Shown: one piece after another, positions 1 to 64,000 of the stretch
Layout: each line of letters begins with the position of its first letter
Numbering within the stretch: the first letter of the stretch is position 1
Source: an uncultured Gammaproteobacteria bacterium
GTDB taxonomy: Bacteria; Patescibacteriota; Microgenomatia; UBA12405
Length of the DNA stretch: 64,000 nucleotides
Assembly (NCBI GenBank): GCA_964628885.1
Contig: CAZVMP010000002.1
Location: forward strand, 10,330-74,329
Direction: 5' to 3'
The notes under the pieces: model-generated
The model's input: the letters and a program-made list of their open reading frames with translations, nothing else
The model's database searches: none
What the model was told of the DNA's origin: nothing
Translations under genes and position numbers: made by a program

Positions 1-744
1 ATAATTTTCACCAATAACCTTAGTTGGCCCAGCCATTAAGATTATATAATTATTTTTTCCTAATCTATTATCTAGTAATTTTGTTGATTTAATTAATAAT
101 TCAATTCCTTTTTGTTTGGCAACTCGACCACAAAAACCAATTAGATACTTTTTTCCTTCAGTTGCTTTTTCTATTTTTTTTATTAAATCATTATTAATTT
201 TACTTTCAAACTTTATTGGCGGGGAAATTTCTTCAACTTTTTTTAAAAAAAGTTTTAGGTAATAAGAATTCTTAGCATAGTCTCGAGTATAGCTAACTAT
301 TTTATCAGCCAAGCTCCCAGCAACTAGTTGACAAGCAAAGACTCCACCATCAATAATTTTATTTTTAATTCCTTTCCAAAAACTTAGGTCAGTATGGTGG
401 CTTAAAATTAATCTTTTTCCCATAATTTTTGCCACCAAGGCTATCCAAACAGATTCTGGTTGTGGTAAATGACAATTTACTATTTGACTATTCTTAATTT
501 CATTTATAGATGAGGTAATTAGTTTTGGATAAATTGGGCCCTTACCAATCTTAAACCAAACTCTTAATCTTTTGATTTTTACTCCGTTAATAACCTCTTC
601 TTTCTTTGTAGTAGTATCATGCCAGCTAGTTAGTATTGTCACCTTATGGCCAAGTTTCACCATTTCCTCAGCTAGTATTTTAATATAAACCGTAATTCCC
701 GAAACATTTGGCAAATAATAAGTAGTTGTTATTAAAATTTTCAC
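1..744 (-). CDS. Glycosyltransferase, GT4-like N-terminal domain (partial; C-terminus lies beyond the window start). GTG start at 744.
   Basis: The reverse-strand translation VKILITTTYYLPNVSGITVYIKILAEEMVKLGHKVTILTSWHD...EEVINGVKIKRLRV matches the GT4 N-terminal Rossmann pattern MKILhv..y.P..GG......La..L...GH.V.v.T. The ORF runs off the window edge. Confidence 0.55.
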   Translation of the reverse strand, partial: MKILITTTYYLPNVSGITVYIKILAEEMVKLGHKVTILTSWHDTTTKKEEVINGVKIKRLRVWFKIGKGPIYPKLITSSINEIKNSQIVNCHLPQPESVWIALVAKIMGKRLILSHHTDLSFWKGIKNKIIDGGVFACQLVAGSLADKIVSYTRDYAKNSYYLKLFLKKVEEISPPIKFESKINNDLIKKIEKATEGKKYLIGFCGRVAKQKGIELLIKSTKLLDNRLGKNNYIILMAGPTKVIGENY

Positions 745-786
745 TAGTTGATTATATCAACCATATTTACAGTTATAATAATAACA

Positions 787-1359
787 ATGAATCTCATTAA
801 ATCAGCTTTATTTTGGCAACCAAAAACTGATTATCTTCCTTGGTTTGAATCAAGTCCTACTCGGAAAAAAGTTCTTATTGTTCTTAATTATATTATTTGG
901 TTATTCTTTTTTTATATTTCTTTTTTATTAATTAAATTGGATTCAAATATTTTTGGGCAAATATTGACTGTCACCATTATTGCTGAAATTATAGAGAGAT
1001 TCTTAAAAAGTAAAATTAATTGGTGTCGTCCTTTATTCAAACGAAAAAATTCAACCCCATTTGGTTTAGTTGATTCTTGGTATAAAACGGGATCTTTTCC
1101 TTCTGGTCACACTATTAAGGCTGTCTATTTTTTATTATTTATTATTCAATATCAGATTTTTTCTCCGGTTATTTTTCTTTTAATTGTCCTTCCTTTATTA
1201 ACCTTCAGGGTTATTATTGGTTTCCATTATCCCGTCGATATTATTGGTGGCGTCTTTGTTGGTATTTTAATTTGGCTTTTAGGTAAAGGAATCATTTTTC
1301 CTTCTTTTTTAAATCAATTTGTTCAAACTGTTTTTAATTTTGTATTTTTTATTAAGTAG
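787..1359 (+). CDS. PAP2-superfamily lipid phosphatase (membrane)
   Basis: All three PAP2 motifs are present in order: KSKINWCRP (Kx6RP), PSGHT, and GFHYPVDIIGG (the SRx5Hx3D-like motif). The protein has multiple TM segments. The ORF track starts at TTG 748. ATG 787 is preferred here. Confidence 0.6.
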   Translation: MNLIKSALFWQPKTDYLPWFESSPTRKKVLIVLNYIIWLFFFYISFLLIKLDSNIFGQILTVTIIAEIIERFLKSKINWCRPLFKRKNSTPFGLVDSWYKTGSFPSGHTIKAVYFLLFIIQYQIFSPVIFLLIVLPLLTFRVIIGFHYPVDIIGGVFVGILIWLLGKGIIFPSFLNQFVQTVFNFVFFIK

Positions 1360-1362
1360 AAG

Positions 1363-3456
1363 ATGTTAACTGATTTTATTTCTATTTTAATTTGGTGGGC
1401 AACCATCTTTTTCCTTGGCCTTTTAACTCTGCCGTTTATCGTCACTATTTTTTCTAAATTTTGGGACAAGGGCTATATTTTTACTAAAACTTTGTCCTTA
1501 ATTACCGTTACCTATCTTTCTTTGATTACCAGTATTTTTAAAATCATTCCTTTTACTCTGTCAGGCTTATTAATCATAATCCTTATATATTTAACTGTTG
1601 TCTTTATTTTTCTAAAATCAAAAAACAATTATCAAAGATTTATTTCAGTTATTAAATCCCATTGTGGTATTTTTATTGCCGAGGAATTAATTTTCTTAGC
1701 CATCTTAATTATTTGGTCTCTAGTTCGTGGTTTTGCCCCTAATATTGAAGGTCTGGAAAAATATATGGATTGGGGATTTATTAATTCTGCTCTTAGAGGA
1801 CGTTTTTTACCCCCAATGGATATGTGGTTTGCTGGGGAAGTCATTAATTATTATTATTTTGGACATCTGATTTTTGCTTTAATTACAAAGGTTTCCCAAT
1901 TAAGTTCTGCTATCACTTATAACTTATCTATTGCTACAGTTTGTTCCCTAACTTTTGTCAGTACTTTTTCTTTAACTTCAAACCTTGTTTATATTTTGCT
2001 TAGAAAAACCAGTTTTAAAAAAGTAATTATTGCCGGCCTCATTTCCTCACTTCTTCTTACCTTTGGTGGTAATTTTCATTCAGTCTTTAAAATCGCTAAA
2101 AACAATTATCTTCAAAATCAAAATAAATTAGTTTTTACTAAAGCAGCTCTCAGTCGGGCTATTTCTAATTATTGGTATCCTGACGCTACCAGATTTATTG
2201 GCCACGATCCCGATATTCAGGACAAAACTATTCATGAATTCCCTATCTACAGTTTTGTTGTTGCTGACCTTCATGGTCATATGAATGATATCTTTATCAT
2301 TATCTTTTTTATGGCTTTTTTGTTTATTTCTTTTTTAAAGCCCCAATCTTTATTTAATTGGAAATTTATATCTTTTTCTGGATTTATCCTTTCAATTTCC
2401 TATATGACTAATGCCTGGGATTTTGCCGTCTATGGCTTACTATTAGCTATTTTTACCTTTATTTATAACTATCATAAAACTGGTTTTGACAGCCTTATTA
2501 AAACTATTAGTAATGGCTTACTTGTCATTGTTTTTTGGTATCTTTTTACTCTTCCTTTTTCCTTAAAATTTATTCCTATGATGGAGGGGGTTCGTTTAGT
2601 CGATAATCATTCTCCTTTTTATCAACTCTTTATTCTTTATGGTGGATTTTGGTTAATTAGTTTCCCTTTTTTGATTAAATTTTTAGTTAATTTTTTTAAA
2701 AAAAATAACTCTAAAATTTCTCCCTCTGATATTTTTGTCTTATCTCTAATTCTGACCGCCACTATCTTAATAATTATTCCCGAAATTATCTATATTAAGG
2801 ATATTTATATCTACGAGCATCGTCGAGCCAATACTATGTTCAAACTAGTTTATCAGGCCTTTATTATCTATTCACTTGTTTCTGGATATATTTTTATTCG
2901 TCTTCCTCAAATTGTTAAATCAAAAACCATTACTATTTTTTACAAAATTATTTTTTCTTTTGTTTTTATTACCCACCTGATCTACCCATATTTTGCTATT
3001 AAATCATATTATAATAATTTCGAAACTTATCGAGGTTTGGATGGTTTGAAATATCTCCAAGAGCTTTACCCAGATAATTACCAAGCAATTTTATGGATAA
3101 ATAAAAATATTTCTGGTCAACCTGTAATGCTGGAAGCGGTTGGGGATAGTTACACTACCTTTAATCATGTTTCTTCTGCTACTGGTTTGCCAACAGTTCA
3201 GGGTTGGGTAGTTCACGAATGGCTTTGGCGAGGTGGTTATGATGCTCCTGCTGCCAGGCAATTAGATGTTAACACTATTTATTCTTCGTCGGATATTGAT
3301 GATATTAAAAATTTGATATCAAAATATCAAATTAAATACATTTTTATTGGTGATAAAGAATATGAAGAATATTCCGAACTTAGTCTTGAAAAGTTTACAG
3401 ATCTTGATGCCAAGATTGTTTTTCAATCTGGTAAAACCATAATTTACCAACTATAG
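1363..3456 (+). CDS. Large polytopic membrane protein, DUF2298 / Chlor_Arch_YYY-type (putative GT-C-like glycosyl/lipid-linked transferase)
   Basis: A 697-aa protein with more than 12 predicted TM helices followed by a soluble C-terminal domain. It carries the signature YYYFGH motif (EVINYYYFGHLIFA) of the YYY family. Confidence 0.5.
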   Translation: MLTDFISILIWWATIFFLGLLTLPFIVTIFSKFWDKGYIFTKTLSLITVTYLSLITSIFKIIPFTLSGLLIIILIYLTVVFIFLKSKNNYQRFISVIKSHCGIFIAEELIFLAILIIWSLVRGFAPNIEGLEKYMDWGFINSALRGRFLPPMDMWFAGEVINYYYFGHLIFALITKVSQLSSAITYNLSIATVCSLTFVSTFSLTSNLVYILLRKTSFKKVIIAGLISSLLLTFGGNFHSVFKIAKNNYLQNQNKLVFTKAALSRAISNYWYPDATRFIGHDPDIQDKTIHEFPIYSFVVADLHGHMNDIFIIIFFMAFLFISFLKPQSLFNWKFISFSGFILSISYMTNAWDFAVYGLLLAIFTFIYNYHKTGFDSLIKTISNGLLVIVFWYLFTLPFSLKFIPMMEGVRLVDNHSPFYQLFILYGGFWLISFPFLIKFLVNFFKKNNSKISPSDIFVLSLILTATILIIIPEIIYIKDIYIYEHRRANTMFKLVYQAFIIYSLVSGYIFIRLPQIVKSKTITIFYKIIFSFVFITHLIYPYFAIKSYYNNFETYRGLDGLKYLQELYPDNYQAILWINKNISGQPVMLEAVGDSYTTFNHVSSATGLPTVQGWVVHEWLWRGGYDAPAARQLDVNTIYSSSDIDDIKNLISKYQIKYIFIGDKEYEEYSELSLEKFTDLDAKIVFQSGKTIIYQL

Positions 3457-3465
3457 TAAATCTAC

Positions 3466-5352
3466 ATGTCCGATATCTTATCAGGTCTTAATCCTCAGCA
3501 ACAGCAAGCCGTTACTTATATTGGCTCCCCTCTATTGTTATTGGCTGGGGCTGGTTCTGGTAAAACTCGAGTTTTGACTCATCGAGCCGCCTATTTTGTT
3601 GATCAAAAGATTGCCTCTCCTGATCAAATTGTTCTATTAACTTTTACTAATAAAGCCGCTGGAGAAATGAAAAATCGTCTCCAAAAACTTATTTCCACAA
3701 CCCATAAATCACCAAACTTATTTGCCGGGACTTTTCATTCCTTTTGTTGTCAGATTTTGCGTCGTGATGGTCTTCGGATAGGGATTAATCCTCAGTTTAT
3801 TATCTACGATACCTCAGATCAGGAAAATGTTATTAAATCATCACTCCTTGATCTTAATCTTAACCCTAAAGAATTTAAGTCTTCTAGTCTTCTTTATTTC
3901 ATTGAGTCTGCCAAGAATTCTTTTCAAACCCCCTCTGATGCCGCTTCTCAAGCCCATGGATTTTGGCAGGAATACGCCAGCAAAGTTTATCGTCTCTATC
4001 AAAAAAAAATGGAGGAATATCAAGCTCTAGATTTTGATGATCTTTTATTCAAAACTGTTAGTCTGTTTACAGAACACCCTAAAGTTTTAGAAAAATATCA
4101 AGACATATACCGCTTTATTCTAGTTGATGAATATCAGGATACTAATCAAATTCAGTATCTATTAACCAAGCTTTTAGCCCAAAAATATCACCATCTAACC
4201 GTTGTTGGTGATGCCTCCCAAGCCATTTATGGTTGGCGCGGAGCTAATTTTAAAAATCTTATGAACTTAACTGTCGACTTTAAGGATACTAAGACTATTA
4301 ATTTAGAGCAAAATTATCGTTCCACTCAAATAATTCTTAATGCCGCTAATTCTGTTATTTCTAAAAACATTTCTCATCCGATTTTAAAACTTTTTACCCA
4401 AAAACAGTCGCAGGATAAGATTAAGTTATATGAGGCTCCTTCTGAAATTGCTGAAGCCGAATTCATTGCCCAAAAAATAAAATTTATTCAGACTAATCAG
4501 CAGATTCCTTTAAGAAATATTGCCGTTCTTTATCGTATGAACGCCCAATCCCGAGTGATTGAGGAGGCCTTTTTAAAATATAGTCTTCCTTATGTTCTTA
4601 TTGGTGGCACCAGATTCTATGAAAGAGCTGAAATCAAAGATCTGTTGGCTATGATTCGTTTTGCTACCAATCGTCATGATCAAATTTCTCTTGATAGGTT
4701 AACCAAGGTTTTTGGTAAACGCCGTTTCTCTGTTTTTATGACTCATCTTAATAATCTTGATATTACTTCTCTAACTTCACTTCAAATTATAGAGTCTCTT
4801 ATTACTGGCTCCGGTTATCTTGACCGTTATGATTCTAAAGATGAGGATGATCAAAGAAAGATAGAAAATATTAAAGAATTAAAATCTGTTGCTACTACCT
4901 TTCCTAAAATCAGTCAATTTTTAGAAAATGTTGCCTTAGTTCAGCAGGAATATTCTCTTCAGGAAAAAAATAAAAAGAAAGAAAATCGTGATGGGGTTAG
5001 ACTAATGACTCTTCATGGGGCTAAGGGTTTAGAATTTGAAGTTGTTTTTATAGTTGGCTTTGAAGAGGGGATTCTACCCCACTCTCGTTGTTTAATTGAT
5101 GAATCTGAAGTTGAAGAAGAGCGTCGCCTTTGTTATGTTGGGATTACCCGAGCCAAAGATTATTTATATCTTTCTTATGCCAGTCAGCGCCTTTATTTTG
5201 GTAAAAGTAGTCTTAATGAACCTAGTCGTTTTTTAGCCGACATTCCAAATGATTTGGTAGAATTAGACGAACCTCAGGAAATCATTAGGGATTATCGTCA
5301 TCGTCACAAATCCTCTGATGATGACCTTATTTATGACCCCGATATTTATTAA
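3466..5352 (+). CDS. UvrD/PcrA/Rep-family ATP-dependent DNA helicase (short form)
   Basis: Walker A GAGSGKTRVLTHR, a TFTNKAAGEM motif, DEYQDTN (motif II), and a C-terminal VTLHGAKGLEF...VGITRAK helicase motif VI region. Confidence 0.85.
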   Translation: MSDILSGLNPQQQQAVTYIGSPLLLLAGAGSGKTRVLTHRAAYFVDQKIASPDQIVLLTFTNKAAGEMKNRLQKLISTTHKSPNLFAGTFHSFCCQILRRDGLRIGINPQFIIYDTSDQENVIKSSLLDLNLNPKEFKSSSLLYFIESAKNSFQTPSDAASQAHGFWQEYASKVYRLYQKKMEEYQALDFDDLLFKTVSLFTEHPKVLEKYQDIYRFILVDEYQDTNQIQYLLTKLLAQKYHHLTVVGDASQAIYGWRGANFKNLMNLTVDFKDTKTINLEQNYRSTQIILNAANSVISKNISHPILKLFTQKQSQDKIKLYEAPSEIAEAEFIAQKIKFIQTNQQIPLRNIAVLYRMNAQSRVIEEAFLKYSLPYVLIGGTRFYERAEIKDLLAMIRFATNRHDQISLDRLTKVFGKRRFSVFMTHLNNLDITSLTSLQIIESLITGSGYLDRYDSKDEDDQRKIENIKELKSVATTFPKISQFLENVALVQQEYSLQEKNKKKENRDGVRLMTLHGAKGLEFEVVFIVGFEEGILPHSRCLIDESEVEEERRLCYVGITRAKDYLYLSYASQRLYFGKSSLNEPSRFLADIPNDLVELDEPQEIIRDYRHRHKSSDDDLIYDPDIY

Positions 5353-5353
5353 T

Positions 5354-6361
5354 ATGACCACCAGACTTTTAACCAATAAGGATAAAACAAAATATAATTC
5401 TGTTATTAAGCACCCCGTCCAAACTTGGGAATGGGGGGAATTCCAACAGAGTCAAGGACACCAGGTTTTTAGATTTGGTGTTTTTGATAATAATAAGCTT
5501 ATCTCTGCTTTCACCATTAGTTTCCATAAAATTCCCAAAACTAATCTTTCTGTCGGAACCATTTTACGCGGTCCAAAAATTGACGAAGACATTCTTCAGG
5601 TTATTAAAAAAGTTGCCTTAAAACAAAATGCCATTTTTGTTAAATTAGAGCCAGATGTTGCCAAGACCCAAGCTTCTATGCAGTTTCCCATGTTAGTCCC
5701 TTCTCCTAAAGTTGCTTTTTATCCTCACACTTTTATTATTGATACTAATAAAACCGAAGACCAGCTTATTGCTAAACTTCATCCCAAGACTAGGTATAAT
5801 ATCAAAGTTGCCAATCGTCATGGAGTTGAAGTTAAAAGATTAACTACCGATAAGGGTTTTGAAATTTATCTTAAATTATTACTTAGTACCACTAAACGTC
5901 AAGGGTTTTATCTTCATACCGCTAAATATCACCGGGATTTATGGAAAATACTTAAAAATACCGATATTCCTCATATTATCTTAGCTTCATATCAAGGCCA
6001 AGTATTATCGGCATTTATGCTTTTTAAATTTAAAGATCAGTTATTTTATCCTTATGGAGCCTCTTTAGATATTAATCGTCAAGTTATGGCTCCAACCCTT
6101 CTTATGTGGGAGGCTATTAAATTAGCAAAAAAACTTAATTGTCATACTTTTGATATGTGGGGTTGTCTTGGTCCTGATGCCAAAGAAGGCCAAAATGGCT
6201 TTGGTTTTCATCGATTTAAACAAGGTTTTGGAGGTGAACTTTTTGAATATCTTGGAACCTATGACCTTGTTATTAATCCTTTTTTGTATTATTTATATAA
6301 TTTAGTCGATAAATTACGCTGGCGCTTACTTAGAATTAAGGCCAGGATTACCAAAAGGTAA
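5354..6361 (+). CDS. FemAB-family aminoacyl-tRNA-dependent peptidoglycan interpeptide-bridge transferase
   Basis: KTRYNIKVANRHGVEV, FYLHTAKYHRDLW and FMLFKFKDQLFYPYGAS resemble FemX/FemA-family motifs. The ORF track starts at 5318, overlapping the helicase. ATG 5354 lies 2 nt after the helicase stop. Confidence 0.6.
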   Translation: MTTRLLTNKDKTKYNSVIKHPVQTWEWGEFQQSQGHQVFRFGVFDNNKLISAFTISFHKIPKTNLSVGTILRGPKIDEDILQVIKKVALKQNAIFVKLEPDVAKTQASMQFPMLVPSPKVAFYPHTFIIDTNKTEDQLIAKLHPKTRYNIKVANRHGVEVKRLTTDKGFEIYLKLLLSTTKRQGFYLHTAKYHRDLWKILKNTDIPHIILASYQGQVLSAFMLFKFKDQLFYPYGASLDINRQVMAPTLLMWEAIKLAKKLNCHTFDMWGCLGPDAKEGQNGFGFHRFKQGFGGELFEYLGTYDLVINPFLYYLYNLVDKLRWRLLRIKARITKR

Positions 6362-6395
6362 AATTTCCCAATTCTTGTATTTTTTTACAAAAAAA

Positions 6396-6437
6396 AGGAT
6401 GGGTTGTTTACGAGTGTAACTCGAACTTTCCCATCCT
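6396..6437. terminator. Bidirectional stem-loop terminator between convergent femAB-like and LemA genes
   Basis: AGGATGGG (6396-6403) pairs with CCCATCCT (6430-6437), with an inner CGAGTgtaaACTCG hairpin. The structure is flanked by T/A runs. Confidence 0.5.
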
Positions 6438-6449
6438 AAGATAATATAA

Positions 6450-7133
6450 CTAGTTTAATTTTGGTAGTGTTACCACTTCATCAACATTTGGAGATCCGTA
6501 AGTCAACGATTCCGGTAAATCCCTAACACCAAGTGCTTTGGCTACTCGAGCCACCACATCGCCGGAGGCTTTTGTTCTTTCCGTGTTGTAATCTTCTACC
6601 GCCTTATACCAATCGCTTAAGCTGGCCATTATTTCGTTATATGCTTCATTAACATAACGATTGGTCTCTTTTAAGGATTCAACATCTAGCGACTGTATTG
6701 GCGCTTCAGTTAAAGTCACTGCATAGTTATTAACAGTGATTGCCATGTCCGCTGGGGTAGCTTTAGATTCAACCAACTTACTCAAGTCAATCTTACTAGG
6801 ATCAAGGATATTTCCTTTTTCATCAGTATATTGTGCATTTTGATTTGACAACTTAACTCCAAAATCTGCCAACGATTCTCGGTATACTTTCGTTTTTTCT
6901 ACGTCTGCTTGTAAGTACTTATTGTAGATGTCCAAGTAATTTTGGATTTTGTTAAACCCAAGCATAATTGTCGTTCGACTTTTTGCCGCCGCTTTTTGTG
7001 CTTGTTGGTATACAGAAATCAGTCGATCGTATTGACTTACCACCGAACCGCACCCGCTAAAGGTTAACACTATTACCAACAACAAGATTAATCCCAACAA
7101 CCTTTTTTTCATTAAAAATTCCTCTCTTTCCAA
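6450..7133 (-). CDS. LemA-family lipoprotein
   Basis: Signal peptide plus lipobox (LTFSGC). The C-terminal YNTERTKASGDVVARVAKALGVRDLP matches the LemA C-terminal consensus. It overlaps the upstream TPM gene by 22 nt. Confidence 0.55.
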   Translation of the reverse strand: MEREEFLMKKRLLGLILLLVIVLTFSGCGSVVSQYDRLISVYQQAQKAAAKSRTTIMLGFNKIQNYLDIYNKYLQADVEKTKVYRESLADFGVKLSNQNAQYTDEKGNILDPSKIDLSKLVESKATPADMAITVNNYAVTLTEAPIQSLDVESLKETNRYVNEAYNEIMASLSDWYKAVEDYNTERTKASGDVVARVAKALGVRDLPESLTYGSPNVDEVVTLPKLN

Positions 7134-7648
7134 ATTCTTCTTAAGATTTCATCAGTATTCCTTACAATTGAGTCAATTGCTCCATCAAAATCGTTTTCAT
7201 TAGCATAATTTGCCGCCTCTTCTAACATTGGTCCATAGTCTCCTGGAGTTAACCAAGTTAAGTGTGTTGAAATTTCAATTGTAACTCGGTTGTTTTCAGG
7301 TTTAACATCAGGTCTAATCAACCAAACAATCGCTCTTTGATTTTCAGTATCTCCAAGCTTAACTTTTCGACCCCAATTCATTGCCCAAATTTTTTCATCA
7401 TCAAGTGGGCCGTTGTTTATAATGCCTTTTTGAATAATTATTGCAACTTCTGCAATTTTATCTTCTTTTAATTTTTGAAGAACCCTGTCAGCATTCAAAA
7501 CAACTTTCTGACTTAAGAGACCGTTTTGGTCAACAACCCAATATTTACCAATAGCAGGGAATTCTGGCTGTGTTTTTTTTGTTGTCGTACACGAACTGGT
7601 TGCTATCATTATTATCAAAAAAAGGGTTAAAAGTATTTTTTTATTCAT
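7112..7648 (-). CDS. TPM-domain (TLP18.3/Psb32/MOLO-1-type) lipoprotein
   Basis: Signal peptide plus lipobox (ATSSC). The GKYWVVDQNGLLSQ...AEVAIIIQKGI...WGRKVKLGDTENQRAIVWLIRPD...RVTIEISTHLTWLTPGDYG pattern matches the TPM phosphatase-domain consensus. The LemA/TPM pairing is a known module. Confidence 0.55.
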   Translation of the reverse strand: MNKKILLTLFLIIMIATSSCTTTKKTQPEFPAIGKYWVVDQNGLLSQKVVLNADRVLQKLKEDKIAEVAIIIQKGIINNGPLDDEKIWAMNWGRKVKLGDTENQRAIVWLIRPDVKPENNRVTIEISTHLTWLTPGDYGPMLEEAANYANENDFDGAIDSIVRNTDEILRRIWKERNF

Positions 7649-8639
7649 TCTTTTTTACACTTCCTTCATTAGGTTTAGCAACTAATTTAACAATTCGGTA
7701 ACCTTTTTCTGAACAACCAGCTCTTCCTCCACCAGCACAAGCACAAGCGCAAGCACAACTAGAGACACAACTTGATCCTCGGCCAGAAAAGCTTCCGCTT
7801 CCTCCTCCCGATTTTAAACTACCTCCAGATGAACCACCAATGAACCGACCTCCGCCATATCCACCGCCTCCACTACTTCCGCCACCTGAGCCTCCTCCAC
7901 CAGAAAAGTTGTAAATTAACATAATAACTAGGAGAAATAATATCGAGATGATCATAATTGCTACGATTATAATTATTAAGATATCGGCAAGACTTTTCTC
8001 TTCTTTTTGGAGCATTTCTTCATCATCTATTGAGAAATAGTCACCACCCATCGTAATTGTAATCGCCTTGGCTTTTTGGTTTTCTTTTAGATTTTCTGTT
8101 AAGAAAATCAATTGTCCTGGAGTCTTTTGTTCCAGTTCTGGTTCAACTTTTATAAGTACTATCTCTCCAGGGTTTACCCTTACCCATAATTTTTCGATCT
8201 GGGCAAAATCAAACCAACCAGGAACAAACTTAAATCCATATCCCTCATCCGTTTTATATATCATCCTCTTTTGAAGAATTGAGAAATTAAAACGGAAACG
8301 GTCTCCTTTTAAAGGAAGGTTGATAAAGTTTAATTGAACCTGTGATGTCGATGAAGTAATTGCTTTCGTGTCGCTAATTAATTCTTTTGGTTCATAACTA
8401 ACAATCTCAAAGTTTCTATTTGGAACCCCAACTTGCAAATAAGCCTTCCCGCGTGGAAAGTCAGTTACTGCTTCATAATCAAACTCATAGTTAATTAACA
8501 ATGAGCCATCTTTTTGAGGTTCGATCGAGACGGTATAGCTATGTATCACGTCAGGAGGTGTTGCCGACTGCCCTCCAAGTACCGGTAAGATTAATAATCC
8601 TATTAATAAGACTATTAAAACTAGTAAATTCTTTTTCAT
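7641..8639 (-). CDS. DUF2207-like single-pass membrane protein with a Gly-rich and (Cys-Ala)n cytoplasmic C-terminal tail
   Basis: Signal peptide, then an N-terminal extracytoplasmic domain (YTVSIEPQKDGSLLINYEFDYEAV, DUF2207-like), then a TM helix (ILIIIIVAIMIISILFLLVIMLIY). The tail reads SGGGGSGGGSSGGGGYGGGRF...GRGSSCVSSCACACACAGGGRAGC. The start lies 6 nt after the rSAM stop. Confidence 0.5.
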   Translation of the reverse strand: MKKNLLVLIVLLIGLLILPVLGGQSATPPDVIHSYTVSIEPQKDGSLLINYEFDYEAVTDFPRGKAYLQVGVPNRNFEIVSYEPKELISDTKAITSSTSQVQLNFINLPLKGDRFRFNFSILQKRMIYKTDEGYGFKFVPGWFDFAQIEKLWVRVNPGEIVLIKVEPELEQKTPGQLIFLTENLKENQKAKAITITMGGDYFSIDDEEMLQKEEKSLADILIIIIVAIMIISILFLLVIMLIYNFSGGGGSGGGSSGGGGYGGGRFIGGSSGGSLKSGGGSGSFSGRGSSCVSSCACACACAGGGRAGCSEKGYRIVKLVAKPNEGSVKKNE

Positions 8640-8645
8640 TTATAG

Positions 8646-10028
8646 TCATTCCTTTCTTAGCGGGCAATGGTTTTTACCAGCATTCTTTTTTGCTGACATT
8701 TTACGTTGATTGTTTTTCCATATTTTTTTCCAGTCATCATGAAGCATGTTGCCAAAAGTTTGGCCGTTAAGCCAGCTTTGACAAGGGATAACCTCTCCTT
8801 GAGGAGAGATTGCCATGTTATACAAACAAGCTCCACAGGTTGGGTATAGATTAATTCCAATCTTTTTTAAAACATCTTCATCAAGCTGACCCGGGGAAGT
8901 AAAGCCAATGTTTACTCCAAGCTCTCGACAAGTTTCGACTGCTTTTTTTAAGATTAACTCAAGCGATTCGGCCGTTAGGTTGTTTCCATTTGAAATTTCA
9001 CCAATTGCCTTACCTGCTGGAATTAATCCAGAACAAGTAAAATAACGGACCCCAAGACTTGACAACATCTTAATCATTTCAGGATAATCTTGATTTAAAT
9101 TAAGCAGAGGAGTGTTTACTGAAGTTGATAAACCCGCTGATAGTGCATTTTTAATTCCTTCAACCGTTTTGTTCCAAGCTCCAACTCGACCAACCAATCT
9201 GTCATGAATTTTTGGATTAGAGGAGTATAGGGTTATTTGGATATTATCTAAACTTGCCCTGAATAGTCTTTTGGCCAAATTCACAGTTAGTCCGTAACCG
9301 TTTGTGTTAATTCTGGTTACAAACCATTTAGAATATTCAACCAAATTAATTATATCCTTACGATATAATGGCTCTCCTCCAGTAAAGGTAAGCATTGGAA
9401 CTCCGGCTTTCTTGCACTTATCAATTATTCTTTTCCAGTTTTTTGTTGATAATTCTTTATCAACAACCATCATTTCTGAATTTTCTGCGTAGCAACAACT
9501 ACAGTTTAACTGACATCGACGTTGCCCACCTTCTATCATTGACGAGACAATCAAGTCCATTCTTTGTGGTCCGTTAGCGTACTTTTGATATTCATCATAA
9601 GCATCTCCTTGTCCAATCTCTTCAGGAATTTCTCCGTTAGCTATTCCAATTGCTACTCTAATTATTTCATTCAAGTCAGCAATGACTTCATCTTTTTCTA
9701 CCCTGTAAAAGTGTCTCACTTTTTCGGCAACAGAAAAACAAATTTCCCCAAATTCTTCTTCAGTTATTTCTCTACTATCTGAGAAATTCTCTTGTAGTTC
9801 ATTGAAGAATGTCCGCAGAACCATTGACCACGAAGGGCCAACCGGTACCGCATAGTATCCATCAATAGTCAGTAAACTTGGTGGATCTTTCCAAAAACTT
9901 GGTTTTGGAGGAGTTAAGTGTAGTCTAACGCTTCCAGGTCCTTCTGGGTCAAGAGTTACATGGATCACCCCTTCGTTAAAAGCCTTAAGCTTTCTTCTGT
10001 AATCAGTTACCGATTTTGTAAATTTCAC
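8646..10028 (-). CDS. Radical SAM enzyme with a C-terminal SPASM/twitch-like Cys cluster and an N-terminal extension of about 170 aa (putative peptide/protein-modifying maturase). GTG start.
   Basis: The CQLNCSCCY motif fits CxxxCxxC. A glycine-rich SAM motif (LTFTGGEPL) is present. The C-terminal cysteines are FTCSG...PTCGACLYN...VIPCQSW...NHCP. The N-terminal domain has no recognisable motif. Confidence 0.7.
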   Translation of the reverse strand: MKFTKSVTDYRRKLKAFNEGVIHVTLDPEGPGSVRLHLTPPKPSFWKDPPSLLTIDGYYAVPVGPSWSMVLRTFFNELQENFSDSREITEEEFGEICFSVAEKVRHFYRVEKDEVIADLNEIIRVAIGIANGEIPEEIGQGDAYDEYQKYANGPQRMDLIVSSMIEGGQRRCQLNCSCCYAENSEMMVVDKELSTKNWKRIIDKCKKAGVPMLTFTGGEPLYRKDIINLVEYSKWFVTRINTNGYGLTVNLAKRLFRASLDNIQITLYSSNPKIHDRLVGRVGAWNKTVEGIKNALSAGLSTSVNTPLLNLNQDYPEMIKMLSSLGVRYFTCSGLIPAGKAIGEISNGNNLTAESLELILKKAVETCRELGVNIGFTSPGQLDEDVLKKIGINLYPTCGACLYNMAISPQGEVIPCQSWLNGQTFGNMLHDDWKKIWKNNQRKMSAKKNAGKNHCPLRKE

Positions 10029-10057
10029 TTTTAAAACCCCTTTCTTTATTACCTCTT

Positions 10058-10110
10058 TCGATGAGGTTATAACTAGGCCCCTTACTAAGACCTACTTATA
10101 ACCTCATCGA
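10058..10110. promoter_or_regulatory. Perfect 15-bp inverted repeat (TCGATGAGGTTATAA / TTATAACCTCATCGA, 23-nt spacer) in the upstream region of the rSAM operon
   Basis: Read directly from the sequence. It sits 30-80 nt upstream of the rSAM GTG. It could be an operator or a leader hairpin. Confidence 0.4.
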
Positions 10111-10282
10111 TTAAAACTAGTTTATATTTTTAAAGTTCTATGTTTACGTATTTGCTTTAAATACGGACATATTTGTGGAAGTATAGCACACTATTAACTT
10201 ATAATATGATTTTATATAAACATTTCAATTTGTTTCTATGTATCTAGAGCTAGAAATAAAGAAAATAAGGTAAAATAGCACT

Positions 10283-10585
10283 ATGACATCAAAAAAAATT
10301 TCTCCAGAAGAAGTCAAACGTATCGCTCATTTAGCCCGACTCGAAATCAGTCCTCAAGATGAATTAACGCTTGCAGATCAATTATCAAAAACCGCCTCTT
10401 ATATTGAGATTCTATCCGAAATCGACACCACCAATGTTGCTCCAACTTTTCAAACTCATGGTCAAAAAAATATTACCCGAGACGATTTAGTTGGTGAATC
10501 CTTAACTCAAGAAGAAGCTTTATCTCAAGCCACTGACACTTATAATGGCTATTTTAAAACACAAGCAACTATTAATAAAAAATAA
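10283..10585 (+). CDS. gatC: Asp/Glu-tRNA amidotransferase subunit C
   Basis: ISPEEVKRIAHLARLEISPQDE matches the GatC N-terminal motif. The gene is immediately followed by gatA and gatB. Confidence 0.85.
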   Translation: MTSKKISPEEVKRIAHLARLEISPQDELTLADQLSKTASYIEILSEIDTTNVAPTFQTHGQKNITRDDLVGESLTQEEALSQATDTYNGYFKTQATINKK

Positions 10586-10587
10586 TT

Positions 10588-11976
10588 ATGAATTTAAATA
10601 CCTTAACCTTAATTGAGGCAATAAAAGGAATCAGAGAAAAAAAATTTTCTTCAACTGAGTTGGTTACTAGTTGTCTAACTAGAATTGAGCAGCTTGAACC
10701 AACTCTTAATGCTTTTGTTTCATTGAATAAAGATCAAGCTCTTAAAGAATCTAAATCAATTGATTTAGATAAACCGTTAGCCGGAATTCCTCTTTCCATT
10801 AAAGACAATTTTTGTATAAAAGGTTTTCGTACCACCGCTTCCAGTAAGTTGCTTGATAAATATATTGCTCAATATACTTCCACTGTTGTTCAAAAGTTGA
10901 TTGACGCTGGTGCCATTATAATTGGAAAAACCAATATGGATGCTTGGGCTCACGGTTCCTCAACTGAAACATCAGATTATGGTCCAACTAAAAATCCTTG
11001 GAATCCAAAGTATCTTCCTGGTGGTTCTTCTGGAGGGTCAGCAGCTTCAGTCGCTAGCCATGAAGTAATTGCTTCTATTGGGACCGAAACTGCTGGCTCA
11101 ATTCGTCAACCATCGGCTTGGTGTGGAGTTGTTGGTTTTAAACCAACCTATGGTCGGGTTAGTCGTTATGGAATTATTGCTATGGCTTCATCCATGGATT
11201 GCCCTGGTCCTATTACTAAAACTGTGGATGATACCGCTCTCTTACTCTCACTTATTTCCGGTCACGACCCTAAAGATGCTACCAGTTTACCTCACAAATC
11301 GTTTGTCTCACCGCCACCACTTAAAAATTTAAAAGGTCTGAAAATTGGACTTCCTACCGCCTATTTTCCTGACAAAATTAATCCCCAAATTAAAGATAGT
11401 CTTATTAAAGCCTCTCAGACTCTTAAAAAATTAGGTGCCGAAATTATTGAGATTGATGTTTTAGACCCCAAAATTTCTATTGCCACCTATACCATCTTAC
11501 AGCGCTCCGAAGTTTCTTCTAATCTTGGTCGTTATACTGGAATCCGCTATGGGGGACCCAGATCTGAGTTTGGGGATGAAGCTGTTCGTCGACTTATTTT
11601 AGGGACTCACACTTTATCTAGTGGCCACTATGATGCTTACTATCTCCAAGCCCAAAAGGTTAGAACTCTAATTATCAATGATTTTAACCGTCAGTTTTCT
11701 CAAGTTGACGCTATCATTGGACCAACTTCTCCTACCACCGCTCTTCCAGTTGGCGCCAGTCAGGGTCAAGCTATGTTTGGCGAAATGGCTGATTTGCTGG
11801 TTGAACCTTCAACCTTAGCTGGTCTTCCAGGTATTTCTCTTCCTTGTGGTTTTGTTGATGGACTCCCGGTTGGTCTTCAAATTATTACCCCACAGCTTCG
11901 CGAGGATCTAGCTATTAATATTGCCCGAGTCTTTGAAGCTAATACTGATTATCACTTACTGTCTCCTAAATTATGA
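10588..11976 (+). CDS. gatA: Asp/Glu-tRNA amidotransferase subunit A (amidase)
   Basis: Amidase signature GGSSGGSAASVA plus the catalytic Ser-cisSer-Lys context. Confidence 0.9.
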   Translation: MNLNTLTLIEAIKGIREKKFSSTELVTSCLTRIEQLEPTLNAFVSLNKDQALKESKSIDLDKPLAGIPLSIKDNFCIKGFRTTASSKLLDKYIAQYTSTVVQKLIDAGAIIIGKTNMDAWAHGSSTETSDYGPTKNPWNPKYLPGGSSGGSAASVASHEVIASIGTETAGSIRQPSAWCGVVGFKPTYGRVSRYGIIAMASSMDCPGPITKTVDDTALLLSLISGHDPKDATSLPHKSFVSPPPLKNLKGLKIGLPTAYFPDKINPQIKDSLIKASQTLKKLGAEIIEIDVLDPKISIATYTILQRSEVSSNLGRYTGIRYGGPRSEFGDEAVRRLILGTHTLSSGHYDAYYLQAQKVRTLIINDFNRQFSQVDAIIGPTSPTTALPVGASQGQAMFGEMADLLVEPSTLAGLPGISLPCGFVDGLPVGLQIITPQLREDLAINIARVFEANTDYHLLSPKL

Positions 11977-12061
11977 AAGAAATAATATTTAATTTTTTAC
12001 CTTCTCCCTTTTTAAACAAAAAAGGTTTTAAAATTATCTTAAAATGGAGGAGATCTTTTTT

Positions 12062-13510
12062 ATGACAGTCACTCCTATTATTGGTTTAGAAATTCACTTT
12101 GAACTTCAAACCAAATCAAAGATGTTCTGCAGTTGCAGTGCTAGTCATTTTCAAGTTGAACCAAATACTCACACCTGTCCCGTCTGTTTGGGTCTCCCTG
12201 GAGCCCTTCCTGTTCCCAATCAGACCGCCTGTGATTACTGCATCAAAATTGGATTGGCTCTTGGTTGTACTATTAATCAAGAAACTTTTTTTGAAAGAAA
12301 AAATTATTTTTATCCTGATTTGCCAAAAAGTTATCAGATTACTCAGCTTCAACAACCTTTCTGTATTAATGGTCAGATAGTCGTCTCCGGACACACCATT
12401 AGAATTAATCGGGCGCACATGGAAGAAGATACTGGTAAATCAATTCATCAAAATATTAATGGAGTTGATTCGACTCTTTTAGATTACAATCGTTCAGGAG
12501 TTCCTTTAGTAGAAATTGTTTCTGAGCCCGACATCTTATCTCCGGAAATGGCCAAGGACTATCTTCTCAAGATACAACAAATTATTCGATATATTGGTAT
12601 TTCTGATGCCGACATTGAAAAAGGGAGTATGCGCTGTGAACCGACGGTCAACCTTAAAATTATAAACAAGGGTCAAACTTTTTATACCCCTCTAGTAGAA
12701 ATTAAAAATGTTGCCTCATTAACCGGTGTCCAAAACGCTATTCGCTATGAAATTGACCGACAGCAACAAGATTTTATTAATACCGGTCAGGTTAAATCAG
12801 CCAACAACAAAACCACTCGTGGTTGGGATGCTGTTAAAAATCAAACTTTTCTCCAGCGGGAAAAAGAGGGGAGTGCTGATTATCGTTATTTCCCCGAGCC
12901 AGATATTCCCCCGATTATCTTAACCAACGACCAGATCCAAGCTATAAAAGCCACTCTTCCAGAGTTACCGGAACAAAAAATTGCTCGATATCAGCAGGAT
13001 TTCCATTTAAATGATTATGACGCTAATTTATTAGCCTCAGATATAAATTTTGCCACTGGCTTTGAAACTGCTATCAGTCAAAACCAAACCCCTCAGATGA
13101 CTAAATTTGTTGCCAACCTGTTTCTTGGTCCCATTAAAACCTTCCTTAACGAATCTCAAGGCTCACTTGATTGTCAGAAAATAAAGCCAGTTTTCTTTAA
13201 TAATTTATTTACTGCCGTTTCTAAATCCCAAATCTCTGCCACCGTTGCTAAACAAGTAATTGTCGACAGCTATACCACTGGCGTTGACCCGGTAGAGATT
13301 GCTAAATCTAAAGGATTAATTCAAGTTTCTGACACCGACCAACTTCAAAAATTAGCCCAAATGGTGATTGATCAAAATCCTAAAGCTGTTACTGATTATC
13401 AAAAGAATCCCGCCTCTATTGGCTTTCTTATTGGTCAGTTAATGAAGGCTTCAGTTGGTTCTGCTAACCCACAGTTAGCCAGGGAAATTTTAGAAAAAAT
13501 TCTCCAATAA
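12062..13510 (+). CDS. gatB: Asp/Glu-tRNA amidotransferase subunit B
   Basis: MTVTPIIGLEIHFELQTKSKMFCSC matches the GatB N-terminus. GGAGGAG lies 8 nt upstream of ATG 12062. The ORF-track start at 12044 is less likely. Confidence 0.9.
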   Translation: MTVTPIIGLEIHFELQTKSKMFCSCSASHFQVEPNTHTCPVCLGLPGALPVPNQTACDYCIKIGLALGCTINQETFFERKNYFYPDLPKSYQITQLQQPFCINGQIVVSGHTIRINRAHMEEDTGKSIHQNINGVDSTLLDYNRSGVPLVEIVSEPDILSPEMAKDYLLKIQQIIRYIGISDADIEKGSMRCEPTVNLKIINKGQTFYTPLVEIKNVASLTGVQNAIRYEIDRQQQDFINTGQVKSANNKTTRGWDAVKNQTFLQREKEGSADYRYFPEPDIPPIILTNDQIQAIKATLPELPEQKIARYQQDFHLNDYDANLLASDINFATGFETAISQNQTPQMTKFVANLFLGPIKTFLNESQGSLDCQKIKPVFFNNLFTAVSKSQISATVAKQVIVDSYTTGVDPVEIAKSKGLIQVSDTDQLQKLAQMVIDQNPKAVTDYQKNPASIGFLIGQLMKASVGSANPQLAREILEKILQ

Positions 13511-14107
13511 TTCGTTTAAGTTGGTGATATTTATAACTCCATTAAGTCCTTTTTTGTTATATCGATTTATCCAGACTAATCTTAAATCCGGTCTTAATTG
13601 TTTTAATCTTCCCACAACTTCTTTTCTATCATCAACCACCATTATCCCTTTAGGAAGTTTGTCAATGACTCTTTGATTTGTTTTTCTCCTTTCTATAATT
13701 ACCTGTTCGGGGTTAAATAAATCGGTAATTCCGGTTAACTCTAACTTCTTTTTTTGCCAATTTTTATTTCCTTGAGAATATACTCCTAAAACAAACCTTT
13801 TTGCCATCCTTTTTAAAACATCTTCAGATTCAGGAAATAGAATAAAATTACTTTTATCAAATAAAACTTGATTTAAACTTTCTTTTTTAACCCCATGTCG
13901 TCTCTCTATTTCTTCTAATAATTCATTAGGATCAAAATCTGTTGATGATTCTAAGCTAAGACGATAACTTTCAATTAACTGACCCATTTCTTCTTCCGCC
14001 ACTTGACATTTTTCTGCTAACTTTTCGGTATATTTTTTCCCACTAGCATTAGTGTCAAAAATTGTTTTATCTAAATCAAATAAAATTAGTCTTTCAGTCA
14101 TAACCAT
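13490..14107 (-). CDS. HAD-superfamily hydrolase
   Basis: N-terminal LILFDLDKTIFDT (the DxD HAD motif I). Size and fold are consistent with a HAD hydrolase. It overlaps the gatB 3' end convergently. Confidence 0.55.
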   Translation of the reverse strand: MVMTERLILFDLDKTIFDTNASGKKYTEKLAEKCQVAEEEMGQLIESYRLSLESSTDFDPNELLEEIERRHGVKKESLNQVLFDKSNFILFPESEDVLKRMAKRFVLGVYSQGNKNWQKKKLELTGITDLFNPEQVIIERRKTNQRVIDKLPKGIMVVDDRKEVVGRLKQLRPDLRLVWINRYNKKGLNGVINITNLNELLENFF

Positions 14108-14137
14108 ATTTTACCGTTTTTAAGTTAAAATAGACTA

Positions 14138-17100
14138 GTGGACAATATTTATCGTCAAAAATTTTTAACTGAATATAATCGTCTTAATCATGACCAAAAA
14201 TCAGCTGTTGACACTATCGAAGGTCCAGTTATTGTCATTGCTGGTGCTGGTACTGGTAAGACTCAAACTATTGCTGTTAGAATAGGAAAAATTTTAGAAG
14301 AAACTCAAATTAACCCTAGTAATATTCTCTGTCTTACTTTTACTGAAAATGCCACTATAAATATGAGAAACCGGCTAATTGGCTTAGTTGGTCCCGATGG
14401 TTATAGTGTTCGCATTTCTACTTTTCACGGCTTTTGTAATTCAGTTATTAAAGACCATCCGGAGTTCTTTTTAAAATCAGTTTTAGAATCTCAGGCTATT
14501 GATGATGTTACCCAAATTGAAATTATTAGATCTCTTATTGACCAACTCCCTCAAGATAGTTCTCTTAAAACCATCAATGCCCCTTATTTCTACCAAAAAA
14601 ATATTATTTCCTCACTTTCTTCTCTTAAAAAAGAAAATATTTCTCCTAATGATTTTCTCTCCCTAATTAACGACTCTTCTAATTTTGTTACTACCGCCAC
14701 CCCTGTTTTAGAAAAAATTAATTCTCTTCGGGCCTCCAAGAAAACTGAATCAGAAATTGTGGCTCATATTAGACTTTTGTCCACCAACCCTAATATCAAC
14801 ATTCTCTATCAGTCCCGTTTAATTTATTTTTTAAAATTGTTTGAATTAGGTCAAATTTCTCTTTCCCAACTCAAGCAAAAGACTAAAGACTTTATTCAAA
14901 AAACTGACACCAATCTTCCTAAAATTAAAGATTTATCTATAATTTATCAATCCTATCAACAAACCTTACAACAACGGGGGTTATATGACTATGAAGATAT
15001 GATCCTTTGGGTTATTGATGCTTTTACTCGCCATCCAGGACTTCTTTCTACTTATCAAGAAATGTATCAATATATTTTAGTTGATGAGTTCCAAGATACC
15101 AATTTTTCTCAAATGGGGATTATTAATCTTTTAGTTCAAAATCAAGACCAACCTAATATTTTTGTTGTTGGTGATGATGACCAGTCAATTTTTCGTTTTC
15201 AGGGAGCTAATATTGAAAATATTTTTGAATTCTATCAAAAATATCAACCTCATATCCACCGAGTTGTTCTTAGGAATAATTACCGTAGTCATCAGCTTAT
15301 TTTAGATTCTTCCAATGATGTTATTTCCCAAAATCAGGGTCGTATTGGTCAATATATTAAAGATATTGATAAATCTTTAATTTCTAACTCTAAGTTTGAT
15401 CCTGATCCTATAAATCTTTTTGTTGCCAACACCTCAACAGAGGAAAACTATTGGGTTTCTCAAAAAATTCGACAACTAATTGATTCCGGAGTTGAAGGCC
15501 AAGATATTGCTATACTTTATCGAAATAATGCCGATGTTGATGATCTTCTCCCATTTTTATCTCAAAACCAAATTCCTTATCTTCGTTCAGACTCTATCAA
15601 TATCTTAGAAACTCTAGAGATTCAACAATTACTAACTTTATTTAAATACCTCTCTCAACCACAGGATGATACTTCTTTATCACATCTACTTTCATTTAAC
15701 TTTCTCAATTTTCCTGCCTCTGATCTTTATAAACTTTTTCAAACCACTTACTCTCAAAAAAAAGATCTCTCTACTAGTATCTTAGATCAAGATTTTCTTA
15801 TTCAAAACCATTTCTCCCCAAAATTTATTAATAAACTTAATCGCTTTGTTATCAAAATTGCTAAGACTCAAAAGCAGAGTCATAATTTACCCGCCGACCA
15901 GCTTTTCAACATTATTATTCGACGTTTTGGTTTTTTAAAATTTATTCTTAAAAACAAACAAATAGATCTTCTTAAACAACTTAATACTCTTTATTCCCAT
16001 CTCAAGCAAACTCTTTCAGTTGAAAAAATCAGCCTCTTTGACTGGGTTGCTAAAATTGATCTTTTGTTTGAAAACAAATTATCATTAAACTCCTCTCCTT
16101 TAATTTCCGATATTCCTGGGTCTGTCCGTTTAATGACGGTCCACAAAGCTAAGGGGTTGGAATTTAAGCACGTTTTTATAATAAAAGTTTTGTCGGCCAA
16201 ATGGGATATTGTTTCTTCTAAATCTCAAATTAAATTACCTTTAGGAGTAGTTAAGTATGATTTAGAAAATGACAATCTTGAAGAAGATCGGCGTCTTTTT
16301 TATGTTGCTCTTACCCGAGCTATGCAACAGATTTATCTTTCTTATTCTAGATTAAACGATTCTCAAAAAGATCAGCCTCGCTCCCGTTTTATTACTGAAA
16401 TTGATCCTCAAAGAATTGAAACCATTTCCACCACTCCCAAAATAGAGTCTCAGGCCTTATCATCTTCCTTTAGTCTCAAGCCATCTCAGATTAAGTCAGA
16501 CAAACTTAAAGACTACCTTCATCAATATTTTGCAGAAAAATATCGCTTCAATGTTACCCATCTTAATTCTTATCTTAAATGTCCTTTATGTTTCTTTTTT
16601 AAGACCATTATGCGTTTACCTTATCCTAAGGCTAAATCAATGTCGTTTGGTAGCGGAGTTCATGGGGCCTTGGCCTATCTAACTCAAGTTTATAAAAAAG
16701 ATAATTATCTTATTTCTTTAGATAAATTTTTATCTGTCTTTGAAGATAATCTTAAAAAAGAAAACCTTGCTGACTCTGATTTTGAAATTCTTAAACACCA
16801 TGGCCGCCAAATTCTAACTGACTATTATCTTCACTACCAATCCAACTTTAATGGCACTTGCCTTACCGAACATGACTTCAGGTTTAAAAATGTTCGTCTT
16901 AACAATATTCCTCTGACTGGCCAAATAGATAAAATAGAATTTATTGGCGGCAATAAGGTTGAAGTTGTTGATTATAAAACTGGTAAGCCAGACTTCAAAT
17001 CTCAACAGTTAAGTTCTCAAGGAGACTACTTTCGTCAACTAGTTTTTTATAAATTACTTTGCTCCCAAACTAAATCTTTCCCCTACGAAGTTGTTTCTGG

Positions 17101-17308
17101 CACCATTGATTTTATTGAAAAAAATAAAAAAGGGGATTTTGTCCGTAAGACTTATCCTATTACTCAAGCCGATACCGATAAATTAAAAAAGCAAATTGAA
17201 ACTGTTTTTCAAAAAATTATTCACCTTGAGTTTACCCCTAATCCTGATTGTGATGACCCCGACCACCTTCATTATTTATTTGATACTTATTTTAAAAATG
17301 AAACTTAA
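14138..17308 (+). CDS. UvrD-type helicase fused to a C-terminal PD-(D/E)xK (Cas4/AddB-like) nuclease domain (AddA/RecB-like helicase-nuclease)
   Basis: Walker A AGAGTGKTQT, DEFQDTN, and VHKAKGLEF...VALTRA motif VI. The C-terminal EVVDYKTGKP, QLVFYKLL and C-x-C residues are typical of the RecB-family nuclease. Confidence 0.75.
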   Translation: MDNIYRQKFLTEYNRLNHDQKSAVDTIEGPVIVIAGAGTGKTQTIAVRIGKILEETQINPSNILCLTFTENATINMRNRLIGLVGPDGYSVRISTFHGFCNSVIKDHPEFFLKSVLESQAIDDVTQIEIIRSLIDQLPQDSSLKTINAPYFYQKNIISSLSSLKKENISPNDFLSLINDSSNFVTTATPVLEKINSLRASKKTESEIVAHIRLLSTNPNINILYQSRLIYFLKLFELGQISLSQLKQKTKDFIQKTDTNLPKIKDLSIIYQSYQQTLQQRGLYDYEDMILWVIDAFTRHPGLLSTYQEMYQYILVDEFQDTNFSQMGIINLLVQNQDQPNIFVVGDDDQSIFRFQGANIENIFEFYQKYQPHIHRVVLRNNYRSHQLILDSSNDVISQNQGRIGQYIKDIDKSLISNSKFDPDPINLFVANTSTEENYWVSQKIRQLIDSGVEGQDIAILYRNNADVDDLLPFLSQNQIPYLRSDSINILETLEIQQLLTLFKYLSQPQDDTSLSHLLSFNFLNFPASDLYKLFQTTYSQKKDLSTSILDQDFLIQNHFSPKFINKLNRFVIKIAKTQKQSHNLPADQLFNIIIRRFGFLKFILKNKQIDLLKQLNTLYSHLKQTLSVEKISLFDWVAKIDLLFENKLSLNSSPLISDIPGSVRLMTVHKAKGLEFKHVFIIKVLSAKWDIVSSKSQIKLPLGVVKYDLENDNLEEDRRLFYVALTRAMQQIYLSYSRLNDSQKDQPRSRFITEIDPQRIETISTTPKIESQALSSSFSLKPSQIKSDKLKDYLHQYFAEKYRFNVTHLNSYLKCPLCFFFKTIMRLPYPKAKSMSFGSGVHGALAYLTQVYKKDNYLISLDKFLSVFEDNLKKENLADSDFEILKHHGRQILTDYYLHYQSNFNGTCLTEHDFRFKNVRLNNIPLTGQIDKIEFIGGNKVEVVDYKTGKPDFKSQQLSSQGDYFRQLVFYKLLCSQTKSFPYEVVSGTIDFIEKNKKGDFVRKTYPITQADTDKLKKQIETVFQKIIHLEFTPNPDCDDPDHLHYLFDTYFKNET

Positions 17309-17729
17309 AATTAAACGTTTTGATAAATCTTTACCCCTCCCAGTTCATAAAACTGCTGGGGCCGTAGCCGTTGATCTTTATAGTCGTTTAAAGGTAACAA
17401 TTAGCCCTAAAGAAATTTCCTATATCCCTATGAATGTCGCCATTAAAATCCCTGACGGTTATTTTATTCTTATGGCTCCCCGGTCTTCCACTCACAAGTT
17501 GGGTTTAGTTGGTCTTAACGGAGTTGGTATTTTTGATCGGGATTATTGTGGTGATAACGATGAATATCATTTTATTGTTTATAATTTTAGCGACCATTCT
17601 GTTACCATCGACAAAGGCACTCGCCTTTGCCAACTTTTATTAATTAAGTGTCAACATTTTGATTTTGACGAAGTTGATTCCATTAGTAAAATCTCTCGCG
17701 GCGGCATTGGTTCAACTGGGGTAAAATAG
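17298..17729 (+). CDS. dut: dUTP diphosphatase
   Basis: AGAVAVDLY, the RSS...GL motif and GIFDRDYCGD match dUTPase motifs. ATG 17298 overlaps the helicase stop. Confidence 0.8.
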   Translation: MKLKIKRFDKSLPLPVHKTAGAVAVDLYSRLKVTISPKEISYIPMNVAIKIPDGYFILMAPRSSTHKLGLVGLNGVGIFDRDYCGDNDEYHFIVYNFSDHSVTIDKGTRLCQLLLIKCQHFDFDEVDSISKISRGGIGSTGVK

Positions 17730-17732
17730 TTT

Positions 17733-18818
17733 ATGACCTATGTTTATATTCTTTTAACTCTAATTTTAGCTGCTTTAATTTTCCTTATTCTTAAAAATAA
17801 AGCTAATAAACCTGAAGACATTAGTGCTGAATTTTTTAATCAATTTAATCAAAAATTCCCAGAAATTTTAAATCAGGCCAATACTAACTTAATTAATTTG
17901 GCCAATGAAAAAGTTGGTACTGATTTAAATAATAAAAAGCAAGCCATTGAAGAATTAGTCAGTCGCGCCCTTCTTGAAATTGAAAAAAATAATAAAAAAA
18001 TGGAAGAAGTTGAAATAAAACGGACCGGCTCGTTTTCAGTTTTAACTGAAAAACTTGAGGAACAAAAATCTTTAACTAATCAGCTAAAAGTTACCACTGA
18101 AGGTTTAAAGAATGTCTTAAGTAATAATCAATTACGGGGACAATTTGGTGAACAAGTTGCTGAAGATTTACTTAAAATGTCAGGGTTTGTTAGTGGAGTT
18201 AGTTATGATAAGCAGGTTTCTGGTGATTCATCCCGACCTGATTTTACTGTTTATCTACCTGATGGCATGAAAGTTAATATTGACTCTAAATTTCCTTATC
18301 AAAATTTAGTTAAAATGAGTGAGTCTGATAATAAAGAGGAAAAAGAAAGATTTAAAAAACTTTTTGAACAAGATATTAAAACAAAAATTAAAGAAGCTAG
18401 TAGCCGGGAGTATATAAACCCCGAAGATAATACTGTTGATTTTGTCATTTTATTTATCCCCAACGAAATGATTTTTAGTTTTATTTATGATCGTTTTCCT
18501 AATGTTTGGCAAGATGCTATGGGTAAAAAAGTCGTCCTCGCCGGTCCTTTTAGTTTTACCGCAATTTTGCGGATGATTCGCCAAGCTTACGATAACTTTA
18601 GATATCAAAAAAACGTTGCCAACATCATTAGTTATATTAAAAAATTTTCCGAAGAGTTTGATAGCTATAGTAAAGGATTTAAAGACTTAGGATCTCGAAT
18701 CGAAGCTCTCCAAAGACAATATACTGCCGTTGATACTACTCGCACCAAACAGTTGGTAAAAATTGTCAACAAAATTAAAACCGAGGAAACAGGAAACTTA
18801 GAAGAACTTCATGAATAA
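17733..18818 (+). CDS. rmuC: DNA recombination protein RmuC
   Basis: An N-terminal TM segment, a long coiled coil, and the conserved RmuC core QLRGQFGEQVAEDLL...VDFVILFIPNE. Confidence 0.7.
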   Translation: MTYVYILLTLILAALIFLILKNKANKPEDISAEFFNQFNQKFPEILNQANTNLINLANEKVGTDLNNKKQAIEELVSRALLEIEKNNKKMEEVEIKRTGSFSVLTEKLEEQKSLTNQLKVTTEGLKNVLSNNQLRGQFGEQVAEDLLKMSGFVSGVSYDKQVSGDSSRPDFTVYLPDGMKVNIDSKFPYQNLVKMSESDNKEEKERFKKLFEQDIKTKIKEASSREYINPEDNTVDFVILFIPNEMIFSFIYDRFPNVWQDAMGKKVVLAGPFSFTAILRMIRQAYDNFRYQKNVANIISYIKKFSEEFDSYSKGFKDLGSRIEALQRQYTAVDTTRTKQLVKIVNKIKTEETGNLEELHE

Positions 18819-19101
18819 AAAATTTATTTATTTTTCTCTTATTATTTGGTCGGGGTTTTTACTTTTTATTAATTATGTTTCTCCTCAGTTCCTTTGGGCT
18901 AAAATCATATTTTTCTTTATTATTTTTGCTGGATCATTATCTCTGACTTTCATTTTTTTTCAAAATTATTTACTTTGTTTTTTAATTAGTTTTTATTTAA
19001 CGGTAATTTTTTTACTCCAATCATTCCGCCAATTATCTCTTATTAACCTAAGTCTATCTGCTTTGATTTTTGCTTTGATTTTTTTTATTATCAAAAACTA
19101 A
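18811..19101 (+). CDS. Small hydrophobic membrane protein (3 predicted TM helices), function unknown
   Basis: ORF only. It overlaps the rmuC stop by 8 nt. It is highly hydrophobic and F/I/L-rich. Confidence 0.3.
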   Translation: MNKKFIYFSLIIWSGFLLFINYVSPQFLWAKIIFFFIIFAGSLSLTFIFFQNYLLCFLISFYLTVIFLLQSFRQLSLINLSLSALIFALIFFIIKN

Positions 19102-19115
19102 GTTATCTATCCCTC

Positions 19116-19152
19116 TTGACAACTGTTAGCAGTCATTCTATTATATTGCTAA
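19116..19152 (+). promoter_or_regulatory. Sigma70-like promoter (TTGACA-17-TATTAT) overlapped by a CIRCE-like HrcA operator (TTAGCAGTC-N9-TATTGCTAA)
   Basis: The -35 element is at 19116-19121 and the -10 at 19139-19144. The inverted repeat at 19126-19152 matches the CIRCE consensus TTAGCACTC-N9-GAGTGCTAA in the outer TTAGCA/TGCTAA arms. It ends 1 nt before the hrcA ATG. Confidence 0.7.
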
Positions 19153-19153
19153 T

Positions 19154-19891
19154 ATGACAGACTTAACCCAGCGACAGATAAAAATTCTTAAATGTGTTAC
19201 CGAAGAATTTATTGAAACCGCCTCTCCGGTTGGTTCCGAGACTTTGGAGAAAAAATATTCTCTAGGGACTTCTTCTGCCACCATTAGAAATGAAATGGCC
19301 ACCTTAACTCAAATGGGGTTTCTTAAAAAAGGTCATCTTTCTGCTGGTAGATCTCCCACTTCCATGGGTCTTAAATACTATGTTAAAAATTTAATGACTC
19401 CTAAAAATCTCTCTGTTAGTGAAGAAGTTGGTGTCAAGGAAAAAGTTTGGGATTATCGTAACGAATTTGATTCTCTTCTTAGAGAAACTACCAAAGAGCT
19501 GGCTAGTCGCACTCGGTCTATGGCTATTGCCACTACCGACCACGGTGTTATCTATAGTCACGGAGCTTCAAATTTACTTGAAGAACCCGAGTTTTATAAC
19601 ATAGATGTTACTAAAACTGTTTTATCTCTATTAGATAATTACAATTTTTGGTTTGATATTATCAACAAAGCTTCTTCTGTCAGTGACGCTGATGATGATT
19701 TCGTTCATTTACTTATTGGTGAAGATTTGGGAATTGAACATTTAGAGCCATGTGGTTTTGTTTATCAAAAATATGAAGCTGGGCCTCATCGAGGAGTCGT
19801 TGGTGTTGTTGGTCCAGCCAGATGTCACTATCCTCATATTGTTCCTATAGTTGACTATTTTGCCGAACTTATATCTAAAATTACTCGTTAA
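19154..19891 (+). CDS. hrcA: Heat-inducible transcription repressor HrcA (short form)
   Basis: LTQRQIKILKCVTEEFIETASPVGSETL...SSATIRNEMATL matches the HrcA N-terminal wHTH. A CIRCE operator lies upstream, and grpE-dnaK-dnaJ follow downstream. Confidence 0.85.
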   Translation: MTDLTQRQIKILKCVTEEFIETASPVGSETLEKKYSLGTSSATIRNEMATLTQMGFLKKGHLSAGRSPTSMGLKYYVKNLMTPKNLSVSEEVGVKEKVWDYRNEFDSLLRETTKELASRTRSMAIATTDHGVIYSHGASNLLEEPEFYNIDVTKTVLSLLDNYNFWFDIINKASSVSDADDDFVHLLIGEDLGIEHLEPCGFVYQKYEAGPHRGVVGVVGPARCHYPHIVPIVDYFAELISKITR

Positions 19892-19899
19892 TTTTTTCT

Positions 19900-20373
19900 A
19901 TGCCAAAATCAAAAAAAACTAAACCAGATTTAGCTAGATCTAAAAAAACACCTTCTAACCAGTCTCAATTAATTACTGAGTTGGAAGTAAAACTTAAACG
20001 GTCTTTGGCCGACTATGCTAATTTAGAAAAAAGAGTTGAATCTCAACGTCAATTTTTTGTCACCCTGGCCACTACTGCCATGGTTATCAAGATGATTGAA
20101 GCTTTAGATGATTTCAATCTTACTTATAAGCATCTTCAAGATGACGGTCTTAAAATTGCCATTGATAAGTTTAAAACAGCTCTTAAAAGTGAGGGAGTAG
20201 AAGAAATTGAGGCTTTAAACCAAAAATTTAACCCTGAAGTTATGGAATGTGTTGAGGCTGTTACTGGTCCAGAAAATTTAGTTGTTTTAGTTAAAAAACC
20301 TGGTTATAAATTAAATGGTCATGTTATCCGACCGGCCCAGGTTGCCGTCGGTAAAACCAATATTAAAAATTAA
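19900..20373 (+). CDS. grpE: Nucleotide exchange factor GrpE
   Basis: Positioned between hrcA and dnaK. It has an N-terminal basic region, a coiled coil and a C-terminal beta domain (GYKLNGHVIRPAQVAV). Confidence 0.7.
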   Translation: MPKSKKTKPDLARSKKTPSNQSQLITELEVKLKRSLADYANLEKRVESQRQFFVTLATTAMVIKMIEALDDFNLTYKHLQDDGLKIAIDKFKTALKSEGVEEIEALNQKFNPEVMECVEAVTGPENLVVLVKKPGYKLNGHVIRPAQVAVGKTNIKN

Positions 20374-20390
20374 TTATTTTATAAAAAATT

Positions 20391-22316
20391 ATGTCAAACA
20401 AAATTATCGGAATCGATCTTGGTACTACCAATTCTTGTGTCGCTGTTATGGAAGGCGGCACCCCTAAAATTATTGTCAGCGCTGAAGGTCGTAATACTAT
20501 CCCTTCAGTAGTTGAGCCTATTAAAAAACTAGTTGGCGATTTGGCCAAACGGCAAATGGTTTTAAACTCTGAAAACACTGTTTATAGTGTTAAGCGACTT
20601 ATGGGTCGCCGAATAGATGATCCTGAGGTAAAAAAGACTCAATCTGTCTCTCCTTATAAAATTGTTGCCGGCAAAGACAAAATGGCTGCAGTTGAAATTG
20701 GAGGTAAGGCTTACACTCCCCAAGAAATTTCAGCCATGATTATTCAAAAGGCTAAAACTGATGCCGAAAAATATTTAGGTGAAAAAGTTACTGATGCCGT
20801 TATTACCGTTCCTGCTTATTTTGACGACTCTCAGCGTCAGGCTACTAAACAGGCTGGTGAAATTGCCGGTCTTAACGTTCAGCGGATTGTTAACGAACCA
20901 ACTGCGGCAGCTTTAACCTATGGTGTCGACAAAAAGAAGTCAGGAGTTGTTGCTGTTTATGATTTAGGTGGTGGTACTTTTGATATTTCTATCCTAGATA
21001 TTGGCGATGGGGTTATTGAGGTTATGGCTACCAACGGTGATACTTTCCTTGGCGGTGATGATTTTGATCAAAAAATTATTACTTGGATTATTGACGATTT
21101 CCAAAAACAAAATGGAGTTGATTTAGGTAAAGATCCTCAAGCTCTTCAACGGGTTAGAGAGGCTGCTGAAAAAGCTAAAATTGAGTTAAGTAGTGCTATT
21201 GAAACCGAAATTAACCTTCCTTTTATTACTCAAAAAGACGGCAATCCTCTCCATCTTACCAAAAAAATGACTCGGTCTGAGTTAGAAAAAATAGTTGATG
21301 AATTGATTCAAAAAACTCTTGATCCAATCGAAAAATGTTTACAAGATGCCAACAAAAAATCAGACGGTAAAATAACCAAATCAACCATTTCTGAAGTGAT
21401 TATGGTTGGAGGGATGACTCGGATGCCTAAAGTTCAGGAAGTTGTTAAGAAATTTTTTAACAAAGATCTTGATGTCAGCGTTAATCCAGATGAAGTTGTT
21501 GCTGTTGGGGCAGCTATCCAAGGAGCCTCTCTTACTGGAGAGTCTCAGTTTAAAGACATTGTTTTACTTGATGTCACTCCATTAACTTTTGGGATTGAAA
21601 CTGCCGGTGGTGTTCGGACTCCACTAATTGATCGTAATACCACTGTTCCTATTAAGAAATCTCAGATTTTTACTACCTATTCTGATAATCAACCTCAGGT
21701 AGAAATTAATGTTCTTCAAGGTGAAAGGCCTATGGCTGCTGATAATAAGTCTCTCGGCCGCTTTATTCTTGACGGAATTGCTCCTGCTCCTCGAGGGATG
21801 CCTCAAATTGAAGTTACTTTTGATATTGACAGCAATGGTATTTTGTCAGTTTCTGCCAAAGACAAGGGGACTGGTAAGGAACAGCGAATTACTATTCAAA
21901 ACGCCACTAATTTAAAAGAAGATGAAATTGAGCAGATGAAGAAAGATGCCGAAGCTCATGCTAGAGAAGACGAAGACAAACGACTTTTAGCTGAAGCTAA
22001 AAACAAACTCGATGGCACTATCTTCTCTGGTGAGAAAACTCTTAAAGATTTTGCCGACAAAATTAAACCTGAAGATAAAGAAAAAATTGAGTCAAAACTT
22101 AAGGAATCTAAAGAGGTTCTTGCCAAAACCGATGTTCAGATTGATGAACTTAATAAAATTAGCGAAGAGTTAAGTCAGATTTTACAAACCGTCGGTGCTG
22201 CTATTTATCAGCAACAACCACCTGAAGCTGATCAAGCTCAACCTCAAGCTAACCCTGAAGCAGAACCTAAATCAGATGATAAAAAAGAAGCTGAAGAAGG
22301 TGAGGTTGTTAATTAA
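20391..22316 (+). CDS. dnaK: Molecular chaperone DnaK (Hsp70)
   Basis: [22 protein letters not shown] and the EEV tail are diagnostic. Confidence 0.95.
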
Positions 22317-22325
22317 TAAATTTGC

Positions 22326-22351
22326 TTAATTGGTACCCCGCACTGGCGGGG
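22326..22351 (+). terminator. GC-rich stem-loop after dnaK (GGTACCCCGC-actg-GCGGGGTACC)
   Basis: A perfect 10-bp stem. It is followed by AAAAC rather than a T-run, so it may act as an attenuator or RNA-stability element between dnaK and dnaJ. Confidence 0.45.
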
Positions 22352-22561
22352 TACCAAAACTATGTCTATTATTGGAAAAAAAGTCTTACCAAAATACTTT
22401 AAAAGACTTTTAACTGGTAATAAAAACCTTAAATTACAACTCAATAATTTTATTTGTAAAAAAGTGACTTACCTTACCAAATTCAAGATAGGTAAATTCT
22501 TTTTGCCAAAATCAGAAATTGAAAACAAGGTTATTCAAATAATTGCGTTAAAATAAACTTT

Positions 22562-23419
22562 ATGAAAAAAGATTTTTACGAGGTTCTAGGAGTTTCTAAA
22601 AACGCCACTAAAAGTGATATCAAAAGTGCTTATCGCAAAATGGCTTTAAAATTTCACCCTGATAAAAATAAGGCTTCCGATGCTGAAGATCGATTTAAAG
22701 AAATCAACGAAGCTTATGAAGTTTTAAGTAACGATCAAAAAAAATCCGCCTACGATCAGTTTGGTCATGCTGCCTTTGATCCTAATGCCGGTCCTTCTGG
22801 GGGTCGGACCTATACTCAACAAAACGGCCCTTTTAACTTTACCTACACTCAAACCGGTGGCAACGTTGGTGGTGCTGATTTTGACTTTGGTGGTTTTTCT
22901 AATCCTTTTGATATTTTTGAACAATTTTTTGGGGCCGGTTTTACTAATCAGCAAAGCCGCGGCAGACGCCTAGAAACTTATAAAATTAGTATTTCTTTTT
23001 TAGAAGCTGCCAAAGGAGTTGAGAAAGAATTTAATATTGATGGTAAGCACCATAAAATTAAAATTCCTGCTGGAGTCGATGATGGTCAACAAATTAGATT
23101 TAAAGATTTTATTCTTTATATCGATGTTCTCCCAGATAAAACTTTCAAACGTGAAGGTAATGATATTTTTGTCACTATCAATTTAACTTTTTCTCAAGCC
23201 GTTTTGGGAACCGAAATTGAAGTTCCTACTTTAACCGAACCGGTTAAAATTAAGGTTAAATCGGGAACTCAACCTAACACTCTTATTCGTCTTCGTGGCC
23301 GTGGCATCAAACAACTTTCTGGCTTTGGTATTGGTGACCTTTATATTCGTCTGATGGTTCAAATACCTACTAGATTATCTCTTCGACAAAAAGAATTAAT
23401 CAAAGAACTTGGTTTGTAG
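22562..23419 (+). CDS. dnaJ: DnaJ-family co-chaperone lacking the Zn-finger (type II/CbpA-like)
   Basis: J-domain DFYEVLGVSKNATKSDIKSAYRKMALKFHPDKN. A G/F-rich linker and C-terminal substrate-binding domains are present. There are no CxxCxGxG repeats. Confidence 0.8.
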   Translation: MKKDFYEVLGVSKNATKSDIKSAYRKMALKFHPDKNKASDAEDRFKEINEAYEVLSNDQKKSAYDQFGHAAFDPNAGPSGGRTYTQQNGPFNFTYTQTGGNVGGADFDFGGFSNPFDIFEQFFGAGFTNQQSRGRRLETYKISISFLEAAKGVEKEFNIDGKHHKIKIPAGVDDGQQIRFKDFILYIDVLPDKTFKREGNDIFVTINLTFSQAVLGTEIEVPTLTEPVKIKVKSGTQPNTLIRLRGRGIKQLSGFGIGDLYIRLMVQIPTRLSLRQKELIKELGL

Positions 23420-23517
23420 TCTAAATTAGATGTGATAAAATACCAAAAACTTAGGAAATATCCTTTGTTTGTCCAAAAGCGGACTAGCACCTAAAAAAAA
23501 GATTGGAGGAAGGTCAA

Positions 23518-24078
23518 ATGATGAGTCTGTCAGAAACCATTGCTTCTCACTTGAGACTGTCGGCAGAAAATGCCAAAGAAAGAGAAAAGGAGTTAAGGGA
23601 AAAAGAACGCCTAAAAGCAGCAGTAGAAAAGAAAAAAGCAGCAGCAAGAAAAAGAAAGGAGATTAAAAAAGAAAGAGAAGCACAAAAAAGGTACCTTGCT
23701 GATAAGGCAAGGTTTGAGAATCAAGGTCTTCTAGAGATCCTGAATCTTATTATTCAAGGTTTAAATAGTAACAGAGCTGATTTCTTACCTGTCAAGAAAA
23801 GAATCATCGACTATTTTGCCAAGAACCCTCACAATGAAAGGATTCACCAAGGAGTTGTTCTGTTTTCTATCACCATTACAGACTCAACTCGATTTGTCGC
23901 TACCTTAACCTGTGCCTGGGACTTTTATCGTCGAAATGTTTTCAAAATTTCTTACGAAGGAGGACGGGCTGTTCTTAATAGTGACTTGTCTCCTTCGGGT
24001 AAAAAAGAAGAGGTTAAACTTTCAGCCACTCCAAATGAGGCAGCCAAAAAAATCATTGATTTTTTAATGACTGTCTAA
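23518..24078 (+). CDS. Hypothetical protein with a K/E-rich coiled-coil N-terminus; compositionally atypical
   Basis: GGAGGAAGG is 5 nt upstream of ATG 23518. AAG/GAG codon preference and higher GC differ from the neighbouring AAA/GAA usage. The ORF-track TTG start at 23503 is less likely. Confidence 0.4.
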   Translation: MMSLSETIASHLRLSAENAKEREKELREKERLKAAVEKKKAAARKRKEIKKEREAQKRYLADKARFENQGLLEILNLIIQGLNSNRADFLPVKKRIIDYFAKNPHNERIHQGVVLFSITITDSTRFVATLTCAWDFYRRNVFKISYEGGRAVLNSDLSPSGKKEEVKLSATPNEAAKKIIDFLMTV

Positions 24079-24084
24079 AACATT

Positions 24085-24127
24085 GCGCCCATCGGGTTAC
24101 AAAAAAACAAATGGGCGCTTTTTTTTT
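24085..24127 (+). terminator. Rho-independent terminator (GCGCCCAT...ATGGGCGC followed by T9)
   Basis: An 8-bp GC-rich stem followed by a 9-T run, read directly from the sequence. Confidence 0.75.
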
Positions 24128-24184
24128 ATCGATATTCTGCTATAATAAACCCGTTAATATAAATTTTTGCGGTTTAAAAATAAT

Positions 24185-24207
24185 GGGGCTGGTACAGCCC
24201 CTTTTTT
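24185..24207 (+). terminator. Second hairpin plus T-run (GGGGCTG-gta-CAGCCCC-TTTTTT) about 25 nt upstream of nusA; terminator or leader attenuator
   Basis: Read directly from the sequence. TATAAT at 24141-24146 lies between the two hairpins. Confidence 0.55.
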
Positions 24208-24230
24208 AGTAAACCATTAAAAGGAGACTT

Positions 24231-25217
24231 ATGGATTTAAAAAAACTACCAAAAACAGAGTTTGCTGCTGCTGTGGCTCAAATTGCCGGCGAGCGTAATA
24301 TTGACGTTCAATCCATCTTAGACTCCATTGAGCTTGGACTTATTTCTGCTTATAAACGTGATCAAAAAGAACGTGGTACCGAAGTTTCTGAAGAGGATAA
24401 ATTTGAAATTGAACTCTCAGCTGACAGTGGTTCTTTTAAGGTTTTTAAACTTAACGGTGATCAAAAAATAGAAGTTACTCCTCCTGGTTTTGGTCGAATT
24501 GCTGCTCAAACTGCCAAACAGGTGATTGATCAAAAAATTCATGAAGTTGAAAAAGAAACCATTGTTACTGAATTTCAAAAGAAAATTGGGAGTTTGATCC
24601 CGGGAATTGCCCTACGCTCAGACCCTTATAAACTAGTTGTTGGTGTCGGTAAAACTGAAGGTATTTGTCCTAAAGATGAACAAATACGTAACGAGGTCAT
24701 TCAGCTAGGTAGTCGCAAGTGGTTTTTACTTAAATCTATTATTAAAGATGAAACCGGTAAAAGTGAAATTGTCCTTTCTCGTCGTGATCCTGAATTTATT
24801 AAGCAACTGTTTGTTCGTGAGGTTCCTGAAGTTGGTAATAAGTCGGTTACTATTGAAAGAATCGCCAGATCTGCTGGTGAAAGAACTAAAATTGCTGTTT
24901 ATTCTACTCAAGCAGGAGTCGACCCTGTTGGTTCTTGTATTGGTCAAAAAGGATCTCGAATTCAAGCCATCCTTAATGAACTTCCACCATCAGAGAAAGT
25001 CGACGTCGTTCCTTTTTCAAAAAATATCAATCATTTTGTAGTTCAAGCTTTATCACCAGCTCAAGATATTAAAGTTATTTCTATCAACGATGATATTGCT
25101 ACCGTTTCCGTTCCCGAAAACCAGTTAGCCCTGGCTATTGGTGGTGGTGGCGAAAATGTCCGTTTAGCCGGGCAACTAGTTGGACTAGAAATTAAAATCA
25201 CCCAAGATCAGGAATAA
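24231..25217 (+). CDS. nusA: Transcription termination/antitermination factor NusA (no C-terminal AR domains)
   Basis: The N-terminal domain is followed by the S1 and KH regions: VGNKSVTIERIARSAGERTKIAVYSTQAGVDPVGSCIGQKGSRIQAI. AAAAGGAG ribosome-binding site. Confidence 0.85.
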   Translation: MDLKKLPKTEFAAAVAQIAGERNIDVQSILDSIELGLISAYKRDQKERGTEVSEEDKFEIELSADSGSFKVFKLNGDQKIEVTPPGFGRIAAQTAKQVIDQKIHEVEKETIVTEFQKKIGSLIPGIALRSDPYKLVVGVGKTEGICPKDEQIRNEVIQLGSRKWFLLKSIIKDETGKSEIVLSRRDPEFIKQLFVREVPEVGNKSVTIERIARSAGERTKIAVYSTQAGVDPVGSCIGQKGSRIQAILNELPPSEKVDVVPFSKNINHFVVQALSPAQDIKVISINDDIATVSVPENQLALAIGGGGENVRLAGQLVGLEIKITQDQE

Positions 25218-25242
25218 TTTATAGTTTCTGATTTTTAAAAAT

Positions 25243-26658
25243 ATGACACAATCTAAATCTACTATTATTTTTCGTCCCCCGATTGTCACCGTTATGGGTC
25301 ATATTGATCATGGTAAAACTAGTCTTTTGGATAAAATTAGATCCACTGATATTACCCATCGAGAAGCCGGAGGTATCACTCAACACATTGGGGCTCATCA
25401 GGTTCAGGGGATTACTTTTATCGATACTCCTGGGCATGCCGCCTTTTGTGACATGCGTTCTCGTGGTGCTAGTATTACTGATATTATTGTTTTGGTCGTA
25501 GCTGCTACCGAAGGAATTATGCCTCAAACTAAAGAATGTATTGAGCATATTAAACGGAGCGATATCCCCTTTATTGTCGCCATGAATAAGATGGATTTAG
25601 AGAACATCTCTCCTGATAAAGTTAAAGGGCAGTTGGTTGAAATTGGTCTTACTCCAGAAGAGTATGGTGGTCAGGTAGCCGTTGTTCCTGTTTCTGCTAA
25701 AACAGGTCAGGGGATTGACCAATTACTTGACCTCATTAAACTTAATGCTGAAATTTTAGAATTAACATCTTATCCTGATAAACCCTTAAAAGCTTTTGTT
25801 ATTGAATCTAAACTTGACAAGTCTCGTGGCCCAGTGGCTTCACTTATAATTCAGGAAGGTACTTTAAGCTTAGGAGATCATGTCTATGCTGATGATGTTT
25901 TGTGTAAGGTTAAAGCTATTGTTGATGATAAGGGTCAAAATCTTAAATCTGCCGGTCCTAGTCTTCCAGTTGAAGTTTTGGGCTTTGAATTAGTTCCTTG
26001 TGTTGGTAGTCAAGTTACTCCGGAAAAACATCAGCCTACTGCCGAATCTCAATGTAAGGTTAGGTATGAGTACGATGAGGATAATCCCAAACTAAAAATT
26101 ATTCTTAAGGCCGATGTTGAAGGTACTCTTGAAGCTCTTAAAAACAGTTTTTCTGATGATGTTTATCTCCTCTCTGAGGGGGTCGGTGCTGTTACTGACA
26201 ATGATGTCTTTATGGCTGAAACTGGCGATGCTCAAATCTTTGCTTTTAGTGTCAACACTCCTAAACAAATTCTTAAGTTAGCTGAGAAGAGTCAGGTTAA
26301 AATTTTTCAGTCAAAAATTATTTATGAGATTATTGAAAATATTCAATCTCAAGTTCTTAAAATGTTAGAACCGACTATTGATGAGACTATTCTTGGAGAA
26401 GGTCTTATTAAAGCTGAATTTAAAATTGATAAGGTTAGAATTGCTGGAGTTCAATGTACTAAAGGTGAAATTACTAAAGGCGACTTAATTCATCTTAAAA
26501 GAGATGGAAAAATTATTAAAGATACTAAGGTTGAGGGAGTTCGTCGTGGCAAAGATATTGTTGATAAAATTAAATCTGGCTCTGATTGTGGAATGACTTT
26601 TAAGCCTTATATTGACTTTAAGTTAAACGATGTTATAATATCCTATAACAAGACGTAA
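25243..26658 (+). CDS. infB: Translation initiation factor IF-2 (N-terminally minimal)
   Basis: G-domain [21 protein letters not shown] and NKMD motifs, plus the C-terminal beta-barrels. Confidence 0.9.
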
Positions 26659-26761
26659 ACGGCACTAAATTAGGTTGCTGTTTAGTCTTTTTTAACTGCC
26701 AAGTTAATTAATAAGAATTTAAAAAAGCAGGGTTTCTCAATTACCAGAAACAAAATTTCTT

Positions 26762-27511
26762 ATGAAAAATTACAAAGTCCAGGATATTAAAAATTTACTT
26801 CAGACTGCCAAGTCCGCTTTGATTGTAGTCCCTCAATTAAGTATTGATAGTTTATCTGCCGGTCTAGCTCTAGCCTTGTCTCTTAAGGATAATAATATTG
26901 AAACTAAAATCTTCTGTCCTCAGAAACCGGACGATAATTATTCTAAGCTTAGTGGTCTTGAATTAGTTACTGACACTCATGATCAAAATGATTTAGTAAT
27001 TACTCTTGATTATCCTCTTGATCAGATTGAAACTGTTAATTATAACCAGGATAACGGCAAACTTAATTTAGTTGTCCAAACTAAAGATGGTTCTCCTAAA
27101 GTTTCTCAAAATCAAATTTTAATTGCTAATCAATCTGGAAGTGCTGATATCAACTTTATTTTAGGTGATGAAACTAGCCTAGGAGTTAATTCTAATATTG
27201 TTAATTCTGGTACTTGGGTTCAAATTTCCCCTAATAATAATATTAAACCTTGGGCTAAAGCCAGCTTAGTTGATCAAGATGCTCCTTATTCAGAAATGTT
27301 TACTTTCTTTTTACCGATGCTGGGATTTAATCTTAATCAAGATACTGCTAAAAACCTACTTATTGGCTTGCGTGTTGCTACTCAGTCGTTTTCTATTAAT
27401 GTTTCTCCAGAAACCTTTGAAGCTGGGGCTCTTTGTCTTCGTGCTACTCAATCATCTCCTCCTCAAGAAGTTCAAGTTAAACCTGACTCAAACTTTGTTC
27501 CCACCGCTTAA
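26762..27511 (+). CDS. Hypothetical protein, possibly a catalytically degenerate DHH/NrnA-like domain
   Basis: SALIVVPQLSIDSLSAGLALALSLK aligns with the DHH motif region of NrnA (HVNPDGDALGS..AL) but lacks the Asp/His residues. Its position after infB parallels nrnA/cnpB in some operons. Confidence 0.3.
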   Translation: MKNYKVQDIKNLLQTAKSALIVVPQLSIDSLSAGLALALSLKDNNIETKIFCPQKPDDNYSKLSGLELVTDTHDQNDLVITLDYPLDQIETVNYNQDNGKLNLVVQTKDGSPKVSQNQILIANQSGSADINFILGDETSLGVNSNIVNSGTWVQISPNNNIKPWAKASLVDQDAPYSEMFTFFLPMLGFNLNQDTAKNLLIGLRVATQSFSINVSPETFEAGALCLRATQSSPPQEVQVKPDSNFVPTA

Positions 27512-27604
27512 TAACTTCGTGTTATAATCTCTCCTAGACTAAAAACGGTTTTTGGGTTGCTATTCCTAAATATTATTATTTTACCGATTTTAGCCGCATA
27601 ACTT

Positions 27605-27874
27605 ATGGCATTAACTAAAGAAGAAAAACAAGAAATTATTACTAAACACGCTCAAGCTAAAGGTGACACTGGTTCTCCAGAAATCCAGATTGCTATTCTT
27701 ACTAAAGAAGTTGAAAAGCTTCAAGGGCATCTAGCTGAAAATAAACACGATTCTCCTGCTAAGCGTGGCATTTTAACTAAAATTGCCAAACGGCGTCGAC
27801 TTCTTCGCTATTTGTCTATCCACAATCCTGAACGATACACTGCTATCACTAAGTCTCTCGGATTGAAGAAATAA
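27605..27874 (+). CDS. rpsO: 30S ribosomal protein S15
   Basis: MALTKEEKQEII...GDTGSPEIQIAILT...RRRLLRYL matches S15. An extended -10 TGTTATAAT lies at about 27521-27529. Confidence 0.9.
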   Translation: MALTKEEKQEIITKHAQAKGDTGSPEIQIAILTKEVEKLQGHLAENKHDSPAKRGILTKIAKRRRLLRYLSIHNPERYTAITKSLGLKK

Positions 27875-27897
27875 CAGGCTATAATTAATTAATTTTT

Positions 27898-30084
27898 ATG
27901 AAAATGTATACACAAGATATTTTGGTGGGTGATAAAAAAATCAGTCTTTCTACTGGTAAACTTGCACCTCAAACCAACGCTTCAGTTGTTGCCCAATTTG
28001 GTAACACTGTTGTTTTAGCAACCGTTTTAATGGGAAAATTAGATGAAACCAAAGACTATTTTCCTTTATCTGTTGAATTTATTGACAAGCTTTACGCTGG
28101 AGGCCTTATTAAAGGTGGTAAGTGGGTTAAGCGCGATGGTGGTCCTTCTGATGCTGCTGTCCTTTTTGGCCGGATTATCGACCGCTCCCTTCGTCCTTTA
28201 TTTCCAGAAGGGTTTTTAAATGAAATTCAGATTATTACTACTGTTTTAAGTAACGATAAAAAACATGATGTCGTTATTCCAGCTTTTACTGCCGCCGCTG
28301 CCGCTATGGCTATCTCTGATATTCCTTTCCGCGGTCCAGTTTCGGCTGTTAGAATCGGTTCTATTGATGATAAGTTAGTTATAAATCCATCTTTAGATGA
28401 ACTTCAAAAATCTAAACTTGATCTTTTAGTTTGTACCGGTCCTAAAGGTATTAATATGATTGAAGCTGATGGTAATATTGTTAAAAATGACCTAATGCTT
28501 CAAGCCATCGAACTGGCTAAAACTACCAGTGATGACCTTAATCAACAGATTGCTCAGTTTGCCACTAAAGCCGGCAAGCCTAAAATTGATTTTCAACCCG
28601 CCGGTCCTTCTGCTCAACTAATTAAGGATGTTGAGTCAAATATTCAAGTTGATGTTAAAAAATTCTTTGATGACGGCGTTGATGGCGCTCATATGATTGG
28701 TCAAGAACTAATCTTAGATAAAGTTAAGCAAATTTATCAGGATAAAATTGATTCTCAAGAAGTCTCAATTAACCATCTAACTGCCGCCGTTGATAGTATT
28801 ATTAAAAATTATGTTAGAAATCAAACTCTTGCTGGGCACCGTTATGATAAACGTCAATATGATCAAATTAGACCTTTAAATATTGAACCTGGAATTTTAC
28901 CGATGACTCACGGCTCTGCTTTGTTTGAAAGAGGATTAACTCAAGCTATTACTGTTACCACCCTAGCTCCTCTGGCCGAAAAACAATATTTACAAGATTC
29001 TAATGGTGAAATTACTAAACGCTATCTCCATTATTATTCTGCTATGCCTTTTTCTACTGGTCAAACTGGTCGTGTTGGCCGTCCTGGTCGTCGCGAAATT
29101 GGTCATGGTGCTTTAGCCGAAAAGGCTCTTGTTCCAGTTATTCCTTCAGAAGCAGATTTTCCCTATACTATTGTCTTAACTTCAGAAGTTTTATCTCAAA
29201 ATGGCTCTTCATCTATGGCTTCTACTTGTGGCTCTACCATGTCATTAATGGACGCCGGAGTCCCTATCAAAGATAAGGTTGCTGGTATTTCTATTGGTCT
29301 TATTGCTAAAACCGATGATGAATACACCCTGTTAACTGATATTGCTGGAATTGAGGATCATTTTGGTGATATGGATTTTAAAATTACCGGAACTCGCGAT
29401 GGTATTACTGCCATTCAGTTAGATATTAAACGCCAAGGGTTAACTCTTCAAATGATTCGAGACACCTTTGTTGCTTCTACTGCTGCCAGACTCCAAATCT
29501 TAGACAAGATGGAGTCAGTTCTCTCTGCTCCTAGACCAGAATTGTCTCCACTAGCTCCCAAAATAAAACTAATTCAGCTCCCTGAGGATAAAATTGGTGA
29601 AGTTATTGGTAGTGGTGGTAAAACCATTAAAGCTTTAATGGATAAATATCAAGTTCAAATTGATATCGATGACTTTGGAGCTGCCTCTATTTCTTCTCAA
29701 GATCAGAAGGCAATTGAGGAAGCTGCTTATGAAATTGAATCTATGATAAAAGAAGTTCAGATTGGCGAAGAATATGCTGGTATTGTTACCCGAGTTGAAA
29801 ATTATGGCGCTTTTGTTGAATTTTTACCTGGTCGAGAAGCTCTCCTTCATGTTTCTGAGATGTCGGGCGGATTTTTATCTGACCCCTCTAGTATTATTAA
29901 AGTTGGTGACAAGCTCAATGTTAAAATTGCCGGTTTCAATGACAATCATCAAGTTAAGCTCTCTTCTCCAGAATTTAAGGCTGCTCATCCTGGTCAACCG
30001 CGTCAGACTGGTAATCGAGCTCAGTTTGCTGCCAAGCCAGAATTCCGTAAATTCAATCCAAATTTTTCTAAACGACAAAGATAA
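27898..30084 (+). CDS. pnp: Polynucleotide phosphorylase
   Basis: Two RNase PH domains (GRPGRREIGHG), a KH domain and an S1 domain (GIVTRVENYGAFVEF). Confidence 0.95.
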   Translation: MKMYTQDILVGDKKISLSTGKLAPQTNASVVAQFGNTVVLATVLMGKLDETKDYFPLSVEFIDKLYAGGLIKGGKWVKRDGGPSDAAVLFGRIIDRSLRPLFPEGFLNEIQIITTVLSNDKKHDVVIPAFTAAAAAMAISDIPFRGPVSAVRIGSIDDKLVINPSLDELQKSKLDLLVCTGPKGINMIEADGNIVKNDLMLQAIELAKTTSDDLNQQIAQFATKAGKPKIDFQPAGPSAQLIKDVESNIQVDVKKFFDDGVDGAHMIGQELILDKVKQIYQDKIDSQEVSINHLTAAVDSIIKNYVRNQTLAGHRYDKRQYDQIRPLNIEPGILPMTHGSALFERGLTQAITVTTLAPLAEKQYLQDSNGEITKRYLHYYSAMPFSTGQTGRVGRPGRREIGHGALAEKALVPVIPSEADFPYTIVLTSEVLSQNGSSSMASTCGSTMSLMDAGVPIKDKVAGISIGLIAKTDDEYTLLTDIAGIEDHFGDMDFKITGTRDGITAIQLDIKRQGLTLQMIRDTFVASTAARLQILDKMESVLSAPRPELSPLAPKIKLIQLPEDKIGEVIGSGGKTIKALMDKYQVQIDIDDFGAASISSQDQKAIEEAAYEIESMIKEVQIGEEYAGIVTRVENYGAFVEFLPGREALLHVSEMSGGFLSDPSSIIKVGDKLNVKIAGFNDNHQVKLSSPEFKAAHPGQPRQTGNRAQFAAKPEFRKFNPNFSKRQR

Positions 30085-30126
30085 TCAGCTGGTATTTTTT
30101 AGTCATATTTTAGTTATACTTTTTAT

Positions 30127-31188
30127 ATGGATTCTAGTGTCTTAACTATCGACAAAGCTATTGAAACCCTTCGAGATAAGGTTAAATCAGTCAAGTTGCC
30201 TGAAAATTTAGTTCTAAATATTGAAGAACTTTTTTCTCAATTAACTATTAATTCTCGAAATGAAGAGTCATTTTGGCAAAATTATCAATCAGCCTCAAAG
30301 TATCTTAATTATCTTATTAGTCTTCCTTGGTTTACTGAGACCAAAGATATTTTAGACACCCAATTTGCTAAAGAAAAACTTAATGAACAACATTATGGTC
30401 TAGAGACTGTTAAAGACCGCTTGTTAGAGTATATTTCTGTTCTCGCTCTCCAAAGAGACCGTAATCCTAATCAACCCATTAAAGCTCCTGTTCTGCTTTT
30501 TGTTGGCTTAGTTGGGACTGGTAAAACCACCATGGCCAAATCTATTGCTAGTGTTTTAGGCCGACAGTTAATTCGGATTCCTTTTGGCGGTTTGGGAGAT
30601 CCTCTTTATCTTCGAGGACAGTCTCGTATTCACCCTGAAGCTGAACCCGGACAGGTAATTAAAGGTTTAATTAATTTTAAAAGTATTAACCCGGTTATCC
30701 TTTTAGATGAAATTGATCGAGTTGCCGATGATGCCCTTAATACTATTATGGGAGTTTTAGTTGAATTACTTGATCCTGAACAAAACAACCATTTTATCGA
30801 CCATTATATTGATTATCCGGTTGATTTGTCTCGGGCCATTTTTTGTGCCACCTGCAACAATACTTCCCGGATTGCCACTGCCGTCATGGATCGGCTCGAG
30901 GTTATTCAAATGCCCTCTTATACTGACGAAGAAAAAATAGTTATTGGTCGTGACTATATTTTTCCTAAAGTTATCAAAGAAGCTGGACTTCGTCCTAATG
31001 AAATTAAAATTGATAACTTAGTTTGGGATCAGATTGTCCGTCCCTTAGGATTTGATGCTGGTGTCCGAACTCTTCAACGCAATATTGAAGGTTTATGCCG
31101 TAAAGTCGCTAAAATGATTTTTGAGGGCAAAACCAAGCAGGTTGTTGTTGATCAATCAAATGTTAAATATTATCTACCTCAATGGTAG
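30127..31188 (+). CDS. Lon-type AAA+ ATPase module without a peptidase domain
   Basis: LLFVGLVGTGKTTMAKSIA (Walker A), ILLDEIDRV (Walker B), and LLDPEQNNHFIDHYIDYPVDLSRAIFCATCN...MDRLEVIQMPSYTDEEKIVIGRDYIFPK are co-linear with the Lon A-domain. The ORF ends after the alpha-helical lid. No S16 protease domain (Ser-Lys dyad) is present in this ORF or the next one. Confidence 0.7.
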   Translation: MDSSVLTIDKAIETLRDKVKSVKLPENLVLNIEELFSQLTINSRNEESFWQNYQSASKYLNYLISLPWFTETKDILDTQFAKEKLNEQHYGLETVKDRLLEYISVLALQRDRNPNQPIKAPVLLFVGLVGTGKTTMAKSIASVLGRQLIRIPFGGLGDPLYLRGQSRIHPEAEPGQVIKGLINFKSINPVILLDEIDRVADDALNTIMGVLVELLDPEQNNHFIDHYIDYPVDLSRAIFCATCNNTSRIATAVMDRLEVIQMPSYTDEEKIVIGRDYIFPKVIKEAGLRPNEIKIDNLVWDQIVRPLGFDAGVRTLQRNIEGLCRKVAKMIFEGKTKQVVVDQSNVKYYLPQW

Positions 31189-31206
31189 TCCTTAAATTAA
31201 AAAATT

Positions 31207-32964
31207 ATGATTAAAAATAAAAAAAATATTAATCCGAGAACTAGTTTTACTAGTGCTCAAAACCAGGTTAGAGAATTCAAATCTAACCAAAATTCTCTCC
31301 GTATTAGTTCACTTGGAGGCTTTGGTGATGTTACTCAAAACATGTTCGTTTATGAATTTATTCCCAATGGTGATGTTTCTAAAAGTGAAATAATTATTGT
31401 TGATTGCGGGGTTGGCTTCCCTGAAGAAGATATTTTTGGGGTTGACATGCAAATCCCAGATACTCATTATCTTGAAGACAAAAAAGATCGCATTTTAGGT
31501 ATTTTTATTACCCATGGCCATGAAGATCATATTGGTGCCATTAAGTTTATTTTGCCAATTTTAGGTGAAAAAATTCCTATCTTTGCTCCCAAACTTGCCG
31601 CCGCCTTTATTGAATCTCGTCTCTCTGAAGTTAATCAACGGGCTATTATTAATGTTTATCAAGATAGTCTTCCTATCCAGAAAGGAGTTTTTTCTATTGA
31701 TCCCGTTCGAGTTACTCACTCCATTCCTGATACCTTTCATTTTGCTATTACAACTCCGATTGGTATTTTTTATCACGGATCTGATTTTAAGTTTGATGTC
31801 TTTCCTTTAGATGGTAAAGGAGCTGATCTTAGTCACATTGCTCGTATTGGTGAGAAAAAGGTTGTTGCTCTGATGTCTGATAGTCTTGGATCTGATCATG
31901 AAGGTTATTCACCCTCAGAAAGTTCTATTGCTGAAAATTTTAAATATGAAATCACTTCTGCTAAAGGAAGAGTTTTTGTTACCTCTATTTCTAGTAATAT
32001 TATTCGTTGGTCACAGGCCATTGAATATGCCAAGAGTGTTGGTCGTAAAATAGTTGTCGTTGGTTTTTCTGTTGATAAAGCCATTAGTATTGCTAAAGAA
32101 TTAAATTATTTGAGTCTTAATGATTCTGATCTTATTCCTCCCGAACGGGCTAAAAACTTCCCTGACAATAAACTTATTTTTTTAGTTGCCGGTTTTGCTG
32201 CTCAACCTGACTCTGCCCTTAGTAAAATGGTTATGGGCAAGCATCGTATAAAGATTAAATCTGGTGATAAAATTATTTTTTCCTCTCCAGATTATATTCC
32301 TGGCACAACTTCAAACATCTATACCATGATTGACAATCTTTCTAAACTTGGAGCCGAAGTTGTTTATGGTGAAAAACAAGAACTTCATGTCTCCGGTCAC
32401 GGTTATCAAAAAGAGCATGCTCTCCTCATTAGTCTAGTTAAACCTAAGTATTTGTTACCAATCGGGGGAAATTTTCGACATGTTAAGCAATATCAATCTA
32501 TTGCCAAAAAATTAGGTTATGCTGAAGAAGATGTTATCCTTCCAGACTTTGATTCTTCTGTTACTTTTTATGATAATGGTAAATTTGATACTAATTTTCA
32601 CCTTCCTATTAGAAAGATTTTGATTGATGGTTTTGGTATTGGTGATGTTGGGGCAACTGTTCTTCGTGATCGCAAGCTTTTGGCCGAAGACGGGATGTTT
32701 TCCGTTGTTCTTTTAATTAATAAAGCCAGCGGTCAATTAGAGAAAGACCCGGTAGTTCTTAGTCGAGGATTTGTCTTTGTTAAAGAAAATACTGATCTTA
32801 TTAATTATTTAAAACAGGAAACTATTAAAAAGTTTAATGAGGCCACCAGCGCTCCAGCCAACCTTGATTATATTCGAGAAGAAATTCAAGCCCATATTGA
32901 AGAAATAATTCATCAAAAAACTGGTCGCCAACCAATGGTTCTTCCACTGGTAATTGAGGTTTAG
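31207..32964 (+). CDS. rnj: Ribonuclease J (metallo-beta-lactamase/beta-CASP)
   Basis: ITHGHEDHIGA motif 2, a beta-CASP region, and a C-terminal domain. Confidence 0.85.
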   Translation: MIKNKKNINPRTSFTSAQNQVREFKSNQNSLRISSLGGFGDVTQNMFVYEFIPNGDVSKSEIIIVDCGVGFPEEDIFGVDMQIPDTHYLEDKKDRILGIFITHGHEDHIGAIKFILPILGEKIPIFAPKLAAAFIESRLSEVNQRAIINVYQDSLPIQKGVFSIDPVRVTHSIPDTFHFAITTPIGIFYHGSDFKFDVFPLDGKGADLSHIARIGEKKVVALMSDSLGSDHEGYSPSESSIAENFKYEITSAKGRVFVTSISSNIIRWSQAIEYAKSVGRKIVVVGFSVDKAISIAKELNYLSLNDSDLIPPERAKNFPDNKLIFLVAGFAAQPDSALSKMVMGKHRIKIKSGDKIIFSSPDYIPGTTSNIYTMIDNLSKLGAEVVYGEKQELHVSGHGYQKEHALLISLVKPKYLLPIGGNFRHVKQYQSIAKKLGYAEEDVILPDFDSSVTFYDNGKFDTNFHLPIRKILIDGFGIGDVGATVLRDRKLLAEDGMFSVVLLINKASGQLEKDPVVLSRGFVFVKENTDLINYLKQETIKKFNEATSAPANLDYIREEIQAHIEEIIHQKTGRQPMVLPLVIEV

Positions 32965-33018
32965 TAAATTTTAATTAAATTATTAATAAAACTAATTAGG
33001 GTTAAGTTATAATCAGTT

Positions 33019-34260
33019 ATGCGATATTCACAACTTTTTGGTAAAACTAGTAAGACTGTCCCAGCAGATGCTGATAGTGTTAATGCTAAATTATTAACTC
33101 AAGGCGGCTTTATTCAAAAAGAAATCTCCGGTGTTTATAATTATTTACCTTTAGGGCTAAGAGTTTTAACTAAAATCCAAAATATTGTTAGAGAAGAAAT
33201 CAACAAAATTGGTGGTCAAGAAATTTTAATGCCAGTCTTAACTACTGAGGATAGTTGGCGGACAACCGGCCGTGATCAAATGGATATTCTTTTTCGTCTT
33301 AAAGGTCAGGGAAATGTCAGCTTGGTTCTTAATCCAACTCATGAAGAAGTTGTTACTCCTTTAGCTCAAAAATATATTTTTTCTTATCGCGACCTACCGC
33401 TGGCGGTTTATCAGATTCAAAATAAGTTTCGTAACGAACCTCGAGCTAAATCTGGCCTACTTCGCGGACGAGAATTTAATATGAAAGACCTTTATTCTTT
33501 TCATTCCGATGAGGCTGATTTAGATAAATATTATGATATTGTTAAAGATGCTTATTTTAAAATTTATCAGAGATTGGGATTAAAAGATATTACTGTTCTT
33601 ACCTTTGCTTCTGGTGGAACTTTTAGCCAGTTTTCTCATGAATTCCAAACATTAAATGAGGGTGGGGAAGACACTATCTATCTTTGTGATCTCTGCCATA
33701 TCGCTGTTAATAAAGAAATTATTGATATTCAAAAAACTTGCCCTCAATGCCATAGTTCTGATTTAAAAACCGTTAAATCTACTGAAGTTGGCAATATTTT
33801 TAAACTAAAAACCAAATACTCTCAAGCTTTTAACTTTACTTATCTAGATAAATCTGGTCAAGAACAAATTGTTCAAATGGGGTGTTATGGTTTTGGTCCG
33901 TCGCGAACCATGGGGGCAATAGTTGAAGTCTTCCATGATAACAAAGGGATTGTTTGGCCCAAAGCCATTGCTCCTTATCAAGTTCATCTAATTACCCTAG
34001 ATTTATTTGAAGATGATATTAAACAAAAAGCCGATCGTCTTTATCAACAGTTTTTAGATAAAAATATTGAAGTTCTTTATGATGATCGTTTAGATATTAC
34101 CGCTGGTACCAAATTTGCCGATGCTGATTTAATTGGAATTCCAACCAGATTAGTTGTTAGTAAAAGAAGTCTTGAAAAAAATGGAGTTGAAATTAAGTAT
34201 CGCCATCAAGTCGAGAGTCAAGTGATTTCTTTTGATTCCTGCTTAGATACTATATACTAA
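33019..34260 (+). CDS. proS: Prolyl-tRNA synthetase (class II, short form without an editing insertion)
   Basis: The N-terminus MRYSQLFGKT...GGFIQKEISGVYNYLPLGLRVL, class II motifs 2 and 3, and a C-terminal anticodon-binding domain. Confidence 0.8.
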   Translation: MRYSQLFGKTSKTVPADADSVNAKLLTQGGFIQKEISGVYNYLPLGLRVLTKIQNIVREEINKIGGQEILMPVLTTEDSWRTTGRDQMDILFRLKGQGNVSLVLNPTHEEVVTPLAQKYIFSYRDLPLAVYQIQNKFRNEPRAKSGLLRGREFNMKDLYSFHSDEADLDKYYDIVKDAYFKIYQRLGLKDITVLTFASGGTFSQFSHEFQTLNEGGEDTIYLCDLCHIAVNKEIIDIQKTCPQCHSSDLKTVKSTEVGNIFKLKTKYSQAFNFTYLDKSGQEQIVQMGCYGFGPSRTMGAIVEVFHDNKGIVWPKAIAPYQVHLITLDLFEDDIKQKADRLYQQFLDKNIEVLYDDRLDITAGTKFADADLIGIPTRLVVSKRSLEKNGVEIKYRHQVESQVISFDSCLDTIY

Positions 34261-34263
34261 TTT

Positions 34264-36393
34264 ATGGCTAAACGTGGTCGTAAAAAAAAGAAAGTTATTC
34301 CTAGTCTAAGATTAAAGACAGAAACCATTCAAACTATCTTTTTTATTTTCTTTTTTATTCTAGCAATATTAACAGTTTTTTCGTTTCTTCAGACTGGTCC
34401 CGTCCCTACTAAAATTAATGAAATCATTGTTAAATATTTTGGTTTAGGGGCAACCTTAATTCCATTTTTGTTTTTTTTGGCCGCCTTTCTTTTTGCTAAG
34501 ATCAAAACCCCCCTAAAAGATCTTAATGTTTTTTTAGGATTTTTAATTATGTTTATTTCCCTTATCAGCCTTTTTCAACGTGGTATTTTTGGGTCTTTTC
34601 TTTTTGAACAATTATTTTCCTTATTTGGTCGAATTCCCAGTATTTTAATTTTTATTTTTTGTCTTATTGTTGGTTTTGTTATTTTATTTGACACTTCAGT
34701 TGCTCAGGTTGTTAAGTTTTTTATTACCGTTTTTAATTTAATTAAAAAATACACCGTTGGTGGTGCTAAAAAAATTGCTAAAAAGACTAAAGAAAAAAAT
34801 AAATCAAAAATATTTCAGTCAGAATTACCTCTTGAGTCTCAACCAGATCTCAAGAAAGATAAACCAGATCCTAATGTTATTGGAGTCCCTCCTGTTTTTA
34901 AACCAAATCCTGGTACTGTTACTTCTACTACTGCTCTTAGCTCTTCTGGTCAACAAATTTGGGAATATCCTTCCATTGATATTTTCGATAATACTCCCGG
35001 ACTTAAGGCTGATCGAGGAGATATTCGTAAAAATGCCCAAACTATTGAGCAGACACTTGATTCATTTGGCATCACTGCTAGAGTTTCTGAGGTCAATGAT
35101 AGTCCTTCAGTTACTCAATATGCTCTTGAGGTGGCCTTAGGTACTAAGTTGGCTAAAATCGTTAGTTTGAACAACGATCTGGCTATGGCCTTAGCTGCTC
35201 CTGGGGGAATGATTCGAGTAGAAGCTCCTATTCCTGGTCGAGCCTTAGTTGGGATTGAAGTTCCTAATCGTTCTCTGGAAGTTGTCCCTATCAGAAAAAT
35301 GCTTGAGTCTGAAGTTATGAAAAACGCTAAAAATAAGATTACTGTCCCCTTAGGTTTAGATGTTGCTGGCAATCCCAAGGTTGCCGATATTACCAAAATG
35401 CCCCACGTTCTTATTGCTGGTCAAACTGGTTCTGGTAAATCCGTTTGTATTAATTCTTGGATTAGTACTATTTTATTTAAAGCCTCCCCAGATGAAGTTA
35501 GAATGATTATGATTGATCCCAAGCGGGTGGAACTAACTCCTTACAATGATATTCCTCATCTCTTAACTCCGGTTATTGTTGAATCCGATAAAGTTCTTTC
35601 ATCTCTTAAGTGGGCTGTTGGTGAAATGGAACGCCGTTTAAAAACTTTTACCGAGGTTGGTGCTAAAAATATTGAAGCCTATAACAACCTTTCTGGTTTT
35701 CAATCTATGCCCTACATTTTAATTTTTATTGATGAATTAGCCGAAATTATATTATTTAATCCTTCTGAAATTGAGGATAATATTTGTCGTTTAGCTCAAA
35801 TGGCTCGGGCGGTTGGAATTCACTTAATTTTAGCTACTCAAAGACCTTCAGTTAACGTCATCACTGGTCTTATTAAAGCTAATATTCCAACTCGGATTTC
35901 TTTTGCTGTTTCCTCAGTTACTGATTCTAGGGTCATTCTTGATTCTCCTGGTGCTGAAAAGTTACTTGGTCGTGGTGATATGCTTTATTTACCACCAGAA
36001 TTAGCCAAGCCAGTTCGGGTCCAGGGTTGTTTCGTCTCTGAGAAAGAAACCACTGGATTAATCTCTTTTCTTAAGGGGCAAAAAACCACCGAATATAACG
36101 AAGAAATTTTAAACCAATCAGTTTCTGGTAGTCGTCTTCCTAAAAATGCTCCTTCTACTGGAGATACCCTAGAAGATAAGGATCCTATGTTTGATGATGC
36201 TGTTAAATTAGTTCAAGAATCAGGGAAAGCTTCTTCCTCCCTCATGCAGCGTCGTCTTAAACTTGGTTATGCCAGGGCGGCTCGAGTTCTTGATCAATTA
36301 GAGCAGGCCGGGATTGTTGGTCCATCCAAAGGAGCTAAAGCTAGAGATATTTTGATTCCACACAATAATCCTAGTGATGATAATCTCGAATAA
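34264..36393 (+). CDS. ftsK: DNA translocase FtsK/SpoIIIE
   Basis: N-terminal TM helices, a linker, a motor domain (HVLIAGQTGSGKSV Walker A, FIDELAEI Walker B), and a C-terminal gamma wHTH (LMQRRLKLGYARAARVLDQLEQAGIV). Confidence 0.85.
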   Translation: MAKRGRKKKKVIPSLRLKTETIQTIFFIFFFILAILTVFSFLQTGPVPTKINEIIVKYFGLGATLIPFLFFLAAFLFAKIKTPLKDLNVFLGFLIMFISLISLFQRGIFGSFLFEQLFSLFGRIPSILIFIFCLIVGFVILFDTSVAQVVKFFITVFNLIKKYTVGGAKKIAKKTKEKNKSKIFQSELPLESQPDLKKDKPDPNVIGVPPVFKPNPGTVTSTTALSSSGQQIWEYPSIDIFDNTPGLKADRGDIRKNAQTIEQTLDSFGITARVSEVNDSPSVTQYALEVALGTKLAKIVSLNNDLAMALAAPGGMIRVEAPIPGRALVGIEVPNRSLEVVPIRKMLESEVMKNAKNKITVPLGLDVAGNPKVADITKMPHVLIAGQTGSGKSVCINSWISTILFKASPDEVRMIMIDPKRVELTPYNDIPHLLTPVIVESDKVLSSLKWAVGEMERRLKTFTEVGAKNIEAYNNLSGFQSMPYILIFIDELAEIILFNPSEIEDNICRLAQMARAVGIHLILATQRPSVNVITGLIKANIPTRISFAVSSVTDSRVILDSPGAEKLLGRGDMLYLPPELAKPVRVQGCFVSEKETTGLISFLKGQKTTEYNEEILNQSVSGSRLPKNAPSTGDTLEDKDPMFDDAVKLVQESGKASSSLMQRRLKLGYARAARVLDQLEQAGIVGPSKGAKARDILIPHNNPSDDNLE

Positions 36394-36398
36394 TACTT

Positions 36399-37007
36399 AT
36401 GATTGCTTCTTCACTTCTTAAAAATACTCGTCTTGATAAAGAATGGGAATTAGAAGATATCTCTAAGAAAATAAAAATTCCTATTAAATATTTACAGGCA
36501 CTTGAAGATGAACAGGTTGGTTGTTTTCCTCAAGAGCCATACTGCTCTTTAATTATTAAAGATTATGCTGATTATTTAGGGCTAAAAGGGGAGGACGTTT
36601 TAGCCTTATTCCGTCGTGATTTTGAGCAGAAAAGAAAATCAAAAAAAGACGAACCTACCAGAGTTTCATTTACTCCAAAGTTTACTTTTACCGTCTCTAT
36701 TTTTGCTATTATTATCTTATTTTCTCTCTATTTAGTTTCTGAATACTTTAAATTTCATCAACCTCCTAAATTAAAAGTAAATTGGCCTCTTGAAGCGACT
36801 ATTTCCAGTTCTATTGTTGAAATTAATGGGGTTACTGATCCTGAAGCTACCATTAGAATCAACGATGATTTAATTATTGTTTCTCCTGACGGTTCATTCC
36901 AAAAAAAGATTAATCTTAACTCTGGTGATAACAATATTACTATTAAATCAACCTCACCTAGCGGTAAATCTATCATAGAAGAGCGGAATATCACTTCTTC
37001 ACTCTAG
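36399..37007 (+). CDS. RodZ-like HTH/TM cytoskeleton-associated protein
   Basis: An N-terminal XRE-like HTH region (ISKKIKIPIKYLQALEDEQ...IKDYADYLGL), a single TM helix, and a C-terminal beta-rich domain. Confidence 0.5.
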   Translation: MIASSLLKNTRLDKEWELEDISKKIKIPIKYLQALEDEQVGCFPQEPYCSLIIKDYADYLGLKGEDVLALFRRDFEQKRKSKKDEPTRVSFTPKFTFTVSIFAIIILFSLYLVSEYFKFHQPPKLKVNWPLEATISSSIVEINGVTDPEATIRINDDLIIVSPDGSFQKKINLNSGDNNITIKSTSPSGKSIIEERNITSSL

Positions 37008-37032
37008 TCCCAAAATAGTCTATACTGATTTT

Positions 37033-37305
37033 ATGGACATTACACAAATAATTACCGTTATTAGTTTGGTTTGTATTACTAGTATTGTTGTTGCTTCTGG
37101 TATTTGGCTAGTCTTAGTCCTTAAACAGCTTCGCAATACTCTTACTAAAACTAATCAGATTCTTGAAGATACTCGTTTGATTACTAGTTCTGTTGCTAAA
37201 CCTATTTCTTCTTTCTCTGAATTCCTTATGGGGTTTAAAAACGGCTTTGGATTTTTTCATAATTTATTTAATAAAAAAGATAAAACTAATGACTCGACCA
37301 TCTGA
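37033..37305 (+). CDS. Small membrane protein (1 TM helix), unknown
   Basis: ORF only, with an N-terminal hydrophobic helix. Confidence 0.25.
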   Translation: MDITQIITVISLVCITSIVVASGIWLVLVLKQLRNTLTKTNQILEDTRLITSSVAKPISSFSEFLMGFKNGFGFFHNLFNKKDKTNDSTI

Positions 37306-37624
37306 TTATTCTGATCAAGATTATCGTCATCATCAAAATTCCGGATTTATTTTTGGCCTTATTTGTGGTGCCATTATTAGTGCTCTTATTGCTATTATCA
37401 TCTACAAAAATAATAAAACTGAAATCTTTGAAAAATTAGAACAAAAAATTAAGCATTTTTTTGATAATATCTCTCCTTCAAAATTTACTTCTAAATCAAA
37501 ACCAAAGTCTCCTCGATCTAAACCTAAAAATATTATGACTCCTAGTCTTTCTAAAAAAGATATCACTCCGATTTTTGTTAAAACTAAAACCCCTCCAAAA
37601 ATGTTTATCAAGCCTAAAAAATAG
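37289..37624 (+). CDS. Small TM protein with a Lys/Pro/Ser-rich basic tail, unknown
   Basis: Internal ATG of the ORF at 37193. The sequence reads MTRPSDYSD...TM(FIFGLICGAIISALIAIIIY)...KSKPKSPRSKPK. It overlaps the preceding ORF by 17 nt. Confidence 0.25.
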   Translation: MTRPSDYSDQDYRHHQNSGFIFGLICGAIISALIAIIIYKNNKTEIFEKLEQKIKHFFDNISPSKFTSKSKPKSPRSKPKNIMTPSLSKKDITPIFVKTKTPPKMFIKPKK

Positions 37625-37641
37625 CTGATATAATTGGCATT

Positions 37642-39465
37642 ATGAACGCTCGTCAACTTAAAGATAAATTTATTAATTTTTTTGTTTCCAAAAATCATTT
37701 TGAGATTCCTTCTGCCAGCCTGATTCCTGAAAATGATCCTAGTACTCTTTTTATCTCTGCTGGAATGCACCCCTTAGTGCCCTATCTTTTGGGTCAGCCA
37801 CATGTCTTTGGTAAGCGTCTTACTAACGTTCAAAAATGTATTCGTACTGGCGATATTGATGATGTTGGTGATAAATTTCATCACACTTTCTTCGAAATGT
37901 TAGGCAATTGGTCTTTGGGTGATTATTTTAAATCAGAAATGATTCCTTGGAGTTTTGAATTCTTAACTCAACACCTTGGTTATAAGGTTGAACAAATCCA
38001 TGTAACTTGTTTTCAAGGAGATGATCATGCTCCTAAAGATACTACTTCCTATAATCTCTGGCTTAAGCAGGGGATTATAAAAGACCATATTCATTATTTA
38101 CCCAAAAAAGATAATTGGTGGGGACCTGCCGGTACCACCGGTCCCTGTGGTCCTGATACTGAAATGTTCATTGATCTTGATGTTACTGCTGGCCCTATAG
38201 ATTTTATTTCTGGCTGCAAGTCAGAAAGAATTGTTGAAATTGGAAATGATGTTTTTATGGAATATAATCAGACGGCAGATGGTAAATATTTACCTCTGTC
38301 TCAAAAGAATGTTGATACTGGTTATGGAGTTGAAAGAAACATCGCTGTTATTAATGGTTTTACTGACAACTATTTAACCGATATTTGGCAACCGATTGTT
38401 CAAACTGTTGAGCAAATATCAGCTAAAAAATATTCTCAGGGTGGTCAAACTACTACTGCAATTAGAATAATTTGTGATCATATCAAAGCCGCTGTTTTCA
38501 TCATTGCAGATGGGGTTGAACCATCAAACAAAGAAACCGGCTATGTTCTTCGTCGCCTGATTCGTCGAGCCATTCGTCAAGGGAAACTTTTAGGTATTGA
38601 AACTAATTTTACTTCCCAAGTTGCTATCTCAGTTATTAATAATCAAGAAAATTATGCTGGTATTTACCCAGAGCTGGATATTAATAAAGAAAAAATCCTC
38701 TCCCTTCTTGATTTTGAAGAAAATAAATTTCGTAAGACCCTTAATCGGGGATTAGCCGAACTTCAAAAAGACGAAACTAATTTTCAAAAATTACATCCTG
38801 ATACTAAGTTAGTTGATAAAAAGTATTTAGGGGATAAATCTTTTTTTTACTATGAAAGTTTTGGTTTTCCTTTTGAAATGTTTTATGAAGAGTCCAAATT
38901 GGCTAAAAGTTATCCCCGAGAAGAGGTTTATCAATATTTTGAAATCGCCCGACAAGAACATACTAGTCAATCCCGTAATCTTTCTGCTGGTAAGTTTAAA
39001 TCTGGTTTAGCTGATCATTCTGATTTAATTATTAAATATCATACTGCAGCTCATCTTATGCACGCTTCTCTTCGACGAGTTTTGGGTAATCATATTCATC
39101 AGGCCGGATCTAACATTACCACCGAAAGAATTCGCTTTGATTTTACTCACCCTGATAAAGTTACTCAGGATCAACTCCAACAAGTTGAAGAATTAGTAAA
39201 TCAGCAAATTAAACTGGCTCTCCCGGTTAATCATCAAAATATTTCCTTTGTTGAGGCTAAAAAACAAGGAGCTCTTTTTCTTCCCGGACACTCTTATCCT
39301 GATATGGTTAGTGTTTATACTGTTGGCGATCCTAATAATTACTATTCCAAGGAAATTTGTACCGGCCCTCATGTTCAAAATACTAGTCAATTAACTGAAT
39401 TTAAGATCCTTAAAGAAGAATCAGCCGGTTCTGGTAAACGTCGTCTTTACGCTACCCTAAAATAA
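37642..39465 (+). CDS. alaS: Alanyl-tRNA synthetase (catalytic and editing domains; no C-Ala domain)
   Basis: The N-terminus FFVSKNHFEIPSASLIPENDPSTLFISAGM, the editing HxxxH motif (HTAAHLMHASL), and the CTGPH motif. Confidence 0.85.
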   Translation: MNARQLKDKFINFFVSKNHFEIPSASLIPENDPSTLFISAGMHPLVPYLLGQPHVFGKRLTNVQKCIRTGDIDDVGDKFHHTFFEMLGNWSLGDYFKSEMIPWSFEFLTQHLGYKVEQIHVTCFQGDDHAPKDTTSYNLWLKQGIIKDHIHYLPKKDNWWGPAGTTGPCGPDTEMFIDLDVTAGPIDFISGCKSERIVEIGNDVFMEYNQTADGKYLPLSQKNVDTGYGVERNIAVINGFTDNYLTDIWQPIVQTVEQISAKKYSQGGQTTTAIRIICDHIKAAVFIIADGVEPSNKETGYVLRRLIRRAIRQGKLLGIETNFTSQVAISVINNQENYAGIYPELDINKEKILSLLDFEENKFRKTLNRGLAELQKDETNFQKLHPDTKLVDKKYLGDKSFFYYESFGFPFEMFYEESKLAKSYPREEVYQYFEIARQEHTSQSRNLSAGKFKSGLADHSDLIIKYHTAAHLMHASLRRVLGNHIHQAGSNITTERIRFDFTHPDKVTQDQLQQVEELVNQQIKLALPVNHQNISFVEAKKQGALFLPGHSYPDMVSVYTVGDPNNYYSKEICTGPHVQNTSQLTEFKILKEESAGSGKRRLYATLK

Positions 39466-39497
39466 CTAAAAATCCGGATTTATAGTATCCTTATAAT

Positions 39498-41690
39498 ATG
39501 GAAGGGAACAGTTTTTGGTTGATATCTATTCAAAACGACGAAGTTAGTGTTTCCCTAGTTTCCGCCTCTGATAATAAATACCGGGTTTTATCATCTGGCC
39601 CTAGTAAAAACTGGGATATTAACAATCCTTCTACTTTCACCACCGCTATCGATGAGTCTCTTTCTGTAGCTTCTTTAAATGCTAATATCACCGAAGAACA
39701 AGAACCATCAACTGCTGCTTTTGTAATTCCTCCCTTCTGGGTTAGTAATGACAGTAAAATTCTTCCCAGTAAGGTTAAATTTATTAAAGAAGCCTGTAAA
39801 AGTTTATCCTTAACTCCAACTGGGTTTTTAGCCGAAGATGATGCTATTGTTGAGGACGCCAATCAGTCGGATGGATTTCCCGCCAGCTTTATTCTAGTCC
39901 ATCTTTCGGCCAAAGATTTTTACCTTTCTCTAGTTTATCTTGGTCATATTAAAGAGAGAATTAAAAAGGACCTTAGTCAGGAATTTACCGGTCAGGATTT
40001 AGAATCAGCTTTATTAGAAATAAATTCTGAATCAGCTCTCCCTCCTCAAATCATTATCTTTGGTCAGTTTGATGCTAGGATTTTAAGTTCTCTTAAAAAT
40101 TATCCTTGGGTTGGTAAAAAAAACATTGAAACCTTTCTCCATCTCCCTGAAATTAAATCCTATGATCAAGATCAAATTATTGATATTTTTACTCGGGTTA
40201 TTTCCGGCCAAATTAACCACTCTTCCAGACTCCCTGATTCAGATGATTCTTTAGAGGAAACTCCCGTTTCTGATGATAATTTTTCTGACCCTAAAACTCT
40301 AGACGATCCCAATCTTCCACCTTCAACCAGTTCTCAAACCCCTCAAAAAGAAACTTTAATTGAAACTACTCCAGAAGAGCTTGGCTTTGGTCAAACTCCT
40401 TCTGATTTTACTTCTTCGCTTCCTATCATTACTCCTGCCGATATTCCCCCTCAGCCTCAAGATCCTTCTCCGCCAATTTTTACTCCTTCACCTTCGCCTT
40501 CAAGAAAAAGTAAAATTTCCTTTAATTTTTTTAAAAAAATTAAACTTCCTCGGCTAAAATTTAATCAGAACTTTCTCTGGTTTGGTTTAATTTTATTACC
40601 AATTTTAGCTGCTCTTCCATTCTTTTTACTTAAAAGTCAGGTAACTATTTTTGTTATCCCTTATACCTTTAATAAATCTCTTCCAGTGACTCTTAAAGTT
40701 GACGCTAATAATAGTGATATTTCTAAATCTATAATTCCTATTACTAAAGAAGTTTTTGATGTTAAAGCTAAAGTTAGTATTAAGACTACTGGTCAAAGAA
40801 CCATCGGCGATAAGTCTCAAGGAGAAATAATTATTTTTAACAAACTTGATAAACCACAAACTTTGCCAAAAGGAGCTATTATTGTTGATTCAACTGGTAA
40901 AGAATTTGAGCTAGCTACGGGGATTACTATTGCTGCCAGCAGTTCTGATTTAGAAGAGGGGGTTATTAAACTTGGCCAAACTAAGACAGTTGCCATTGCT
41001 TCCGATATCGGCTCAGAATACAATATTGTGGTTGATTCCCAATTAAAGTTCAAAGAATATTCTGAAACCGATTTTATTATCAAGACTGAAACTACTTTCA
41101 GTGGTGGCAGTCGTCAGCAGGTTGCTGCCGTTAGTGCTGAAGATATAACTAATATTCAATCCCAAATTAATCAAGAAATCGCCCAAAAAATTGAAGAAAA
41201 AATAATTCAGACAACGGGAGACGTTTCTGGTCTCATTAAAGAAACTATCCAAAGTAAAAAAGGTAATTTAGAGCTTAGTCGTGAAATTGGGGAAACTACC
41301 GAAGATCTTACTGGTAGTATTTCTGCCTCAGTGACTGTTTTTGTTCTCTCCAATGAGACCAAAGACAGTGTTATTAATCAGTTTATGTCTTCTGAAGCCG
41401 ACTTTAACAACAGTCTTTTTGATCCTAAGGACTATACTTTTTCCCTTAAAGTTAATAAAATTGAAACTAACCAGGCTGCTGGTAACTTAACTGTTTCTGG
41501 TAAGTCTTTGCCCAAAATTAATGAGTCTAATCTCAAAAAAGCCCTAACTTTCAAAACGGTCCAAAAGGGTGGGGATATCATCAAAAAAATGATTCCTCGA
41601 GCATATAATTTTAATATCAAAACTAAACTTCCGCTCCTACCATTTATTGCCAATAATATCAGCGTTGAAGTTAAGACTGAAACTCAGTGA
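39498..41690 (+). CDS. Hypothetical 730-aa bitopic membrane protein: PilM/FtsA-like N-terminal region, Pro-rich linker, TM helix, large extracytoplasmic beta-rich domain
   Basis: The N-terminus WLISIQNDEVSVSLVSASDNKYRVLSSG...AAFVIPPFWVSNDSKILPSKVKFIKEACKSLSL resembles the SHS2/actin-like PilM N-terminal pattern. The linker is P/S/T-rich, the TM helix is FLWFGLILLPILAALPFFLL, and a C-terminal domain of about 360 aa follows. The stop overlaps the sortase start. Confidence 0.4.
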   Translation: MEGNSFWLISIQNDEVSVSLVSASDNKYRVLSSGPSKNWDINNPSTFTTAIDESLSVASLNANITEEQEPSTAAFVIPPFWVSNDSKILPSKVKFIKEACKSLSLTPTGFLAEDDAIVEDANQSDGFPASFILVHLSAKDFYLSLVYLGHIKERIKKDLSQEFTGQDLESALLEINSESALPPQIIIFGQFDARILSSLKNYPWVGKKNIETFLHLPEIKSYDQDQIIDIFTRVISGQINHSSRLPDSDDSLEETPVSDDNFSDPKTLDDPNLPPSTSSQTPQKETLIETTPEELGFGQTPSDFTSSLPIITPADIPPQPQDPSPPIFTPSPSPSRKSKISFNFFKKIKLPRLKFNQNFLWFGLILLPILAALPFFLLKSQVTIFVIPYTFNKSLPVTLKVDANNSDISKSIIPITKEVFDVKAKVSIKTTGQRTIGDKSQGEIIIFNKLDKPQTLPKGAIIVDSTGKEFELATGITIAASSSDLEEGVIKLGQTKTVAIASDIGSEYNIVVDSQLKFKEYSETDFIIKTETTFSGGSRQQVAAVSAEDITNIQSQINQEIAQKIEEKIIQTTGDVSGLIKETIQSKKGNLELSREIGETTEDLTGSISASVTVFVLSNETKDSVINQFMSSEADFNNSLFDPKDYTFSLKVNKIETNQAAGNLTVSGKSLPKINESNLKKALTFKTVQKGGDIIKKMIPRAYNFNIKTKLPLLPFIANNISVEVKTETQ

Positions 41691-42403
41691 GTTATATTTA
41701 TCTCAAAAAAAAGTCAAAATCACTTTCTCCTAAAGTTAAGCGTCGCCGTATTGTTGCTGCTAGCTTTGTTTTTATTGGAATTACCTTTTTGGGTTTAGCC
41801 GTTTTTCCCATTATTGGATTTCAACTTTCTTATTCTACTCGTCTTCGACAGATTATTGATCCTTTATCAACTCAATCATACAATCAAACCTCCATTTTAG
41901 GGGAGTCAGCCACTGATTACACTCAATTATCTAACTGGTTTGTTAATTCCCCAGATCTTCCTAATCTTAATCAGGAAGTGATTGATACCGGAGTTGATAG
42001 CTATTATCTTTCCATCCCTAAACTTAAGATTAATCGGGCCATAGTTGTCCTTGGTAGTATGGATTTAGAAAAAAGTTTAATTCACTATCCACAAACTGCT
42101 CTTCCTGGTCATTTTGGCAACCCTGTTATTTTTGGTCATTCAGTTTTGCCCCAATTTTTTAACTCCAAAAACTATCTAACTATCTTTTCTACTCTTTTTA
42201 AACTAAATCAGGGAGATGAAATAATTATTGAATATGATAAATCCACCTATAAGTATATTGTTGAAGAAATGTTTGAAGTTAAACCTACCAATCTTTCAGT
42301 CTTAGATCAAAGATTTGATGATAAAACTCTAACCTTGATTACTTGTAGCCCTCCGGGAACCTATCTCCGTCGCTTAATTATTAAGGCTCATTTAGCCTTA
42401 TAA
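41687..42403 (+). CDS. Sortase-family transpeptidase
   Basis: N-terminal TM anchor. Catalytic His (VIFGHS), LTLITCSPPG (the TLxTC Cys motif), and a downstream Arg (YLRRLII). Confidence 0.7.
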   Translation: MSYIYLKKKSKSLSPKVKRRRIVAASFVFIGITFLGLAVFPIIGFQLSYSTRLRQIIDPLSTQSYNQTSILGESATDYTQLSNWFVNSPDLPNLNQEVIDTGVDSYYLSIPKLKINRAIVVLGSMDLEKSLIHYPQTALPGHFGNPVIFGHSVLPQFFNSKNYLTIFSTLFKLNQGDEIIIEYDKSTYKYIVEEMFEVKPTNLSVLDQRFDDKTLTLITCSPPGTYLRRLIIKAHLAL

Positions 42404-42405
42404 CT

Positions 42406-42777
42406 ATGAATGCCCTAGGAATTGATTATGGCACTAAAAGAATTGGTCTGGCGATTGCCATTAAGGGTATTATTCAACCCTTAACCACTCTTAAAAACTC
42501 TCCAAAGCTTATTGATCAGTTAAAGCAAGTAATTTCTGACTATCAAATTGATGAAATTTATGTTGGTATTTCTCAAGGAGTAATTGCTAATCAAACTAAT
42601 AAATTTGTCATCCGGCTCAAAAATATGCTACCATTACCCATTAGCACAGTTGAGGAAGCTGTTAGCACTATTGAGGCTAATCAAATCTTTCTTACCAACA
42701 AAAAGCATCAAAAAGATTATCAAAAAACCATTGATGCTATCGCTGCTGCCGTTATTTTAAAAAGAGTTATAAATTAA
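42406..42777 (+). CDS. ruvX: Holliday-junction resolvase-like RuvX/YqgF
   Basis: MNALGIDYGTKRIGLAIA matches the YqgF N-terminus with its catalytic Asp. RNase H-like fold. Confidence 0.8.
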   Translation: MNALGIDYGTKRIGLAIAIKGIIQPLTTLKNSPKLIDQLKQVISDYQIDEIYVGISQGVIANQTNKFVIRLKNMLPLPISTVEEAVSTIEANQIFLTNKKHQKDYQKTIDAIAAAVILKRVIN

Positions 42778-42784
42778 CAAAACT

Positions 42785-42982
42785 ATGATTAAAGATCTAA
42801 TTGCTCCAATTCAAGCTTGGCTATTATCTCAAAAGAGGTGTGTTGGCTGTGGCACTGCTTTATCAAAAGGTGTCCGTAAACAAGTTAGAGGCCAAACCAC
42901 TGTTACCTGTCATTGCGGTCGTATTTTTATTTATGATGAGACTAAAAAGACTTACCGCCGAGCTCTCTTTGATGAAATTTAA
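42785..42982 (+). CDS. Small zinc-ribbon protein
   Basis: CVGCG...(x18)...CHCG forms a four-Cys ribbon in a 65-aa protein. Confidence 0.4.
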   Translation: MIKDLIAPIQAWLLSQKRCVGCGTALSKGVRKQVRGQTTVTCHCGRIFIYDETKKTYRRALFDEI

Positions 42983-42987
42983 ATCTA

Positions 42988-43953
42988 ATGAAAAGGGCTT
43001 TTTTTGTTACTGTTAGTATTATTCTGATTTTACTTTTATCGTTAGTTCTTTATATTAATTTTCATCTCTCGCCTGTTTCTAGTGACACTACTGCCATCAT
43101 TTTTACTATTAAAAAAGGTGATGGAATTGTTAATATCACTCAGAGGCTTAAAGACAATCAGCTTATTAAAGACAAGTTTTCTTTCATTGCTTACAGTGTT
43201 ATTACTGGTCAAAATCAGAAAATTCCTTCTGGAAATTTTAAGCTTTCTCCTTCATTATCAGTTCAAGACATTTTTAAAAATTTTAGTACTGGTGGAATTA
43301 CTGATTACTGGTTAAAAATTATTGATGGTTTCCGTATTGAAGAAATTGCCAGACTTTTCCCCGATGACCTCTCTTTTAATCAGTCAGATTTTTTAGCCCA
43401 AGCCAAGGTCAAAGAAGGTTATCTTTTCCCTGACAGCTACCTTATCCCCAAATACTATAACCTTAATCAAGTCTTAGATTTTTTAGATCAAAATTTTAAT
43501 AAAAAATTTGCCCAAGCTAAATCTGGTAGTAGCAGTCTTCTTTCAGATCAAGATAATTTAATTTTAGCGTCCTTATTAGAAAGAGAAGGGAGGTCGCTAG
43601 ATTCAAAACAAATGATTGCTGGAATTCTTTTAAACCGGCTGGGGATAAACATGCCACTTCAAGTAGATGCTTCCGTGCAATATGCACGTGATAGTCAGAC
43701 TCCTAATTTAACTAAATATTGGCAGCCTGTCAGCAGCGACCATCTTCGTCAGGTAGATTCTAAATATAATACCTATCTTTATCCCAATCTCCCCCCAGGG
43801 CCAATTTGCAACCCCGGTTATGACTCGCTTTATGCTGTTTATCATCCAACCGATTCCGACTATCTCTACTATATTACTGGTAATGACGGAAAAATGTATT
43901 ATGCTAAAACCCTAAAACAGCATAACCAAAATATCTCCAACTATTTAAGATAA
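42988..43953 (+). CDS. mltG: Endolytic murein transglycosylase MltG (YceG-like)
   Basis: An N-terminal TM helix. LASLLEREG, LQVDASVQYA, YNTYLYPNLPPGPICNPG and the catalytic Glu context match YceG. Confidence 0.8.
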   Translation: MKRAFFVTVSIILILLLSLVLYINFHLSPVSSDTTAIIFTIKKGDGIVNITQRLKDNQLIKDKFSFIAYSVITGQNQKIPSGNFKLSPSLSVQDIFKNFSTGGITDYWLKIIDGFRIEEIARLFPDDLSFNQSDFLAQAKVKEGYLFPDSYLIPKYYNLNQVLDFLDQNFNKKFAQAKSGSSSLLSDQDNLILASLLEREGRSLDSKQMIAGILLNRLGINMPLQVDASVQYARDSQTPNLTKYWQPVSSDHLRQVDSKYNTYLYPNLPPGPICNPGYDSLYAVYHPTDSDYLYYITGNDGKMYYAKTLKQHNQNISNYLR

Positions 43954-45021
43954 TTTTTGATTAATCATTTTGTTGAGTCTTACCCATCTTTCTTTTTTAA
44001 CCTTTGTTGGCACTTCATCAAGATAAAGTTTTTCACTTACTGTTCCTGGTCGAGGGGAATACTTGTTTAGATAAGCTATCTCAAAATTTACCTGACGACA
44101 AATATCAACCGTTTCTTCAAAAGCCGCTTCATCTTCTCCTGGAAACCCAATAATAATATCGGTACTAAACCGAACTCCTTCAACTTTAGCTTTTATCTTT
44201 TTTACCAAATCTAAGTATTCTTCTTTAGTATAATTTCGGTTCATCTTTTGCAAAACTTCATTATTTCCAGCCTGAAAGGGGAGATGAATTAATCTATCAA
44301 TATTCTTATACCTAGCAATTACTTCAATTAAATCATCAGAGAAGTCCCACGGGTTATTACTGACAAATGAGACTAGTTCAACTTCTTTTTTAGCTACTTC
44401 TTCCAATAAATTTGGAAATAAGCTTTTAAACCTTTTTTTACCCATAAAGACATAGCCACAATCACTTAGCTCCGATCCATACGAATTTACATTTTGTCCT
44501 ATTAGTAAAATTCTTTTATTTCCTTTTTTAATTGCCCTATCTACCTCTGCTAATATCTCCTCAAAAGGTCGGGAAACCTCGCTTCCTTTTGCTTGAGGAA
44601 CAATACAATAAGAGCACATGTTGTTGCAACCATAACTAATTGGCACTAAAACCACTCCTTTAAGTTTTTTAATTGGTTCTGTCACGATTGTATATTTTTC
44701 CAACGGTTTAAATTCTACTCCCGCAAAGTTCTTTTTTACTTCCATTTTCTTTTTATTATTTTTATTCATTACCCCGACTAAACATCCAGTTATTACTATT
44801 TTCTTGTTAAATTTTTGGATATTTCTTAAAAACCCATATGCCCTGTTTTCAGCTGACTGCCGAATAACACAAGTATTAATTATTACTTCATCAGCCTCCT
44901 GCCAGTCTTTAGCTTCCTGCCAGCCATTTTCCCAATAGTGTGCCTTAATTCTTTCTGAATCAGCCGTGTTTTGGATGCAACCAAAAGTCTTAATAAAAAA
45001 CTTCATTTCCGATTTTACCAA
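43945..45021 (-). CDS. MiaB/RimO-family radical-SAM methylthiotransferase-like enzyme lacking the TRAM domain
   Basis: MTTase N-domain (KFFIKTFGCIQNTADSE...INTCVIR), radical-SAM motif SYGCNNMCSYCIVP. The ORF ends before a TRAM domain would begin. Confidence 0.65.
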   Translation of the reverse strand: MVKSEMKFFIKTFGCIQNTADSERIKAHYWENGWQEAKDWQEADEVIINTCVIRQSAENRAYGFLRNIQKFNKKIVITGCLVGVMNKNNKKKMEVKKNFAGVEFKPLEKYTIVTEPIKKLKGVVLVPISYGCNNMCSYCIVPQAKGSEVSRPFEEILAEVDRAIKKGNKRILLIGQNVNSYGSELSDCGYVFMGKKRFKSLFPNLLEEVAKKEVELVSFVSNNPWDFSDDLIEVIARYKNIDRLIHLPFQAGNNEVLQKMNRNYTKEEYLDLVKKIKAKVEGVRFSTDIIIGFPGEDEAAFEETVDICRQVNFEIAYLNKYSPRPGTVSEKLYLDEVPTKVKKERWVRLNKMINQKLS

Positions 45022-45028
45022 ATCAACC

Positions 45029-45505
45029 TTATTTTAATATTTTTTTTGCCACTACTAATAATCCTGACCCTAAAGTTGATAAAATCACTGTTGGTAACAT
45101 TACTCCTGCCGCCGGCAAGGTAGTTGTTTCCGAGTCAGTGTTAACTGTTTCCCAATTTACATTTTCAGCCCCAGTAGTTAAAGTAAAATTAATTGTTGAA
45201 CCATTGTTGGATATAATTACCGCATGATCTCCGTCCGTTAAAGTTCCTGCTGAATATGACCAATTATTATTACTATCACTTACTGTTGTTCCTTCATCTT
45301 CATCTACCTTCACCGTCACTGTACTTTCAGCCGGAGCCTCGCCGTTAAAAACCACCGTTGAACCAGAAAACCACCAATGAGAAATCTGTCGGCCACTGGT
45401 GTCTACTGGTCCTATTGATTTTAAACTAAATCCACTAGCTATCACTTTTTGTTTAAAACCCAGAAAAAAACTTATTAAAATCAAGATTACGATTAATCTT
45501 TTCAT
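45029..45505 (-). CDS. Small secreted protein with a C-terminal cell-wall-sorting-type signal (LPAAG, hydrophobic segment, KKILK)
   Basis: An N-terminal signal peptide and a Thr/Ser/Asn-rich beta domain. The C-terminus reads ...ETTTLPAAG-VMLPTVILSTLGSGLLVVA-KKILK. Confidence 0.5.
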   Translation of the reverse strand: MKRLIVILILISFFLGFKQKVIASGFSLKSIGPVDTSGRQISHWWFSGSTVVFNGEAPAESTVTVKVDEDEGTTVSDSNNNWSYSAGTLTDGDHAVIISNNGSTINFTLTTGAENVNWETVNTDSETTTLPAAGVMLPTVILSTLGSGLLVVAKKILK

Positions 45506-45553
45506 ATTATCATCTTAAAACTATTTTTTTTCATTTGCAATCTTTTTAACTAA

Positions 45554-46318
45554 ATGAGAATATTATTTATGGACGACATCAAAAGTAATAACCCAAACAA
45601 CCAAACTCAGGATGATTATCAAGAAATCCTTGATAAATATGCTGCCTCTATTAAGCCAGAACCTCAAACAGTTCCTTCAGAAACCCCACAACCGACTGTT
45701 AATCCAGAGCCGGAAATTCCACAACCGACTATTCCTGCTGATGCTCTCAAAGAAGTTACTCCATCTCCAGAACCCTCTTTAGAAACCACTCCCTTAACTC
45801 AGCCTACCGATATTATTCCTGAAGCTCCAGCCAGTCAACCAATCACTCCACCAGAACCAGAAACCAAAACTCCCGAAGAAATTAAAGCCGAAATTGACCG
45901 AATTCTTACCGATGAACCTAGTAGTGATAACCAACCAAAAACCACTCCTCTACCATCTTCATCAGGTTCGGGTAAGTTTGTTAAATTTTTATTTACTATT
46001 TCATTAGTTATTTTCTTGGCAGTTGCGGGAGGATTAGCTTATTTTATCTTTATTAACAAGCCGGTTAAAAATAACATCTCCAACGATATTATTCCTACTC
46101 AAGCTCCTAAACCCAGCTGTGTTTTAAATGGAGTTGAGTATAAGCTTGGTGATTCTTTTCCTTCAGCTGATGGCTGTAATACTTGTGTCTGTCAAGCAGA
46201 AGATGCTATTTCTTGCACCCAGAGAGATTGTAGTACTGTTAATACCACTCCTTCAATTTCTCCAGCAACTCAATCTGCTACTCCAACCCAAGAGGCCCTT
46301 CCAACCTTAAGCCAATAG
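45554..46318 (+). CDS. Membrane protein: Pro/Glu/Thr-rich N-terminal region, TM helix, extracytoplasmic 6-Cys domain with a VWC-like spacing
   Basis: PEP/PQPT repeats, TM helix FVKFLFTISLVIFLAVAGGLAYFIFI, then C-VLNGVEYKLGDSFPSADGC-NTC-VC-QAEDAISC-TQRDC. Confidence 0.4.
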   Translation: MRILFMDDIKSNNPNNQTQDDYQEILDKYAASIKPEPQTVPSETPQPTVNPEPEIPQPTIPADALKEVTPSPEPSLETTPLTQPTDIIPEAPASQPITPPEPETKTPEEIKAEIDRILTDEPSSDNQPKTTPLPSSSGSGKFVKFLFTISLVIFLAVAGGLAYFIFINKPVKNNISNDIIPTQAPKPSCVLNGVEYKLGDSFPSADGCNTCVCQAEDAISCTQRDCSTVNTTPSISPATQSATPTQEALPTLSQ

Positions 46319-46460
46319 TTTCTAAACTGTTTTGCTTATTGCTAATCATTGATACTAGGGGTAAAATACCTACATTCTAGCGAGCGGTTGGTACATAACT
46401 CGCATCTCCGTCCAAGCTTAGTGTTGTTGACGGAATCTTTTTTAGTAGTTAAATTTATTG

Positions 46461-49400
46461 ATGCCTTCCGTAAAAAGAACCTACTGGGGTCAAAAATACC
46501 CCAATATCCCTAAATTAGACTTAATTCAGATTCAAAAAGAGTCTTGGCGAGATTTTCTTGATCGTGAACTTAGGGAAACCATTCATGCTATTGCTCCTAT
46601 TATTGATTACACCGGCAATAATTGGCAACTTGATTTAGGTGAATTATCCTACGATCCTATTACCATTACTCCTGAAATTGCCAAGAAAAAAGGTCTTAAT
46701 TATACCGTTCCTATTCGTATTAAAGCTACTTTAACTAATAAGCGTACCGGTAATGTTCGTGAAGAAGATGTCTTTTTTCTAAATTTACCGACCATGACTG
46801 ACGAGGGTACTTTTATTATCAATGGTATCGAAAGGGGAGTTATTAATCAGCTGGTTCGATCTCCTGGTGTTTATTTTACTGGAGAAAGAGATGCTGCTAC
46901 TGGAAAAACTCTTTACAATGCCGAACTCCGTCCCAATAAAGGTTCCTGGTTAGAGTTTTTTGTTGGTAAAAAAGATGTTATTTTTGCTCGTATTGATCGA
47001 AAAAAGAAATTTCCTGCTACCATCTTGCTTCGAGCCGCTTGTCAGATGAACGACAAACAATTAGTTGCCGAGTTTGGTGATTTTATTTCCGCTACTATTC
47101 AGGCTGATGTTTCTAAAAGTCCTGAGGAAGCTGTTTTGGAATTTTATCGTAAGCTTCGACCAGGGGAACCTGTGGTTATGGAAAATGCTCAAAAGTTTTT
47201 CGAAGAAAGATTTTTTGATCTTAGAACTTACGAATTAGGTAACGTTGGTCGTTATAAGGTTAATAAAAAATTTGGATTTAAATTTGATGACACCGATAAA
47301 GCTAACTGGGTTTTACGAAAAGAAGACTTAATTGCCACTGTTAAATATTTAGTTGAACTCCAAAAAGGTAACGCCACCCGATTGGATGACATCGATAGTT
47401 TGGCTAATCGTCGTTTGCGCCGTTGTGGTGAAATAGTTTCTCAAATTGCTATCCGTCCAGCTATGGCTAGGTTTGAAAGAATGGTTAAAGAGAGAATGAG
47501 TTTAATTTCTACTAAAGAAAAACCGGCTCCTAGTCAAATGATTAATCCTCAGCCTTTAATCTCCACTCTTAACACTTTTTTTAGATCAAACCAATTATCT
47601 GCCATTCTCGATCAAACCAACCCTTTATCTGAGTTAGACTTACTTCGTCGGGTTACTGTTGTTGGAATTGGTGGTTTAACTCGAGATCGGGCCGCTTTCT
47701 CTATTCGTGACGTTCATTCATCTCAATATGGTCGCATTTGTACTGTTCGTTCACCTGAAGGTCCTAACATTGGATTAGTAACCTATTTGGCTCTTTATGC
47801 TCGAGTTGATAACTATGGTTTTATTTTAGCTCCATTCCGAAAATTAGTTAAAGTCAAAGATGGCTATACTATTTCAGATGATTATTTTTATCTTGACGCT
47901 GATGATGAGTTTGATAAAAAAATCACCCACCTTGGAATTAAATTTGATGACAAGGGAGTTACTACTCAAAAATGGGTTCCTATCCGTTACCAAGGAGAAT
48001 TTATTGAAGGGCCAATTAATCAGGTTGAATATATTGATTTAGTTCCTAATCAAATTGTTGGAGCTTCTGCTTCTCTAATTCCTTTTGTTGATCACGATGA
48101 TGCTACTCGGGCTCTTATGGGATCTCACATGCAGACTCAAGCAGTTCCTTTAGTTTCTCCTCAAGCCCCGATTGTTGGTACTGGTATGGAAGATGCTGTT
48201 GCCACCGCTATGAATCGTAGTGTTTTGGCTCATCGTTCTGGTAAGGTTACTTATGTTGATGGTTCTAGAATAGTTGTTACCTTAGACAAAAAGGCTGTAG
48301 TAGAGCATCACGATGAAAGTGAAATTAGCCCCGACGGTAAGACTGAAACTTATTATCTCTCAAAATTTGAGCGTACCTCGCCTTATGGAACTTGTTATAA
48401 CCAAAAATCAGTTGTTAAAACTGGAGATATTGTTAAACAAGGAGATCTTTTAATTGATGGTCCTTCTACTGATGGAGGTCAGTTATCTATCGGTAAAAAT
48501 TTACTGGTTGCTTACGCTGAACTTGACGGACTTAATTATGAAGATTCTTTTTTAATTTCTGACAGACTGGTTAAGGAAGATGTTTTAACCAATATCCAAA
48601 TCTATGAATATCAGGCTCAGGTAGTTGAAACCAAGCTTGGTTCAGAAGAATTAACCAAAGATATTCCTAATGTTTCTGAAAATGAACTTAGCAAGCTTAC
48701 CGATGATGGGATTGTTATGATTGGTGCTACCGTTGGCCCAAATGATATTTTAGTTGGTAAAGTTGAACCTCGTGGTGAAAAAGAATTGTCTGCTGAAGAA
48801 AGACTTCTTCGAGCTATTTTTGGTGAAAAAGCTCGTGAAGTTAAAGATACCTCTCTTAGAGTTGCTAACGGTGAAGGGGGAGTTGTTATTAAAGTAGATG
48901 TTTTAGACAAAGACCAAGGTGATGAACTTGATCCTGGGGTTAATAAGATTGTTAAAGTCTATATTGCTCAAATTCGTCGAATTCAGGAGGGTGATAAAAT
49001 CGCTGGAAGACATGGAAACAAAGGGGTCATTGGTCGGGTTTGGCCTTCATATGACATGCCTCGCACCGCCGATGGTACTCCAGTTGATTTAGTTATGTCC
49101 CCAATTTCTGTTATTTCCCGAATGAATTTAGGTCAAATTTTAGAAGCTAATCTAGCTCACGCCGGTCTTTATCTTAATAAAAGATATGCTGTTCCTGTTT
49201 TTGAAAAATACCCCGAAAGTCGAATTGCTGCCGAACTTGAATCTGCTGGTCTTGATAAAAGTTGTAAAGTTCAACTTTACGATGGTCGTACCGGTGAACC
49301 TTATGATCAACAAACTGTTGTCGGAGTTGGTTACATTCTTAAATTAGTTCATATGGTTGATGATAAAGTTCATTCTCGGTCTACTGGACCTTATTCCTTA

Positions 49401-49832
49401 GTTACTCAGCAACCTCTTGGTGGTAAAGCTCGTATGGGAGGTCAAAGATTAGGAGAAATGGAAGTTTGGGCTCTAGAAGCCCATCAAGCTGCTCATACTT
49501 TACAGGAAATGTTAACCATTAAATCTGATGATATTGATGGTAGAACTCATGCTTTCCAATCAATTATTAAAGGCGAACCAATTCCTGAGCCAGCTATTCC
49601 GGAATCATTTAAAGTTCTTACTAAAGAACTTTCTGGTTTAGCCCTGGACATCTCGCCGGTTGGGGTCAAGGAAATTGACCTTCTTCCTGAAGATGACACT
49701 TCTACTGCTGAGATTAAACCAGAAGATATTAGTCTGGAAATTCCAGCAGAAGAAAATTTTGAAGCCGAAACCGGTGACTTAACCGTTTCTGATTCGGCTA
49801 AGTTAGAGACTGAAATAAAGGAGGAACAATAA
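46461..49832 (+). CDS. rpoB: DNA-directed RNA polymerase subunit beta
   Basis: Full-length conserved Rpb2-type domains. ATG 46461 is preferred. The ORF track starts at TTG 46458. TTGACG-17-TAAATT lies at 46427-46455. Confidence 0.95.
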   Translation: MPSVKRTYWGQKYPNIPKLDLIQIQKESWRDFLDRELRETIHAIAPIIDYTGNNWQLDLGELSYDPITITPEIAKKKGLNYTVPIRIKATLTNKRTGNVREEDVFFLNLPTMTDEGTFIINGIERGVINQLVRSPGVYFTGERDAATGKTLYNAELRPNKGSWLEFFVGKKDVIFARIDRKKKFPATILLRAACQMNDKQLVAEFGDFISATIQADVSKSPEEAVLEFYRKLRPGEPVVMENAQKFFEERFFDLRTYELGNVGRYKVNKKFGFKFDDTDKANWVLRKEDLIATVKYLVELQKGNATRLDDIDSLANRRLRRCGEIVSQIAIRPAMARFERMVKERMSLISTKEKPAPSQMINPQPLISTLNTFFRSNQLSAILDQTNPLSELDLLRRVTVVGIGGLTRDRAAFSIRDVHSSQYGRICTVRSPEGPNIGLVTYLALYARVDNYGFILAPFRKLVKVKDGYTISDDYFYLDADDEFDKKITHLGIKFDDKGVTTQKWVPIRYQGEFIEGPINQVEYIDLVPNQIVGASASLIPFVDHDDATRALMGSHMQTQAVPLVSPQAPIVGTGMEDAVATAMNRSVLAHRSGKVTYVDGSRIVVTLDKKAVVEHHDESEISPDGKTETYYLSKFERTSPYGTCYNQKSVVKTGDIVKQGDLLIDGPSTDGGQLSIGKNLLVAYAELDGLNYEDSFLISDRLVKEDVLTNIQIYEYQAQVVETKLGSEELTKDIPNVSENELSKLTDDGIVMIGATVGPNDILVGKVEPRGEKELSAEERLLRAIFGEKAREVKDTSLRVANGEGGVVIKVDVLDKDQGDELDPGVNKIVKVYIAQIRRIQEGDKIAGRHGNKGVIGRVWPSYDMPRTADGTPVDLVMSPISVISRMNLGQILEANLAHAGLYLNKRYAVPVFEKYPESRIAAELESAGLDKSCKVQLYDGRTGEPYDQQTVVGVGYILKLVHMVDDKVHSRSTGPYSLVTQQPLGGKARMGGQRLGEMEVWALEAHQAAHTLQEMLTIKSDDIDGRTHAFQSIIKGEPIPEPAIPESFKVLTKELSGLALDISPVGVKEIDLLPEDDTSTAEIKPEDISLEIPAEENFEAETGDLTVSDSAKLETEIKEEQ

Positions 49833-52800
49833 TGTTTAAATTTAAAAATATGATCGAATTTTCCGGTCTTCAAATTAAATTAGCTTCCCCGGAAGAAATT
49901 CTTGAATGGTCCCACGGTGAAGTCACTAAACCCGAAACTATTAATTATCGAAGTTGGCGTCCTGAAAAAGACGGCTTATTTTGTGAAAAAATTTTTGGAC
50001 CTAGTCGTGATTATGAATGTTATTGTGGTAAGTACAAAAAAATTCGTTTTAAAGGGGTTGTTTGTGATCGCTGCGGGGTTGAAGTCACTGTTTCCAAAGT
50101 TAGACGTGAACGTATGGGACACATCTCCTTGGCTGCTCCAGTAACTCATCTTTGGTATCTCCGCAATACTCCTTCTCCTTTGGGAGTAATTCTTGATGTT
50201 CCTCAAAAAGATTTGGAATCAGTTGTTTATTTTACTAAATACCTAATTACCCATGTTGATGATTCTAAAAGAAAAGAAGCTTTAGATAATTTACAACAAT
50301 ATTCTCATAATCGATTAGAACAAATTGATGCTGATACTAAAAAAACTATTGAGCAAAAAACTACTGAGATGGAAAAAGAAAAATCTGATCTCAAAAAAAA
50401 GATAAAAAATAAAGATCAGCTTAATATTGCTCAAGAAGAAAGAGATGTCCGTCTCAAACAGGAAATTCAAAAAATTGAAAATAAGGCCTTAGCTGAAAAA
50501 AACCGGATTGAGGGCTTAATTAAATATCTTGAGGAAAAAATTCAAACCATTAATGTTCTTTCGACTATTTCTGATGAAGAGAATTTTTACTTATCTCAGT
50601 TTAGAGCTAATATTTTCTTTACTGCCAGGATGGGAGCTGAGAGCTTAGTTGATGTCTTGTCTCAAATTGATTTAGTTGAAACCGTCAAAGATCTTAAAAA
50701 AGAACTTGCCAAAACCAGTTCTAAAATCAAAAAGAAGAAAATCATGTATAAGATTAGAATTCTTAGTGGTATGAGCGACAATAATATTAAGGCATCATCA
50801 ATGATCTTAACAAATGTCCCGGTTATTCCACCAGATTTACGTCCCATGGTCCAATTGACTGGAGGTCGTTTTGCTACCTCAGATTTAAACGATCTTTATC
50901 GCCGGCTTATTAATCGTAATAACCGTCTTAAAAAACTACTCAAACTTGGAGCTCCAGAAATAATTCTTCGTAATGAAAAAAGAATGCTTCAAGAGTCAGT
51001 TGATATTCTAATTGATGCTCAAAAAGCCTCTAAAAACAAACGCAAAAGTCTTAAAAGAATCCCCAGATCATTATCTGATCTTTTACGTGGTAAAAAAGGT
51101 CGTTTCCGACGTAATCTTTTAGGTAAGCGGGTTGATTATTCCGGTCGTTCCGTCATCGTTGTTGGTCCCGAGTTAGCTCTTGATGAAGTTGGTTTGCCAA
51201 AAGAAATTGCTCTAGAAATGTTCCGTCCTTTTGTTCTTAGGGAACTTATGGCTACTGGTATTGCTCCAAATATCAAAAGTGCTAAAAATTTAATTGATCA
51301 TCGAATTACTGAAGTTTATGATATTTTAGAAAAAGTCACTCAAGATAAGTATGTCCTTCTTAACCGAGCTCCAACCCTTCATAAACTTTCCATTCAGGCA
51401 TTTAAGCCAGTCCTTACTGACGGTTTAGCTATTCGTCTTCATCCTTGTGTTTGTAAAGGATTTAACGCTGATTTTGATGGTGATCAAATGGGAGTTCATC
51501 TCCCCTTGTCTCAAGCCTCTCAAAAAGAAGCCAAAGAATTAATGTTGCCGTCAAAGAATTTGCTTAAGCCAGCAGATAGTAGCCCAATTTCTATCCCTAC
51601 CCAAGGGATGGCTGTCGGCTGCTACTACATTACTTCAGTCAGGTCTCAGGATTTAGCCAAAGAAACTGCCAAAGGGTTTAAAGATTTATCCATCTTTACT
51701 AATCGAGCTGAAGCCGAATTAGCTTATCAATCAAATAAGATTGAACTTCGAGAGCTTATTGCCGTTCGAATTAAAGGTGAAATTATTAAAACTACTTTTG
51801 GTCGAATTTGGTTTAACAAAATCCTCCCCAAAGAGTTTAATTTTGTTAATGAAGCTATGGCTGGCTCCAAGGCTCTCAATGACCTGGTTGTTAAATCTCT
51901 AGAAATTGCTGGTCGAGTTAAAACTGTTAAGCTTATTGACTCTCTTAAGGAGATTGGTTTTAAAGGCTTTACCTTATCTGGTATCTCTTTATCTATGAAT
52001 GATTGTGGTTATCTTCCTAAAAAAGATGACATTATTCATAACGCCAATAAACTCGTTGCTGAAATTGAAGATAACTTCAAAATTGGTCTTATTAGTAATG
52101 ATGAAAAGAAACGTCTTAGTCAAAATATTTGGTTAGAAAAGACTGAAGAAATTGCTGAAAAGACTTGGGAAACCTTAGATGTAGATTCTCCAATTAGAAT
52201 TGTTTCTTCTGCTGGAATTAAAAGAGCTTCAAAAGACCAAATTAAACAGCTTTCTGGTATGAGAGGGCTCATGGTTGATCCTACCGGAAAAATTGTTCAA
52301 TTACCCACTAAATCAAACTTTAGAGAAGGATTATCAGTTTTTGAGTATGTTACCGGAGCTCGTGGTACTCGCAAAGGTTTGGCTGATACTGCTCTTAAGA
52401 CAGCAGATGCCGGTTATCTTACTCGTCGTTTAGTTGATGCCGCCCACATCTCTATTATTAGAATTGATGATTGCGGTACTAAAAAATATATTACTGTTGA
52501 CGCCAACGAAAAAGGTCGCGAAAGATATTTTACTCGTCGTATCTTAGGCCGTGTTTTAGCCAATGATATTATTGACCCTAAGACTAAGAAGGTTTTTCTT
52601 AAAAAAGGTGATATCTTGGATAACAATGCTGTTGATCTTATTGAAAGCAAACAGATCACTTCAGTTGATGTTCGTTCACCTATTACTTGTGCTGCTGAAA
52701 CCGGTCTTTGTCGTCAATGTTATGGTTGGGATTTATCAACTAGAAAAATGGTTGATGTCGGGGTTCCTGTTGGAGTTGTTGCCGCTCAGTCTGTTGGTGA

Positions 52801-53563
52801 ACCAGGTACTCAATTAACATTAAGAACTAAACATACCGGTGGAGTTGTCGGGGTTGACGTTACTCAAGGATTGCCTCGGGTTCAAGAATTATTTGAAATT
52901 CGTATTCCTAAGATTCCTTCACCTTTAGCTGAAATTAATGGTAAGGTTAAGATCAAAGAATCTCTTGATGGTTACGAAGTTAAACTTAGCGGTAAAGATG
53001 ATAAAAAAATTAGCAAAACCATTACTTATATTTTGCCTTCAAATGCCAATTTATTAGTCGCTGATGGTGACCTGGTCGGCAAAGGGACTCAATTATCTTC
53101 TGGATCTCTTGATGTTAGAGAAATTATGGACATCAAAGGTCTTGAAGCTGCTCAAAAATATTTAATAAATAATATTCAAGGGGTTTATGAATCTCAAGGG
53201 ATTACTATCCATGATAAACACTTGGAAGTTATTGTTAAAGAAATGAGCGGTAAGATTAAAATTGAAGACCCTGGTGATACTAATTTCCTCTATGGTCAGA
53301 TTGTCTCTTTGGCAGTTTTTAATGCTACCAACGAAAAAGTCAAAGCTAAAGAGGAATACAATAAGCCAGCTACTGGACGACAAATTCTTCTAGGATTAAT
53401 TCAGTCAGCTCTCACCACCGGATCCTGGTTGTCAGCTGCTTCATTCCAACAAACTACCAGTATTTTGACGGAAGCATCTTTAATTGCTGAAGTCGATGAC
53501 TTGATAGGTTTAAAGGAAAATGTTATTATCGGACGTCTTATTCCTGTCAATAAGGATCAATAA
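49832..53563 (+). CDS. rpoC: DNA-directed RNA polymerase subunit beta'
   Basis: NADFDGDQM active site and the Zn-binding CxxC motifs. The ATG overlaps the rpoB TAA (ATAATG). Confidence 0.95.
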
Positions 53564-53567
53564 AAAT

Positions 53568-53993
53568 ATGCCAACAGCAAACCAACTTATCAAAAAAGGC
53601 CGCAAAGTGAGGATTAAAAAACTCAAAACCGGGGCTCTTCGTGATAATTTTAATACCGTTAATAATCGTTTTACTAAAACTATTAATCCGGTTAAAAAAG
53701 GGGTAGTAACTGTCGTTAAAACTATGACCCCTAAAAAACCTCATTCTGCTTTGAGAAAAATTTGTAAAGTCAAATTAAGTAATCGAAACTTGGTTACTGC
53801 TTATATTCCTGGTATTGGCCATAATTTAGCCGAACACAGTATTGTCTCTATTCGTGGAGGTCGGGTCCGAGATTTACCTGGTGTCCGTTATCATGTTATT
53901 AGAGGTAAATTTGACGCTGCTGGTGTTACTGGAAGAATGCAATCTCGCAGTAAATACGGTGCTAAAAAACCTGGGGCCGCTAAAGCTGCCTAA
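53568..53993 (+). CDS. rpsL: 30S ribosomal protein S12
   Basis: [12 protein letters not shown]...PKKPNSALRK-like region ([16 protein letters not shown]) and [13 protein letters not shown] 53568 lies 4 nt after the rpoC stop. Confidence 0.9.
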
Positions 53994-54033
53994 ATTATAA
54001 ACTTTATAACTTTTAACTTTATAAAAAACTATT

Positions 54034-54516
54034 ATGTCCAGAAAAGGAGCTAGTAAAATTAGACAAGTTGAACCAGATGCTATCTATAATAGTGTTTTGG
54101 TCTCCAAAATTATTAATGCTACCATGAAAGATGGTAAGCGGAATGCTGCTGAAAAACAAATTTATCAAGCATTAGAATTAATTAAAAAGGATTTTCCTAA
54201 AGAATCAGAGTTAGAGGTTCTGGAGAGAGCTTTCGAAAATATTAAGCCTAAGATTGAAGTCCGTCCTCGTCGAATTGGAGGTGCTGTTTATCAAATTCCT
54301 ACCCCAGTTCGAGGTCTCCGTCAAAATTCTTTAGCAATTCGTTGGTTAATTAGTTCTTCTCGAGCTAGAAGTAATAAACAATACCATTCGTTTGCTCAAA
54401 AAATTGCCGCTGAACTTAATGATGCCCTTAGTAATAGTGGGGCTGCTGTCGCCAAAAGAGTAGAAATCGAACGGATGGCTGAAGCTAATAAAGCCTTTGC
54501 TCACCTCAGGTGGTAG
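54034..54516 (+). CDS. rpsG: 30S ribosomal protein S7
   Basis: MSRKG...VLVSKIINATMKDGKRNAAEKQIY...RW matches S7. Confidence 0.9.
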   Translation: MSRKGASKIRQVEPDAIYNSVLVSKIINATMKDGKRNAAEKQIYQALELIKKDFPKESELEVLERAFENIKPKIEVRPRRIGGAVYQIPTPVRGLRQNSLAIRWLISSSRARSNKQYHSFAQKIAAELNDALSNSGAAVAKRVEIERMAEANKAFAHLRW

Positions 54517-54600
54517 TTTTACAAACTAAAAACCTATTGTTGGGGATTTTTTTCTTTAGTCTTGATTTCATAGTTAAATTTAGTCATACTTAGATAATAT

Positions 54601-55968
54601 ATGTCGTTATTTTCCAAGCCCAAGATTGTTATTTGGCCCAAAAGTCAGTCGGTTGAAATTTATCTTAGCCGTAAGGACAATAATTTTTTCAGTTTAGATA
54701 TTAATCTTTGGCAAGAAAGATCAGGAAAGGATTTGGAGGGGTTAATTTTTTTCCTAAATCAAAACAAAATTACTCAAGCTTCAGTTTTAATTCCTGATGA
54801 TGTTGTTGTTACTAAATCATTTGTTTATGATACTAAAATTGACACCATTGATAAAAAAGAGGTTATTAGTCTAGCTTCCGGTTTTGTTAATTTTAATATT
54901 AATCCAGAATCTATTGAATATTCTCTAATTCAAGATGGAGATAAAACTATCATTAACTCCGTTATTTATGATAAATCGAAAATTGATTGTCTTAAATCTA
55001 ATCTCCTTAAAACTAATTTAAACATCACTTCCTATCAACCAGTTTCAGCCGCAGTTAGCAACGTTGTTTCTAGAATTTATCTTAATGAATTTTTTCTTAT
55101 CTATCCCTTAAATGATCGTGAATATACTTTATTGCTCTCAAAAAATAATCAAGTTTATTTGACCGCTAATTTTAAAGGTCCAGGACTTGATATTCAAAAA
55201 ACCATTAATTATGCTCAACTGTATTTTTCTAATCCAGTTACCAAAATCTATTATCCGGAGAATAAAGACTTAGAAATTATTACTTCTACAGAAATGGAAA
55301 AAACTTCCTATAATGAAACTCAAATTGCTCAAAGCTTAAACCAACCTGGGAATATGCCGTTACCAGTTGTTGGTCAGAATAATGGTATAATTAACTCAAA
55401 TAAAGATATTAGTTTAACTAAACAATCAAATATGAATAATAAAAAGAATTTAATCCCTATAATTGCCGTTATTATCTTTTCTTTTGCGATTGTTTCCTTT
55501 ATTGTTTATCTTATAATCAACAAAAATCAATCTTCTGAAATAATTGATGGTAATCAACTTGACCAAGATGTCATTCCTACCACCATTATTGAAGCTATTA
55601 CTCCCGAACCCACTCCAATCGTTGAAGAAATTAGTAAGGATATAAAAATCCAGGTCCTAAATGCTACTGAAATTAACGGTCAGGCTGCTACTCTTAAGGC
55701 TAAATTAGTTTCTTTAGGATTTGAAAACGTTGCCGTCGGCAATGCTGCCACTGCTGCCACTACTAATTCTGTTCAGGTTAAATCAGCCACTACTTCAGCT
55801 TATTTTGAGTCAGTTTTAATGGAAGATTTCCCCGCCGACTATACCGACGATCTTAAATCAACCTCTACTTATGATGCTGTTTTCACTATTGGTACCGACA
55901 TTTCTGGGATGAAAACTATTACTGTTACTCCCACCACAACTACCACTCCTACCGTTGTTGAAGAATAA
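54601..55968 (+). CDS. Bitopic membrane protein: PilM-like N-terminal cytoplasmic domain, TM helix, C-terminal LytR_C (LytR/CpsA/Psr C-terminal) domain
   Basis: The N-terminus KIVIWPKSQSVEIYL...ASVLIPDDVVVTKSF...IEYSLIQDGDKTIINSVIYDKSKIDCLKSNLLKTNLNI follows the PilM/FtsA-like pattern. The TM helix is LIPIIAVIIFSFAIVSFIVYLII. The C-terminus IKIQVLNATEINGQAATLKAKLVSLGFENVAVGNAA...YDAVFTIGTD matches the LytR_C consensus. A candidate promoter (TTGATT...TAGATAAT) lies at 54561-54597. Confidence 0.45.
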   Translation: MSLFSKPKIVIWPKSQSVEIYLSRKDNNFFSLDINLWQERSGKDLEGLIFFLNQNKITQASVLIPDDVVVTKSFVYDTKIDTIDKKEVISLASGFVNFNINPESIEYSLIQDGDKTIINSVIYDKSKIDCLKSNLLKTNLNITSYQPVSAAVSNVVSRIYLNEFFLIYPLNDREYTLLLSKNNQVYLTANFKGPGLDIQKTINYAQLYFSNPVTKIYYPENKDLEIITSTEMEKTSYNETQIAQSLNQPGNMPLPVVGQNNGIINSNKDISLTKQSNMNNKKNLIPIIAVIIFSFAIVSFIVYLIINKNQSSEIIDGNQLDQDVIPTTIIEAITPEPTPIVEEISKDIKIQVLNATEINGQAATLKAKLVSLGFENVAVGNAATAATTNSVQVKSATTSAYFESVLMEDFPADYTDDLKSTSTYDAVFTIGTDISGMKTITVTPTTTTTPTVVEE

Positions 55969-55975
55969 TTAATTT

Positions 55976-57250
55976 ATGGTTGAGTCGTCACGGTATCAAC
56001 AGGATCAGCTAGCTATTTCAAACAAGGAGAAAATAGATTCTCTTCGAGAATTTACTGTTTCTCCTGATGGTCAAGAGACCATGATTAATTTTGTTGAATC
56101 TCTCAGATCAGAAGTTGGTAATCGGTCTGGTTGGGAAGCTGTTTGCCGTCAGGCTGAAGCCGAAATATCACTTTACCCGGTTACCGATGAGGTTTTAAAC
56201 AAGTTAAATCAATCTTTTTCTGTTTTTATTGATCGAATGCCTCCTGGTCACGACCGTGGTCATTTATCCCGCGATTTATTAGCCTCACTTTATCTCTACG
56301 GCTCTACTAGGAACAACATCTCTTATAAATCAGATGCAACTGCTGGTTTACTGGCCGGTATTTACCATGATATTGGCACGGCTATTATTCCTAGATATCA
56401 GGACAACAAGTACGGCGCCGGTCATGCTGAAACTGGTTCTTATCTTTTTTGGCAGATTTCAGAGGGGCTTATTGATGAAAATACCCGAAAATTAGCTTGT
56501 TATGCTATTGCCGCTCATACTCATTATTTAAATGATATTAAGACTTCTTTTCCTAAAGATTATCTCAGAAAAACTTACTGGGATGATCTCCATCAGGATG
56601 ATGACGGCAAGCTTATCGGTACCGCCATCCATCTAACTCGTTGCAGTGATAGGGCTGATAGTAATGGGGTTAATCTTATTTTTCGTCACATCAACGCTAA
56701 TATAGACACTCTTCAACAAGGTGGTCAAGAAATTCATGATGATCAGTGGATTGATATTAACCGCGACAGTTTAATTAAGGTCTTAACTCCTATTATTAGG
56801 GAAGATCAAACCAAACCATTAACCACCTTAGAGCACGTTCTCCGTTTTGCTAAGTCAAATGACGGTACCACTCCTTATTCTAAGAATGATCATTTTTTTC
56901 CCGAATTTAAAAAAATACTTAGATTAGAGCTGGCTCAATTTAGAGATTTTATGACTAGTCTTAACGACCACTCTTCATCTATTAACGGTAACAACCTCTC
57001 TTCTCAGGAGACAATAAAATCTTTTTTGTATAAATTTTCCAAATCAGATCCTCATGATTTTGATCAAGCTTGGTTAAGTTTCACCAAAATTTGGCCTCAA
57101 ATCAACAAAGACCACCAGCTTCGTTGGTATCGTGGCACGGCTTATGCCAAATCAGCTTATAATGACTTACTTGATTTTTATCAGCAGGAACTCAAATCAT
57201 CCGATTTTCCACTAACTGTTGACCGCACTATTGATTTTCTCCGCCACTAG
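55976..57250 (+). CDS. Hypothetical HD-domain-like protein
   Basis: PPGHDRGHLSRD, GIYHDIGTA, AGHAETG, AIAAHTHYLND and RCSDRADSNG show a His/Asp metal-ligand pattern consistent with an HD phosphohydrolase fold. The call is weak. Confidence 0.35.
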   Translation: MVESSRYQQDQLAISNKEKIDSLREFTVSPDGQETMINFVESLRSEVGNRSGWEAVCRQAEAEISLYPVTDEVLNKLNQSFSVFIDRMPPGHDRGHLSRDLLASLYLYGSTRNNISYKSDATAGLLAGIYHDIGTAIIPRYQDNKYGAGHAETGSYLFWQISEGLIDENTRKLACYAIAAHTHYLNDIKTSFPKDYLRKTYWDDLHQDDDGKLIGTAIHLTRCSDRADSNGVNLIFRHINANIDTLQQGGQEIHDDQWIDINRDSLIKVLTPIIREDQTKPLTTLEHVLRFAKSNDGTTPYSKNDHFFPEFKKILRLELAQFRDFMTSLNDHSSSINGNNLSSQETIKSFLYKFSKSDPHDFDQAWLSFTKIWPQINKDHQLRWYRGTAYAKSAYNDLLDFYQQELKSSDFPLTVDRTIDFLRH

Positions 57251-57286
57251 AAACTGTCTTGAAAAATCGCTTCCAAATACGATACA

Positions 57287-58306
57287 ATGGTGTCACATAT
57301 GAAAATACTAATTACTGGCGGTCTTGGTTTTATTGGTTCGAATTTCATTAAGTATTGGTTTAAACAACATCCCAATGATTCCATCATTAATTTTGATAAG
57401 GTTACTTATGCTGCCAACCCTCGTAATTTAGTTGAATTTAATAATCATCCCAATTATCGTTTTGTTAAAGGTGATATTTTAGATGAGGCTTTGGTTAATG
57501 ACCTAGTTTCTCAGGTTGATCTAATTGTTCATTTTGCTGCCGAGTCACACGTTGATCGCTCTATTGATGACCCATCATTATTTGTTCGCACTAACGTCTT
57601 GGGTACTTACAATCTTTTAATGGCTGCTCGTCAACATAATACCCGTTTTCACCATGTTTCCACTGATGAGGTTTTTGGCAGTATTGATATTGACTCTTCT
57701 AATCAATTTAATGAAACTACTCCTTACGATCCCTCCAGCCCTTATTCAGCTTCTAAGGCTTCATCAGATCATTTTGTCAGATCTTTTCATAAAACTTTTG
57801 GTTTACCGGTTACTATTAGTAACTGTTCCAATAATTATGGTCCTTATCAGCATCCTGAAAAAATGATTCCTCGGACAGTTACCAACCTTTTGTCTGGTCA
57901 AAAAGTCAAAATTTATGGTCAAGGTCTTAATTTCCGTGATTGGCTTCATGTTGAAGACCATTGTCGGGCTTTAGAATTAATTATTCTAAAAGGTAGAATT
58001 GGTCAAACTTACTGTATTGGTGGTCTTAAGAAAGGTACTTCCAATATTGATTTGGTTAAACAAATCTTAAAATTAATGAATAAGGATGAATCCGATATTG
58101 AATATGTTGCTGACCGCCCAGCTCACGACAATTATGCTGTCAATTGGGATAAGATTAGTCAAGAATTGGGTTGGCAACCTCAATATGATTTAGAGTCAGG
58201 TCTCAAACAAACCATCAACTGGTATACTCAAAACGAATCCTGGTGGCAGGAAACCAAAAAAGAAGCTGAAGAGTTTTATCTCAAATTAAATCAATCAAAA
58301 AAATAA
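57287..58306 (+). CDS. rfbB: dTDP-glucose 4,6-dehydratase
   Basis: MKILITGGLGFIGSNF Rossmann motif, the YSASKAS catalytic YxxxK, and DEVFG. Confidence 0.85.
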   Translation: MVSHMKILITGGLGFIGSNFIKYWFKQHPNDSIINFDKVTYAANPRNLVEFNNHPNYRFVKGDILDEALVNDLVSQVDLIVHFAAESHVDRSIDDPSLFVRTNVLGTYNLLMAARQHNTRFHHVSTDEVFGSIDIDSSNQFNETTPYDPSSPYSASKASSDHFVRSFHKTFGLPVTISNCSNNYGPYQHPEKMIPRTVTNLLSGQKVKIYGQGLNFRDWLHVEDHCRALELIILKGRIGQTYCIGGLKKGTSNIDLVKQILKLMNKDESDIEYVADRPAHDNYAVNWDKISQELGWQPQYDLESGLKQTINWYTQNESWWQETKKEAEEFYLKLNQSKK

Positions 58307-58854
58307 TGCCGAATTTTGTCAACACCAATATTGACGGCCTAATCATTATTGAACCCTCAGTTTTCAAAGATGATAGGGGATTTTTTTTGGAAAGCTATAA
58401 TCAAAAAGTTTTTGCTGATAACGGCATTGATGTTAATTTTGTTCAGGACAATCACTCCAGCTCAACACAAGGAGTACTTCGTGGACTTCATTTTCAAAAA
58501 CCACCCTTTTCTCAGGATAAACTTATCCGCTGTTCTCGTGGTGAGGTTTTTGATGTTGCCGTTGACCTTCGACCTAACTCTGTCACTTTTGGTCAGTGGG
58601 AAAGCCTTATTTTATCCGAAGATAACCAAAAAATGTTTTTTATTCCCCAAGGCTTTGCTCATGGGTTTTTAGTTTTATCAGACATTGCTGATTTTCAGTA
58701 TAAATGTAGTAATTTTTATCACAAGGAATCGGAGTCCGGTCTTATCTGGAATGATCCTGATTTAAATATTAATTGGCCTCAAGTTAATAACTTAATTTTG
58801 TCTGACAAAGACAAGCTCTGGCCTAGTTTGAAAGATTTTAAGGAGACTTTATGA
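58306..58854 (+). CDS. rfbC: dTDP-4-dehydrorhamnose 3,5-epimerase
   Basis: EPSVFKDDRGFF, RGLHFQ and FIPQGFAHGF cupin motifs. The ATG overlaps the rfbB stop. Confidence 0.85.
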   Translation: MPNFVNTNIDGLIIIEPSVFKDDRGFFLESYNQKVFADNGIDVNFVQDNHSSSTQGVLRGLHFQKPPFSQDKLIRCSRGEVFDVAVDLRPNSVTFGQWESLILSEDNQKMFFIPQGFAHGFLVLSDIADFQYKCSNFYHKESESGLIWNDPDLNINWPQVNNLILSDKDKLWPSLKDFKETL

Positions 58855-59741
58855 CCACTATCATTGGCACCGGTCTAACCGGTCTAGTTGGTAGTCGGAT
58901 TGTTGAGTTACTGAAAGATAATTATAATTTTGTTGATTTTTCCCTTGATTCGCAAGTTAATATTCTTGATCAAGGTAGTCTTTCTCAAGCTTTTGGAGCC
59001 AATAGTAGTGCTACTACCATTATCCATTTAGCTGCTTTCACTGATACCGCTGCTGCTTGGGAACAAAGAGGCGATAAATCTGGCCTTTGCTATCAACTTA
59101 ATGTTACTGGAACTAAAAATATCCTTGATTTAGCCCAAAAACATCGTCTTAAATTAATTTATATTTCCACCGATTTTGTTTTTAGTGGCAGTAAAACTAC
59201 TCCTTATTTTGAAACTGATATGCCTGATCCTATTGAATGGTATGGTGAAACTAAATATTTAGGTGAAAAATTAATTCAAGATTCAAGTTACCCTAACTAT
59301 GCTATTGCTAGGATTACCTACCCTTATCGGGCTAATTTTGATAAAAAACCAGACATTATTCATAAAGTCTTAACCAAACTTCAAAATGGGGAGACAGTTA
59401 AGATGTTTTCTGATCAGATTTGTACTTACACTTTTATTGATAATATTGCTTATGGAATAGACAAGCTCATTAAAAGTGACTCTCGTGGTATTTATCATTT
59501 AGTAGGATCTTCTTCTCATTCTCCTTATCATATGGCCCAACTAGTTGCCAAAACCTTTGGTTATAACGAAAAATTAGTTCAAGCTTCAAGCTTAAAAGAT
59601 TATCTTAAATCACAGCCGGCCGGTTCTCGTCCTTGGCAAGAAACCTTAATTACTTCTAATCAAAAAGCCGTTAATTTAGGGATAAGTTTTAAGACCTTAA
59701 TTGAAGGTTTAGAAGAAATTAAAGTTCAGAAATCACTTTAG
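58851..59741 (+). CDS. rfbD: dTDP-4-dehydrorhamnose reductase
   Basis: RmlD-like short Rossmann (IIGTGLTGLVGSRI), YISTDFVF, and the YGETKYLGE catalytic YxxxK. 4-nt overlap with rfbC. Confidence 0.7.
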   Translation: MTTIIGTGLTGLVGSRIVELLKDNYNFVDFSLDSQVNILDQGSLSQAFGANSSATTIIHLAAFTDTAAAWEQRGDKSGLCYQLNVTGTKNILDLAQKHRLKLIYISTDFVFSGSKTTPYFETDMPDPIEWYGETKYLGEKLIQDSSYPNYAIARITYPYRANFDKKPDIIHKVLTKLQNGETVKMFSDQICTYTFIDNIAYGIDKLIKSDSRGIYHLVGSSSHSPYHMAQLVAKTFGYNEKLVQASSLKDYLKSQPAGSRPWQETLITSNQKAVNLGISFKTLIEGLEEIKVQKSL

Positions 59742-60936
59742 CCATTTTTCTTGCTTCCTTGATGGCAAAATTTAAACCTCTGTCTTCAGGGTAGATTTGG
59801 GCAAAATTCATTTGGTAAATTTTATTAGACAGTTTGACCTTAGGAATTTTACTTTTGTAATCAGTAGTTACTATTTGCTGAGCCTCTTTAAATCTAAACA
59901 CCGACACCTTATTAACCATTTTGCTATCAAATTTAGGAAATATTTTATTAAGGTATTTAAACCAATCATCAGTTATTTTTTTATCGCTCCATTTAAAAAA
60001 TTTATGATTTCTAGGCAGATAAGCTCCTAGATAGTAAATTTCCTTATTTCCGTAATTTTTTTTATCAATTAAATTAGTCTGTTGTACCACCGCTACAAAA
60101 GGGGAATTAGTGTCATTAATGTTATGCCAGTAATAAGGGCTTAAGTTTTGTTTGCTTTCAAAAACTACCCCAATTACCCCTAAATATTCTACTTTTTTTG
60201 ATGGCCTAGTATCCACGATAATCTCATAATTCTTTTCCAATTCTGTTAACTTTTCTAAGTTGGTGTTTAGTTTAATTTCCCCTCCGTTTTCTTTGATTAA
60301 TTTAGCCAGTTTTTCTACTATTAGTTCAAAGCCTCCGTTAATATAACCTAAAACCTCTTCACCTTTTTTGTTAGTTGAGTTGCCCCTAGTATGAATTCTG
60401 GCCCACAACCAAGCCATGGAAATATCTTTGTAATAATTATGAAACTTACCTTTTAGTAATGGTTTCCAAACCACCTCATAAGCCTTTTTTCCCACCGCCT
60501 TCTTCATCCATTGATCAGCTGTAATTTTTTCATATTTTTCCCAATTTTTATCAAACTTTAGCCATAGTGCCACCATTCCCATTCTTAATTTACTTACCAA
60601 GCTTAAGGGTTTAAATTTTAATAAATCTATTGCTGTTACAAATGGATATATTTCTCCGTCCCAATATAATCCTAGTAAGCTTTTATACCAACCAATATTT
60701 TCTTTTAAACCAATTTCTTTCACTAGTTTTATAAAATCGGTATCAGTTTTAAAAAAATGGTGATATAGCTGTTCTAGTTTATTTTCTCCTATTTTAAATC
60801 CAGCCAACAAGCCTCCCAGTTGTTTCTCTTTTTCTAATATAGTTATCTTATTACCCTTTTTTGATAAAAAATATCCCAATGTCAATCCGCCAATACCACC
60901 TCCGACAATTACAATATTTTTCCCTTTTCTATTCAT
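59719..60936 (-). CDS. FAD/NAD(P)-binding oxidoreductase (amine-oxidase / PPOX / CrtI-like fold)
   Basis: The N-terminal dinucleotide-binding motif reads NIVIVGGGIGGLTLGYFLSKKGNKITILEKEKQLGG. The C-terminal FAD-contact region is GLNFAIKEARKMAK. It is convergent with rfbD, overlapping by 23 nt. Confidence 0.55.
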   Translation of the reverse strand: MNRKGKNIVIVGGGIGGLTLGYFLSKKGNKITILEKEKQLGGLLAGFKIGENKLEQLYHHFFKTDTDFIKLVKEIGLKENIGWYKSLLGLYWDGEIYPFVTAIDLLKFKPLSLVSKLRMGMVALWLKFDKNWEKYEKITADQWMKKAVGKKAYEVVWKPLLKGKFHNYYKDISMAWLWARIHTRGNSTNKKGEEVLGYINGGFELIVEKLAKLIKENGGEIKLNTNLEKLTELEKNYEIIVDTRPSKKVEYLGVIGVVFESKQNLSPYYWHNINDTNSPFVAVVQQTNLIDKKNYGNKEIYYLGAYLPRNHKFFKWSDKKITDDWFKYLNKIFPKFDSKMVNKVSVFRFKEAQQIVTTDYKSKIPKVKLSNKIYQMNFAQIYPEDRGLNFAIKEARKMAKVISEL

Positions 60937-61024
60937 TTACTCTTATGGTATCATAGAAACAGTCGCTGTTACCGTGACTTTGATGGTAGCAGTTTTTATT
61001 ATTTATCTAGATTTAAAACTATTT

Positions 61025-63136
61025 ATGGCCGAACAAATTAAATTAACCAAAAACCGTGACGTGCCTATGGAGAAAGTCCGTAATATTGGTATTATTGCTC
61101 ACATTGATGGCGGTAAAACCACTACTACCGAGCGTCTCTTATTTTATACTGGCAATATTCACAAAATTGGTTCAGTTGATGACGGTACCACTACCACTGA
61201 TTCCATGGTTCAAGAAAGAGAGAGAGGAATTACTATTCAGTCTGCTTGTGTTACTACTTTTTGGAAAGATTTTCGTCTCAACGTTATTGACACTCCTGGT
61301 CACGTTGATTTTACCGCTGAAGTCGAACGGTCACTTCGTGTTCTCGATGGGGCAATCATGATTTTTGATGGTAATGCTGGAGTTCAGGCTCAATCTGAAA
61401 CTGTTTGGCGCCAAGCTGATAAATATCACGTTCCTCGAATTGCTTTCGTTAATAAAATGGATAAAATTGGTGCTTCTTTTGAAAATACTCTTAAAAGTAT
61501 TCAAGACAAACTCCGTGCTCCTATTGTTCCTGTGGTTATTCCTATTGGTCAAGAACACGACTTTACTGGTGTTATTGATCTCATGACTCAAAAAATGATT
61601 GTTTATGACAAAGATGAACAAGGAATGGAATTTACCACTAAAGATGTTACCGATGATTATCGGGAAGCAGTTACTCTTGCCAGAGCTAAGATGGTAGAGC
61701 AAATTGCCGGTGAAGATGAGTCTCTTATGGAAAAATTTCTCAATGACCAAGAAATTTCTGTCCCAGAATTAAAAGCTGCTCTTAGAAAAGCCACTATTGA
61801 TCGCCGTCTTTTTCCAGTTTATTGTGGTGCTGCCTGGCGCAATAAAGGTATTCATCCTATTCTTGATGGGATTGTTGATTATTTACCCTCTCCTTTAGAT
61901 CTTCCTCCGATTGAGGGTTTTAATCCAGAAAATAACGAAGTTATTCTTCGTCGCCCACTTAAAACTGATCCTCTCTCAGCCTTACTTTTTAAAGTTCAAG
62001 CCGATCCTCACATAGGAACCTTATCCTATGTTAGAGTTTATTCTGGAAATCTTAAGGCTGGATCCGAAGTTTACAACACCACTAAGGGTAAAAGTGAGCG
62101 GATTGGGCGTCTTCTTTTAATGCATGCTGATAAGCGAGAAGGAATTGAGGAGGGTTTTGCTGGTGAGATTGTTGCCTGTATTGGTCTTAAAGAATCAACT
62201 ACTGGCGATACTTTATGCGACGGTAATAATGTTATTTCTTTGTCACCAATTCAGTTTTCTGAACCAGTTATCTCTCTTTCTGTTGAGCCTTTAACTACCG
62301 ATGATCAGGAAAAAATGGGTTCGGCTCTTAATCGCCTTGCCATCGAAGATCCGACCTTTAAAGTTAGTTATAATCACGAAACTGGTCAAACTATCATTGG
62401 GGGTATGGGAGAGCTTTATTTAGAAATAGTTGTTGATCGTCTTAAGCGCGAATTCGGAGTTGGGGTTAAAACCGGTTCTCCACAAGTAGCTTATCGAGAA
62501 ACTATTTCCAACAACGCAGAAGGTGAAGGTAAATATATTCATCAATCTGGTGGTCATGGTCAATATGGTCACTGTAAAATTAAAGTTGAACCAAAAAACC
62601 GTGGCGAAGGCTATGAATTTGTTAACGCTGTTAAGGGTGGAGCTATTCCTGCTAATTTTATTCCCGCTATTGAAAAGGGAGTTAAAGAAACTCTCCAAAA
62701 AGGGATTATTGCTGGTTATCCTTGCACCGATATCAAGGTTACTGTTTATGATGGCACTTATCACGAAGTTGACTCTTCTGAGATGGCTTTTAAACTAGCT
62801 GGATCCTATGCTATTAAAGATGCCTTCCAGGCTGCCAATCCTTTAGTCTTGGAACCGATTATGAAGTTTGAGGTTAACACTCCATCAGAATTTTTAGGTT
62901 CAGTTATTGGAGATTTATCTTCACGACGTGGTCAAATTAATAGTACTTCTGAATCTGGAAACTTTACTACTATTGAAGCTTCAGTTCCTTTAGAGGCAGT
63001 TCGTGGTTATGCTACTGTTATTAGAAGTTTAACCCAGGGTAGGGGATCATTTTATATGGAGCCTAGTCACTATGATCCAGTTCCTCGTGATATCCAGGAA
63101 CAGTTGACTAGCAAAATAAATCTTGGATCAAAGTAA
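61025..63136 (+). CDS. fusA: Elongation factor G
   Basis: MAEQIKLTKNRDVPMEKVRNIGIIAHIDGGKTTTTERLL with the full five-domain EF-G. The 17-codon upstream extension in the ORF track was rejected. Confidence 0.95.
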   Translation: MAEQIKLTKNRDVPMEKVRNIGIIAHIDGGKTTTTERLLFYTGNIHKIGSVDDGTTTTDSMVQERERGITIQSACVTTFWKDFRLNVIDTPGHVDFTAEVERSLRVLDGAIMIFDGNAGVQAQSETVWRQADKYHVPRIAFVNKMDKIGASFENTLKSIQDKLRAPIVPVVIPIGQEHDFTGVIDLMTQKMIVYDKDEQGMEFTTKDVTDDYREAVTLARAKMVEQIAGEDESLMEKFLNDQEISVPELKAALRKATIDRRLFPVYCGAAWRNKGIHPILDGIVDYLPSPLDLPPIEGFNPENNEVILRRPLKTDPLSALLFKVQADPHIGTLSYVRVYSGNLKAGSEVYNTTKGKSERIGRLLLMHADKREGIEEGFAGEIVACIGLKESTTGDTLCDGNNVISLSPIQFSEPVISLSVEPLTTDDQEKMGSALNRLAIEDPTFKVSYNHETGQTIIGGMGELYLEIVVDRLKREFGVGVKTGSPQVAYRETISNNAEGEGKYIHQSGGHGQYGHCKIKVEPKNRGEGYEFVNAVKGGAIPANFIPAIEKGVKETLQKGIIAGYPCTDIKVTVYDGTYHEVDSSEMAFKLAGSYAIKDAFQAANPLVLEPIMKFEVNTPSEFLGSVIGDLSSRRGQINSTSESGNFTTIEASVPLEAVRGYATVIRSLTQGRGSFYMEPSHYDPVPRDIQEQLTSKINLGSK

Positions 63137-63257
63137 AAACACAATTATTGCAAAGCTAGCAACTAGCTGATACAATTCTAAGACGTTTTATCTTAAAATA
63201 TTATTAATTAGAAATTAGTCTTAAACAAGACAATAAATAAAATAAAAAGGAGAAAAC

Positions 63258-64000
63258 ATGGCAGATACTTTTCAAAGAAATAAGCCACACGTTAACGTTG
63301 GTACTATTGGTCACGTCGATCATGGTAAAACAACCTTAACTGCCGCTATTTCCAAAATTCAAGGAAGTGCCAAAACATACGCCGATATCGCTAAGGGTGG
63401 TACTGTTCGTGATGCTTCCAAGATTGTTACTATTGCTATCTCTCATATCGAGTACGAAACCGACAAGAGACATTACGCCCACATTGATTGCCCTGGTCAC
63501 GCTGATTATGTTAAGAACATGATTACTGGTGCCGCTCAAATGGATGGTGCTATTTTAGTCGTCTCTGCACCAGATGGCCCCATGCCTCAAACCCGGGAAC
63601 ACGTCTTGTTAGCCAAACAGGTTAATGTCCCTAAATTAGTGGTCTACTTAAATAAGGTTGACTTAGTCGAAGATCCAGAATTTTTGGATTTAGTTGAGAT
63701 GGAAATTCGTGATTTACTTACTAAATACGGTTATCCTGGTGACGAAGTTCCAATTATTCGTGGTTCTGCTCTCAAGGCTCTTAATGGTGACACTGATGGA
63801 GTTGAATCTATCAAAAAATTGATGGAAGCTCTTGATACCTATATTCCTGAGCCCGTTCGTGAACTAGACAAACCATTTTTAATGGAAATTGAGGATGTCT
63901 TTTCCATTAAAGGTCGTGGTACAGTTGCTACTGGAAGAATTAACCGTGGTATTGTCAAGATTAATGACGAAGTTGAAATTGTTGGTCTTCGTGATACTCG
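63258..64000 (+). CDS. tuf: Elongation factor Tu (5' portion; continues beyond the window end)
   Basis: AGGAG lies 6 nt upstream of ATG 63258. [31 protein letters not shown]...[26 protein letters not shown]. The open frame runs to the window edge. Confidence 0.95.

What the first reader, a model, noticed from the sequence alone, without database searches (positions are those of the whole stretch)
54601..55968. Unusual domain architecture: PilM/FtsA-like N-terminus, TM helix, LytR_C domain
The LytR_C domain normally sits at the C-terminus of LCP-family (LytR-CpsA-Psr) wall-teichoic-acid/glycopolymer ligases, or occurs as a stand-alone extracytoplasmic module. Here it is fused through one TM helix to a cytoplasmic domain whose conserved-position pattern resembles the actin-like PilM/FtsA N-terminal (SHS2) region. 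No LCP catalytic domain is present. A second protein in the window, at 39498-41690, has the same PilM-like N-terminus, linker, TM and large ectodomain layout. These may be a lineage-specific family coupling a cytoplasmic actin-like scaffold to cell-wall-facing domains.
Basis: inference. Interest (0 to 1): 0.55.

Follow-up and report, generated by a model that had tools for sequence, protein, structure and literature searches.

The report
Actin-fold membrane scaffold with LytR_C ectodomain
A real, conserved gene found only in one group of ultra-small uncultivated bacteria (Shapirobacteria) encodes a membrane protein that joins a degenerate actin-like domain inside the cell, of the kind seen in pilus and secretion machines, to a cell-wall-associated LytR_C domain outside; the combination is undescribed, and its role is inferred rather than shown.

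Summary
ORF 54601-55968 (+) encodes a 455-aa protein with four parts:
- a 260-residue cytoplasmic domain predicted to have an actin-like (ASKHA) fold, with best structural matches to PilM, the GspL/EpsL cytoplasmic domain and FtsA;
- one N-in transmembrane helix;
- a Pro/Thr-rich linker;
- a LytR_C domain scoring above Pfam's threshold. No LCP catalytic domain is present.

The actin-like domain carries the FtsA/PilM/GspL-type SHS2 insert. It lacks subdomain 2B and all glycine-rich phosphate-binding loops, so it is most like the non-nucleotide-binding GspL cytoplasmic domain.

An HMM of this domain finds only 35 clusters among 1.84 billion proteins. All those not truncated to fragments have about the same length (436-525 aa). 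It occurs in 61 GTDB species, essentially Shapirobacteria.

The gene almost always lies directly after rpsG, inside the str operon. It is usually followed by dTDP-rhamnose genes (rmlBCD), and never by pilus or secretion genes.

The second protein (39498-41690) also has an ASKHA-fold N-terminus, a TM helix and an ectodomain. It lacks the SHS2 insert and shows no sequence homology to the first protein. Its gene is coupled to a sortase gene. It is an analogue, not the same family.

Best reading: a non-enzymatic transmembrane docking scaffold for cell-envelope assembly. This is a new variant of a known kind, of moderate interest.

The parts
54601..55968 (+). Whole gene: 455-aa bitopic membrane protein (actin-fold domain, TM helix, LytR_C)
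   Evidence: ORF. More than 288 homologues of 436-525 aa with the same layout. AF2 model.
54601..55386 (+). Residues 1-262: cytoplasmic actin-like (ASKHA) domain, degenerate. Subdomains 1A + 1C(SHS2) + 2A; no 1B, no 2B, no phosphate-binding loops
   Evidence: Foldseek PDB: PilM 2e-12, EpsL/GspL 8e-10 (TMt 0.58-0.60), FtsA 1e-8. Secondary-structure order. No DxG motif and only 9 Gly. No Pfam, NCBIfam or PDB sequence match. Sub-threshold PilM_2 hit in register in one member.
54793..54972 (+). Residues 65-124: SHS2-type (strand-helix-strand-strand) insert = subdomain 1C. It is the most conserved part of the family (TKSF[VI]YD, E87, L91, F98, T116)
   Evidence: DSSP elements E69-76, H85-92, E105-112, E115-123. 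Conservation in the divergent alignment A5. hhalign local alignments to E. coli GspL and HofM fall on this region, though not significantly.
55078..55386 (+). Residues 160-262: subdomain 2A (second RNase-H-like half), ending in the conserved N-[LM]-P-L-P-V-x-G motif (251-258)
   Evidence: Secondary structure. Invariant columns.
55387..55452 (+). Residues 263-284: low-confidence variable cytoplasmic linker ending in the conserved juxtamembrane KKN[IL][LI]P motif
   Evidence: pLDDT <50 for 262-284. Alignments.
55453..55530 (+). Residues 285-310: single transmembrane helix, N-in/C-out
   Evidence: AF2 helix 285-310. Hydrophobicity and positive-inside count in 23 of 23 representatives.
55531..55638 (+). 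Residues 311-346: disordered, Pro/Thr-rich extracytoplasmic linker
   Evidence: pLDDT <50 for 309-340. Sequence. Alignment.
55639..55896 (+). Residues 347-432: extracytoplasmic LytR_C domain (beta-alpha-beta-beta-alpha-beta-beta)
   Evidence: PF13399 33.6-37.8 bits against cut-off 22.2. Matches 23 of 23 members. AF2 pLDDT 75-85. Weak match to PDB 6q10.
55897..55968 (+). Residues 433-455 plus stop codon: Thr/Pro-rich C-terminal tail, variable in length between homologues
53565..54516 (+). rpsL and rpsG (ribosomal proteins S12 and S7), immediately upstream. Conserved neighbours
   Evidence: rpsG lies upstream in 60 of 61 GTDB loci; the gap is under 200 bp in 53 of 60, median 84 bp.
55976..57250 (+). 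Weak HD-domain protein (424 aa). Variable neighbour, detected in only 3 of the 61 GTDB loci (L006, L010, L013)
   Evidence: Pfam HD 18.6 bits, below the cut-off. Detected only in L006, L010 and L013.
57287..59741 (+). rmlB, rmlC, rmlD (dTDP-L-rhamnose synthesis). Conserved downstream neighbours
   Evidence: Pfam. Present downstream in 38 of 39 loci with at least 4 kb of downstream sequence.
59719..63136 (.). FAD/NAD oxidoreductase (59719-60936, minus strand), then fusA (60974-63136, plus strand), where the str operon resumes
   Evidence: Pfam. Synteny.
39498..41690 (+). Second, unrelated bitopic protein (730 aa): minimal ASKHA core (1-243), disordered P/S-rich linker, TM helix (357-377), beta-rich ectodomain (380-730)
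   Evidence: AF2 pLDDT 78.9. Foldseek. No homology to the first protein.
41687..42403 (+). Sortase gene. Its start overlaps the stop of the 730-aa gene by 4 bp
   Evidence: Pfam Sortase 91.3 bits. The order alaS, X, sortase, ruvX, mltG is conserved in L066 and L067.

Best explanation
The gene encodes a non-enzymatic, bitopic inner-membrane scaffold built on the GspL plan. It has a cytoplasmic actin-fold domain that has lost the nucleotide-binding loops and therefore acts as a protein-docking module, mainly through its highly conserved SHS2/1C subdomain. A single N-in TM helix and a flexible Pro/Thr-rich stalk follow. The extracytoplasmic LytR_C domain engages the cell wall or an LCP-type wall-glycopolymer ligase, as shown for the solo-LytR_C protein VirR of mycobacteria.

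The gene is probably co-transcribed with rpsL-rpsG and sits next to the dTDP-rhamnose genes. I therefore propose that it is a housekeeping, growth-coupled organiser of envelope or wall-glycopolymer assembly in Shapirobacteria. It would link a still unidentified cytoplasmic partner to the wall, rather than form part of a type IV pilus or type II secretion machine.

Shown: the architecture, topology, fold class, loss of the nucleotide-binding motifs, narrow phyletic range and synteny. Inferred: docking function, wall or LCP binding, and a link to rhamnose polymers.
For: Architecture and topology.

Fold: the nearest structures are PilM, BT_3980, the EpsL/GspL cytoplasmic domain and FtsA. GspL gives the highest target-normalised TM-scores (0.58-0.60) over about 265 columns, matching the domain's size.

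Subdomain composition is 1A + SHS2 + 2A with no 2B.

Nucleotide-binding motifs are missing. The positions of phosphate-1, phosphate-2 and the adenosine loop read W12-P13-K14, Y168-P169-L170-N171 and P219. There is no DxG motif anywhere in residues 1-262.

The strongest conservation lies in the SHS2 insert.

LytR_C is present in 23 of 23 members. LytR_C mediates VirR self-interaction and VirR-Lcp interaction, and VirR localises to sites of nascent wall (PMC11832169).

Synteny: rpsG lies upstream in 60 of 61 species, with a median gap of 84 bp. rml genes lie downstream in 38 of 39. No pilus or secretion genes lie in the intervening variable DNA.

CPR bacteria already have canonical PilM (with a GspL domain), PilN and PilO, which co-localise with pilB/C (PMC6744442). 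This protein matches none of those Pfam families.
Against: No partner protein has been identified and there is no experimental data.

The synteny is inherited within one clade, so it is weak evidence for functional coupling. The most divergent members (L002/L003, L065) lack the rml genes and sit directly before fusA.

The closest structural relatives all belong to type IV filament machines or the divisome, which favours the rival explanations by analogy.

Loss of nucleotide binding is read from sequence and predicted secondary structure, not from a superposition or an assay.

The AF2 model rests on a shallow alignment (41 sequences, 58-83% identity).

I could not check whether these genomes encode an LCP ligase, canonical PilMNO or FtsA.
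Confidence: 0.5

Rival explanations
1. It is the lineage's type IV filament platform protein: a true functional GspL/MshI/BfpC-type fusion of PilM and PilN. The cytoplasmic domain would clamp the assembly ATPase (PilB/GspE) and PilC. The ectodomain would tie the machine to the wall, with LytR_C replacing the usual ferredoxin-like periplasmic domain.
For: The best fold matches are PilM and the GspL cytoplasmic domain. The domain composition and bitopic topology are the same as in GspL, BfpC and PilO2 (PMC3984277). One member gives a sub-threshold PilM_2 HMM match in the correct register (residues 56-186 against profile 61-204, E 0.061). Conserved NLPLPV and juxtamembrane KKN[IL]LP motifs recall the PilN N-terminal IN[LF]LP motif that binds PilM (E. 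coli HofN begins MNPPINFLPWR). Type IV pili are central to CPR biology (PMC6744442).
Against: None of the 61 loci, nor the 64-kb window, has a pilus or secretion gene near this gene. CPR lineages generally have a recognisable PilM/PilN/PilO set that co-localises with pilB/pilC. The ectodomain is LytR_C, not a PilN/PilO/GspL_C-type domain by sequence. The motif resemblance is short and was not tested.
Confidence: 0.2
2. It is a divisome or elongasome anchor. The FtsA-like module would be tethered permanently by a TM helix instead of an amphipathic helix. It would connect a cytoskeletal polymer (FtsZ, FtsA or MreB) to wall synthesis through LytR_C, as RodZ connects MreB to the periplasm.
For: FtsA structures match at E about 1e-8. 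The SHS2/1C subdomain is the part of FtsA that recruits late division proteins (established knowledge). Housekeeping placement in the str operon. Weak NCBIfam similarity of the TM-plus-linker region to streptococcal RodZ and to Cei. VirR localises to sites of nascent wall.
Against: Subdomain 2B, which binds the FtsZ C-terminal peptide in FtsA, is absent. The ATP-binding loops that canonical FtsA has are missing, so ATP-dependent behaviour like that of FtsA is not expected. The RodZ and Cei scores are far below their cut-offs (19 against 375 bits; 26.5 against 150 bits). A separate RodZ-like HTH_25 protein is already encoded at 36399-37007. There are no division genes in the conserved neighbourhood.
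Confidence: 0.15
3. The N-terminal 'actin fold' is an artefact of structure prediction, and the protein is simply a solo LytR_C membrane protein with an unrelated cytoplasmic domain.
For: The AF2 alignment is shallow (41 sequences at 58% identity or more). There is no significant sequence-level match to any actin-like family.
Against: pLDDT is 80-90 across the domain. There are 115 PDB matches at E<=0.001, and all 50 matches listed are actin-fold proteins or complexes/integrative models containing one. The secondary-structure order reproduces two RNase-H-like halves plus an SHS2 insert. The weak HMM and hhalign alignments to PilM_2, HofM and GspL all fall in the equivalent register.
Confidence: 0.05

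Closest known systems
GspL/EpsL (type II secretion) and its type IV pilus counterparts BfpC, PilO2 (PF06864) and MshI
   Same: Bitopic N-in layout. The cytoplasmic actin-fold domain is reduced to 1A + 1C-like + 2A, with no 2B and no nucleotide binding. One TM helix is followed by an ectodomain. GspL gives the highest target-normalised TM-scores (0.58-0.60). See also PMC3984277.
   Different: No sequence-level membership in T2SSL, GspL_C or PAP_PilO. The ectodomain is LytR_C rather than a ferredoxin-like GspL_C/PilN-type domain. The gene lies in the str operon next to rml genes, not in a gsp, pil or bfp operon.
PilM (type IVa pilus, PF11104)
   Same: Best Foldseek E-values (2e-12). SHS2-type 1C insert. 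A faint PilM_2 HMM signal in register.
   Different: PilM is soluble, binds ATP, has subdomain 2B, and is tethered through the N-terminus of a separate PilN. Here the ATP loops and 2B are absent and the TM helix is part of the same chain.
FtsA (PF14450 / SHS2_FTSA)
   Same: Actin fold with an SHS2 1C insert, attached to the membrane.
   Different: No 2B (the FtsZ-binding subdomain), no ATP-binding motifs, a true TM helix instead of an amphipathic helix, and an added ectodomain.
Solo LytR_C proteins VirR (Rv0431) and Cei (Rv2700) of mycobacteria
   Same: Membrane-anchored, extracytoplasmic LytR_C without an LCP catalytic domain. Implicated in envelope integrity and binding of LCP ligases (PMC11832169). 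Weak NCBIfam Cei similarity.
   Different: Those proteins have only a short cytoplasmic N-terminus. This family has a 260-residue actin-fold domain. The Cei model scores 26.5 bits against a cut-off of 150.
RodZ
   Same: The same logic: a cytoplasmic cytoskeleton-related domain, one TM helix, and an extracytoplasmic wall-facing domain.
   Different: RodZ's cytoplasmic domain is an HTH that binds MreB, not an actin fold. The RodZ model scores 19 bits against a cut-off of 375. A separate HTH_25 protein exists at 36399-37007.

Membership tests
LytR_C domain (Pfam PF13399) | Match to the family HMM above the gathering score | tested here: met
   33.6 bits (full protein) and 37.8 bits (isolated domain) against a cut-off of 22.2. 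Matches 23 of 23 divergent members, best E 3.4e-11, several over profile positions 2-85 of 86.
LCP (LytR-CpsA-Psr) glycopolymer ligases | Presence of the LCP catalytic domain (PF03816) | tested here: not met
   No such hit at E<=1 in the window protein, nor at E<=10 in 23 members. The space between the TM helix and LytR_C is a 36-residue disordered linker.
Actin-like ATPase (ASKHA) fold superfamily | Two RNase-H-like beta-beta-beta-alpha-beta-alpha-beta-alpha halves around a cleft | tested here: met
   AF2 secondary-structure order. 115 PDB matches at E<=0.001, and all 50 matches listed are actin-fold proteins or complexes/integrative models containing one. This rests on a predicted structure only.
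Actin-like ATPase (ASKHA) fold superfamily | Phosphate-1, phosphate-2 (DxG...) and adenosine (GG) nucleotide-binding loops | tested here: not met
   There is no DxG motif anywhere in residues 1-262. The hairpin loops read WPK(S) and YPLN(D), and the adenosine position reads P219. Only 9 Gly are present, none at these positions. The mapping uses predicted secondary structure, not a superposition.
FtsA/PilM/GspL clade of actin-like proteins | SHS2-type 1C subdomain inserted in 1A in place of subdomain 1B | tested here: met
   Strand-helix-strand-strand at 69-123, inserted after beta-4. Only 13 residues lie between beta-3 and alpha-1, so there is no 1B.
PilM (PF11104) | HMM match; ATP binding; subdomain 2B; a separate PilN partner; a pilMNO(PQ) operon | tested here: not met
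   The best PilM_2 hit in 23 members is E 0.061 at 12.7 bits, against a cut-off of 27. 2B and the ATP loops are absent. No pil genes in 61 loci.
GspL (PF05134 T2SSL + PF12693 GspL_C) | HMM match to the cytoplasmic and periplasmic domains | tested here: not met
   No hit at E<=10. hhalign against E. coli GspL gives probability 0.5%, although the alignment falls in the equivalent region.
GspL (PF05134 T2SSL + PF12693 GspL_C) | Bitopic N-in topology with a nucleotide-free actin-fold domain lacking 2B | tested here: met
GspL (PF05134 T2SSL + PF12693 GspL_C) | Encoded with, and binding, the GspE ATPase and GspM | tested here: not met
   The gene context test failed: no gsp or pil genes in the window or in 61 loci. 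Binding itself cannot be tested with these tools.
FtsA | HMM match; subdomain 2B that binds the FtsZ tail; C-terminal amphipathic membrane helix | tested here: not met
   No FtsA or SHS2_FTSA hit. No 2B. The protein has a TM helix plus an ectodomain instead.
Cei (NF035953) and streptococcal RodZ (NF041534) | Score above the NCBIfam equivalog cut-off | tested here: not met
   26.5 bits against 150, and 19 bits against 375. The matches cover only the TM helix, the linker and the start of LytR_C.

The most novel reading that the evidence does not exclude
The GspL/PilM-PilN type of transmembrane module, so far known only from type IV filament machines, has been exapted in Shapirobacteria as a stand-alone, housekeeping organiser of wall or rhamnose-glycopolymer assembly. 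Its conserved NLPLPV and KKN[IL]LP peptides may be relics of the PilN 'INLLP' handle that now bind the SHS2 groove in cis. Together with the unrelated sortase-coupled ASKHA-TM-ectodomain protein in the same genome, this would indicate that these minimal cells repeatedly use nucleotide-free actin-fold domains as cytoplasmic handles for extracellular wall-assembly modules.
Probability: 0.25. Interest if true: 0.65.

Novelty: new variant of a known kind. Interest (0 to 1): 0.42.

Why it matters
Shapirobacteria belong to the Candidate Phyla Radiation. These bacteria are uncultivated, have tiny genomes, and their envelope biogenesis is largely unknown.

This protein is conserved in every member of the lineage sampled here and is inserted in one of the most conserved operons in bacteria (rpsL-rpsG-fusA). 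It joins two modules that have not been reported together in the literature searched here.

If it is an envelope-assembly scaffold, it would extend the functional range of GspL-type pseudo-actin modules beyond pilus and secretion machines. It would also give the poorly understood LytR_C domain a defined cytoplasmic connection.

In practical terms, the N-terminal 260 residues define a domain family with no Pfam or NCBIfam model. The proteins are currently annotated only as 'LytR C-terminal domain-containing protein' or 'hypothetical'.

Tried and rejected
- A sequence profile of the N-domain against PDB sequences gave only noise (best E 0.15, SusD).
- Direct comparison of the two window proteins found nothing: BLASTP E 0.14 and hhalign probability 0.2%. 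The 'one family' idea is rejected.
- hhalign of the family profile against single E. coli GspL and HofM sequences was not significant (probabilities 0.5% and 0.8%). However, both best alignments fall on the equivalent beta-4/SHS2 region. A diverse PilM or GspL profile was not available.
- The PAP_PilO sub-threshold hit in P0136 covers the TM segment and is probably driven by hydrophobicity, so it does not count as evidence.
- The promoter and terminator scan around the gene gave counts no higher than shuffled sequence, so co-transcription with rpsG is inferred only from the short conserved gap.
- The HD-domain gene immediately downstream was considered as a partner. It is detected in only 3 of the 61 GTDB loci (L006, L010, L013), so it was rejected.
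- ORFs in the variable DNA between this gene and its neighbours look like Nudix-type, RmlA and miscellaneous genes, not pilus or secretion components.
- Literature searches for LytR_C together with PilM, actin-like, or CPR terms returned no relevant paper.
Full report
**1. What is there**

Homologues start with the same MSLFSKPK peptide, which fixes the start codon.

Pfam finds one significant family, LytR_C (PF13399), at residues 347-401. It scores 33.6 bits against a gathering score of 22.2. No LCP catalytic domain and no other family is found at E<=1. Scanned alone, the C-terminal region scores 37.8 bits. All 14 close and all 23 divergent family members match LytR_C (best E 3.4e-11), and several match over profile positions 2-85 of 86.

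NCBIfam gives only far-sub-threshold similarity to Cei (26.5 bits against a cut-off of 150) and to streptococcal RodZ (19 against 375). Both matches cover only the TM helix, the linker and the start of LytR_C.

Each of 23 cluster representatives has exactly one strongly hydrophobic segment. In the window protein it is residues 287-305, with a Kyte-Doolittle mean of 3.0; the next best segment scores <=1.55. There are 65 K/R residues in the N-side flanks and 27 in the C-side flanks. This indicates N-in, C-out. The stretches on either side of LytR_C are Pro/Thr-rich and predicted disordered.

**2. The N-terminal domain**

No sequence method recognises it. Pfam and NCBIfam give nothing. A family profile searched against all PDB sequences gives nothing better than E 0.15.

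An AlphaFold2 model built on 41 homologues has pLDDT 80-90 across residues 9-260. Its best Foldseek matches in the PDB are:

| Match | E-value | Note |
|---|---|---|
| P. aeruginosa PilM | 2e-12 | |
| BT_3980 (actin-like, function unknown) | 6e-10 | |
| Cytoplasmic domain of EpsL/GspL | 8e-10 | highest target-normalised TM-scores, 0.58-0.60 over about 265 columns |
| T. thermophilus PilM | 4e-9 | |
| FtsA | about 1e-8 | |
| Ppx/GppA, MreB, Hsp70 | weaker | |

The predicted order of secondary-structure elements is as follows:
- three strands, a helix and a strand;
- a strand-helix-strand-strand unit at residues 69-123;
- a helix, a strand and a helix;
- a second three-strand unit followed by helices and strands.

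This corresponds to subdomain 1A carrying an SHS2-type 1C insert, followed by subdomain 2A. Only 13 residues lie where actin, MreB and Hsp70 carry subdomain 1B. Nothing lies where PilM and FtsA carry 2B. That composition is the one described for the GspL/EpsL, BfpC and PilO2 cytoplasmic domains (PMC3984277; Abendroth et al. 2004 as cited there).

The glycine-rich nucleotide-binding loops are missing. The first hairpin reads W12-P13-K14. The equivalent hairpin of the second half reads Y168-P169-L170-N171. The adenosine position reads P219. These residues are invariant or nearly so among the close homologues. There is no DxG motif anywhere in residues 1-262. I therefore regard the domain as a nucleotide-free pseudo-ATPase. 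This is an inference from sequence and predicted structure.

The most conserved stretch across the divergent family is the SHS2 insert: TKSF[VI]YD, E87, L91, F98 and T116. This is the kind of surface that FtsA, PilM and GspL use for partner binding (established knowledge).

Faint sequence signals agree with the fold assignment, though none is significant alone:
- One member (P0122) matches Pfam PilM_2 at residues 56-186 against profile positions 61-204 (E 0.061).
- The best hhalign local alignments of the family profile fall on the same beta-4/SHS2 region in E. coli GspL (43-147 against 35-136) and in HofM (60-154 against 72-166).

**3. Distribution**

An HMM of residues 1-262 was run against 1.84 billion cluster representatives. 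It finds 35 proteins, all at E<1e-10, and nothing between 1e-10 and 1e-3. All those not truncated to fragments are 436-525 aa long.

The word-indexed search finds at least 288 clusters at 90% identity. Where named, they are called 'LytR C-terminal domain-containing protein' from Candidatus Shapirobacteria or Woesebacteria.

Among 185,579 GTDB species genomes, 61 carry the gene. Nearly all are labelled Shapirobacteria, generic Patescibacteria or Microgenomates.

**4. Genomic context**

In the window the order is as follows:
- rpoB, rpoC, rpsL, rpsG;
- this gene;
- a weak HD-domain protein;
- rmlB, rmlC, rmlD;
- an FAD/NAD oxidoreductase on the minus strand;
- fusA.

Across the 61 GTDB loci:
- rpsG lies upstream in 60. 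The remaining contig has only 78 bp of upstream sequence.
- The gap is below 200 bp in 53 of 60, with a median of 84 bp.
- Of 39 loci with at least 4 kb of downstream sequence, 38 carry rml genes.
- fusA follows wherever the contig reaches far enough.

In the most divergent members (P0141: L002 and L003; also L065), the gene sits directly between rpsG and fusA-tuf-rpsJ, or before the oxidoreductase and fusA.

The DNA between this gene and its neighbours is variable. It holds Nudix-like genes, an RmlA gene and unrelated ORFs, but no pilus or secretion genes. The rest of the 64-kb window has no pil, gsp or fts cytoskeletal genes either.

Consensus promoter and terminator scans are uninformative.

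The firm facts are these. The gene was inserted into the str operon in the ancestor of this lineage, it has been retained there, and it is usually accompanied by the dTDP-rhamnose genes. Because all of this lies within one clade, synteny is only weak evidence of functional coupling.

**5. The second protein**

ORF 39498-41690 (730 aa) belongs to its own Shapirobacteria-restricted family.

Its AF2 model (pLDDT 78.9) has the following parts:
- an N-terminal ASKHA core at residues 1-243, made only of 1A and 2A, with no SHS2 insert;
- a disordered P/S-rich linker of about 110 residues;
- a TM helix at residues 357-377;
- a beta-rich ectodomain.

Foldseek places PilM first (1.2e-7). PPX/GppA, EutJ, YeaZ, ParM and HgdC-type activators score similarly. 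The ectodomain picks up phage baseplate wedge proteins.

It has no detectable sequence relationship to the first protein (BLASTP E 0.14; hhalign probability 0.2%).

Its stop codon overlaps the start of a sortase gene by 4 bp. The order alaS, this gene, sortase, ruvX, mltG is conserved in distant relatives.

The layout is therefore analogous to the first protein, but the two are not one family.

**6. Mechanism**

Solo LytR_C proteins are known from mycobacteria. VirR localises to sites of nascent wall. It self-associates and binds LCP ligases through LytR_C domains (PMC11832169).

GspL-type domains are nucleotide-free docking platforms for cytoplasmic partners, such as the GspE N-domain.

Combining these facts, I propose a non-enzymatic scaffold. 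Its cytoplasmic pseudo-actin domain recruits an unidentified partner through the conserved SHS2 surface. Its LytR_C domain, held on a flexible stalk, engages the wall or a wall-glycopolymer ligase. Its expression is tied to growth by its position after rpsG. The rml neighbourhood suggests a rhamnose-containing wall polymer as the process being organised.

There are three rivals:
- A genuine pilus or secretion platform of the GspL/MshI type. Fold and motif resemblance favour it. Gene context and the general presence of canonical PilM/N/O in CPR argue against it (PMC6744442).
- A divisome or elongasome anchor of the FtsA or RodZ type. The missing 2B subdomain argues against it, as does the separate RodZ-like gene at 36399-37007.
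- A prediction artefact, which is unlikely.

I could not check whether these genomes encode PilMNO, FtsA or an LCP ligase. That census, together with co-folding against a full proteome, would decide the matter.

**7. Novelty and verdict**

No paper in the searchable library mentions LytR_C together with PilM, with actin-like domains, or with CPR lineages. The N-domain has no Pfam or NCBIfam model.

Both building blocks are known kinds, and so is the bitopic pseudo-actin plan. What is new is the combination, the non-pilus genomic setting and the family itself. I rate it a new variant of a known kind, of moderate interest (0.42). It is solid as an observation, modest in surprise, and hard to test experimentally because the organisms are uncultivated.

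Noticed in passing
window 53565-63136: The str operon (rpsL-rpsG-fusA) is interrupted by about 6.4 kb between rpsG and fusA. The insert holds this gene, an HD-like gene, rmlBCD and an oxidoreductase on the opposite strand. The interruption is conserved across 61 species. The most divergent members have only this gene inserted.
   Followed up: yes
window 39498-42403: The 730-aa ASKHA-TM protein has a beta-rich ectodomain whose best fold matches include phage baseplate wedge proteins (phi812, XM1, Mu, A-1(L)). Its gene overlaps the downstream sortase gene by 4 bp, which suggests translational coupling. The pair is inserted in the widespread alaS-ruvX-mltG cluster.
   Followed up: partly
window 36399-37007: A 202-aa protein directly after ftsK has a RodZ-type HTH_25 domain plus a Glucodextran_B-like C-terminal domain. 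It is a probable RodZ-like protein. The ftsK/HTH_25 pairing recurs in locus L067.
   Followed up: no
window 55351-55374 and 55438-55458 (residues 251-258 and 280-286): Two conserved Pro-containing motifs follow the actin-fold domain. One is N-[LM]-P-L-P-V-x-G at its end. The other is KKN-[IL]-[LI]-P at the membrane. Both resemble the PilN/HofN N-terminal IN[LF]LP peptide that docks on PilM (E. coli HofN begins MNPPINFLPWR). This may hint at a PilM-PilN fusion ancestry. It was not tested.
   Followed up: partly
loci L007-L065 (GTDB record titles): Many genomes carrying this Shapirobacteria-specific gene in the same rpoC-rpsL-rpsG context are titled 'uncultured Gammaproteobacteria bacterium' (CAY*/CAZ* accessions). 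The titles look like placeholder or wrong taxonomy labels.
   Followed up: no
window 55976-57250: A 424-aa protein lies immediately downstream, with only a sub-threshold HD-domain match (18.6 bits against a cut-off of 22). It is detected in only 3 of the 61 GTDB loci (L006, L010, L013), so it is not a conserved partner.
   Followed up: partly
window 748-6361: A cluster of envelope-related genes: a PAP2 phosphatase, a large DUF2298 membrane protein (697 aa) and a FemAB-family peptidyltransferase. A UvrD helicase gene lies between the last two.
   Followed up: no
locus L057 8382-9140: In one genome an RmlA-like glucose-1-phosphate thymidylyltransferase gene lies directly downstream of the homologue. 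This gene encodes the first enzyme of the dTDP-rhamnose pathway, next to the homologue.
   Followed up: no
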